Assembly: GCA_030018715.1 (NCBI GenBank)
Contig: JASEHN010000001.1
Location: 1 to 39,390 of the forward strand
Length of the DNA stretch: 39,390 nucleotides
Source of the DNA: Thermodesulfobacteriota bacterium
GTDB lineage: Bacteria; Desulfobacterota; SM23-61
Direction of reading: 5' to 3'
Below the pieces are notes generated by a model. The model was not told the DNA's origin, searched no databases, and worked only from the letters and a program-made list of their open reading frames with translations. Shown here in pieces: positions 1-39,390 of the stretch. The translations under genes and the position numbers were made by a program. Each line of letters begins with the position of its first letter. Positions within the stretch are counted from its first letter, which is position 1.

Positions 1-962
1 GTGCCCGCCAGAAAGGGACCATCCCGCGGCTGCAAATCAGCATGAACCCGGCGGATGAAGACCATTGGACTTACCCGGAACTCATCGAGGCCCCAGAAGT
101 CCTCCCAGAATTCCCCCTTATCACCAAGAAGGTGTGGTTCATGAAGTATGGCGAGAACAAACACCTCACTGAGGTGGCCCGCCAAACGGTAAAGGTGGCC
201 TACAAGGACGATCCGGCTGCCTACACCCGGTATGTGGAGGGGAAGTTCGCGTCGGTGTACCGGGGGAAGAAGGTCACCCCGGAATACAACCCCCTGATTC
301 ACCTGGCCCCGGATCCTTTGGAACCGGCTTGGGGGCTGGTGTCCTTTCGTTATTTTGATGGTTGGCACAACCCTTCCTGTGGCTTGGGGCAGATTACCAC
401 CACGGGCCGCTTGGTTTTTTTGGAAACCGTGCGCCTGGAAGGCTCGGACATCCGCACCCTCATCGAAACCCAGGTGATCCCCTTGCTGAATAGTCCCAGA
501 TGGAAGGGTAAAGCCAAGGCGTGGCGGGACGTGGGCGACTTCTCCATGAAGCAGCCGGACCAGAGCAACAAGCAGGAGAACGCCGCCCGGGTGGTGGAAG
601 ACGCCTTCGGGACCATCTTCGAGCCGGGGCCGCCCCGGTGGGAGATTATGAAGCTGGGGATCAAGCGGGCGCTCAACATGAACATCATGGGGTTGCCGGC
701 CATAGTGGTCTGCCCCACCAATAAGCTGCTCCACAAAGGTCTGTCCGGGGGCTGGCACTATAAGGTGGACAACTCCGGCAACATCGTCTCCACCCTCCCG
801 GAGAAAAAAAACGAAGCTTCCCACATCTGCGACGGCTGGGCCAACGCGGTCAACGTCCTTTTGCCCACCCGGTCCATGGGGGTCAACAAGGACGGCTATC
901 GCAAACAGGCCCAGGCGGCCAAGAGGCGGGTGGAGAGCTACGCCACAGGAGCGATGCGATGA
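1..962 (+). CDS. terL: Terminase large subunit, C-terminal (nuclease) part; the 5' end lies upstream of the window
   Basis: The frame is open from nt 3 to the window edge, so the ATG at 42 is internal. The translation has spaced acidic motifs like those of the RNase-H-like terminase nuclease (YFDGWHNP, RDVGDFS, HICDGWANAV). It sits just upstream of small ORFs and a portal-sized gene. The call rests on motif resemblance and synteny only. Confidence 0.65.
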   Translation, partial: ARQKGTIPRLQISMNPADEDHWTYPELIEAPEVLPEFPLITKKVWFMKYGENKHLTEVARQTVKVAYKDDPAAYTRYVEGKFASVYRGKKVTPEYNPLIHLAPDPLEPAWGLVSFRYFDGWHNPSCGLGQITTTGRLVFLETVRLEGSDIRTLIETQVIPLLNSPRWKGKAKAWRDVGDFSMKQPDQSNKQENAARVVEDAFGTIFEPGPPRWEIMKLGIKRALNMNIMGLPAIVVCPTNKLLHKGLSGGWHYKVDNSGNIVSTLPEKKNEASHICDGWANAVNVLLPTRSMGVNKDGYRKQAQAAKRRVESYATGAMR

Positions 963-1216
963 AGGTGGAGACTTCGGGTTATGGCGGCTGGGCCCCCATG
1001 AAATTTTTCGACGGCAAGGCGCCGGATGGGTCCATGAAGGGCACGGAAGGGTTCCGGAACGTGGTCAACGGCCAGGAGGTGCGGCCAGAGAAGGGATGGA
1101 ATGATTCCCCTCCATATCCTACTGGTGATTTAGCCTCAACGCGCCACGCCTCAGATAAATATCGTGAAGGTTGGGAGCGGATATGGGGATCGGCCAACCA
1201 AGCCAGCGAGAATTAA
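959..1216 (+). CDS. Hypothetical protein (85 aa)
   Basis: ORF whose start overlaps the terL stop (ATGA). Third codon positions are G/C-rich. No motif recognised. Confidence 0.5.
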   Translation: MKVETSGYGGWAPMKFFDGKAPDGSMKGTEGFRNVVNGQEVRPEKGWNDSPPYPTGDLASTRHASDKYREGWERIWGSANQASEN

Positions 1217-1374
1217 TGTGTCTGGAGCGCCTCCGTATCTGGGAGTCGCTGATCCCTTTAATGGCCCTGTTTGAAGACGATGAAGAAGAAATGAGGCCCA
1301 AAAGGGAGTATCGTCGCCGGTACAACCACAGGGAGATGACCCCCGCGGTGCCCCGGGCGCACGGCTACATCTGA
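1216..1374 (+). CDS. Hypothetical small protein (52 aa)
   Basis: The track ORF 1171..1374 is trimmed to the ATG that overlaps the upstream stop (TAATG). It has an acidic centre and a basic tail. Support is weak. Confidence 0.3.
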   Translation: MCLERLRIWESLIPLMALFEDDEEEMRPKREYRRRYNHREMTPAVPRAHGYI

Positions 1375-1388
1375 GGGAGGGAAACCAA

Positions 1389-1637
1389 ATGCCCGCAGAG
1401 AGCAAGAAGCAGCGCAAGGCGGCGGGGATAGCCACGGCTATCCAGGAAGGCAAGATGAAGTCCAAGCCAAGGACGGCTTCGGCAGAAATGGCACAGATGG
1501 CGCCAAGCAGCCTGAGGGATTTTGCCACCACGCCTGAGAAGGCTTTGCCTCCGGTTGCGGCGGCAAAGAAACCGGCGGGCGGTATGGGGCCCACCAGGGT
1601 CACCAAGACCGGGGTCATAAACAAGAAGGCGTTCTGA
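1389..1637 (+). CDS. Small basic protein, DUF3008-like
   Basis: GGGAGGGAAACCAA-ATG ribosome-binding site. The N-terminal SKKQRKAAGIATAI and the central ...MAPSSLRDFATTPEKALP pattern resemble the small DUF3008-type proteins as I remember them. Confidence 0.55.
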   Translation: MPAESKKQRKAAGIATAIQEGKMKSKPRTASAEMAQMAPSSLRDFATTPEKALPPVAAAKKPAGGMGPTRVTKTGVINKKAF

Positions 1638-1750
1638 CGTGAGGACCTTAAGGCCGTCTTATCTGCCCCTGATTATCGTGCTGGCGGTGGCCGCGGCCCT
1701 TTGGGGTCTGGTGTGGTGGTTCAGATGAAGAAGGCGTTCCCGAAATAGCT

Positions 1751-3721
1751 ATGGCCAGTTTCTTAGAAGACCCCCGCATCGAAGTGCGGAGCCGGGTGGC
1801 GGAGATCAACCGCGTCCAGTTCGATGAGCAGGAGACCGCGGAGCGGGAGAAAGCCGCCCAAGCCTATGGCCGGGAGGACGAGGCCCATTTCGTCAGCTTC
1901 CTGGACGATTGCGTCAAGACCTCCGTGGAGGCCATGGCCAAAATCCGGCTCAATCAGCAAGAGTGCTGGGATGTCTTCAATGAAGAAGAGCCCCCCTCCT
2001 ATCGACTCAAGGAGTCCTGGCAATCGCGGGTGGTGGTGCCCAAGCCGTATAGTTCCTGCCAGTTCGCCCAGGCTGTCGTGCGGAAGGCCTTCGATGCGGA
2101 GTTTCTGTCCATCGAAAACGAGCAGGATGACGAAGCCGCACATTTTTGGCAGAAACTCATGAGCCTGATGCTCTCCCGGACCTACTCCAACTTCCCCATT
2201 AACTTCACCGATGCCACCGGGATGAGTTTCGCCGTCGGGCAGTCCATGGAGATGATCCCGACCTACCGCCCGGGTAAGGGGCTCCGGTACATTCTGACGG
2301 AGCCCTGGAAGATTCACCGGGACCCGGATTCTATCAGCCGGCAGCCGCAGTCGGGGATGTATTGGGTTCACCAGGAGTACCTGGACTACTACCTGCTGAA
2401 GGACGGAGAGAAAAACGGCCTGTACCAGAACGTCCCGGATATGGGGCCGGGGGGCAGCTATGGGAACTCGAAATCTAACCCGAATCTCACCAAAGAGGAA
2501 ATTGCCCGGCGCCGGGAGATGATGTGGAACCGTTCCCGGTATAGGGCCATGGCGCTGACCTCGGAGTTCTGGGGCACCGTATTGGACAAGCGGGGGGAAC
2601 TGCTGCTCCCCAACGCCACCTTCACGGTGACTGGCGACAAGGTGATCCGCCTCCCCAAGGTCAGCCCCTATCCCACCTTGAGGTGGCCGGGAGTCGGCTT
2701 CAGCGCCCTGCCCCACCTGCTGCGGTTTGATGGCCGGGCCCTGATCCAGGGGATCAAGAGCCTCTGGTACTTCATGAACAACCTTTTCTGTCTGCACGCC
2801 GACAACCTGAACTGGATCGTCAACCCGACCTGGGAACTGGACGTATCGGCCTTGGTGGACCAGGCAGATGTGGACCTTTATCCCGGCAAAGGATACCTCA
2901 CCCGGGGGACGGTCTCGGGCCAGCAGGCTTATCGGGTGGGGGAGCGTCGGTCCCAGACCGGGGACATCCTGGCCAACATGAATTTCGCCGACCAAAGGTT
3001 CCAGGAAGGCGTGATGATGAACAAGGAGACAATGGGCCTCCCGGGGTATCGGGCCGAAGTGACCAAGGGCGAGGCGGTCCAGAACCTGGAACAGAGCATG
3101 ACCGTGGTGGGGCTCATTGGGAGAAACTTGGAGGATGGGGCTCTTAACGCCATCCAGGCAGGGGCGGAGACGGTGGTTATCAACATCACCTATGCAGAAC
3201 TGGCCATGCTCATGGGTCGGGAGGTGGCCGATAAATATGTGGACAGAGAGTCTCCCACCGGCCTACGGCTGCCCCAGCTTAACAGCGGCAGCTTTAAGGT
3301 TTCGGGGATTTCGGCCCTAATGAAGGACATGGAGATCATTCGGGGCATCCGGGACGTGATGCTACCCATGTTCAAGGGAGAATTCGGGAACATTTTCGCC
3401 CCGTATTTTAAGCCCTACCAACTCATCCGGTCGGTGGAGAAGCGCCTCAATCTGCGGGACGAGGGCATCGTGGTGGATGAGACTACGGCGAAGAGGGTTG
3501 ACCAGGCCCAGCAGGTGCAGCAGGAAGCTGCCATCCAGACCCAGCAAGCGGCGGCGGCGGCGGCGGCGGCCCTGGCCGAAATGAAGACCGTGGCAGAAGA
3601 GGCCAAGGCCGAAATGAACCGGGCCAAGGCCGAAGAACACCGGGGCAAGGGGATTCTGGCCCAAGCTAAGGCGGTGGAAGTCATGAGTCCTGAACCGGAG
3701 CCCCAGGGGTCGGCACAATGA
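1751..3721 (+). CDS. Portal protein (putative)
   Basis: 656-aa ORF, the first large gene after terminase and upstream of scaffold and capsid genes. It has an Ala/Gln/Glu-rich helical C-terminal tail (QAQQVQQEAAIQTQQAAAAAAAALAEMK...). Assigned by size and synteny. Confidence 0.6.
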   Translation: MASFLEDPRIEVRSRVAEINRVQFDEQETAEREKAAQAYGREDEAHFVSFLDDCVKTSVEAMAKIRLNQQECWDVFNEEEPPSYRLKESWQSRVVVPKPYSSCQFAQAVVRKAFDAEFLSIENEQDDEAAHFWQKLMSLMLSRTYSNFPINFTDATGMSFAVGQSMEMIPTYRPGKGLRYILTEPWKIHRDPDSISRQPQSGMYWVHQEYLDYYLLKDGEKNGLYQNVPDMGPGGSYGNSKSNPNLTKEEIARRREMMWNRSRYRAMALTSEFWGTVLDKRGELLLPNATFTVTGDKVIRLPKVSPYPTLRWPGVGFSALPHLLRFDGRALIQGIKSLWYFMNNLFCLHADNLNWIVNPTWELDVSALVDQADVDLYPGKGYLTRGTVSGQQAYRVGERRSQTGDILANMNFADQRFQEGVMMNKETMGLPGYRAEVTKGEAVQNLEQSMTVVGLIGRNLEDGALNAIQAGAETVVINITYAELAMLMGREVADKYVDRESPTGLRLPQLNSGSFKVSGISALMKDMEIIRGIRDVMLPMFKGEFGNIFAPYFKPYQLIRSVEKRLNLRDEGIVVDETTAKRVDQAQQVQQEAAIQTQQAAAAAAAALAEMKTVAEEAKAEMNRAKAEEHRGKGILAQAKAVEVMSPEPEPQGSAQ

Positions 3722-4116
3722 GCCATCAAATTATGGGCGGCGGGGGCATTGATGTGGATATGGTCACCGGCAGGCCTCAGCCCAAGACTCCGGAGACCAG
3801 AGCCGCGGCAGCCAAAAACTATTATCGAGAGACGGTACAGGAGACTCTGGCGCTGTCCGCCGAACTTCGCGGTAGTCCTGTTCTCAAAGTATTGTTGGAC
3901 CAATATCAGGCTCGACTGGTTTTTCTAGCCTCTCAGGACCCTGAGTGTAGGGCCCTGGAGGGCATTGTCAGGACCATACGCCACAGGCTGGAAGTGGCCC
4001 CTCTGGAGGCGGAGAAACTTGTACGTCGGGTGATGGGGCCGCAGTTGGCACAATTTATCGAGGAAACTGAGGAAGAGGCAGTAGAGGCCGCCCCGGAAGG
4101 GATTCCGGCCGAATAA
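3718..4116 (+). CDS. Hypothetical protein (132 aa)
   Basis: ATGA start/stop overlap with the portal gene. Helical, acidic C-terminus. Followed by a strong terminator. Confidence 0.6.
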   Translation: MSHQIMGGGGIDVDMVTGRPQPKTPETRAAAAKNYYRETVQETLALSAELRGSPVLKVLLDQYQARLVFLASQDPECRALEGIVRTIRHRLEVAPLEAEKLVRRVMGPQLAQFIEETEEEAVEAAPEGIPAE

Positions 4117-4171
4117 ATAAAAAGCAGGGGTTCTCTCAATCGTCGGCCAACGGCTGAGAGACGTAAGCATT

Positions 4172-4218
4172 AAAGAGGGGCTGATAGGAGCCTATCCTTC
4201 TATCAGTCCCTCTTTTTT
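4172..4218 (+). terminator. Rho-independent terminator
   Basis: A 16-bp stem (4175-4190 pairs with 4197-4212, including two G-U pairs) and a 6-nt loop, followed by TTTTTT at 4213-4218. The flanking AAA at 4172-4174 can extend the stem. Confidence 0.7.
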
Positions 4219-4269
4219 GGCCCCGTGGCGGCCCTTGACCGGATTCCCGCCACCGAAAGGAGAAGGACC

Positions 4270-5280
4270 ATGGCAGGCGAAGCGGAAGCTGGAAAAGAAA
4301 ACCTGACGGATTCCCAGGCATTGGCCTCTGAAGAACTCAAGGGGCCGGAGGATGAAGGGTCTTTAGCTAGCATTATGGAGCAGACCCCGCGGCCGGTGTT
4401 TACCGGCCATCCGGCTTTGGGGGAGGCAGAAGGAGAAGCTGGCCCGGAAGGTGGCGATGAGGGTGGCAAGCCCCCGGAACCTCCTGAGCCTCCCAAACCT
4501 CCGGAGAAGAAATACAAGTCTTGGGAGGAAGCTGAGGCCGGGGCTCGGGAGCACCAGTCCGCGTTTACCAAAAAAGCGGAAGAGGCGGCCCGGGAGAAAG
4601 AGGCCCGGGAAGCGGCGGAACGCGAACGGGACGAAATCAAGCAGAAGCTGACCGCCAAACCGCCGGAGACGCCTGCTGAAGAAACCAGAACTCCGGAAGA
4701 ACTGGAGGCCGAACAGGAGGCCCGCATCGAGGGTGCCCTGGATGAGATCGGTCAACTGGACGAGTTCGACCCGGAATACAAGAAAAAGGTGGCCCGGTCC
4801 TGGCGCAAGGCCGGAATCGGGGGGGCAGGACAGCCTACCACCCCCAGCGGCCAGGTCCTGGACGAACTTATCAACAAGCGGGTGGAGGAACGGTTTAAGG
4901 CCAGGGAAACCGAGAAAGAGGCCGAAAACCAAGAATCTCGCATCCGCACCAGAGCCGGAGAAATGGCGGGCAAGGCTGGCTTGAACATGGAAGAGGGATC
5001 GGCAGACCACACCCTCTTCTGGGCGACGGTCAGCAAAATGCCCCAGGATTTGGACGCCAAACCCTTTGAGGAACAGGTGCAATGGACCGCGAACGAGGTC
5101 CGGCGCCTCAAGGGGGAGGTCGTGCAGAGCAAAGCAGAGATGGACGCGAAGGCCCGGGAAATTCAGGTCAACAATACGGTTCTGGAGAGGGGCAGCACCA
5201 GGCCCAAGAAGAAGGAAGTCCCGGAACCCTACACTCTCGGGTCCATCATGACCAAGCATCAGGAATCACGACGAATTTAA
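4270..5280 (+). CDS. Scaffolding protein (putative)
   Basis: Highly charged Glu/Lys/Ala/Pro-rich helical protein immediately upstream of the capsid gene. GAAAGGAGAAGGACC-ATG RBS at 4270. The GTG at 4225 in the track overlaps the terminator and has no RBS. Confidence 0.6.
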   Translation: MAGEAEAGKENLTDSQALASEELKGPEDEGSLASIMEQTPRPVFTGHPALGEAEGEAGPEGGDEGGKPPEPPEPPKPPEKKYKSWEEAEAGAREHQSAFTKKAEEAAREKEAREAAERERDEIKQKLTAKPPETPAEETRTPEELEAEQEARIEGALDEIGQLDEFDPEYKKKVARSWRKAGIGGAGQPTTPSGQVLDELINKRVEERFKARETEKEAENQESRIRTRAGEMAGKAGLNMEEGSADHTLFWATVSKMPQDLDAKPFEEQVQWTANEVRRLKGEVVQSKAEMDAKAREIQVNNTVLERGSTRPKKKEVPEPYTLGSIMTKHQESRRI

Positions 5281-5293
5281 GGGAGGTTGAGCA

Positions 5294-6262
5294 ATGCAAG
5301 CTCATAACTGGACGTTTGACGCAGCCCTCGGGATCTACAAGAACCACCAGTTGAGCAAAAAGCTCCTGGAGGTTTCCGCCGGGGAGTGCAAGATACTCCC
5401 CTTCACCAGCGACCACGGCATCGCCTTCAAGCGCAACGCGGGCGAGATGGTCAACATCATGCACATCAACCGCCTGCCCAACTCCGGTTCTTCCCGCCTG
5501 GAAGAAGATACCCGGATCCCCATCCGGAAGCTCTCCTGGGGTAACCGGCAGATCAAGGTGGTGGAGTTCGGGGAAGGGGTGGAATACACCCACCTGATGG
5601 AGATGCTGGCGGTCTTCAAGCCCAGCAATTCCCTCCAGAAGGCCCTCAAGACCCAAATGGAGGAGGCCCTGGACACCGAAGGGGCCAGGGCCTTCATGGA
5701 CGCCACCGCGGTCAAACTCGTCTATACCCCCACCAGCCTCACCGGGGGCTCCTGGGGTGTGGCGGGCCTGCCCTTGGCCGTAGCCAGCGCGCCTCTGTCC
5801 TTCGACCACTGCGTCGCCGTCGGCGATTACATGCGGGACATCATCCATTGTCAGCCCTATGAGGGCGACAACTACGTGGGTCTGTCCTGCAACCGGAACC
5901 TGCGGAGCCTGAAGCAGGACCGGTACTGGCAACAGTGGCACCAGTATCTCCAGAAGGGCGATTTCGTCTTCAGGGGCGAAATGGGCATGACCGAGCGCAT
6001 CCGGTGGGTGGAAATCAACCGGGCTCTGGCTTTCTCCAACACGGCCGGCACCTCGACGGTTATGGGCGAAGCCGTGGTCTTCGGTGACGAGGCGATAGCC
6101 CGCCTGGAGGCCGAGACCCCGCACCTGCGCCTGGACCCCAACTACCAGAGCGACTTTGGCCGCACCCAGGCCGCGGCCTGGTATGGGATTTTGGGTTTCG
6201 GCTCCGTCTGGGACGTGGCCGACGACGGCAAGGCCAAGATCGTCCGCATCGACTCCCTGTAA
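5294..6262 (+). CDS. Major capsid protein (putative, HK97-fold type)
   Basis: 322-aa ORF directly after the scaffold gene, with a GGGAGG RBS, and followed one gene later by a terminator. The position and size are typical. Family not verified. Confidence 0.7.
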   Translation: MQAHNWTFDAALGIYKNHQLSKKLLEVSAGECKILPFTSDHGIAFKRNAGEMVNIMHINRLPNSGSSRLEEDTRIPIRKLSWGNRQIKVVEFGEGVEYTHLMEMLAVFKPSNSLQKALKTQMEEALDTEGARAFMDATAVKLVYTPTSLTGGSWGVAGLPLAVASAPLSFDHCVAVGDYMRDIIHCQPYEGDNYVGLSCNRNLRSLKQDRYWQQWHQYLQKGDFVFRGEMGMTERIRWVEINRALAFSNTAGTSTVMGEAVVFGDEAIARLEAETPHLRLDPNYQSDFGRTQAAAWYGILGFGSVWDVADDGKAKIVRIDSL

Positions 6263-6295
6263 GTCGGTGCTCAAGGAACTAGGAGGTAAGGGAAC

Positions 6296-6790
6296 ATGGG
6301 ACAGTATGGCAGTTACGAGAAGACGGTCTTTGACGCGGCGGTAGGTGATGCTTCCCTGGCTACGGCCATTGTCCTGGAAGCGGCAGTCGGCGCCATCCTC
6401 ACCAAGACCATGAATGAGCCCTTTGTGGTGAGCCGGTTCGGTTACCGGCCCACCGTGGCCTTCAACTACGACACCCTGATCACCGAAGGGGTGCTGACCA
6501 TCTACCGCTACCCGGTGGTGGACGGCACCGGCAAGGTGGCTCTGGCCACCATTGCCCTGAAGGACGCGGCCCCGGTGAACGATGTTTACTACGTGGACGT
6601 GCCCAACCCCATCGCCGCTACCCGGAAAAAGGGCAAGGCCGAGATCGACGCGGGCGAATTGGTGGTCATCGAGATCACTACCCAGGCCAATGGCGGCACG
6701 GAAGTGGGTGATTTTCAGCCCTTCTTCTGCGGTCATCCCAAGGCGGAGACCGCGGCCAACCAGAGCAAGATGCACAACCTCACCCCGTAA
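6296..6790 (+). CDS. Hypothetical structural protein (164 aa), possible head decoration or accessory protein
   Basis: AGGAGG RBS. Beta-rich sequence. Co-transcribed with the capsid gene and placed before the terminator at 6795. Confidence 0.65.
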   Translation: MGQYGSYEKTVFDAAVGDASLATAIVLEAAVGAILTKTMNEPFVVSRFGYRPTVAFNYDTLITEGVLTIYRYPVVDGTGKVALATIALKDAAPVNDVYYVDVPNPIAATRKKGKAEIDAGELVVIEITTQANGGTEVGDFQPFFCGHPKAETAANQSKMHNLTP

Positions 6791-6794
6791 CCCA

Positions 6795-6826
6795 GGGGCC
6801 CCGGACTTCGGACCGGGGCCTTCTTT
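6795..6826 (+). terminator. Rho-independent terminator (moderate)
   Basis: GGCCCCGG (6797-6804) pairs with CCGGGGCC (6813-6820) around an 8-nt loop, followed by TTCTTT. Confidence 0.5.
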
Positions 6827-6841
6827 GAAGGAGACCTGACT

Positions 6842-7438
6842 ATGGCTGATTTAGCTGCAACCGATGTCACCGTAACCTTGTCCCCACAGGACAAAGATTT
6901 CCTTGGGGCCAAAAGGGTCAGTTATCCCAGCATCGCCTTTGGAGGCGCTGGCAAGACCTATGGGGCCGTTAACGGTATTCCCATGCCGGCCATTGGCAAA
7001 TTCGGAATGAACAAGGAAATCAAGCGGGTCTTTGTGATGCAGCCGGGCAACGGCTACGAATACAGGTGGGACCGGGCCAACCACAAACTGCGGATTTTCC
7101 AGGCGGCCCCCACAGGGAGTGTAGCGGCTCCGACATTCACTGGTTCAGCTTTGGGAGCGCATGTCCATGACCTACTGATCAAAGGCGGAATCACCGCGGA
7201 TGAAAACCTGGGGCTGCTGGCCTCTGGCCCGACTCTGGGCAAATCGGAGGCCGCCGACCGGATCGTGGCTGGTGCGAATTATGCCACCAAGGGTGGGGTT
7301 GCGTCTATTACCGGTGGCGTTCCTGCGGGGACCAATTCTGCTCCTGTTTTCACCGGGGCTGCTGCACCTTTGGCGGAAGCGCCCAGCAGCCACGCACCCG
7401 CGGCCACCAGCATCGAACTGATGGTGGTGGGCGAATAA
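6842..7438 (+). CDS. Hypothetical structural protein (198 aa)
   Basis: GAAGGAG RBS. Contains an internal duplicated motif (AAPTFTGSAL and SAPVFTGAAA). No family recognised. Confidence 0.65.
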   Translation: MADLAATDVTVTLSPQDKDFLGAKRVSYPSIAFGGAGKTYGAVNGIPMPAIGKFGMNKEIKRVFVMQPGNGYEYRWDRANHKLRIFQAAPTGSVAAPTFTGSALGAHVHDLLIKGGITADENLGLLASGPTLGKSEAADRIVAGANYATKGGVASITGGVPAGTNSAPVFTGAAAPLAEAPSSHAPAATSIELMVVGE

Positions 7439-7460
7439 CTCAGAAAGGACAGGAACCTTT

Positions 7461-8021
7461 ATGGCACAGAAAATCTACACCAAAAAGTTCGGCGAGATCG
7501 AGGTGGAACGGTCCTGGACCGACGGACCCCACCATATCGCCAAACTGACCAATGGGGCCTACTGCCACATCACCGGCCTGCCCATCTACAACAAGTCGGA
7601 ACTCGCGGCGGTGCTCACCGGGGCCGACCTGGAAGATGCACTCAACTGGTTTGACCACCGCCATGAAGCCGAAGAAGGACCGCCCCGGCGCATCATGTTC
7701 GAGGCGGACGGCACCCCCGTCTTTGAGGACGGCTCCCCGGTGGAGAACTCCGCGGACCTGATCCAGAGCCTCAAACCGGGTCCGGTGTTGGATGCCGCGC
7801 TCCAGGCCTTTTATAAGAAACAGGAGGCCAAAAAAACGGCGGGAAAACTGGCCCAGACCCCGGCAGGGGACGCGGCGCACCGGGTGGCGGGCAAGAAGTC
7901 TCCCCCTTCCGAGAAGTCGGGGATGAAAAAGCCGGCGGGGAAGCAGGGCAAGCCCGCGGCGGTGCACCAGAAGGCAACCCCGCCGCCCCCGGCCCAGGAA
8001 CCGGCGCAGATCACGGTGTAA
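7461..8021 (+). CDS. Hypothetical protein with a basic Pro/Lys-rich tail (186 aa)
   Basis: AAAGGACAGGAACC...ATG start. The C-terminal ~70 aa are low-complexity K/P/A-rich. Confidence 0.6.
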   Translation: MAQKIYTKKFGEIEVERSWTDGPHHIAKLTNGAYCHITGLPIYNKSELAAVLTGADLEDALNWFDHRHEAEEGPPRRIMFEADGTPVFEDGSPVENSADLIQSLKPGPVLDAALQAFYKKQEAKKTAGKLAQTPAGDAAHRVAGKKSPPSEKSGMKKPAGKQGKPAAVHQKATPPPPAQEPAQITV

Positions 8022-8024
8022 GCC

Positions 8025-8174
8025 ATGGCGGACCTACGCATCTGCCCAAATCCGCGGTGTCGGCTGGTGTACCGGCCCGACCCGCAGATTTATAAGGACC
8101 CCCACAACTACTGTCCCAAGTGCGGGACAGACCTGAACCAGCGACCAGCCTGGAAGGGGCGAGACGATGGCTAA
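8025..8174 (+). CDS. Zinc-ribbon mini-protein (49 aa)
   Basis: Below the ORF-track cutoff. MADLRICPNPRC-(16 aa)-CPKCG gives two CxxC-type knuckles. Its stop overlaps the start of the next gene. Confidence 0.5.
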   Translation: MADLRICPNPRCRLVYRPDPQIYKDPHNYCPKCGTDLNQRPAWKGRDDG

Positions 8175-8454
8175 GACCAGCAAGGCACCCGCGGTTGATT
8201 CCTCCGAGAAGGAGTGGCGTCGTGAGGTCTCCTTCAACTTTGGCAAAGGCGGCATGGAGAAGCCGGAAGAGTTTAAAGATCTGCAGCCGGACATGGAAGT
8301 GACCGCGCTGGTCACCGGAAAGGTGAAAAACCTTCGCCTCGACACGGAAACTTCCAGTTTCTCCCTGCAAATGGAGAAGGTCGAACTGCAAACCGGCGCG
8401 AAGGGGGGGCTCAGTGAGGCCCTGGGCAAGGCGAAGAAGAAGCAAAAACTCTAA
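8167..8454 (+). CDS. Hypothetical protein (95 aa)
   Basis: ORF with a charged N-terminus and a lysine-rich C-terminus. Packed within the operon. Confidence 0.55.
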   Translation: MAKTSKAPAVDSSEKEWRREVSFNFGKGGMEKPEEFKDLQPDMEVTALVTGKVKNLRLDTETSSFSLQMEKVELQTGAKGGLSEALGKAKKKQKL

Positions 8455-8474
8455 ACCTCTGAGGGGAAGCGGCG

Positions 8475-9149
8475 ATGAATTTGGCTGAGATGGAACGACG
8501 GCTGGCCCTGATTGTGCGCGACCCCAGCCTGGAGCCGGAATTCGCCGGGATGATCAATGACGCCATCCTGGAAATTGCGGCCGATTTTGACCTGCCCGCC
8601 CTGAGGCTGCTCAACCCCCATTCCTTTCCGGTGACCACCGGCAACTGGATTTGGCCCCTCCCTGAGGGGTATCACAAGAAGCTCTTTCGCTGTCTGGATT
8701 CTAACGGGACTCCGGTGAAGGTGCTGGACCGGCTGGAAGAGTTGGAGGCCCTGGACCTGGAGCATACGGAGACGGGGAATCATGTGACCCATGTGGCCGT
8801 GGTGGATATCGGCGTTGACAAGCGCCTCTGCACCTACCCCCTGGCGAACGACACCCTGCGTCTCTGGTTTTATGAGAAGCCGAACTACCTGGAGAAGCCG
8901 GGCGATGTGCCTGCCTGCATCCCGGTAGAGTTCCACGAACGGGTGATCTTCCCCAAGCTCATCATCAAGAATTATCAACTACTCCTGGATCAGGTGGAGA
9001 ATTTTGACACGAAACCCCTTCAATATTGGGAGGGGAAGCAGCGGGAAGGGCTCTACGGCTCGGCCGCGGGGCCCGTCGGCTTCATCAATTTCCTGGTGAA
9101 GGCCCGGGGTGGCCCCCGGCGCCATGGGGGCCGGGACCCTTTACCGTAA
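8475..9149 (+). CDS. Hypothetical structural protein (224 aa), possible head-tail adaptor
   Basis: Position between the head and tail modules. The function is a guess from synteny only. Confidence 0.6.
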   Translation: MNLAEMERRLALIVRDPSLEPEFAGMINDAILEIAADFDLPALRLLNPHSFPVTTGNWIWPLPEGYHKKLFRCLDSNGTPVKVLDRLEELEALDLEHTETGNHVTHVAVVDIGVDKRLCTYPLANDTLRLWFYEKPNYLEKPGDVPACIPVEFHERVIFPKLIIKNYQLLLDQVENFDTKPLQYWEGKQREGLYGSAAGPVGFINFLVKARGGPRRHGGRDPLP

Positions 9150-9161
9150 CCTGGAGAGGCT

Positions 9162-10451
9162 ATGCGTAAACCCATCACCGCTCGCGGCTTCCGGGGGATG
9201 AACAACCTCCCGGATGCTCCGGCGCATCTACTGGATGATGAACGCCGGATCACCCCCACTATCGCTCTCAACGTGGAGGTCACGGATGGTGGAGTTCTCC
9301 TAAAGCGCCCGGGGTTCGCCCGAAAGGTGGTCCTGGTCGGCTGTCATTCCATATGGGCCGGAAGCGTCATGTTGTGTGTGGCCGGCGGTGAACTTTGCCG
9401 GGTCGAGGGGATTGCCGTCTCAGAACTTTGCGGGGTCACCGGCCCATCGGCCAGGGTGAACTATGCGGAGATCGACAGCCTGGTCTATATGGGCAACCCA
9501 TACTGGACAGGGGTCTATGACCGGGTCCGGGACGCCGTGCGCCCCTGGGGGGTGCCTCTCCCTCCGGCCCCGGACATTGGCCTGGCCGCTGGAGACCTGC
9601 CGCCGGGGCGGTATAGCCTCTGCTATACCACGATCCAAGGCGACTCCCTGAGCGGCAACGGCCCCATCATGCAGGTGGCTTGGGAAGGTATGGCCCAGGG
9701 GATTCAGTTGAAGAACCTGGGAGACGACCATCTCTGCTGGATCACCCATCCAGACGGCGGGGACCTCTTTCTGGCTGACGTGGACGGCCTGGACCAGATC
9801 ACCGGCCAGGCCCCCTCTATTGAACGCCTGCCGACCCTGGGGGTGAACCCGCCCCCGGGGTTCACCCATTTCAGACACGCCTTCGGGCGTATTTGGGGGG
9901 CGAGTGGGAGAAAGCTGCTCTACTCCGAACCCTTTCAATATGAGTGGTTCAAGGCGGGCAACTTCCTCCCCTTCCTGGAGGACCTGGCGCTGGTGGCCCC
10001 GGTATCTGGGGGGCTGTTCGTCAACTCCACGAGGTCCACCTGGTTCCTGGGGGGGACTAACCCGGCCAAGATGACCATCAACCGGATTGGCGATGGGGCG
10101 ATCCCCGGGACCTTGACCATGACCCAGGTGGAGGGGGGCGGCTACGAGATCAGCAAGAAGGCCACCCAACTGCCTACGCCGGTGTGGCTTTCTAAGCATG
10201 GCTTCGTGGCGGGAACCCATTCGGGCCATCTGGTCCACCTGACGGGAGCCAGGCTCAAGCTGCTGCCCCGGAGCCAGGGGTCTGCCTTCTACCGGGTTCG
10301 AGACGGCATTCCGCAGATCATCGCTTCTTTAGGGGGACACCCCCTCAAGGCTGAGGGGGACGATCTTCAAGAGATATTCACCAATGGCAGGCTGTTCGTG
10401 CCGAAACCCCTGGCCGTTATCGGTAGCGGTGGGGTCACTATCAGCAACTAA
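9162..10451 (+). CDS. Hypothetical structural protein (429 aa)
   Basis: GGAGAGG RBS. Beta-rich sequence. No motif recognised. Confidence 0.7.
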   Translation: MRKPITARGFRGMNNLPDAPAHLLDDERRITPTIALNVEVTDGGVLLKRPGFARKVVLVGCHSIWAGSVMLCVAGGELCRVEGIAVSELCGVTGPSARVNYAEIDSLVYMGNPYWTGVYDRVRDAVRPWGVPLPPAPDIGLAAGDLPPGRYSLCYTTIQGDSLSGNGPIMQVAWEGMAQGIQLKNLGDDHLCWITHPDGGDLFLADVDGLDQITGQAPSIERLPTLGVNPPPGFTHFRHAFGRIWGASGRKLLYSEPFQYEWFKAGNFLPFLEDLALVAPVSGGLFVNSTRSTWFLGGTNPAKMTINRIGDGAIPGTLTMTQVEGGGYEISKKATQLPTPVWLSKHGFVAGTHSGHLVHLTGARLKLLPRSQGSAFYRVRDGIPQIIASLGGHPLKAEGDDLQEIFTNGRLFVPKPLAVIGSGGVTISN

Positions 10452-10462
10452 GGAGAAGTCCC

Positions 10463-11149
10463 ATGGCCATCTATGTACCGAATGTTGGGGAAAAAGAACT
10501 GCTCAAGGACATTCTGCTGACCCAGGCCCTCATCCTGGGGCTTTACAAAAACCCGATTATCCCGGACGGCAATACCACCTTCGACACCCTGGAGGAGCTG
10601 CCTTCCGGCGGGGGCCGGGGCTATGCCGCCAAGGCCCTGAGCAACGTCCTGATTGTGAGCGCCGCCGCCGCTGACAAGTGGTTCGTATCCACCAATGCGG
10701 CCGGGAAGGCCGAGGCGCAGTATTCCAATGCCGCCCTGGAATGGGTCTTTGCGGCGGCGGATGTGGCCGATGTCAACACCGTTTACGGCATCTTTGGTTA
10801 TACGCTGGTGCTCCCCTTCGATGCCGGGTCCGGCGAGATCAGGGTGGGGGATACCGTCACCGGCCTTGCTTCCGGGGCTACCGGCGTGGCGACCGGGGTG
10901 GTCTTGCTCTCCGGGGCCTGGTCCGGGACCGCTGCGGGCTACCTCTGCATCAAGACCAAGACCGGCACTTTCCAGAACGATGAGAACCTCCAGGTGGGCG
11001 GGGTTACCAAGGCCGTGTCCGACACCGGGGCCACGGGGGACGCCCACAAGAAGTTGGTGTTCGTGGAATCCTTCTCCGGGGGGCAGAAGATCGACACGGT
11101 GGGGCAGAAGATCACCTACGTCCCCAAGATCACCCTGGCGACCGCGTAA
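10463..11149 (+). CDS. Structural protein, long member of a three-gene paralogue family
   Basis: Its N-terminus (GEKELLKDIL...LGLYKN...PSGGGRGYAAKAL) and C-terminus (KKLVFVESFSGGQKIDTVGQKITYVPKITLA) align by eye with 13515..13913 and 13976..14374. It carries an extra inserted GDTVTGLASGATGVATGVV... module. Confidence 0.75.
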   Translation: MAIYVPNVGEKELLKDILLTQALILGLYKNPIIPDGNTTFDTLEELPSGGGRGYAAKALSNVLIVSAAAADKWFVSTNAAGKAEAQYSNAALEWVFAAADVADVNTVYGIFGYTLVLPFDAGSGEIRVGDTVTGLASGATGVATGVVLLSGAWSGTAAGYLCIKTKTGTFQNDENLQVGGVTKAVSDTGATGDAHKKLVFVESFSGGQKIDTVGQKITYVPKITLATA

Positions 11150-12084
11150 TGGCCCTGAGCATCAAGACGAAGGATGATCGGGCCTACCGGCTCGATCATG
11201 AGGTGTTTGGCGATATTGCCAACACCGCCTTTGGGCAAGGGGAGATCGTGGACTTCGGTCAGGAGACCAAGAACCCCATGGTCCTGGATGACACTTGCAG
11301 GGTCAAGACGGAGGACGGCAAGGAGTTCGATGGGGTTCCCATTTTCTACCACTGCCGGAAAGGGTTTTACGATGAAGAAACGGCCACGAAAAGGCCCTCT
11401 GGCGCTCTCACCCGGGCGGCTTGGGCCTTTCGTAAAGGCCAAAAAGTGAAGGTCATGATCTACAAGGGGACGCCGGTATATGTCATAGGCCATTCCGATC
11501 CGCCCAGGAAGTGCCTGGACATATTCAAGATGACCCACAAGGAGTGGAATGGCAGACCGCACACACATTATATCCAATGCAGCAAGAGGGACGAATATTG
11601 TCCGATGGACGAAGTTGCGAAAGAACCGGACGACAAGCCCCTACTGATTACTGCTAAACAAGAAAGGATATTCGGTCAGAAAGAGGGTTTCGATGTTTTA
11701 ATGCTCATGTGGTTTTTCTTCGGGGATTATCTTATTAAAGTCGGCCCCATTATGTATATCTTGCAAGTCTGGAGCACCGGCTTTCCGATACCGGTAACAG
11801 TGGAAACAAGAATATTTGCCGCTTTATATGACGAAGAACATTATCAAGCAGCAGTTGATCATGGCAAAACAAAAGAAGGAAAATTTCCTTTTTATTTTTA
11901 TTTTGCGGCCCAACAATATTATCAAACTCATAAGAACGAATATGGGGGCTTCGGTTTTACTTTGCAGACGGATTTCTCCAACAGTCTCAAGAAACGATAT
12001 GCTGCAACTATCCCTGTAAGGTGGATCCATACCGAACTCTTTAGCCAGCACTGGCCGGATGATGAGGGGGAATTGCCGGAATGA
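11149..12084 (+). CDS. Hypothetical tail/fibre-region protein (311 aa) with a compositionally foreign C-terminal half
   Basis: Continuous ORF. From about nt 11560 onward the DNA becomes visibly AT-rich and the protein becomes rich in F/Y/K. Confidence 0.65.
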   Translation: MALSIKTKDDRAYRLDHEVFGDIANTAFGQGEIVDFGQETKNPMVLDDTCRVKTEDGKEFDGVPIFYHCRKGFYDEETATKRPSGALTRAAWAFRKGQKVKVMIYKGTPVYVIGHSDPPRKCLDIFKMTHKEWNGRPHTHYIQCSKRDEYCPMDEVAKEPDDKPLLITAKQERIFGQKEGFDVLMLMWFFFGDYLIKVGPIMYILQVWSTGFPIPVTVETRIFAALYDEEHYQAAVDHGKTKEGKFPFYFYFAAQQYYQTHKNEYGGFGFTLQTDFSNSLKKRYAATIPVRWIHTELFSQHWPDDEGELPE

Positions 12085-13496
12085 TACCTCAAACTAAAAA
12101 GAAGTGCTCCACTGAGGGACATCTGAACTTCCGCACCATGTTGAGGATGCTCCGGGATACGGACACGGAACTCTTTAACATGGCGGCCACCATCGTCTCT
12201 CATGACAACTGGCATACCATCCTGGACACCCTGGAGGAAATGAGGCCGGAGCTTCTGGCCGACCTTTCTTTGTTCTTGGAGGCCGCCGGCAAGAGGGAAG
12301 AGTATGTCATTCAGGATGAAGAGGCGGTGCCGGTCAAAGGTCGTCTTCGGGAGATCGCCAAGGAACTCCAGGCCACCTACAAGTGCGACGTGGGGTTCCT
12401 GGAGGCCCCGACAGCCAAGACCGTAACCGTCTATTTACGGCATCCAGAGACAATCATCGGGTTGCCCCAAGAGGTCATGCGCCAATCAAACCGCATCTGC
12501 AAGGACCTGGGGAGTAAGCGCAAATGGACCTTCGGTTTTGATAACCGCATCTTCATCTGCGACCTGATGCCGGATGCCATCGAGGAGCTTCGGAAGAATC
12601 CGATGGTGGAGAAGATAGAGGTGGAAGACGCCGTGGCTTATGTCATGGCCAACTGCATCCCCCCTTATGACCCCCTTATTGAACGCATGGATTGGGGGGT
12701 TGAAAGGATTAAGCCCCTCAATGCCTGGGGCAAGGGACTCTACGGTCGGGGGGTGAAGTTGTGTGTCCTCGACACCGGCATTAAAACCGACCATCCCGAG
12801 TTCAGCGACAACGAGGGGCGGAATGTTTATAAAGGGGGCTGGAATTTTGTTGCCAACAACAATGCCCCCTGGGACGACCATGACCATGGCACTTATTGTG
12901 CCGGCATTGCGGTGGCCCAGCACGACAATGGCCCCGGCTACAAAGGGGTCGCGCCCTTCGTTGACTTTTATGCGTGCAAGGTTTTAGACGCCAAGGGGAG
13001 CGGTTCTTTGAATAATATCGCTGCCGCTATCGATTGGTGCCGCACCTACAAAATGAACATTATCAGCATGAGCCTGGGGGCCACCGGCGGGGCCTCAGTC
13101 CTCCAAGCGGCTTGCGACAACGCCTGGCATGCCGGGCTGATCCTCTTGGCGGCGGCGGGCAATTCCGGCCCCCGCCCCAACACCGTCAACTGGCCTGCCA
13201 TGTATGAGTCCTGCGTGGCAGTGGGGGCCATTGATTATGACGAGTATGTCTGTTCTTTCTCCAGTCGGGGGCCACAAGTGGAAGTGGTGGCCCCTGGCCG
13301 ATATATTACCGGTCCTTGGGCTGGTTTTACCTACAAGGATTATGCGACCCCGGATAAAAAATATATGTGCGCCTCCGGCACTTCGGCGTCTACCCCCCAT
13401 GTGGCGGCGGCAGCAGCTTTAATCAAATGCTGGTATCCCATGATGACCAATGCGGAAATCCGGCAATGGTTAAGAAACCATTGCAAAGACTTGTAA
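12081..13496 (+). CDS. Subtilisin-like serine protease (peptidase S8) with an N-terminal extension and propeptide
   Basis: Catalytic triad motifs occur in the canonical order: VLDTGI (Asp231), HGTYCAGIA (His269), SGTSASTPHVAAAAALI (Ser438). The AAAGNSGP oxyanion region is present. An I9-like propeptide pattern (...AIEELRKNPMVEKIEVEDAVAYV) lies upstream. Confidence 0.85.
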   Translation: MIPQTKKKCSTEGHLNFRTMLRMLRDTDTELFNMAATIVSHDNWHTILDTLEEMRPELLADLSLFLEAAGKREEYVIQDEEAVPVKGRLREIAKELQATYKCDVGFLEAPTAKTVTVYLRHPETIIGLPQEVMRQSNRICKDLGSKRKWTFGFDNRIFICDLMPDAIEELRKNPMVEKIEVEDAVAYVMANCIPPYDPLIERMDWGVERIKPLNAWGKGLYGRGVKLCVLDTGIKTDHPEFSDNEGRNVYKGGWNFVANNNAPWDDHDHGTYCAGIAVAQHDNGPGYKGVAPFVDFYACKVLDAKGSGSLNNIAAAIDWCRTYKMNIISMSLGATGGASVLQAACDNAWHAGLILLAAAGNSGPRPNTVNWPAMYESCVAVGAIDYDEYVCSFSSRGPQVEVVAPGRYITGPWAGFTYKDYATPDKKYMCASGTSASTPHVAAAAALIKCWYPMMTNAEIRQWLRNHCKDL

Positions 13497-13514
13497 GAAA
13501 AGGAGGCAAGGGAC

Positions 13515-13913
13515 ATGGCTGGCAAATGGTGTGATGAGGGCGAAAATAACATTCTGGATTGCTACCTGAAAGGGACGGCAAGGCCGAGCTTCTATCTGTT
13601 TCTCTATACCAACGCCACGGAACCGGCGGAAGCCGCTCTGATGACCGGCATCACGGAGCCGTCCGGGAATGGTTATGCTCGGATTGGACTGGCGGATGCC
13701 GACTGGACCCTGGCGGCCGATGCCGCTACGCAGCTCCAGAAAACCTTTACCGCGGCCGGGGGCGTCTGGGGCAACGTCTATGGGTATGGCATCACCACCG
13801 CCCTCACCGGGACCGCCGGCAAGCTCATCTGTGCGGAACAGTTCTCGGACGGCCCCTACAACGTCCAGGACGGCGGCTCCGTCAAGGTCACCGCCAAGAT
13901 CACCGCAGCCTAA
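13515..13913 (+). CDS. Small structural paralogue A (132 aa)
   Basis: AAAGGAGG RBS. Shares the pattern GE.N.L...L....LY.N..P....L..I.E.SG.GYAR..L....W......F.A.GG.WG.V.G.....GKL...E.F with 13976..14374 and 10463..11149. Confidence 0.75.
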   Translation: MAGKWCDEGENNILDCYLKGTARPSFYLFLYTNATEPAEAALMTGITEPSGNGYARIGLADADWTLAADAATQLQKTFTAAGGVWGNVYGYGITTALTGTAGKLICAEQFSDGPYNVQDGGSVKVTAKITAA

Positions 13914-13975
13914 CCCGGGTGTTCCGGCATCTCCCCTCGGGGTATCGGGATACCCAACATCATCTGAGGTGAGAT

Positions 13976-14374
13976 ATGTCCACTGCCCTCCTCTTAGCAG
14001 AAGGAAGAAACCGGATTCTCGGCATCCTCTTTGGGAGCACCGGCGTTGACAGTTCCCTCTATGTGGGACTTTATCGAAACGCGGCGCGACCCGCAGACAA
14101 TGCCGTCCTGGCCGACCTCTCAGAAGTATCGGGTCCTGGATATGCCCGGCGGCGCCTTTACCGGGGCAGTTGGACGGTCGATGGCAGCCAGGCCACCTAC
14201 GCTATTCAGACCTTCCTGGCTTCGGGAGGTCATTGGGGTTATGTCACCGGCTTCTTCCTGGCAACCACAGTGAATAATAGCGGCAAGCTCCTGGCGGTAG
14301 AGCATTTCGACAACGCCTTCAATATTGTGGATGGCAAGGGGCTGAAAGTCCAACCTCAGATGGTACTGACGTAG
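13976..14374 (+). CDS. Small structural paralogue B (132 aa)
   Basis: Same length and same motif pattern as 13515..13913. Confidence 0.75.
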   Translation: MSTALLLAEGRNRILGILFGSTGVDSSLYVGLYRNAARPADNAVLADLSEVSGPGYARRRLYRGSWTVDGSQATYAIQTFLASGGHWGYVTGFFLATTVNNSGKLLAVEHFDNAFNIVDGKGLKVQPQMVLT

Positions 14375-14384
14375 GAGAAATATC

Positions 14385-15386
14385 ATGGCGCTCGCATGGG
14401 CTTCCGGGGCGGAGTTGGGGCTGGCCAATTTGGAGCTTACCAATTATGGCGGGGGTACCCAAATATGGAATATTAACAGCACCGATAAGCGAACCGGGGC
14501 TTATTGCTTCCGCACTTATGGCAGCGCGGACTATCTCCACAAAGTCCTTGATTCCGCCCTTTCGGAGTTCTACCTGCAATTCGCCAACAAGGGTGGAGGG
14601 ATAAACAGGGTTGCCTTTAAATGGCGAAAGGGAACAACTGTCCTCGGCACTCTAAAAATAAACACCGCTGGCAAATTTGAGTTATATACCGGGGATTCCG
14701 TCACCCTTGTTGCCACTGGCACTGCCACCTTCAACACTGACGTCTGGACATTACTTGAACTCTATATCAAAATCGCTGATTCCGGTGGGGTGCTTACACT
14801 AAGGGTCAATGGCATCTCTGATGCTTCCTTTACTGGAGACACTAAACCTGGGACCGATACTACCGTTGACAGCCTCTTTTGGGCGGGCACGTCTAATGCT
14901 GTCTATGTTTATATCGACGATATTATCCTCTTCGACACTACCGGCACCGTGAACAACTCTTGGCCCAACAACCTGAAGGTCGGCTTACTGCAAGCTAATG
15001 GGGCCGGGAATTCCACTCAATGGACTCCATCTGCGGGAAGCAATTGGAGCTGCGTCTATGCAATCCCGCCCTCTGACGTCGATTATGTCAAGGTTAATGT
15101 GGTGGACCGGATCGACCTTTATACCTTGGGGGATTTACCCGCCGAGGCCAAGGGCATCCACGCTCTTTTTCTTACTGCCAGGGCCAGTAAAGAAGGGGCG
15201 CCTAATGTCAACAATCTGCAATTGGCTCTCCGCACCGGCGGGGCCAATTATTTTTCAGCGAGCAAGGCCCTCCCGACGGTGCCGGGGATGCTGGTTAATA
15301 TCTGGGAACAGAACCCAGGGACGGCCGCAGGCTGGCAGGCAAGTGAAGTCAATGCCCTGGAAATCGGGCTGAAATCCATCGCTTAA
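14385..15386 (+). CDS. Jelly-roll (concanavalin-A/LamG-like) fibre or receptor-binding protein (333 aa)
   Basis: The beta-sandwich pattern ...W.LLELYIKIADSGGVLTLRVNGISDASFTGDT...VYVYIDDIILFD is typical of lectin/LamG-type jelly rolls. GC content is lower than in the head genes. Confidence 0.7.
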   Translation: MALAWASGAELGLANLELTNYGGGTQIWNINSTDKRTGAYCFRTYGSADYLHKVLDSALSEFYLQFANKGGGINRVAFKWRKGTTVLGTLKINTAGKFELYTGDSVTLVATGTATFNTDVWTLLELYIKIADSGGVLTLRVNGISDASFTGDTKPGTDTTVDSLFWAGTSNAVYVYIDDIILFDTTGTVNNSWPNNLKVGLLQANGAGNSTQWTPSAGSNWSCVYAIPPSDVDYVKVNVVDRIDLYTLGDLPAEAKGIHALFLTARASKEGAPNVNNLQLALRTGGANYFSASKALPTVPGMLVNIWEQNPGTAAGWQASEVNALEIGLKSIA

Positions 15387-15398
15387 GGGGCCGGCCCA

Positions 15399-17927
15399 AT
15401 GCCCAACGATTTTTCTTCTACCCCTTCCTGTAAGGCCCTTTGGCGTTTTGAATCGGGAGCTTTACCCGCCGATTCTAAAGGCACGAATACCCTCACAGCA
15501 GTAAACACCCCCACCGAAGACACTACTATCAAAAAAGAAGGTGGCTGCGCCGCGGTCTTAGCTTCCGCCAGCAAGCAATTCTTCAAAATTACTGACGCCG
15601 CCATGGACGCCGGTTTCCCCATGAAAACCGGGGACACCACCAAGCAAATCTCTATTTGTGGATGGGTAAGGCTGACTGGTTTGGGTGTTTCCGGCCTTAT
15701 TGGGAAGGCCAAGGTCACAGCCGACCAATATTGCATCGGTTTTGCCCTGAGTTCCGCCGGCAACCTGCTGATCCAATGGGGGACGGACGGCCTGATTGAT
15801 ACCAGTTTTGGCTTTAACCAAACCAGATGGTATCATGTGGCCCTGGTTGCCGACTGCCTCAACAAATTGCTTTATGTCAGATGGTATGATGACACAACCG
15901 GCATAGTTTATTCGTTCTCTCCCCCTCCTGGCAGAATCACCACAGAAGTTACACCAGGGAGCCTTGAATTTCGGATTGGGGCCAAGACCGATTCCGATAC
16001 TACTCAGACTTTCAACGGCAGAGTTGATGAAGTCGTAGTCTTCGCCGGCCTCCTCGGCCCGGAGGAAATTGATAAGATTAGGGCCGCCACCTTCGCTTCT
16101 ATAACTGATGAGGCAATAGTTCTTGCCCTTAATGCCCAGGCGCTTTATCTCGGAGACACTCAGGCTAATGTTTACGGACTTCATGCCCAGGTTCTTTATG
16201 ACAACATCCCTCGCTACACCGGCGGCCTGACGGTTGCCGCAACCCCCAACTCCACCTATTTCCGAGACCCCATATTTTACACCGGCGACCTGACCGTTGC
16301 CCTGACTCCCAATTCTGGCTATGTCGAATGCTGGGCTTATACCGGCGACACTACTGTATCTTTAACGCCGACCTCAGAAGCAATCTGCACGAGATTTTAT
16401 AATGGGGATGTGCCTGTTTCTATCACACCGCTCTCTCTCTTTACCTATGACGGTCCCTCAGTCAAATCATATGATGGCAATATTGGCATTTCCGCTACCC
16501 CCAATAGTAATTCCTGGTGGGATAAAGCTTTCGTTGGCGGCATCACAGTTTCTCTTTCCCCTGCTTGCGAGACGATATGGGGTCGGACTTATGTGGGCGG
16601 CCTTATTGTTAGTCCTGCACCAGAATCCACTTATTTTGAATATCCGCCGATAGAATATACGGGCCATTTAACTTTGGCCATTTCTCCTATTTCTACTTAT
16701 TATAAATATCAACTCCCCACCGCATTAGGCAGTATTAAAGTCGCCTTAACCCCCACCTCTAAATGGATGGTGCCGATTATTGGCCGGGACAACAATACCG
16801 GCTACGGCCTTATCGACCTGACGGCCCTCCAAGAGGACCCGCCTTTCTACTGCGCTGTTGCCCCGATCCTCATGCACCTTGACCCCACGGCGGCCTCCGT
16901 CGAGCCATACAGGGAGCTTAACATCCTTGGAGATGGTGGAGTGGTCCTTGGTGGCGCCGGGGTTATCGCTTTTGAGGCCCCCAACCAACTCAATGTGGTC
17001 GGGGACGGCGGTATTGAAGTTGCCGTGGCCGGGGTTATCGCCTTCCTGAAGCCGAAAAGCCATGCTTCTGTCGGTTCTGGCGGAGTGAGGGTTGCTGGGG
17101 CCGGGGTTATCGAGTTCGTGGCCCCGGGGGCGGATGAGGGCCTTGCTTACGAAGTCGTGGGGTCCGGCGGGGTCGAGGTCGCCGGGGCCGGAACGGTCCA
17201 GGCCACCAGACCGAAAATTTATGCCCTGGCGGCGACTGGCGGTCTCAAGATAGGCGGCTTCCAGGTCCCCGAGGTTGTTATCACCCGACCCACCACGACC
17301 GATCTGGCCCCGAGCGCCGGGCCTGTGGTCCTGGAGGTATCCGGGGCGGGGGCGCTCACCATATCCCGGCCTGAGACCTATGAGGTTCCCGAGGCCCTGG
17401 TGGTCCTGGAGCTTGGCGGCGCCGGCGGGATCACCTTTATCAAGCCCACGGCACTCGTTTTGATTGCCGAGGGCGGGGTGATTGTGGAAGCAGCAGAGGA
17501 AGTGGCCGAAGATTATGAGACCTGGGTCCTAACCGGGACGGCCATGGAGCCCTCTGTCTTTAGCGGCTTCCATTTCAACTCGTATGTGGAGTATCAGGGC
17601 AGATATTATGCGGCCGCAAGCGATGGCATCTACATATTGGAGGGGGAGGATGACGCCGGACGGCCAATTCATACCGGAGCAAGGATCGGCCCACACAATT
17701 TCGGCACGGATAAGGACAAGCGCCTTCGCACTATCCGCCTGGGGAATTGTGGGGACCAGGCCCAGGTGAGGGTCGAGGCCGGAGATGGGGTCGGCTACTA
17801 TGAGGCTGATCGTGGGCGGGTGGCCGTGGGCCGGAGTTTGCAAGACCGTGAGATCACCGTGGACATAGCCGACTTTGACCGACTGGCCCAGGTGGAGATC
17901 ACCCCCCTGGTGATGGTCAAGAGGTAG
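15399..17927 (+). CDS. Tail fibre/spike-like protein: N-terminal LamG domain, two peptide-repeat arrays, and a C-terminal globular domain (842 aa)
   Basis: LamG signature (RWYHVALVAD...FNGRVDEVVVFAGLLGPEEIDKI). About 9 repeats of Y-T-G-x-L-T-V-x-L-T-P-x-S follow, then about 8 repeats of G-[DS]-G-G-[VI]-x-V-x-G-A-G-V-I-x-F-x-x-P. Confidence 0.85.
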   Translation: MPNDFSSTPSCKALWRFESGALPADSKGTNTLTAVNTPTEDTTIKKEGGCAAVLASASKQFFKITDAAMDAGFPMKTGDTTKQISICGWVRLTGLGVSGLIGKAKVTADQYCIGFALSSAGNLLIQWGTDGLIDTSFGFNQTRWYHVALVADCLNKLLYVRWYDDTTGIVYSFSPPPGRITTEVTPGSLEFRIGAKTDSDTTQTFNGRVDEVVVFAGLLGPEEIDKIRAATFASITDEAIVLALNAQALYLGDTQANVYGLHAQVLYDNIPRYTGGLTVAATPNSTYFRDPIFYTGDLTVALTPNSGYVECWAYTGDTTVSLTPTSEAICTRFYNGDVPVSITPLSLFTYDGPSVKSYDGNIGISATPNSNSWWDKAFVGGITVSLSPACETIWGRTYVGGLIVSPAPESTYFEYPPIEYTGHLTLAISPISTYYKYQLPTALGSIKVALTPTSKWMVPIIGRDNNTGYGLIDLTALQEDPPFYCAVAPILMHLDPTAASVEPYRELNILGDGGVVLGGAGVIAFEAPNQLNVVGDGGIEVAVAGVIAFLKPKSHASVGSGGVRVAGAGVIEFVAPGADEGLAYEVVGSGGVEVAGAGTVQATRPKIYALAATGGLKIGGFQVPEVVITRPTTTDLAPSAGPVVLEVSGAGALTISRPETYEVPEALVVLELGGAGGITFIKPTALVLIAEGGVIVEAAEEVAEDYETWVLTGTAMEPSVFSGFHFNSYVEYQGRYYAAASDGIYILEGEDDAGRPIHTGARIGPHNFGTDKDKRLRTIRLGNCGDQAQVRVEAGDGVGYYEADRGRVAVGRSLQDREITVDIADFDRLAQVEITPLVMVKR
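16215..16790 (+). repeat. In-frame tandem peptide repeats, about 19-24 codons each (YTGGLTVAATPNS-type), about 9 copies
   Basis: Read directly from the translation: YTGGLTVAATPNSTYF / YTGDLTVALTPNSGYV / YTGDTTVSLTPTSEAI / YNGDVPVSITPLS / YDGNIGISATPNS / VGGITVSLSPACE / YVGGLIVSPAPES / YTGHLTLAISPIS / LGSIKVALTPTS. Confidence 0.8.
16921..17500 (+). repeat. Second in-frame tandem repeat array (GDGGVxVxGAGVIxF-type), about 8 degenerate copies
   Basis: The nucleotide core GCCGGGGTTATCG recurs three times, with starts near 16959, 17028 and 17100. The peptide copies become progressively more degenerate toward 17500. Confidence 0.75.
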
Positions 17928-17929
17928 AG

Positions 17930-19147
17930 ATGGAATTTGATAAGACCGAAAGCGCCAAGTGGTCTCTGGCCGTCAATGAGGCGATGGACCAATATGAGCA
18001 GGCCAAGGAAGCGGCTCTGGCGGATAATGCCGCCCGGGGTTTCCCGGCGCCGAGCGGGGCCTCTCTCGCCGACCTCTTGACGGCGGGAACTGAGGTCAAG
18101 CGGAAGCTGGCTGGAGCCAATGGCAAACTCTATGAGGAAAAAAGGGAGCGGATATTCAAGGTCGCCGAATTTGCGATGGTCCTGGCCGTGCAGGTTGCCA
18201 AGCTGGTGATGCAGGCATACAAAGAGACGATCCTGAACCAGGTCGCCATAGAGCAGGCCGAAGCGGACGCTAAGGAGCAGCGGGGTCGGGCGGACGTGGA
18301 GCGCCTCAATGCCGCAACCGAAGTTCGCCAGGCGGCGATTATCCAAGCCAAGGCGGCGGCAGAGCAGGAGATCAACCAATACCGCCAGCAGTTAGTGGAT
18401 GCCGAAACGGTCACCCTGGACGCTGAGAAGATTCTGATTAACGCCCAGGTGGAGACGGCAGAGGCCCGGTTAGCCATCATCGACTCGATTTACCAGGTGA
18501 TAGCTGCTGAGGACCTGGTGCTGGCCGCCGAAAACCGGCGGGTGGCGGCTCTGGAGATAGTCATGGAGGCCCATACCCGGATCGCCGCCATTAAGAAAGA
18601 GACCGTTCCCTATCACGAGGCGAAAGCCGTTGCCAGGGAGAAGCTGGCAGAGGCCGTTACCCAGGATGCCGCCACCAGGGAAGAACTGGAGAAGTTGGGT
18701 TACGACCGCCTCCGGTTGAAAGAGGCTCAGGAAGATCAGGAGCATCAGATACGGGACGCCGAATTGGACTATGAACTGGCCAAGGAAGCCCATGCCCGGG
18801 CCACTATGGCGGAAGAATTAGCCAGGGTTCAGTCTCGCCGACTCCTGCAAGAGTATGCCAATCAGGTGCGGGATGAGATTTTGGCTAAGAAGAAGGCCCT
18901 GGAGGAAGCCGGGGTGGTGTTCAAGTTGGAGACGGCCCTGGCCCGAAAGCAGATCGATGTGGACGGGGACATTAGCCTTTCAAATTATGACGTGGGGTTG
19001 GCGGCGGTTGAATTGGCGGCTCAGTTGGCTTATATCCAATCAGTCGCCGTGAGCAAAGCGGCCACGGTCTCGGCAAGCGGCGCCCAAGTTTACCGGACCG
19101 ACACCACGACCCTTTTCTCCAGAAGGATTCGCAGGGGGAGCATCTAA
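17930..19147 (+). CDS. Coiled-coil, all-alpha protein (405 aa); possible internal virion or ejection protein
   Basis: Ala/Glu/Leu/Lys/Arg/Gln-rich heptad-like sequence throughout. The function is inferred from position only. Confidence 0.7.
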   Translation: MEFDKTESAKWSLAVNEAMDQYEQAKEAALADNAARGFPAPSGASLADLLTAGTEVKRKLAGANGKLYEEKRERIFKVAEFAMVLAVQVAKLVMQAYKETILNQVAIEQAEADAKEQRGRADVERLNAATEVRQAAIIQAKAAAEQEINQYRQQLVDAETVTLDAEKILINAQVETAEARLAIIDSIYQVIAAEDLVLAAENRRVAALEIVMEAHTRIAAIKKETVPYHEAKAVAREKLAEAVTQDAATREELEKLGYDRLRLKEAQEDQEHQIRDAELDYELAKEAHARATMAEELARVQSRRLLQEYANQVRDEILAKKKALEEAGVVFKLETALARKQIDVDGDISLSNYDVGLAAVELAAQLAYIQSVAVSKAATVSASGAQVYRTDTTTLFSRRIRRGSI

Positions 19148-20304
19148 TGAGTGAATCCCGAGACAAGCTGGATTTGACGGAGCGCACCCGATTTCGGAAC
19201 CGCACCGTTTGGGTCGGCCTGCTGGCGGGGACTCCCCTGGCCCAGAACGAGGCCCTAATCAATATCCTCTATCAGGACATGATAGAGGGCTATCTGGCTA
19301 TAACCGATGAGGCTTTTGCACTGAGGGAGCACCAGAGAGACCTCACCACTGAGCAGAGCCGGGCCGAGATCGACCAGGAGCGCAGCCTGGCGGATGCCAA
19401 GGCCGCCACGGAGCGGGAGCGGTTGGCCATCAAGATCACCGCCGATGAATATATGCTGGCGGCCCGGATTTATGACGCCCAGGTCCGGGGCTTAGTGATG
19501 GCGGCCAAAGAGTATGCAAGCGAAGTGGAGCGGGGTCAGTTGGCTCTGGAGGGGCGCCGGGCGCAGTTGGCCGCGGCCAAAGAGGGCGTACGCCTGAAAG
19601 AGGTCAACGCCAAGATTTACTACGAGGCCATTCAGAAGGCCATGGTGGAGGCGGACCTGGCGAAGAATCAACTGGAAGTGGCTAAAGCCTATGTCCGGGT
19701 TGCCATGGCGGGGATCGATGCCACCAGGGCGGAATTGGAGATCATCGAGGCCGATGTTAAGCAAGCCATGGCCGCTGTGGAGAAGGCTACCCTCCAGGCA
19801 GATGTGGCTATGACCTATGCTGAGGTGGTCACCAAGCAACTGTCGAAGATCAAGCTGGCGGTAGAGCAAAAGGAGATCGCCAAGGGGTTCGACTTTGTCC
19901 GTTCCAAGTTGACCGACCTCCTGGGTATTTGGACCGTGCGGAACCGCATCGAGAACCTGAGAGAACAGGGTATGGAGGATGTTCTGGCCGAAATCCTGGC
20001 GGTACTGGAAGCGGAAAAAGGTGAACAAGACCTCCGGCTTACTGAGGCCAGGAACGCTCAAGAGGTATTCGATTATGAGGGGGCTCAGACCGCAGCCAGC
20101 TTGGTGAAGGAGAGAACTCAACGGGTGTCCTGGGTCACCGCCAAGGAAAGACTCCGGGCCGTCGAGAACAATGCCAAGGTGTCCATCCTCTCTAAGAAGA
20201 CATGGGCCGAAGAACTTACTGACCGTGCTCAGGCAGCCGTGTATGGGAGCCATAATATCTCCCGGTTCGAGACCCACCGCCAGACGGAGTATGTGAGCAA
20301 ATAA
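19147..20304 (+). CDS. Coiled-coil, all-alpha protein (385 aa); possible internal virion or ejection protein
   Basis: TAATG overlap with the upstream gene. Composition is the same as 17930..19147. Confidence 0.7.
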   Translation: MSESRDKLDLTERTRFRNRTVWVGLLAGTPLAQNEALINILYQDMIEGYLAITDEAFALREHQRDLTTEQSRAEIDQERSLADAKAATERERLAIKITADEYMLAARIYDAQVRGLVMAAKEYASEVERGQLALEGRRAQLAAAKEGVRLKEVNAKIYYEAIQKAMVEADLAKNQLEVAKAYVRVAMAGIDATRAELEIIEADVKQAMAAVEKATLQADVAMTYAEVVTKQLSKIKLAVEQKEIAKGFDFVRSKLTDLLGIWTVRNRIENLREQGMEDVLAEILAVLEAEKGEQDLRLTEARNAQEVFDYEGAQTAASLVKERTQRVSWVTAKERLRAVENNAKVSILSKKTWAEELTDRAQAAVYGSHNISRFETHRQTEYVSK

Positions 20305-20306
20305 CC

Positions 20307-21263
20307 ATGAACGGCCAAGATACCTTAGAACGGTTGGAAGAATTATTTCCCTCCCGAAACGAGACTCTGGAGGCCACTTGGTGGTTGTTCCGAGATGAAC
20401 CCGGGATGGACGATATTTACGAGCAGGCGGGCGATTCCCTGGAGGAGATGTTCAAGGCTTTCGAGATGTATCCGGTCAATGTAGATGGGGACCGGGTTCT
20501 ATACCTAGCCCGCTTTGAGATAGGGAAGTATGGGGAGGATTTACAATTCCCCGAGGCCAAGATCGTTGCGGGTGATGTGCTCGGGTTCGTGGACTTCCTG
20601 GCGGGCTTCCCTATCGAATGTATCGAGATGATTATGATGGTGGGAGAAGTATCCTCCAAAGACGACAAGGAAGCCGGGAAGCTCGCCGTTTACCATGATG
20701 AGGATAGCCCGGTCCCGCCGATCCCGGACGAGTTGTTTGAAGGCTACGAAGAAGCAAAAATTCTGGTCAATTATATCTACCTGGACAGCGACAATGCCGA
20801 GTCCATGGCCGACAACCTGGAGGGGCAGCCGGAACCCGAGGGGCTGCATTGGTGGGTCCGGGTGAACTTCAAGGGCGATGACAAGTTCCCTTATCCTGGT
20901 GAGTTCCTGGCTTTAGGGGTCAGGCTGATGCCCGGCATGGTTTGGGGCGAGCAGGAAAGCAGCCCCTTTTTGTTTAGCGGCAACTGGATGGACACCCTGT
21001 ATTATTCTAACGCCATGATCCTGGAGGTCATTGAGAAAGAGGGCTACCCGGCCTATAAGGTGCGCTGGCGGGGCAAAGAGGTTGAGGCTATGCCCACCGA
21101 CTTCGCCGAATATAAAGTGGGTGATAGGGTGTCCATCCTCAAGGAGATACCGAGCAAGAAACAGTCGCAACTCTGGAAAGACGAGGACATGAAGGAGTTC
21201 GATAAGGAGAAATGGGCTATTGCTCCATTCTCTTTCTATGGGGTGGAGCCAGACGAGGAGTAG
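20307..21263 (+). CDS. Acidic hypothetical protein (318 aa)
   Basis: Continuous ORF rich in Asp/Glu. GC content is somewhat lower than in neighbouring genes. Confidence 0.7.
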   Translation: MNGQDTLERLEELFPSRNETLEATWWLFRDEPGMDDIYEQAGDSLEEMFKAFEMYPVNVDGDRVLYLARFEIGKYGEDLQFPEAKIVAGDVLGFVDFLAGFPIECIEMIMMVGEVSSKDDKEAGKLAVYHDEDSPVPPIPDELFEGYEEAKILVNYIYLDSDNAESMADNLEGQPEPEGLHWWVRVNFKGDDKFPYPGEFLALGVRLMPGMVWGEQESSPFLFSGNWMDTLYYSNAMILEVIEKEGYPAYKVRWRGKEVEAMPTDFAEYKVGDRVSILKEIPSKKQSQLWKDEDMKEFDKEKWAIAPFSFYGVEPDEE

Positions 21264-21275
21264 GAGGGGCAAGCT

Positions 21276-22295
21276 ATGGGTTTTACCACGGACATTTACG
21301 ACGACGTGGACCAGCAGAATCTAAGGTTGGCGGCGGCGGACCGGGCGGATGCGGCCCGGACAGAAGCGGCCAATCTGCGGCAGGCGGTCCCCCCGAATAC
21401 CGGGGAGCGCAGCTTCGGTTTTCGGTCAGGGGCGGCCACGCCGGGAGGGGTGGCCGAACGACATTTCAGCCTGGCGGCCGCGGCGGGGAAGGAATTGGGA
21501 GCGCCCACTTCTTTTAATGCCGGAGCCGGGGCCCCCGCCCCCATCGGGGTGATCCGGGGCACGACGTCGACATACGCTACGGATACCGGAGGCCCCCAGC
21601 CCCAGGAGTTCGCCACGCCCTTGCAAGCGCGGCAGGCATTCAACCGGGCGGGAGGGCAAGGGGAATATGAGCCGGCGGAAGGGCCCAGGCTCCGCATAGC
21701 GGCGGACGTTTACAACAAACGCCCGGACCTGGTGGCCCAAGCCCGTCTTGTCGCCGAGAAGGGGTTCAGGGATGTCCTGACTGAGCGGTTGCTGAAGGAG
21801 TATGGGGTGGAGGACATGGAGAAGGGTTTGGTCTTGCCGCCCGCTATCCAGAGGTTGGCCCTGGGGCATCGCCCGCAGAGCAAAGAGGAAGTGGAGGGCA
21901 TCCTTCAGCAGATCGCTCCGGAGGGTGGGAAGATTAAGGCGGCCAATCTGTGGAACGATCCCAAAACCGGCATGGCCATGCGCCGGCAACTTTTGGCCAC
22001 GACTGCCGATCCCGCGGAGCAGAAACGAATTAAGGAGGAAGTGGTTACGCCGAAAACCCTGGAATGGTTTGAGGGGCGGCGGCATCAGGGACAGCCTCCT
22101 CCAAAAAAAGTTGAGCCAACTTTCTCGGTGAACCCTCTTGGAGCATCGAGGCCTAAAGGCTCCATTTTCACCGAGCCATTGGGGAGTTCTGACAACCCGC
22201 TTCGAGAAGCAGCCAAGTTGCCTTTTGCCATTTATCGCAACATCCTGGAATCGCGGGAAGACGAAGCTGGTGTTCCGCTGCGTCTCCGACGCTAA
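21276..22295 (+). CDS. Hypothetical protein (339 aa)
   Basis: GGAGGGGCAAGCT-ATG RBS. The N-terminal third is Ala/Gly/Pro-rich and the remainder is helical. Confidence 0.65.
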   Translation: MGFTTDIYDDVDQQNLRLAAADRADAARTEAANLRQAVPPNTGERSFGFRSGAATPGGVAERHFSLAAAAGKELGAPTSFNAGAGAPAPIGVIRGTTSTYATDTGGPQPQEFATPLQARQAFNRAGGQGEYEPAEGPRLRIAADVYNKRPDLVAQARLVAEKGFRDVLTERLLKEYGVEDMEKGLVLPPAIQRLALGHRPQSKEEVEGILQQIAPEGGKIKAANLWNDPKTGMAMRRQLLATTADPAEQKRIKEEVVTPKTLEWFEGRRHQGQPPPKKVEPTFSVNPLGASRPKGSIFTEPLGSSDNPLREAAKLPFAIYRNILESREDEAGVPLRLRR

Positions 22296-22297
22296 TC

Positions 22298-25200
22298 ATG
22301 CAGGGGAGATCAATGCCTTTTCTGGATGAAGAACAGGGTCTAACGAGTCTAAGATCGGCAGCGGCTACTCCGTCGGTAGAGGCTCCTAAACTGCCGTCCG
22401 GTTGGTGGGATACCCCTGCCGAACCCGCTTCTGCCGAGTCCGTTGACCTCCCCAAATTCATGTCGGAAAGCGATTTTGACTATCAGGCGGGGCGCCAGGA
22501 GCACCTGGCTCGGAAGAAGGAAGCCGAGGCGGTGGAGGTGGAGCGGAGCCTGCCGGGGGAAATCGGGGCTTCGGTAGTCCGGGGGGCCTTGGTCCTCGCC
22601 AAGCTGCCGGTGCAGGTGGCCAAGATCGTCGGGGCCGATGTCCTGGGGAGCGAGACGGTCAAGAAGGCCGCGGTGCCCATTATCGAGGGCATTGAGGACA
22701 TAGCCGAGTCCCCGGATTGGAAACCTTCCAAGTGGGCGGGCGGCGAACCCATCGACCTGGACAGGATCATTTCCAACCCCCGGGAGGTCATCGGCCAGAT
22801 CACCTCCCAGGCCACCAATCCTCGGTTCTGGGCCTCGCAGTTGCCGGAAGGGGCCATGTCCATGATCCCTGTCATCGTGGGGGCCTGGGCGCCCCGGGCG
22901 GTGGCTATGGCCAGGAATCTGGGCACGGCCCTGGAGGCGGCCAAGGTCGCAGGCGATACCGCCAAAATTGTCGAGATCGGCAAGAAATTGAATCGTCTGA
23001 GCATCATCGGCATGTACGGTATGGCCATGGCGATGGAGGCGGGCCAGGCGGAGGAAAAGGTCCGGGAGTATGAACTGAAGAACCCGGACAAGCCCATCCC
23101 TTGGGCCAACAGGGTGATTTCCATCCTGGGAACCGGAGTAGTAGCCGGCGGCCTGGAAGCCCTGTCTTTTGGCCGGGTGTTCATGGGGAAATACGGCGGC
23201 AAAGTTGGCCTCCCGGAGATGATCAAGCAGGTCTTTGCCGGGAAGGAAGGCGGTCTGATCGTTCGCAAGATCCTGGACAGCGTGGCCACGGAAGGAGTGA
23301 CGGAAGGGGCGCAGTCCTTTGTAGAGAACGCCTTTGCCAAGTGGGGTTTCGACGCCGATCAGAAATTAACGGAAGGCATCGTTGAAAGCGTTCTCATCGG
23401 CGCGGCCCTGGGAGGCATCAGTGGAACTTTCGCCGGCCTCAATGTGCGCCACAAGGCCGTAAAGGAAGTGGCGGCCCGAATCCAAGAAACCAGGCGCCTG
23501 TCAGAGGAAGAATATCAGAGCACCTTGCAAGCGGCAGAAGAGGGGGCGGCTCGGGGTGAGGTCGTCAGGCAGATGCGGCCGCCTGAAGAGGTGGAGGCGC
23601 CGTCCCCCTACACCATCAGAGATTTACGGGAACGGCCACGGGTTGAACAAGAAATCCCTCCGGGTGAAACACCTCTTGTAGATGAGATGGGGCGTCCTAT
23701 CCGGCCCACAGAGGAAGACGCGAGGCTTCGAGAGATATTAGCGAAGCCCGCCTGGGAACGCACTGCCGATGAGAAGCTCTGGGCTGACCGCTACCGGAGA
23801 GAACTTGACGCCCTGGGCGAAACCATCACCGGGAAAACACCCCGGCCTGCACCTCAAAGGCTGATAGTCCCGCCGGCCTTTGGCGGGCCGCGTCCGGCGA
23901 CTCCGACACCCATGGGGGTGGCCGGAGCAGAAGCGGTTGCGGTGGCCACCGCACCAGAAGCTCCCAACTTGAATGAGCGGGTCAGCCAGTTGATTGCCGC
24001 AGTGGAAGAGACGGGAGACCCGAACGCAGCCCAAGAACTGAATGGGATTCTCATTGCCAACCAAAAAGAGATTGGGGATCTCTTCCGAGTGCCTGAGAGA
24101 GAGATTCCCGGCTTGAAGCCCATCGCCGACCGCCTGGAGAGCCTTATCCGCCAGGTAGAGGAAACCGGGGACCCCAAAGCCGCCCTGGAATTGCACGGCC
24201 TCCTGGCTGCCAACCGGGATGTCTTAAGCGGAGTTGTGCGCCGGGAAATTGCGGGGAGAAGCGGGTTGCCCCAGGCCCCCATGGGAGTCACCGGGGCAGA
24301 AGTGGCAGAGGCGGCCACCAAGAAACCTACACCGGCCCCAGGAGCGACGGTGGCGGCCCCTGGCGCCCCCCCTTCGCCAGGGGCCACCCCACCCGTCGCT
24401 CCGGAGCCGATCACCCCGCCCCTGACCCAGGGGAGCAATCTGGGCAAAGAGGCCATTGCCATTACCGCCCGGGGGACGGAAGTTAAGACACAATTCGCCG
24501 TCGTGGAGGCGGATGACCTGACTGTCTCCCATGATGATGGCCTGGACGAGAACCCCGACTATCCCCAAGAACTCCAGCCCCGAGACCGGACCCGAGCCGC
24601 CTCCAAATTGCAAGTTGCCGAGATTGCAAACAACCCGAATCCGCGTCGTCTGGCGGACAACCCCATGGCTTCGGACGGCGCCCCCATTATTGGCCCCGAC
24701 TTTTTGATGGAATCGGGCAACGCCCGCACCATCGCATTAAAGCGGGTCTATAACAACAAGGGATACGAAGCGCAGGCCACCAAGTATAAGAATTGGCTTA
24801 TTGACCATGCCCAGGGGTTCGGGCTTGACCCCGATGTGGTCCGGCAGGCCAAGGCCCCCATCCTTGTCAGAGTGAGGACAGAGGAAGTCGGACCCCAAGA
24901 TAGGGAGCAGCTGGTCCGGGAGTTCAACGAGCGCACCACTGCCCCCATGAGCCCTGTGGAACAGGCGCGAAGTGATGCCCAGGCCATGCTGGACAGCAAT
25001 ATTCTGGAAATCTTTGTCCCCAATGAAGACGGCGAGATCATGAGGGCGACCAATGCGCCGTTCATCAGAAGGTTCATGTCCGAGGTGGTGGGCAACGCGG
25101 AGATGGGGGCCTACTATGATCCCAAGGGGAACATCAACCAGGCCGGCATCATCCGCATCCGCAACGCCATCTTCGCCGCGGCCTATGGGGACGCCGCGGT

Positions 25201-28200
25201 CCTGGAAAGACTGGCCGAAAGCACCAGCGACGCGGCCAAGAATATCACCGCGGCCCTTACCATGGTGGCCCCTCGCATGGCGATTGCCCAGCGGCAGGTG
25301 AGGGATGGCCAATTGTATCCCCTGGACCTGAACGACCATTTGGCGGAGGCGGCCAGCATCCTTCAGAGTTTGCGGGAACAGGGCATCGGCATCGCCGATT
25401 ATCTGGCCCAGGGCAATATGATTGAGCCGGTTGCGAACCTGACCCGGGACCTGCTGAAGTTCTTTGGGGATTTTGGCCGCAGCCGGAAAAAGATTGCAGC
25501 CACTTTCAACGCCTACCTGGACATTGTGGAGGCGGCCGGAGATCCCAGACAGGGGGTGCTGGTGGAAACCGGTGTTTCTATCCCCACCCGGGAAGAAGTG
25601 CTCCAGGCCGCGATTCAGAGAATGGAGGCCAGCCATGGCACAGGAACAGCCGTATCGCCTGACCTACAGCAAGGTGAGGCCCCAAGTGGTGAAGCGCTTG
25701 GCGGCCTTGCCGGGGAAGAAAAGCCCGTGGGGGTTGAAGGCCCTGGGCTTAGCGCCCCGGCCCCAAAACCAAAACCTCTCTCGGCCATAGGCCAAAAGCT
25801 GGCCACCATCCGGGAACAGTTTAAAGATATTGATGAAGACCGGGCCCGGACGGTGCTTCGGGCCTTGCCGGATGCCTCCCCGACGGAAGCGGCCATCATG
25901 GCCCAGGATGAGGAATTGTTCAGCATTGTGGGCCGGGGCAGCTTGAGCGAGGCAGAACGCCGGTTTATCGCCGAGAAGCTGAGGCAGCTCCAACCGGGTT
26001 TACCTGGGCTGGGTGGGGGCGGGATTTTCGACATTCCGCCGGAGCCTAAGCCGAAACTCCCCCCGGGAATCGCGCCCAAGCCCGCCAAGATCGACACGGT
26101 AGAACTGGCCAAGATGTTCTACACTTCCGACCTGCGCGGCGACATCAATCTCAGCGACCTGATGAAGCAGGTTCAGCAACGCCGCAATATTCCTCCCGAA
26201 TGGCTTCAAATGCCATCTTACCGCAAGCAGGTTGAAGAAGCTCTGGAACTGGCCTTGGTCTATGCCAATCGGAGCATCGTGGCCGGGGGAGAAACCCAGA
26301 AGGACGTGGCCGGAACCCTGCGCAAGCTGATCGACCTTTACAACCGGCAGCCGGCCCTTACCTCCCGGACGTCCACCACCATCAGGAACCAGGCCTACTC
26401 CACCCCGGCGCCCCTGGCCTACCTGATGGATAAGGTTACAGGGATCACCAAGGATTCTTGGGTCTATGAGCCCACCGCGGGCAACGGCATGCTCCTGATC
26501 GGGGCCAACCCGAAGCAGACCTTGGCGAATGAGATTGACCCGCTCCGGGCCGAACATCTCCGGTCCCAAGGGTTCGATGTAGTCTCCAAAGACGCTCAAA
26601 GCCTGGTAGGGAAAGAAGGAGGGCCGCAAGAGAACTCGGTGGACGTGGTGGTCGCCAACCCGCCTTTCGGCAGCCTGGATACCCCGGTAGATTTTGACGG
26701 CTATAAAATCTCCAAGCTGGAGCATTTGATCACCCTGGACGCGCTCAAAGCCATGGACGACGACGGGCGGGCGGCATTCATTATCGGCGGCCATTCCTTC
26801 GCTGCCCCCTTGGGCGGCGCCATGGACAAGCTCACCAACGCCGACCGGGTGTTCTTCAACTACCTCTATTCCCGATACAATGTCACCCACCACATCAACA
26901 TCGACGGCAAAGTGTATGAGCGGATGGGCACCAAGTTTCCGATCCGCCTCATCACCATCGAGGGCCGCAAGGCCCAACCCGACAAGGCGGCGGCCCCTTA
27001 CAAAATCGAGCAGATAGAGGTTGCCAAAACCTTTGGGGATGTTTATAAGTTATTGAAAGGAGACATCGATGCCCGCGCAGAAGGTACTGTGGCTCCCGGA
27101 CTTTCTCAGGAACAGCCGGCCGGCCCGCGTCGGCCTGGGGGTGTTTATCTATCCCCAGGTGGCGAAGAAGGGGCCGGACGCGGAATACTACCTGGAGGCC
27201 TGGAAGGAGAAGGTCCGAGGCCTGGTCAAGAAGGTGGCGAAGTGGGAGGGCCACGTAGAGGTGCTCCGGGTGCTGGATTGCCTGGGGCCCCAAGTGGCGG
27301 ACCAGTACTTCCCGGGGGACGAGAAGCAGGAGGAGTTAATAGATATGATCAGACAATCCCCGGAGGTGTCGCTGGAGCACATCCTGGAGTATCTCCGCGA
27401 CCCAAGCCCGGCGAACAAGCAGGACCTTCTGGACCATTACTCCCAGGACCCGGAGGAAGACCATCTCAGCCCGGAAGAGGAGTTACAGGAACAGAAGGAC
27501 CTCAACCTGGACGAGTTCCTCCTAAGTCTATAGGCTCCGGCACCCAGGTAACTCTTCCCGACGGGACCACCGTCACCATCAAGGAGGAGCAGACCCCCTA
27601 CACCCGCTCCCTTAAAGAAGAACAAGCCCCCTATGGCGAACAAACCGTCGAAGTTGTGGATACCGATGGCAATGTGCGCCGAATCCCCATCTCCCAAATC
27701 CAAGGCGTCATTGACGAGAGCGGCAAAGAGGTTAAGCTCTCCGATGAGGACCGCCAGAGCCTCAAGGTTTTCCAGAAGAACCAATGGGTTGAAACCAACG
27801 ATGGCGCAACCGGCCAGGTCACCAAGGTGCGCGGTTGGGGCGACAAGATGGTGCTCACCGTCCAAGGACCAGAAGGGGCGGCCACCGTCAAACCCGCGGA
27901 CGTAAAAAATATCCTGGAAGGCCCGCCTGCGGCCAAGAGAGAAAAGGTCGCGACCTCTAAGCCCGCCGCCGAAGAAATCAACCTTCAGGTTCCCTATAAG
28001 CCTACCTCCAAAGGGCCAGCCATGAACACCGTGGCTCCTCGATACATGGCCGAAGCCGTCGGCAATTACCTGGAGAAGCTACAGGGGGAGATTGGCGGCC
28101 TGGACGAGTTTGTGCGGGGCCGCCTGGGTTACAAGACCAGGGAAGAAATGTTCAGGGTCTTGGGGGCCGAACAGATTGAAGGTGTGGCCCTGGCCATCGA

Positions 28201-31200
28201 CGCCATCGAGCGGGGTACCGGCGGCTTCGTGATCGGCCACCAGACGGGCGTGGGCAAGGGCCGCATGGTGGCGGCTATCATGCGCTACGCCAAGAACCAG
28301 GGGTTGGTGCCCATTTTCCTGACGGAGAACGATGGTCTGTATTCGGCCATGTACCGGGATATGCAGGACATTAACGCCGACCTTAACCCTCTCATCATGG
28401 CCAGCAACCCAGACAGGGCTCGCATCGTGGACAATGACGGCAACGTCATCCGCGAACTGGACAAGCAGGCCATCAAGGAAGCGGTCAAAAACCGTCGTCT
28501 ATCGGCCGGGCATGATGCCATCTTCACCACCTATCACCAAATGAATAGCCGGACCATGACCGGCAAGATGAAACTTTTAAGGGCTTTGGCTCCCCGGTCC
28601 ATCCTGATTCTGGACGAATCCCACAAGGGGGCCGGGGACAAAAGCCAGACCGGAGCCTTTCTCCGGGGCCACATGACGGGCCAGGTGCGGGGGGTGGTCT
28701 ATTCTTCGGCCACCTACGCCAAGCGGCCCGACACCATGGCCCTGTACCATCGGACGGAGCTGGGCAACCTCAACGTGGACATCGACACCGTCATTGACAA
28801 CTTGGTGATGGGTGGGGTCCCCCTGCAGGAATGGGTCGCCCATCAATGGGCCTTAAGCGGCCAGATGATCCGCAACGAACTTTCCTTTGCCGGCATTGAC
28901 ATCCCGGTGGAAGTGGACATGGAAAACGTTACCAGGGACCGGCAACGGTCGGACGATCTGACAACCGGACTAAGGGAAATTCTCAGGTTTTCCAAGGCGT
29001 TTAGCGAATGGGTAGCGGACCTAAACGATGATTTCCAAAAGGAGGGAGAGCAAGCGGAGCCGGGTTTCCGGGGTGGGATCTCGAACACCAACTTTGCCTC
29101 GGTGATGCACAACAAGATTTCCCAGCTTCTTTTCTGCCTGCGGACGGACGCCACCATCAAGGAGGCCTTGACAGCCCTTAGGCAGGGCAAGAAGGTGGTC
29201 ATCGGCTGCTATAACACTATGGAAGCCTTCGTGAAGGACATGCGGGAGGCGGGCACCATCAAGGTGGGCGATGAGCTTAATATGAATTTCGCCCAGGTGG
29301 TCCGGAAGGCTGCGGATAGCGTACTGATTTACAGAGTTGATCATGGCTATGGCGGGCAGCCGGAGACGGTGCGCGTAAGGCCTGAAGATTTACCCCCTAG
29401 ACTTCAAGCCATGTGGCGCAACCTGGTGACCCTCCTTGAAAGCACCACGACGGACGTGCCGGCCCTGCCCATCGACTACATCGCCAAGGCCCTCGTCAAA
29501 GAAGGGTTCAAGGTGGGTGAGATTACCGGCCGCGAGCATGTTTTGGATTGGGAACAGGAAGGGAACATTCTTAGAAGGCGTAGCGAGAAGGAAAAATCCG
29601 ACAAGAACACTCCCGTCAACAGATTCAACTCCGGGGAATATGACGCCCTCATCATCAACAGTTCTGGGAGCAGCGGAATCTCCCTGCACAGTGGCGAAAA
29701 GTTCAAGGATCAGCGCCCCCGGCACATGATCCTGACCCAGATGAGCAACGAGATCAACGAGGCGGTGCAGCTCCTAGGGCGCATCCACCGTACCGGGCAG
29801 GTCAACCTGCCCAGCTACATGATCAAAATCAGTTCGCTCCCGGGCGAGAAGCGGCCCCTGGCCGTCCTCCAGAAGAAATTATCGTCTCTGTTCGCCAACA
29901 TCTCGGCTAAGGGAGAAAGCGCCTACTCCCTGGACGTAAACGACATCATCAACCAGTACGGCGACCAGGTGATCGCCGAGATGTTCGCCGATGATCCCAG
30001 CCTGAATGACCGTTTAAGCGGGGTGCTGGACCGGGTGATCGACGAGGATTTTATTAACGCCGGCCGGGATGGTCGCGTTCGCCAGATCATGCAAGCCTAC
30101 CCTGATCCGGGCCACCTCACCAAACGGGCCACCGGCTGGACTTCCTTGCAGCCGGTCTCAGTGCAAGAGGAAGTCTGGTCTGCCATTGACGCCAAGTATG
30201 AAGAACTGGTTGAGCACCTGAAGCAGATCGGCGAGTACAGCTTGGAGAGCGAACACCTGGACCTTCAGGCCAAGACCGTCAGCAAGTCCGTACTGGTGGC
30301 CGGCAGCACCCAGGGGAAAAGCGAGCTCACCAGCCCCACTTATTTTGAGGCGGTTGAGGCCAAGGTTCAGAAAAAGCCCATGACCAAGGCGGAGATCGAG
30401 AAGCGGATGCACGCCAACCTCAAGGGCAGAAAGCCGCAAGACCTGGCCGACGAAATAAAAACGAAAATACAGCAAGAGTTCGACCCCTGGATCAAGGACA
30501 GGATTGCCCTGATGCGGGGAGCCGGAACCCCACAAGAGACGGTAAGCAGATTCGAGCAGGGGGCAAGAAGGGCGCTGGAACATACCCTGCGACTGCTGGG
30601 CGAATACCAAATCGGCACGGCGCTTAGCTATCCCATGATGAACATGGCTGGCGTGGTCTATGACATCAAGTATAAGCCGACCGCGGGAAGCAATCCGGCC
30701 ACTCCAAGCAACATCAAGGTCAGCATGGCGGTGGACTCCACCATGCGGATTTACAAAACTTCTATGGCTGGGGTGGCAGGGACGACCAGATATAAAATGT
30801 CAGCCCTGGAAGGGTGGTTAGGCGGTTCCTCAACTGACCCTGGTTGGGATGCAGCGCTGCCCGACAAGACCTTTGAGACTCGCTACCTGGTGACCGGCAA
30901 CCTCCTGGGCAACCCGCTCGACACGGGGCAGATGACCTTTTTCACCCGGGACGATGGCAAGCTGGCCACCGGCTTTCTGATGCCCCTCAACTTCGATTTG
31001 TCCGGGCACCCAGAGCTGCAGAGGGTGATGTTGAGCCAGGCGCAGGCGGCCACGATGCTGCGGCGTGAAGGCGCGGTGGTTACGTCAAATTATGAGAGCG
31101 TGATCAGAAGAACCAGCACGGGAGGATATCTCGTAGAGGTCCCAAGGTCAAAAGCGAAAGGCGGCAAATATTTCCTCAATGACGATATTTTGGCCCGTAC

Positions 31201-34200
31201 CCAGGGAGACTTTTACAGCGCCCGTGGTCGGATGGTCGCCAACGTAAGGAACCTGGAAGACGCTAACGCCATCATCGACATCCTTTATCAACTTGGCGTG
31301 GTCTTCTCTGCTGACCGGGCCACTGCTGAAAGACTTTTTGGGGACAGCTTGGCGGGGCCTACGGGTGTTGCCGAACCTCCAGTCCCTTATACCCAACTAA
31401 CCTCCAAACATCATGCCGAAGAGGTGAAATTAGCCTATGGCTCCGAAAAAGCAGCAAAGCAAGTCGTCCAAGAAACCGCCCGTCAGGTCGAAATCGTCCA
31501 CCGGAGACTCCAAGGAATACCCAGCCCAGGAGTGCCGGGGGTTCTGGCCAAATATCGCTCCCGCATCGCTCAAGAATATTCTAAGCAGGGATGGGTTGAT
31601 CTGTCTGGATACCAACTCGAACCCGGCAGAGAATCCCAGCAAATAGCCGAACTTTTTCAGGTTTTTCGCAACCCCAAGATGGAAATTATGCACGCCATCT
31701 ACACGAAAAACGGGGTGATCGTGGCCCACAATGCTATTACCTCCGGCCAGATCAGTCATGTGAAACCGAAAAATATTGCCCGCCATCTTTTCCGGTTACA
31801 GGAAACCGCGAAGCGCTTGGGGGCCGATAAGGTTCATATCCTGCATAATCACCCAAGCGGCAACACAGAGATGAGCATGGCCGACCGCGCCATGGCCAGG
31901 GTGGTGCGAGAGGGGTTTAAGACACTGGGGAAAACTAGCAAGGGCCAGGGGGTTGGCGGCCTTGGTAATCTCATGGGCGAGTTTATAGTCATTGACCATG
32001 GGAAGTTTAGTTACCTCTATGAGTACCCAGGCCAAGGACAACACATTAACTATGGCGACTATCGAATTTCATCGGGACTTCGCCAAGGCCGCACCGAAGG
32101 GGCGAAAATAAGAACCCCGAGTGAACTGGCGGCTTTTGTCAGCACTTTAAAATATGATTCGGACAAGGTGGTCCTGATTCACTTAAGGTCGAGCAACGAG
32201 ATCAATGGCTGGAGCGTCCATAACAAGTCCATCTTAAATAAGCCGGTGAAGCAGGTAAAGCAAAGCCTCAAGCAGGAAACGAAGGCTTTCAATGCCGCTC
32301 GCGTGATGATCATTACTGAGGATGAGGTTGCGGTCAATCGGCTGTTGTCTCAAGAGATCAAATCGGCGCCGGCAGGTGGCGACAGCCTGGCTTCTATGGT
32401 GGTGGACATCGCCAATGGGCGCGGGAGAAGTCTCCGGGGATCGGCTGAATTCTTGTGGGAGTTGTCAGGCCACGAGACCGGGAAGATGGCCCGGGCGATG
32501 TGGGAACCTCAGGCACAATATGACCGCACTGAGGCAGAGCACGTCCTGGCCGACTACGACCGAAAGATGCTGGCGCCGGGAAAACGCACCATCTGGGAGA
32601 AAATTAAGGCGGCCAAAACCGAAGTGCCCGAAAGCGCCAAGGGGTTCCTGGAGAGATTTTATAATGAGGTAGTGGATCGCTTCGCCCCCATGGAACGGGC
32701 CGAAGAGAAACTCAAGAAGGCGGGGATAGTCGTGGGTCCTGGCCAGAGCGTCGCCAACGCCCTGTCTTATATGAGGGGCCAGGAAGGGCGAGTCCGGCAG
32801 GCCTTAACCGGGGATCATGTCTATCAGAGTGTCATGGCTCCGGACGAGAATGGCCGGATGGCCTTCACCGGCGAGATTGAGGAAGTAGGGGCCAGCCTGG
32901 ACAAACGCCTGGAACCCATCAAGAAGCTGGCGGCCAAGCGGGGGGAAGAGGTCCCCAAGGTGATGCACGACCTCTTCAACCGCCTGATGGTGGCCCAGAG
33001 GGATCTGGAACTGGCCGGGGAGACCGGCGCCCGGGCCCCGGGAGAGATCAAGGGCACCCGGCCGGAAGATAGCCGAGCGGCCCTGGACGCCCTCAAATCC
33101 ATCTATGGGGATGACTTCAAAACCTTGGAAGCTGCGGCCCGGAGCGTCCGGGAATGGGGGGACCAGACCATCTTGCAACCTCTCCTGCAGGTAGGGTTTA
33201 TCGACCAGGCCCGCTACGATGAGATCAAGGACCGGAACGAGTTCTACATCCCCTTCAAGCGGCTAATGGAAGACATCGACGATTACATCGACGCCAACGC
33301 CGCGGCCCTGGGAGTCAAGGGCCGGGTGATCCAGCAAATCAAGGGTTCGGAGAGGGCCATCCTGGACCCGCTGCAGATGTGGATCGAACTGGCTTACAAG
33401 GCCAACTATGCCTTCGCCCGGAATTATGTGACGCAGAATATAGCCGTGTTGGGAGAGTACGGGGATCCCGACATCAAGGAAGTGCCGGCCAAATACCTGC
33501 CGGTCGATTTTGCTCAGAAGCAGGAGATCGACGCGGCGCTGCGGCCGCAGCTTGTCAAGCTCGCCAAGGCCCTGGGCATCGACGTTAAGGTCATGGGCGC
33601 GATGCGGGGCCGGCGCCTGGGTCAGTTCAAGAAATGGCTCAGTCAAGAAGTTCAGGCAGGCGGAATAACTTCGGAGGTGGCGAAAGATATCCAGGTGAGG
33701 TTTGCCACCTTCGAGGCGACCCTGGCGCATGAGGTAGGCCATGGGATCGACGACGCTTACGGCTTGGTGAAGCTGCTCATTGAGCAGGGCACCCCGGAGA
33801 TGAAGCGGGAACTGCGCCGCATTGCCGATCAGCGGGCCGACAGCCCCTCCAATTCCTACAAGCGATATATCCGCAAAAAAGAGGAACAGGTGGCGGAGTT
33901 TGTCTCGAGATACATCATCGACAAAAGATCGGTGGAGCGCCTGGCCCCCAACGCCCTGGCAAAGTTTGAGGGTTATCTGCGGCAAAACGACAAGCTGAAG
34001 CCCCTCCTGAATTTCAAGTTGTCTCACCAGACCGGGGTATTGGAAGCCATAAACCGGGTATGGGCCCGATCCCCTTTGCCGCCAGAACCCGGGACGATCC
34101 CCTACTACCGGGACGGCAAGCAATTGTGGCTCAAGGTTCCCCCGGATATTTTTCAGGCCACCCAGAGCATGATGCCCTCAGAAATCGGTATCCTGCTGAA

Positions 34201-36133
34201 GGTGGCCAAGGCCCCCGCGGACCTTCTGCGGGCCGGTGCGGTGCTGACTCCGGAGTTCGCCTTGGCCCGGAACCCCTTTCGGGATGTGATTCAAGCCTAC
34301 CTCTTCAGCCGCTTTGGGTTCAATCCCCTCAAGTGGTTCCGGGATGCCTTCAATCTGGTGGCCAAGGATGAAGACACCTTGAGGTATCGCCGGGAGTGGG
34401 AAGCCGGTGGCGGCTCTCTGGCAACCCTGGCGCAGTCCATGGTGGCTCCGGAACAGATCACCAGCGAAACCATCATAGGGAAGAAAAAGGGTATGGCTTA
34501 CCATGTCCATCCGCTTTCGGCCCTGCGCCATGCTTCGGCTTACCTGGAGAATATGACTCGGTTCTCCATTTACAAACAGGGCCGGGAGAAGGGCTTGAGC
34601 CATGCCGACGCAATTCACGAGGCCCGGCGCACTACCCTGGATTTTGCTCGACACGGCGGGCATCCGATAGTTCGCTACCTTAATATGATCGTCCCCTTCT
34701 GGAACGCTTCCATTCAGGGAGCGGACAAACTGATCACCGAGCTTTCTGGCCCTAACAAATGGGCAGTGATGCGGCGGATGTCGCTGCTCACCACCGCGTC
34801 TATCCTGCTATGGACTCTGGCTCGCCAGGACGATCGCTACAAAGAGCTGGAGGATTGGGAGAAAAATTACTTCTGGCATATCCCCCTGGGCAAGAATGGC
34901 CCCATGCTGCGATTCCCCAAACCTTTTGAGGCCGGAATCCTTTTCGCCTCCATGCCGGAGCGGATGCTGGAGTGGGCGGTGGATAAGGACGCGGGCGGGG
35001 TAAAGAAAGCCCTGGGGGCGGCCTGGCAGGCATTAACCCCTGAGTTCATCCCTGCCATCGTGCGTCCCATCGTGGAGGGCAGCGCCAATTACAACTGGTT
35101 CACGGGGCGCCCCATCGAGGATGCGAGCCTACAGAACCTCCCCGCGGAACTGCGGGCCAAGCCCTGGACTTCGGAACTGGCCAAGGCCGTTAGCCGTCAT
35201 GCGGGGCCCGTGGTCTCTCCCCTGGTGGAACTGAGCCCGGTGAAGGTGGAGCATTTCGTCCGGTCCATGACGGGCGGCCTGGGCGCCAACTACTTCTTCC
35301 TTGGTATTGACGCACTCTTGCGGAAGGCTGGGGCCCTGGAAGATATTCCTCAACCCACCAAAGATACCATCGAAAAGATCTGGGGGGTGAGGGCCTTCTT
35401 CACCAAACCTCCTACCGGCTACCGGGCCAAGACGGTGAACGACTTTTTTGAGGCTTACCAGAAGTCCATTCAAGCAGATCAGGGATGGAAACTTCTATGG
35501 AACGCTGGGAGCATGGACAAGCTGGACAAATTCCTGGCCGACAACCCCGAGGCCATGTTCGCCAGGGTCGCCCGGGAACAGGTAGATGCGATGGGGAAGA
35601 TTAAAAAAGAACGAAACGCCATCTACCAAAGCCGGGTTCTCTCTTCAGAGCAGAAGCGGGCCAAGCTGGACGCCCTCGACGAGCAGATCGTCAATGTGGC
35701 CCGGGCCGGCAACGCCCTGATGGACCCGGAAGTGGCCGAAGCTCTCAAGATGCCCTCCCGATTCAAGACTGAGGCGGGCAGCCGCAAATCCCTGGACCTG
35801 GACGGCTACTATAAGATGGTGGTTGAATCCGTGGGGGACGCTTATGACGCCATCCAAAAGGACCTTCCCCGGATAATCAGGATGGACGAAGCCCAACGCC
35901 AACGCTACCTCATCAAGATCATCCGCCAGGCCCGGGATGAATATCAGCCTGTCCTCAAGAAGCCGGAAGGCGTGATGAAGCCCTATCGGTTCTCAAGCCT
36001 GCTGGACAAGCCGACTCGGAAGGAGCGGGCCTGGCAGCAGGTGATGGGCTTCCGCAAAATCAACCCTGGACTTATAACCGGCTATCGACTAAAGCCGGAA
36101 GAAGAAAAGGAGGTGGGCCATGCCCCCAATTAG
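22298..36133 (+). CDS. Giant polyvalent (DarB-like) protein, 4,611 aa: ParB-like + N6-adenine-type methyltransferase + Strawberry-notch-type DExH helicase + RadC/JAB + HExxH zincin + hydrophobic segments
   Basis: A single open frame of 13,836 nt. Motifs read directly are LQPRDR (24575-24589), ESGNAR (24710-24727), VYEPTAGNG (from 26462), NPPFG (26657-26671), GHQTGVGKGR (28235-28264), DESH (28613-28624), QLLGRIHRTGQ (29768-29800), HNHPSG (31844-31861) and HEVGH (33728-33742). An alternative start is the ATG at 22313, which is preceded by GGGGAG. Confidence 0.9.
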   Translation: MQGRSMPFLDEEQGLTSLRSAAATPSVEAPKLPSGWWDTPAEPASAESVDLPKFMSESDFDYQAGRQEHLARKKEAEAVEVERSLPGEIGASVVRGALVLAKLPVQVAKIVGADVLGSETVKKAAVPIIEGIEDIAESPDWKPSKWAGGEPIDLDRIISNPREVIGQITSQATNPRFWASQLPEGAMSMIPVIVGAWAPRAVAMARNLGTALEAAKVAGDTAKIVEIGKKLNRLSIIGMYGMAMAMEAGQAEEKVREYELKNPDKPIPWANRVISILGTGVVAGGLEALSFGRVFMGKYGGKVGLPEMIKQVFAGKEGGLIVRKILDSVATEGVTEGAQSFVENAFAKWGFDADQKLTEGIVESVLIGAALGGISGTFAGLNVRHKAVKEVAARIQETRRLSEEEYQSTLQAAEEGAARGEVVRQMRPPEEVEAPSPYTIRDLRERPRVEQEIPPGETPLVDEMGRPIRPTEEDARLREILAKPAWERTADEKLWADRYRRELDALGETITGKTPRPAPQRLIVPPAFGGPRPATPTPMGVAGAEAVAVATAPEAPNLNERVSQLIAAVEETGDPNAAQELNGILIANQKEIGDLFRVPEREIPGLKPIADRLESLIRQVEETGDPKAALELHGLLAANRDVLSGVVRREIAGRSGLPQAPMGVTGAEVAEAATKKPTPAPGATVAAPGAPPSPGATPPVAPEPITPPLTQGSNLGKEAIAITARGTEVKTQFAVVEADDLTVSHDDGLDENPDYPQELQPRDRTRAASKLQVAEIANNPNPRRLADNPMASDGAPIIGPDFLMESGNARTIALKRVYNNKGYEAQATKYKNWLIDHAQGFGLDPDVVRQAKAPILVRVRTEEVGPQDREQLVREFNERTTAPMSPVEQARSDAQAMLDSNILEIFVPNEDGEIMRATNAPFIRRFMSEVVGNAEMGAYYDPKGNINQAGIIRIRNAIFAAAYGDAAVLERLAESTSDAAKNITAALTMVAPRMAIAQRQVRDGQLYPLDLNDHLAEAASILQSLREQGIGIADYLAQGNMIEPVANLTRDLLKFFGDFGRSRKKIAATFNAYLDIVEAAGDPRQGVLVETGVSIPTREEVLQAAIQRMEASHGTGTAVSPDLQQGEAPSGEALGGLAGEEKPVGVEGPGLSAPAPKPKPLSAIGQKLATIREQFKDIDEDRARTVLRALPDASPTEAAIMAQDEELFSIVGRGSLSEAERRFIAEKLRQLQPGLPGLGGGGIFDIPPEPKPKLPPGIAPKPAKIDTVELAKMFYTSDLRGDINLSDLMKQVQQRRNIPPEWLQMPSYRKQVEEALELALVYANRSIVAGGETQKDVAGTLRKLIDLYNRQPALTSRTSTTIRNQAYSTPAPLAYLMDKVTGITKDSWVYEPTAGNGMLLIGANPKQTLANEIDPLRAEHLRSQGFDVVSKDAQSLVGKEGGPQENSVDVVVANPPFGSLDTPVDFDGYKISKLEHLITLDALKAMDDDGRAAFIIGGHSFAAPLGGAMDKLTNADRVFFNYLYSRYNVTHHINIDGKVYERMGTKFPIRLITIEGRKAQPDKAAAPYKIEQIEVAKTFGDVYKLLKGDIDARAEGTVAPGLSQEQPAGPRRPGGVYLSPGGEEGAGRGILPGGLEGEGPRPGQEGGEVGGPRRGAPGAGLPGAPSGGPVLPGGREAGGVNRYDQTIPGGVAGAHPGVSPRPKPGEQAGPSGPLLPGPGGRPSQPGRGVTGTEGPQPGRVPPKSIGSGTQVTLPDGTTVTIKEEQTPYTRSLKEEQAPYGEQTVEVVDTDGNVRRIPISQIQGVIDESGKEVKLSDEDRQSLKVFQKNQWVETNDGATGQVTKVRGWGDKMVLTVQGPEGAATVKPADVKNILEGPPAAKREKVATSKPAAEEINLQVPYKPTSKGPAMNTVAPRYMAEAVGNYLEKLQGEIGGLDEFVRGRLGYKTREEMFRVLGAEQIEGVALAIDAIERGTGGFVIGHQTGVGKGRMVAAIMRYAKNQGLVPIFLTENDGLYSAMYRDMQDINADLNPLIMASNPDRARIVDNDGNVIRELDKQAIKEAVKNRRLSAGHDAIFTTYHQMNSRTMTGKMKLLRALAPRSILILDESHKGAGDKSQTGAFLRGHMTGQVRGVVYSSATYAKRPDTMALYHRTELGNLNVDIDTVIDNLVMGGVPLQEWVAHQWALSGQMIRNELSFAGIDIPVEVDMENVTRDRQRSDDLTTGLREILRFSKAFSEWVADLNDDFQKEGEQAEPGFRGGISNTNFASVMHNKISQLLFCLRTDATIKEALTALRQGKKVVIGCYNTMEAFVKDMREAGTIKVGDELNMNFAQVVRKAADSVLIYRVDHGYGGQPETVRVRPEDLPPRLQAMWRNLVTLLESTTTDVPALPIDYIAKALVKEGFKVGEITGREHVLDWEQEGNILRRRSEKEKSDKNTPVNRFNSGEYDALIINSSGSSGISLHSGEKFKDQRPRHMILTQMSNEINEAVQLLGRIHRTGQVNLPSYMIKISSLPGEKRPLAVLQKKLSSLFANISAKGESAYSLDVNDIINQYGDQVIAEMFADDPSLNDRLSGVLDRVIDEDFINAGRDGRVRQIMQAYPDPGHLTKRATGWTSLQPVSVQEEVWSAIDAKYEELVEHLKQIGEYSLESEHLDLQAKTVSKSVLVAGSTQGKSELTSPTYFEAVEAKVQKKPMTKAEIEKRMHANLKGRKPQDLADEIKTKIQQEFDPWIKDRIALMRGAGTPQETVSRFEQGARRALEHTLRLLGEYQIGTALSYPMMNMAGVVYDIKYKPTAGSNPATPSNIKVSMAVDSTMRIYKTSMAGVAGTTRYKMSALEGWLGGSSTDPGWDAALPDKTFETRYLVTGNLLGNPLDTGQMTFFTRDDGKLATGFLMPLNFDLSGHPELQRVMLSQAQAATMLRREGAVVTSNYESVIRRTSTGGYLVEVPRSKAKGGKYFLNDDILARTQGDFYSARGRMVANVRNLEDANAIIDILYQLGVVFSADRATAERLFGDSLAGPTGVAEPPVPYTQLTSKHHAEEVKLAYGSEKAAKQVVQETARQVEIVHRRLQGIPSPGVPGVLAKYRSRIAQEYSKQGWVDLSGYQLEPGRESQQIAELFQVFRNPKMEIMHAIYTKNGVIVAHNAITSGQISHVKPKNIARHLFRLQETAKRLGADKVHILHNHPSGNTEMSMADRAMARVVREGFKTLGKTSKGQGVGGLGNLMGEFIVIDHGKFSYLYEYPGQGQHINYGDYRISSGLRQGRTEGAKIRTPSELAAFVSTLKYDSDKVVLIHLRSSNEINGWSVHNKSILNKPVKQVKQSLKQETKAFNAARVMIITEDEVAVNRLLSQEIKSAPAGGDSLASMVVDIANGRGRSLRGSAEFLWELSGHETGKMARAMWEPQAQYDRTEAEHVLADYDRKMLAPGKRTIWEKIKAAKTEVPESAKGFLERFYNEVVDRFAPMERAEEKLKKAGIVVGPGQSVANALSYMRGQEGRVRQALTGDHVYQSVMAPDENGRMAFTGEIEEVGASLDKRLEPIKKLAAKRGEEVPKVMHDLFNRLMVAQRDLELAGETGARAPGEIKGTRPEDSRAALDALKSIYGDDFKTLEAAARSVREWGDQTILQPLLQVGFIDQARYDEIKDRNEFYIPFKRLMEDIDDYIDANAAALGVKGRVIQQIKGSERAILDPLQMWIELAYKANYAFARNYVTQNIAVLGEYGDPDIKEVPAKYLPVDFAQKQEIDAALRPQLVKLAKALGIDVKVMGAMRGRRLGQFKKWLSQEVQAGGITSEVAKDIQVRFATFEATLAHEVGHGIDDAYGLVKLLIEQGTPEMKRELRRIADQRADSPSNSYKRYIRKKEEQVAEFVSRYIIDKRSVERLAPNALAKFEGYLRQNDKLKPLLNFKLSHQTGVLEAINRVWARSPLPPEPGTIPYYRDGKQLWLKVPPDIFQATQSMMPSEIGILLKVAKAPADLLRAGAVLTPEFALARNPFRDVIQAYLFSRFGFNPLKWFRDAFNLVAKDEDTLRYRREWEAGGGSLATLAQSMVAPEQITSETIIGKKKGMAYHVHPLSALRHASAYLENMTRFSIYKQGREKGLSHADAIHEARRTTLDFARHGGHPIVRYLNMIVPFWNASIQGADKLITELSGPNKWAVMRRMSLLTTASILLWTLARQDDRYKELEDWEKNYFWHIPLGKNGPMLRFPKPFEAGILFASMPERMLEWAVDKDAGGVKKALGAAWQALTPEFIPAIVRPIVEGSANYNWFTGRPIEDASLQNLPAELRAKPWTSELAKAVSRHAGPVVSPLVELSPVKVEHFVRSMTGGLGANYFFLGIDALLRKAGALEDIPQPTKDTIEKIWGVRAFFTKPPTGYRAKTVNDFFEAYQKSIQADQGWKLLWNAGSMDKLDKFLADNPEAMFARVAREQVDAMGKIKKERNAIYQSRVLSSEQKRAKLDALDEQIVNVARAGNALMDPEVAEALKMPSRFKTEAGSRKSLDLDGYYKMVVESVGDAYDAIQKDLPRIIRMDEAQRQRYLIKIIRQARDEYQPVLKKPEGVMKPYRFSSLLDKPTRKERAWQQVMGFRKINPGLITGYRLKPEEEKEVGHAPN
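24446..24770 (+). other. ParB/sulfiredoxin-like module of the giant protein
   Basis: FAVVEADDLTVSHD...ELQPRDRTRAASKLQVAEIA...GAPIIGPDFLMESGNARTIALKRVY matches the ParB-like N-terminal fold pattern, including a terminal GN.R motif. Confidence 0.6.
26375..26970 (+). other. Amino (N6-adenine-type) DNA methyltransferase module
   Basis: SAM-binding motif I (VYEPTAGNGML) and catalytic motif IV (VVANPPFG) occur in gamma-class order. Confidence 0.8.
27069..27533 (+). CDS. Candidate nested gene (154 aa, acidic) in the +1 frame of the giant ORF linker
   Basis: AAGGAG at 27057-27062, a 6-nt spacer, then ATG at 27069. An in-frame TGA lies at 27054. By hand tally, third codon positions are roughly 80% G/C, as in the rest of the phage. 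The host frame over the same bases is roughly 30% G/C at third positions and encodes only G/P/R/E low-complexity sequence. Confidence 0.5.
   Translation: MPAQKVLWLPDFLRNSRPARVGLGVFIYPQVAKKGPDAEYYLEAWKEKVRGLVKKVAKWEGHVEVLRVLDCLGPQVADQYFPGDEKQEELIDMIRQSPEVSLEHILEYLRDPSPANKQDLLDHYSQDPEEDHLSPEEELQEQKDLNLDEFLLSL
28160..29925 (+). other. Strawberry-notch/DarB-type DExH helicase module
   Basis: Walker A GHQTGVGKGR, Walker B LILDESHKGAG, SSATYAKRP, and the C-terminal lobe QLLGRIHRTGQVNLPSY. Confidence 0.75.
31640..31910 (+). other. RadC-type JAB/MPN metalloprotease-like module
   Basis: VHILHNHPSGNTEMSMAD matches the HxHPSG...S..D JAMM signature of RadC-like proteins. Confidence 0.7.
33690..33910 (+). 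other. Zincin metallopeptidase-like module
   Basis: TLAHEVGHGIDD (HExxH), with downstream Glu candidates for the third ligand (KKEEQVAEF). Confidence 0.55.
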
Positions 36134-36482
36134 ACGAGTCAAGAGGATCAAGAGGGTGTTCACCTTTGCTTGGGACGAGGTATTGAAGTCTCAGCCTTCG
36201 GTGATGGAGGGGAAAATCCACCAAATCCACTTCCGGGTGCCCAATTCCGTGAACAATGTGGCCGCCACTTTGACCCTGGAAGACGAGGATGACTACGAAA
36301 TCTACAGCTCTGGGGCCAGGGCAGAGGACGCCAATTACAACCTCATCCCCACCCCGATTCCCCTGCTGGTGGCCGGGAACTTCACCTTCAAGGTGACGCT
36401 GGCTGGCGCCCCGGGGGTCGAGGGGCCTCCGCCATCCGATCCGGTTGCCGCTGTGGCCGTGATTTACTACGACGGCATCTAG
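36120..36482 (+). CDS. Hypothetical protein (120 aa)
   Basis: AAAAGGAGGTGGGCC-ATG RBS. The start overlaps the last 14 nt of the giant ORF. Beta-rich sequence. Confidence 0.65.
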   Translation: MPPIRRVKRIKRVFTFAWDEVLKSQPSVMEGKIHQIHFRVPNSVNNVAATLTLEDEDDYEIYSSGARAEDANYNLIPTPIPLLVAGNFTFKVTLAGAPGVEGPPPSDPVAAVAVIYYDGI

Positions 36483-36512
36483 ACGGCATCTAAGGGTAGG
36501 AGGGCTCTATGA

Positions 36513-36926
36513 ATGACCCGGATAGTCGAAGCCTTCGGGCCCCACCTGATTCTGGACGGGTTCGGATGCAATGCGGCCGCCTTGGTGGACAAGGAGGGGG
36601 TGCGGCGGTTTCTGGACCGGACTCCGGATCTCATTGGCATGACCAAAATCATGCCCCCTTTTGTCTTTCGTTTCCCCCGGACAGGCGGTTTGTCCGGCAT
36701 CGTCATCATCGCCGAGAGCCACATCAGCGTCCACACCTGGCCGGAGAAAGGGTCTCTGCAACTGGACATCTTTTCCTGCAAGCAATTTGATGTGCGGCAG
36801 GCCATTAATGAGGCGGTGCGGCAGTTTGGGATTAAGGAGTATGACCGTCAGGTTTTGGACCGGGGATTGGAGTTTCCGCGCAGCCTTGCCTTTGACTACC
36901 TTATCTCTGAACGGGTGAAGAAGTGA
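36513..36926 (+). CDS. speH: S-adenosylmethionine decarboxylase proenzyme, small pyruvoyl (SpeH) type
   Basis: GLSGIVIIAESHISVHTWPEKGSLQLDIFSC matches the self-cleavage and active-site signature (Glu68/Ser69 ES-H..HTWPE ... D.F.C). The length (137 aa) fits the small bacterial/archaeal class. GGTAGGAGGG RBS. Confidence 0.85.
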   Translation: MTRIVEAFGPHLILDGFGCNAAALVDKEGVRRFLDRTPDLIGMTKIMPPFVFRFPRTGGLSGIVIIAESHISVHTWPEKGSLQLDIFSCKQFDVRQAINEAVRQFGIKEYDRQVLDRGLEFPRSLAFDYLISERVKK

Positions 36927-37207
36927 CCGGCCAGGAATTCAATGCAATTTTGCTCTCCCTGTTGGGTATTGCGGCTTTGGTGGGAGCTATCCTCTTCTGG
37001 CGCATGTTCACCCGCATGGAGAAAAAAATAGATGACTGGTTTTCTCTGCATCTTGGATGCCGGGAGCGCCAATTCAAAGAATTTACCAATAAAAAAGAAT
37101 TCGATGAATGGAAAAAAGGTCGAGATTTATTATGGCGGCGGATTAACCGTCATGCACATGATAAGGATGGGAAAGTAGTCATTACAGAGAGTCCGGAAGG
37201 GGTTTAA
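36923..37207 (+). CDS. Single-pass membrane protein (94 aa), possible holin/antiholin or moron
   Basis: The GTG start overlaps the speH stop (GTGA). One N-terminal TM helix (ILLSLLGIAALVGAILFW) is followed by a charged tail. Clearly AT-rich relative to its flanks. Confidence 0.55.
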   Translation: MTGQEFNAILLSLLGIAALVGAILFWRMFTRMEKKIDDWFSLHLGCRERQFKEFTNKKEFDEWKKGRDLLWRRINRHAHDKDGKVVITESPEGV

Positions 37208-37265
37208 TCATGGGAAGTATAAACGCTGCTCAAGGTGGGCCGCCTACTCCGCTTTCCGGCGGGGC

Positions 37266-37406
37266 ATGGAAGCGGCGCGGAGACATGGGACATGGGAGAA
37301 GCTGGACGAGCGGGAGAAGATGAGTTTAATCGCGGCCTGCGTTAAAGATGAACTCTTTAACCTGCCGACAAGGAGGACCTGGTGGGAGATTTTAACCGGG
37401 CAATAG
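37266..37406 (+). CDS. Possible small ORF (46 aa) in the speH-endolysin gap
   Basis: MEAARRHGTWEKLDEREKMSLIAACVKDELFNLPTRRTWWEILTGQ has reasonable codon bias. However, the RBS is weak and it overlaps the endolysin start by 25 nt. Confidence 0.25.
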   Translation: MEAARRHGTWEKLDEREKMSLIAACVKDELFNLPTRRTWWEILTGQ

Positions 37407-37843
37407 AGTTCGTGTTGTCAGATCGGATTGAAGGTGGGTACGTCAATAATCCCAAGGACCCGGGCGGCGAGACTAACTTCGGGATTTCGAAGCGGGCCTA
37501 TCCCAAGGAGAACATCAAGGCCCTCACCAAAGAGCGGGCCATCCGGCTTTATAAACGGGACTATTGGGACGCCATCGGTGGCGGCGCCCTCCCCTCCCCC
37601 CTGGACCTGGTGCTGTTCGATTCGGCGGTGAACGAGGGGCCGGGGACCGCCCGGAAGCACCTGGCCGAAGCTCTGGAGGCCCAGGGGCGGAGCAAGGTGG
37701 GAGATGCCAACCCTGAATGGCTGGCGGCCGACATCATCTTCCTGCGCCTGACCCGGTATGCCAGCCTTTCCACCTGGGCCACTTTTGGGAAGGGTTGGGT
37801 GCGGCGCATGGTTATGCTTTACGACGAGGTGCGGGCGGCATGA
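37382..37843 (+). CDS. Endolysin, GH108 lysozyme-like with a C-terminal peptidoglycan-binding region
   Basis: The N-terminal RIEGGYVNNPKDPGGETNFGIS is the GH108 signature (catalytic Glu17). AAGGAGG lies 5 nt before the GTG at 37382. Confidence 0.85.
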   Translation: MGDFNRAIEFVLSDRIEGGYVNNPKDPGGETNFGISKRAYPKENIKALTKERAIRLYKRDYWDAIGGGALPSPLDLVLFDSAVNEGPGTARKHLAEALEAQGRSKVGDANPEWLAADIIFLRLTRYASLSTWATFGKGWVRRMVMLYDEVRAA

Positions 37844-38124
37844 AGTGGCGGGAGTTCCTCATCGATCCCAGCAGTGGCCAACTGAGCATGAGCCGCTTAT
37901 GTTACGGGATCATCGCGGCTAGCTTGCTGGTGTTTGCCGGAGGGCTGCTCTGGCAGGGGAAGGCTGAGGCCCTGGTGGACCTGCTTAAGACCGCCTTGAT
38001 CACCACCGCGGGGCTGTACGGGGCTAACAGTGTGGCCGGCGCCGTGGCGCGTAGGGGCAAGCCTTCGGCCTCGCCGCCTAAGTCCAAGACTCCCCATGAG
38101 CTCATCGCCCCGCCAAACACATAG
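37840..38124 (+). CDS. Holin (putative, two TM helices, 94 aa)
   Basis: ATGA overlap with the endolysin stop. TM helices are LCYGIIAASLLVFAGGLLW and ALITTAGLYGANSVAGAV, followed by a basic C-terminal tail. Confidence 0.6.
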   Translation: MKWREFLIDPSSGQLSMSRLCYGIIAASLLVFAGGLLWQGKAEALVDLLKTALITTAGLYGANSVAGAVARRGKPSASPPKSKTPHELIAPPNT

Positions 38125-38133
38125 GAGTCGGAT

Positions 38134-38385
38134 ATGTGGATGCTAACTTGGTTTCTCGGACCTGTCGGCAGGTATGTGGGCATTGCCCTTTTGCTGGCGG
38201 CTCTTTATGGGGGCTGCCAGGTGAAAAGCTGTATCAGTCACCAGGCCGAGGTGAAAGCAAAAACCGCGGAAAAGACCCTGGAGGTGGAACGTGAAGACCA
38301 AAAGGTTAAAGAGCAGGTTCGCCAAATGTCTGATGATGATCTTGCTGACTTCATTCGCCGCGGCGGGGTGCGCCAAAAGCATTGA
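38134..38385 (+). CDS. i-spanin (Rz-like)
   Basis: An N-terminal TM anchor (VGIALLLAALYGG) followed by a charged helical periplasmic segment. It sits immediately after the holin and overlaps the o-spanin gene. Confidence 0.7.
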   Translation: MWMLTWFLGPVGRYVGIALLLAALYGGCQVKSCISHQAEVKAKTAEKTLEVEREDQKVKEQVRQMSDDDLADFIRRGGVRQKH

Positions 38386-38548
38386 GTTTGTGCCGCCGCC
38401 CCTCCGGGCGGCCCCGAAGTTGGAGAGCTTCGCCCCCGACAAAAACGACCAGACCGGGGAAAAGGGTTACTGGATGAATCGGGGAGACGCGGAGGACTTG
38501 GGGGGCTTCTTCGGCCACGTTCATAATGTGAGGGACGCCTGGAAGTAG
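38291..38548 (+). CDS. o-spanin (Rz1-like outer-membrane lipoprotein)
   Basis: GGAGGTGG RBS followed by GTG. Signal peptide with lipobox FAAAGC (Cys27) and a Pro-rich mature N-terminus. It starts in the +1 frame inside the i-spanin gene with a 95-nt overlap. Confidence 0.75.
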   Translation: MKTKRLKSRFAKCLMMILLTSFAAAGCAKSIEFVPPPLRAAPKLESFAPDKNDQTGEKGYWMNRGDAEDLGGFFGHVHNVRDAWK

Positions 38549-38622
38549 GAGGCCCAAACCATGACATTGCGTGATGTTCCCTAGTGGCTGGCGGAAGGCG
38601 CTGCGTTAATGGAGGGCCTATC

Positions 38623-38811
38623 ATGGACTGCCCGGTGATCGCGGTTCGGCATCGGTTGGACGGGGTGAAGGAATTGGCGGTGGAGCACCCGGCAGGGGGC
38701 GTGGGATATAAGCTTTTGGCCCTGTGCCCCTTAACCGCCAACAAGGTAATGCAGGAGCTTGTCAGTCCTCAGAGGGACGGGGGGTGGAGCCGGATTGTGG
38801 TGAGGGGGTAG
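38623..38811 (+). CDS. Hypothetical small protein (62 aa)
   Basis: GGAGGG lies 7 nt before the ATG at 38623 and third positions are G/C-rich. It converges on, and overlaps, a minus-strand ORF, so one of the two may be spurious. Confidence 0.35.
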   Translation: MDCPVIAVRHRLDGVKELAVEHPAGGVGYKLLALCPLTANKVMQELVSPQRDGGWSRIVVRG

Positions 38812-38939
38812 ACGGGCTTCGAGTATTCAATGCCCGGGCCCTGAACAAAGAGCATCAGGTAAAGTTGCCCGCAGGTCTTCTCGTTCTTGGGGTCAACCTT
38901 CTTGGCCCATTCGTGGCGCCGGTCCAGTGGACGCGCCAT
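38769..38939 (-). CDS. Hypothetical small protein (56 aa; the frame is open up to 39017)
   Basis: Strong G/C third-position bias and typical codons (AAG, GAC, CTG). No clear RBS at 38939. It may be the frameshifted continuation of 38959..39132. Confidence 0.35.
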   Translation of the reverse strand: MARPLDRRHEWAKKVDPKNEKTCGQLYLMLFVQGPGIEYSKPVYPLTTIRLHPPSL

Positions 38940-38958
38940 CTGGTTGGTTTGCAGGCTT

Positions 38959-39132
38959 TCATGCGGGCGTGTACTGGCCCACTGGTTCACGGTCGAGCCT
39001 GAAAAGCAGTCGGCCACGCTGGTCCGATTCCACGTCGATGATCGTCACCCCGATCAGCCCTCCATCCACCAGCACCTCCATAATCTGGTGCTCGGCCATG
39101 TCGCGTTCGGTGGTCTCAATCATAACCCACAT
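38959..39132 (-). CDS. Hypothetical small protein (57 aa)
   Basis: Below the ORF-track cutoff. AGGAGGG lies 4-5 nt before the ATG at 39132. Good codon bias. MWVMIETTERDMAEHQIMEVLVDGGLIGVTIIDVESDQRGRLLFRLDREPVGQYTPA. Confidence 0.5.
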   Translation of the reverse strand: MWVMIETTERDMAEHQIMEVLVDGGLIGVTIIDVESDQRGRLLFRLDREPVGQYTPA

Positions 39133-39342
39133 CGTTCCCTCCTTTGCAATCGCTTGCAGTTAGGTTGGCGGCCAGAAAAGCGTCGATCAGCTGCCGGTGC
39201 TGGAAGTAAACCCAGAAGCTCACAGCCTCGGGAAGCGTCAGCGCCTTCCCGTCCTCGGAGGCGGTTGGTGCGGAAGGACGACCAGAAGCCTTGCTGACGG
39301 TCTGCTGACGGTTTTTTTATTGGTTTTTAAAGGGTCAACCAT
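39116..39342 (-). pseudogene. Small ORF (71 codons if repaired) interrupted by an 11-bp tandem duplication
   Basis: AAGGA lies 6 nt before the ATG at 39342. The frame stops after 34 codons. Deleting one copy of the 11-bp repeat at 39293-39314 joins it in frame to a codon-biased ORF ending at 39116 (MVDPLKTNKKTVSKASGRPSAPTASEDGKALTLPEAVSFWVYFQHRQLIDAFLAANL...). Confidence 0.35.
39293..39314. repeat. 11-bp tandem direct repeat (GCTGACGGTCT / GCTGACGGTTT)
   Basis: Read directly. Ten of 11 positions are identical and the repeat is immediately followed by a T7 run. Confidence 0.85.
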
Positions 39343-39363
39343 TTGATTTCCTTAATAATGATC

Positions 39364-39390
39364 TGGCTGGGGGACTAGGATTCGAACCTA
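39364..39390 (-). tRNA. tRNA gene, 3' end only (T-arm, acceptor 3' strand, discriminator G, encoded CCA); the rest lies beyond the window
   Basis: The reverse complement reads TAGG-TTCGAAT-CCTAG-TCCCCCA-G-CCA. This gives a canonical T-stem and GTTCGAATC-type T-loop, a 7-nt acceptor strand, a discriminator base and CCA. The isotype cannot be determined from this fragment. Confidence 0.75.

Follow-up and report, generated by a model that had tools for sequence, protein, structure and literature searches.

A 13.8-kb phage gene predicted to encode a large polyvalent protein with conserved ends and a variable enzymatic middle

What is a single reading frame of 13.8 kb doing in a phage genome, and what could its product contribute to infection? 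The window (the whole stretch of DNA analysed here, 39,390 nucleotides of contig JASEHN010000001.1, assigned to a Thermodesulfobacteriota bacterium) carries on its forward strand, at 22298..36133, an ATG-initiated gene of 4,611 codons with a single, terminal stop. This frame spans 35.1% of the window, matching the 35% given in the initial annotation, and the next longest ORF has 842 aa. At the base composition of the window, a random stop-free run of 4,611 codons has a probability of about 1e-74. Along the gene, the GC content of the three codon positions followed one coding pattern throughout all nine blocks of 500 codons, and nine related loci (from IMG/VR, JGI and GTDB MAGs) contained the same gene unbroken, with 3,831-4,985 aa each. 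The claim of one continuous ORF of 4,611 aa was therefore borne out. The true start is probably Met6, at the second ATG (22313), which would yield a protein of 4,606 aa and 505 kDa with a pI of 6.9: a GGGGAG ribosome-binding site precedes this ATG, and an identical public protein of 4,606 aa (P0060) is called from 22313. An exact-sequence look-up of the giant protein itself returned no recorded contig.

The gene lies in a typical late-gene setting. Upstream of it we found a terminase fragment and portal, capsid, Hc3-like and tail genes. Downstream are genes for an AdoMet decarboxylase, a holin-like product, a GH108 endolysin and a spanin. The giant gene closes the virion module, immediately ahead of the lysis genes, and its neighbours thus confirmed the position first ascribed to it between virion or tail genes and lysis genes. 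Four related IMG/VR contigs were 51-71 kb long. The phage of this window is without a cultured host, and megablast of both window halves against GenBank phages returned no match.

These features support the assignment of the predicted protein to the phage-type large polyvalent proteins in the Iyer-Aravind sense (Iyer, Burroughs, Anand, de Souza, Aravind 2017). Members of this class unite several (2-15) domains in one chain; here, five Pfam families above threshold (ddrB-ParB, AAA_34, Helicase_C_4, RadC and LPD38) were accompanied by a methyltransferase, and ddrB-ParB and LPD38 are families that Pfam defines for the phage-type polyvalent class. Members are phage-encoded among late or virion genes, as is this one, with structural genes upstream and endolysin and spanin downstream. 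They have a DNA methylase-helicase dyad, found here at aa ~1340-1560 and aa 1954-2647; Iyer et al. reported a Strawberry-notch (Sno)-type helicase in such dyads 'in a few instances'. The first reading, of a polyvalent protein that is probably packaged and co-injected, was accordingly supported by ddrB-ParB, LPD38, the gene position and virion-associated homologues. The novelty accorded to the combination and its size, on the other hand, was overstated, given genes of the same size in the same position in Bcep22-like phages and a collinear version in phage BS-TP4. Since the virion-carried polyvalent class has already been described, the protein is a good example of it and no new kind.

At the N terminus, a disordered leader of ~56 aa was followed by an all-helical module (22466..23557, aa ~57-420) with four moderately hydrophobic, Gly-rich helices, common to many giants of 2.4-5.0 thousand aa. 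The hydrophobic helices noticed at the outset near the N terminus correspond to four segments, at aa 89-116, 186-204, 273-291 and 357-379, the hydropathy of which is only moderate (1.4-1.7). A tblastn search of phages with the first 700 aa gave no match, and Foldseek of the N-terminal model against the PDB nothing significant (best E 0.66). PHROG 2206, the family of N4-like virion RNA polymerases, matched the N-terminal module at E 2.3e-11. A link to the N-terminal domain of these polymerases is weak and unproven: our own HMM of the module did not find the N4 enzyme, and hhalign against the N4 N-terminal domain returned a probability of 9.8% over 44 columns, for which compositional bias is a possible cause. 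On these two grounds we do not claim homology. Further along the chain, a helical repeat of ~45 aa was tandemly duplicated (23960..24253, aa ~555-652), as had been proposed; its copies (aa ~559-602 and 610-650) aligned with a score of 94 versus 25 +/- 5 for shuffles.

The opposite end is formed by a mostly helical module of ~1,200 aa (32507..36112, aa ~3404-4605; AF2 model of aa 3501-4611 with a pLDDT of 82.7). Its core, at 34829..35287 (aa 4178-4330), is LPD38 (Pfam PF18857, E 1.6e-38, 133.2 bits with a cut-off of 27), a domain missing from the initial annotation. The '~800-aa C-terminal region' described there does exist, but it is no leftover, being part of this best-conserved and class-defining module. 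The same fold ends many phage polyvalent proteins (BFVD, TM ~0.5-0.6 over ~1,000 columns); the best structural match was gp25 of Escherichia phage PTXU04 (Foldseek E 2.4e-30, TM 0.60, ~975 columns). The module also closes a pelagiphage protein of 1,254 aa, whose gene stands among those for structural proteins of the virion and is the second after a gene annotated as internal virion protein. Foldseek of the C-terminal model against the PDB gave nothing significant (best E 0.12). As this search was negative for both terminal models, we draw no link to the ejection proteins of T7, P22 or N4.

Between the two ends the enzymatic modules, here called cargo, were arranged in the order DdrB-type ParB, HsdM-like N6-adenine methyltransferase, Strawberry-notch helicase and RadC/JAB, with low-complexity linkers between them. 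The first is a DdrB-like module (24404..25507, aa 703-1070), homologous to aa 14-387 of phage P1 DdrB (35% identity over 385 columns, E 5e-56). Both proteins contain the Pfam ddrB-ParB domain, located here at 24470-24877 on the forward strand (aa 725-860; E 4.5e-35, 120.8 bits, cut-off 27.6), so that the ParB/sulfiredoxin-like module suggested earlier could be specified as a ParB of the DdrB type. When aa 701-2700 were searched by tblastn, the match within P1 was at ddrB only. Judged by these alignments, the true P1 homologue of the giant protein is DdrB, not DarB. The label 'DarB-type' holds as an analogy only: the giant protein repeats the methyltransferase-helicase architecture of P1 DarB, but blastp against DarB gave a best E of 0.36, and DarB combines N6_Mtase/Eco57I with a classical SNF2-related helicase (SNF2-rel_dom) where the giant protein has AAA_34 and Helicase_C_4. 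In P1, a myovirus, DarB and DdrB are separate proteins, whereas here one chain is found; both P1 proteins, components of the Dar anti-restriction system, are located in the head, and DarB, which has an N-terminal capsid-targeting signal, blocks Type I restriction. P1 DdrB furthermore carries its own C-terminal HExxH peptidase right after the ParB half, while the sole HExxH of the giant protein follows ~2,700 aa downstream; aa 388-995 of P1 DdrB had no counterpart in the giant protein.

The N6-adenine (amino) methyltransferase, of gamma-type motif order, occupies 26315..26977 (aa ~1340-1560), with motif I (EPTAGNG) at aa 1391 and motif IV (NPPFG) at aa 1454. Its support was weak in Pfam but solid from homologues and from a PDB profile search, in which Type I HsdM subunits were the nearest solved relatives. 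This match required a profile query; querying the PDB with single sequences of the methyltransferase or helicase region gave none. With its motifs intact, the proposed amino-methyltransferase was upheld. PADLOC returned matches at the methyltransferase level only (mad2, 5.6e-6; Type I MTase, 1.6e-3), and an anti-phage defence system was rejected, as no components beyond a generic methyltransferase were reported. A low-complexity linker of ~155 aa with 30% Gly and 19% Pro follows at 27083..27547 (aa 1596-1750), as initially noted; in the region thought to hold 'small beta modules' we found no internal repeat (score 31 versus 25 +/- 5). The helicase or translocase of SF2 and Strawberry-notch type (28157..30238) comprises AAA_34 at aa 1954-2203 (52.7 bits, cut-off 27) and Helicase_C_4 at aa 2405-2647 (87.7 bits, cut-off 30.5). 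Its motifs I, II and VI are intact (Walker A GVGKGR at 1984, DESH at 2106, HRTGQ at 2497), and its identification in the initial annotation proved right, as did all motif positions listed there. The adjoining post-helicase region (30239..31357, aa ~2648-3020), which is without family assignment, is conserved in BS-TP4 gp3, P0072 and P0079, jointly with the helicase.

Known phages offer several points of comparison. The 'DarB-like' multidomain virion proteins of Bcep22-like Burkholderia podophages (Bcep22 gp75; DC1 gp67, 4,650 aa; JC1 gp69, 4,515 aa) are of the same size and share the logic of methyltransferase, helicase and C-terminal LPD38. As with the giant gene, those for DC1 gp67 and JC1 gp69 are the last of the virion module before the lysis cassette, and these phages have the Hc3-type podophage structural module in common with the phage of the window. 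Blastp aligned aa 4053-4463 with aa 4209-4636 of DC1 gp67 (23% identity, E 1.6e-14; both match LPD38) and detected no similarity outside the C-terminal module. DC1 gp67 differs in having an N-terminal SLT lytic transglycosylase, an Eco57I-type methyltransferase, a generic SF2 helicase and LPD3, and in lacking ParB and RadC. In the giant protein, no profile match to an SLT or lysozyme domain, and no muralytic domain, was found. With no SLT and with similarity confined to the C terminus, it is an analogue of DC1 gp67 sharing one module, not an orthologue.

Closer in its cargo is gp3 of Bacteroides phage BS-TP4 (5,391 aa, annotated as hypothetical), likewise a single giant ORF. ParB, methyltransferase, Sno-type helicase with post-helicase region, and LPD38 are collinear between the two proteins at 22-36% identity, whereas the N-terminal module and RadC are not detectably shared. 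BS-TP4 gp3 is ~800 aa longer, its gene precedes that for the portal instead of lysis genes, and it comes from a host of a different phylum. phi24B gp47 (2,811 aa, 933W-like) and PTXU04 gp25 (2,198 aa) share the C-terminal fold but reach about half the length and have different cargo; gp47 has LPD1, LPD5 and a MuF-C metallopeptidase, and the set of methyltransferase, Sno helicase, ParB and RadC is not reported for either protein. phi24B gp47, which has LPD38, is abundant in virions yet invisible in cryo-EM maps, and its authors propose that it is an ejection protein; PTXU04 gp25 is encoded by a gene found to be fitness-essential by CRISPRi-ART and needed for infection. Finally, the N4 virion RNA polymerase gp50 (3,500 aa) is a packaged and ejected giant enzyme with similar linkers and cytoplasmic 'beads'. 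It has a membrane-inserting N-terminal helical domain and a low-complexity linker. Its RNA polymerase domain does not occur in the giant protein, and the C-terminal domains of the two are unrelated.

Taken together, we consider it likely that the protein is a membrane-anchored polyvalent chassis, packaged and ejected with the DNA, which delivers anti-restriction cargo; as a whole, this is our best explanation. Homologues and the precedents of N4 and P1 suggest that a small number of copies is packed into the capsid late in infection. On ejection, each would leave with the DNA via the short tail, as a loosely folded chain of 'beads on a string'. The terminal modules may join or dock to an ejection conduit that crosses the envelope, with the N-terminal helices as the anchor of the protein in the inner membrane; on the cytoplasmic side, the enzymatic beads would regain their fold. 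At this site, the methyltransferase-translocase pair could shield the entering genome from restriction and other immediate defences, along with the ParB-type NTPase/nuclease and RadC as a domain that processes nucleic acids, and processing of the giant protein may fall to the conserved HExxH element. Virion presence and cell entry of this protein we infer from homologues, N4 and P1. Mass spectrometry of CsCl-purified virions identified 51 unique peptides of JC1 gp69, and the JC1 paper attributes equivalent data for Bcep22 and BcepIL02 to Gill et al.; it is in the C-terminal module alone that the giant protein resembles these verified Burkholderia phage proteins. For the cargo, we know of no Sno-type, RadC or DdrB-ParB module whose anti-restriction activity has been shown.

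Two elements of the distal half raise the question of whether the protein acts as one chain. The RadC-type JAB module recognised initially was confirmed at 31634..31930 (aa 3113-3211) by Pfam RadC (30 bits, cut-off 22.1) and by a complete, intact HxHPx6Sx2D motif (H3183, H3185, S3193, D3196; HNHPSG at 3183), to which HNHPSGNTEMSMAD in this domain corresponds as JAMM motif. The sequence aligned to the RadC structure 2qlc, and RadC was the sole addition from an NCBIfam search. Within the C-terminal module, an insert at 33455..34051 (aa ~3720-3918) bears the only HExxH of the giant protein, HEVGH at 33728-33742 (aa 3811). It is conserved as HExxHxxD with a further Glu ~48 aa downstream; H, H, D and E were invariant in nine homologues, one homologue had HNxxH in its place, and the insert was absent from L017 and from more distant LPD38 proteins. 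Of the HExxH zincin announced at first, the conserved motif therefore stands, but its profile matched no peptidase family in the PDB or Pfam. As it gave solely non-significant, motif-level reprolysin matches, 'zincin' is a motif-level call.

One or both of these elements might cut the giant chain, either before packaging or after entry, into independently acting proteins. The giant ORF would then mainly be a format for delivery or expression, and the pieces, in place of the 505-kDa chain, would be the functional units. In the proposal of Iyer et al., polyvalent proteins are processed by metallopeptidase domains, and according to them P1 DdrB is cut to ~76 kDa before packaging. The invariant HExxH residues with the downstream Glu, the intact JAMM motif of RadC and the long low-complexity linkers between modules would all fit such a polyprotein. 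N4 vRNAP and other polyvalent proteins, however, travel unprocessed, and against a peptidase stand the lack of a family match for the HExxH segment, the HNxxH of one homologue and the argument of Iyer et al. that RadC acts on nucleic acids and not as a peptidase. We regard cleavage as a somewhat unlikely alternative, which in any case is compatible with packaging and ejection of the chassis and does not exclude them.

The relatives allowed us to separate what is constant in these giants from what is exchanged. In P0064, P0066, P0067, P0070 and the loci L017 and L019 the N- and C-terminal modules were kept and the middles differed. P0064 and P0070 retained the chassis with no detectable similarity to the methyltransferase-helicase region, and so did P0067, whose 2,666 aa leave almost no room for one. 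Even the closest relatives, L014-L016, lacked the DdrB module or had it replaced, though they are 82-85% identical. The replacing segment of L014 and L015 carries a ELIDGHQRLEAG motif and looks ParB-like by eye; it gave no PDB match and no similarity to the DdrB module. By this comparison of sequences, the giant protein is a chassis with swappable cargo, its ends conserved across giants and its middle enzymes variable.

This pattern also bears on the readings in which the enzymes themselves define the function. An unpackaged, late-expressed enzyme could methylate or process progeny DNA in the producer cell before or during packaging; replicated DNA could be a substrate of both methyltransferase and translocase, and a SAM-using AdoMet decarboxylase gene is found nearby, as also near the giant gene of L011. 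We hold this to be improbable, for the gene sits inside the virion module, its terminal modules are common to virion proteins, and a plain modification methylase needs neither 4,600 aa nor hydrophobic N-terminal helices. The chassis is moreover kept without similarity to this methyltransferase-helicase region in P0064 and P0070, and P0067 has hardly any space for such a region. Very improbable, in our estimation, is a role as entry motor, in which the DNA is marked by the fused methyltransferase as the membrane-anchored Strawberry-notch translocase actively pulls in the genome. According to Iyer et al., enzymes of the Sno/SNF2 type translocate dsDNA. No cargo recurs more often than the methyltransferase-helicase pair (window, BS-TP4, DC1, L017, L019), and the layout of N-terminal anchor, linkers and enzymes parallels that of N4 vRNAP, which uses transcription for the analogous job. 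The same three relatives nevertheless keep their chassis without similarity to the region in question, and phi24B gp47 and the MetMV giant have no reported or detected helicase domain. In view of these proteins, the translocase is no general requirement for entry. As a long shot, the terminal modules might constitute a general 'protein-injection chassis' able to take ~3,000 aa of any enzymatic cargo through a short tail; in this lineage the cargo would be more than a set of free effectors, namely an entry machine that would 'methylate as you enter', with DdrB-ParB and RadC handling DNA ends.

There is a negligible chance that sequencing or assembly errors joined adjacent genes: although the homologous region of L001 and L002 is called as 4-7 separate ORFs, homology there continues across each frame change (once within the helicase motif II region), so that these split frames look like indel errors, and errors break ORFs but do not create 4,611 stop-free codons. 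With the nine uninterrupted loci in addition, an artificial gene fusion was rejected.

In conclusion, as the current picture of phage entry and anti-defence is unchanged, the value of the likely ejected chassis described here is incremental. Many podophages probably invest more in polyvalent proteins than in any other single item, here 35% of the window, and to our knowledge none of the LPD38-type giants has a solved structure or biochemically tested cargo. The giant protein ties the multi-protein Dar system of P1 to single-chain versions. Its relatives provide a clean natural experiment, with the same chassis and different cargo, down to relatives of 82-85% identity that differ in the DdrB-type ParB. 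They show module boundaries and dispensable parts, which makes them useful for the design of truncations and for the engineering of protein-delivering phages.

The giant gene of the window (22298-36133, forward strand) is a single frame of 4,611 codons which, according to ORF listing and translation, starts with ATG and contains one stop, at its end. It covers 35.1% of the window, where the second-longest ORF has 842 aa, and the chance of 4,611 stop-free codons in a row, calculated from the base composition of the window, is about 1e-74. All nine blocks of 500 codons exhibited the same coding signature in codon-position GC, so that no stretch of the frame appears non-coding. Nine other related loci (two JGI contigs with the public homologue P0062, four IMG/VR contigs and three Deltaproteobacteria/Thermodesulfobacteriota MAG contigs) carry one unbroken frame each, of 3,831 to 4,985 aa. 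These observations bear out the single ORF proposed in the initial annotation. On the related loci L001 (939-14635) and L002 (977-15439), the homologous region was called as 4-7 genes, and because these homologues are broken, a first protein database search returned only fragments below 2,000 aa. In tblastn, homology crossed every frame change of the two loci uninterrupted, once within the helicase motif II region, as would be the signature of indel errors or pseudogenisation and not of separate genes; to judge from the sequences, assembly indels are the probable cause. The possibility that the giant frame is an artefact was rejected on these grounds and on those of the nine uninterrupted loci.

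The frame is as described before, but its start probably needs correcting. Two in-frame ATG codons lie 15 nt apart at 22298-22315, and a Shine-Dalgarno-like GGGGAG site precedes the second one (22313, Met6), from which the identical public protein P0060 is called with 4,606 aa. The product from Met6 would have 505 kDa and a pI of 6.9. Only 2 cysteines occur in the 4,611 residues, which might fit a protein crossing the periplasm unfolded or simply reflect composition. The public protein P0062 (4,982 aa) is collinear with the window protein from end to end, with 44-57% identity and an identical Pfam set. It has an extra segment of ~415 aa (aa 1257-1671; 13768-15014 on its contig, L011) between the DdrB-like region and the methyltransferase, which the window protein lacks.

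Pfam, run on the whole protein and on tiles, recovered ddrB-ParB (aa 725-860, E 4.5e-35), AAA_34 (aa 1954-2203, E 3.9e-14) and Helicase_C_4 (aa 2405-2647, E 1.5e-24), the latter two being the halves of a Strawberry-notch helicase, as well as RadC (aa 3113-3211, E 5.6e-7, above threshold). The ParB-like, helicase and RadC-type JAB modules read earlier from the sequence were thus confirmed, whereas LPD38 (aa 4178-4330, E 1.6e-38) had not been recognised. The RadC domain has a complete HxHPx6Sx2D motif and aligns to the RadC structure 2qlc. All motif positions reported before proved exact: EPTAGNG (aa 1391), NPPFG (aa 1454), GVGKGR (aa 1984), DESH (aa 2106), HRTGQ (aa 2497), HNHPSG (aa 3183) and HEVGH (aa 3811), the only HExxH of the protein. 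The Gly/Pro linker (30% Gly and 19% Pro over aa 1596-1750) stood as well, and the helical duplication is a genuine tandem repeat, with a score of 94 where shuffled sequence reached 25 ± 5. A search for an internal repeat at aa ~1750-1890, where small beta modules had been proposed, found none.

For the amino-methyltransferase, the Pfam match was weak and remained below threshold (N6_Mtase, E 0.0018), but its assignment held on other grounds. Many of the 69 homologues of the region carry PF02384, PF01170 or PF07669, or bear the name SAM-dependent methyltransferase, PHROG DNA-methyltransferase families match it, and a 35-homologue profile retrieved Type I HsdM first from the PDB (StySJI, 3.2e-6; EcoR124II, 5.1e-6; then EcoKI). 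The proposed zincin stood in part. HExxH is kept in 8 of the 9 homologues that bear the segment (HNxxH in the other), and the two His, the Asp and a Glu ~48 residues further on do not vary among homologues. As a profile, however, the segment gave no significant match to any peptidase family in the PDB or Pfam, so that 'zincin' is a motif-level call.

The polyvalent class was defined by Iyer et al. (2017), together with ddrB-ParB and LPD38, and these authors also described the methylase-helicase dyad. Since the window protein combines all of these, the initial reading as a polyvalent protein was upheld. We have very little doubt about this membership: every testable feature of the class was found apart from the processing peptidase, for which the HExxH motif is conserved but its profile had no significant match. 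The helicase is a small departure, being of the Sno type, which the survey of Iyer et al. recorded 'in a few instances'.

The likeness to P1 DarB held for the methyltransferase-helicase architecture, but not as homology. The helicase of DarB is SNF2-related and the best pairwise E value was 0.36, which ruled out a homologue and leaves 'DarB-like' as an architectural analogy. The true P1 relative is DdrB, homologous to aa 703-1070 (E 5e-56). In P1, DarB and DdrB are both located in the head and belong to the Dar anti-restriction system. Orthology with the Bcep22-type giants was ruled out too, since the window protein has no SLT domain and resembles them only in the C-terminal module. JC1 gp69 (4,515 aa), of which 51 unique peptides were detected in purified virions, occupies the same genomic position and has a homologous C-terminal module. 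Collinearity over ParB, methyltransferase, Sno helicase and LPD38 was seen with gp3 of Bacteroides phage BS-TP4, a protein of 5,391 aa annotated as hypothetical.

Pairwise mapping and the related loci separated a conserved chassis from variable cargo. The N-terminal module (~aa 66-380), which headed many giants of 2.4-5.0 thousand aa when the first 700 aa were used in a full HMMER scan, and the C-terminal part (aa ~3404-4605) are retained in P0064, P0066, P0067, P0070, L017 and L019, while the middles differ. P0067 has DdrB and RadC and lacks a region similar to the methyltransferase-helicase. P0066, L017 and L019 carry a different methyltransferase and helicase (24-30% identity) and showed no similarity to the ParB or RadC of the window in this mapping; L017 also lacks the HExxH insert. 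Exchange was seen among close IMG/VR relatives as well. L014 (1205-2620) and L015 (1211-2875), 82-83% identical, have in the DdrB slot an unrelated ~300-aa segment with a ELIDGHQRLEAG motif, perhaps another kind of ParB/Srx-type domain. In L016 (2849-3199), 85% identical, the slot holds only a 117-aa copy of the downstream beta-rich segment. An extra copy of a beta-rich segment resembling aa 1744-1819 was observed in each of these three relatives.

The AlphaFold model of aa 3501-4611 was confident (pLDDT 82.7, pTM 0.70). A structure search found no PDB counterpart, and matched the model over ~1,000 columns (TM 0.5-0.6) to the C-terminal ends, present as fragments, of dozens of 'large polyvalent' phage proteins, annotated elsewhere in their chains as RelA/SpoT, lytic transglycosylase, Type I methylase, helicase or zeta toxin. 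This module also closes a pelagiphage protein of 1,254 aa encoded amid virion structural genes, two genes past an annotated internal virion protein and just ahead of the tail fibre gene.

Upstream of the giant gene lie a terminase fragment and genes for the portal (1751-3721), the major capsid protein (5294-6262), an Hc3-type 'head closure/needle head' protein (9162-10451), a tail protein with a full subtilase domain (12081-13496; Peptidase_S8, E 1e-56) and a virion protein with a ConA-like lectin domain (15399-17927). Directly before it, four genes of 318-405 aa without family (17930-22295) correspond in count, and roughly in size, to four genes of 365-403 aa preceding the giant on L011 (5089-9991) and L012; they may encode additional internal or ejection proteins working with the giant protein. 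Between 11 and 17 kb the GC content is 0.50-0.55, against about 0.60 elsewhere, as expected of an exchanged host-recognition cassette. Two adjacent 132-aa genes (13515-13913 and 13976-14374), both phrog_8123, are apparently tandem paralogues. Downstream, a 120-aa ORF (36120-36482) without family match shares its first 14 nt with the end of the giant gene; on L001 and L002, the giant gene is followed by ORFs of 120 and 113 aa. An AdoMet decarboxylase gene (36513-36926; AdoMet_dc, E 3e-29) precedes the endolysin and might adjust the SAM or polyamine levels of the infected cell; L011 also has one downstream of its giant gene (31574-32032). The GH108 endolysin is accompanied by a 94-aa holin-like protein with one transmembrane segment and a spanin-like gene.

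The Hc3-like protein ties the phage to F116-like and other podophages, and, according to the JC1 paper, Bcep22-like and 933W-like phages belong to the same structural group. Since relatives were found in Thermodesulfobacteriota/Deltaproteobacteria MAGs, one adjoining an integrase and RecT, the host is probably a sulfate-reducing or syntrophic member of the Thermodesulfobacteriota, and some relatives, if not more, are temperate. Among GenBank phages, the Hc3-like protein was matched best (33% identity) by 'Methanosarcina virus MetMV' (MK170447.1; L009/L010), whose recorded host is archaeal. The structural module of this virus has a similar order, and one of its genes, of 3,002 aa, has LPD38 at its end (E 1.4e-40). 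The virion module resembles that of bacterial podophages, and the host assignment or the relationship merits scrutiny.

The architecture, the intact catalytic motifs, the place in the virion module and the conservation pattern are established. By analogy, a few copies of the protein would be packaged and expelled along with the DNA, the terminal modules would hold them at the envelope, and the methyltransferase-translocase pair, the ParB-type NTPase/nuclease and the RadC domain, set at the DNA entry point, would blunt restriction. We regard this picture as a whole as likely. It is drawn from JC1 gp69, the P1 Dar proteins and three further precedents. The LPD38 protein gp47 of phi24B is abundant in virions yet not visible in cryo-EM, and its authors propose ejection. 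In a CRISPRi-ART screen, infection required PTXU04 gp25, the protein that matched the C-terminal chassis best in structure. The N4 vRNAP, an ejected enzyme of 3,500 aa, has an N-terminal domain that inserts into the membrane and a low-complexity linker of 100 aa; it is believed to move as loosely folded 'beads on a string' and to remain tethered to the inner membrane. The window protein shares this layout: it has a disordered leader, a helical N-terminal module whose four Gly-rich helices are moderately hydrophobic, Pro-rich and Gly/Pro-rich linkers and enzymatic beads.

The combination had been put forward as uncharacterised, a claim of novelty that was not supported: the class is described, equally large giants are known from the same genomic position, one of them verified in virions, and the window protein itself is already present in public collections as P0060. 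What the giant protein adds is modest. This particular cargo set is new, as is the fusion of DdrB-like and DarB-like functions in a single chain. Two conserved terminal modules, neither with a solved structure, could be delimited, and near-identical relatives give clear evidence of module gain, loss and replacement in situ.
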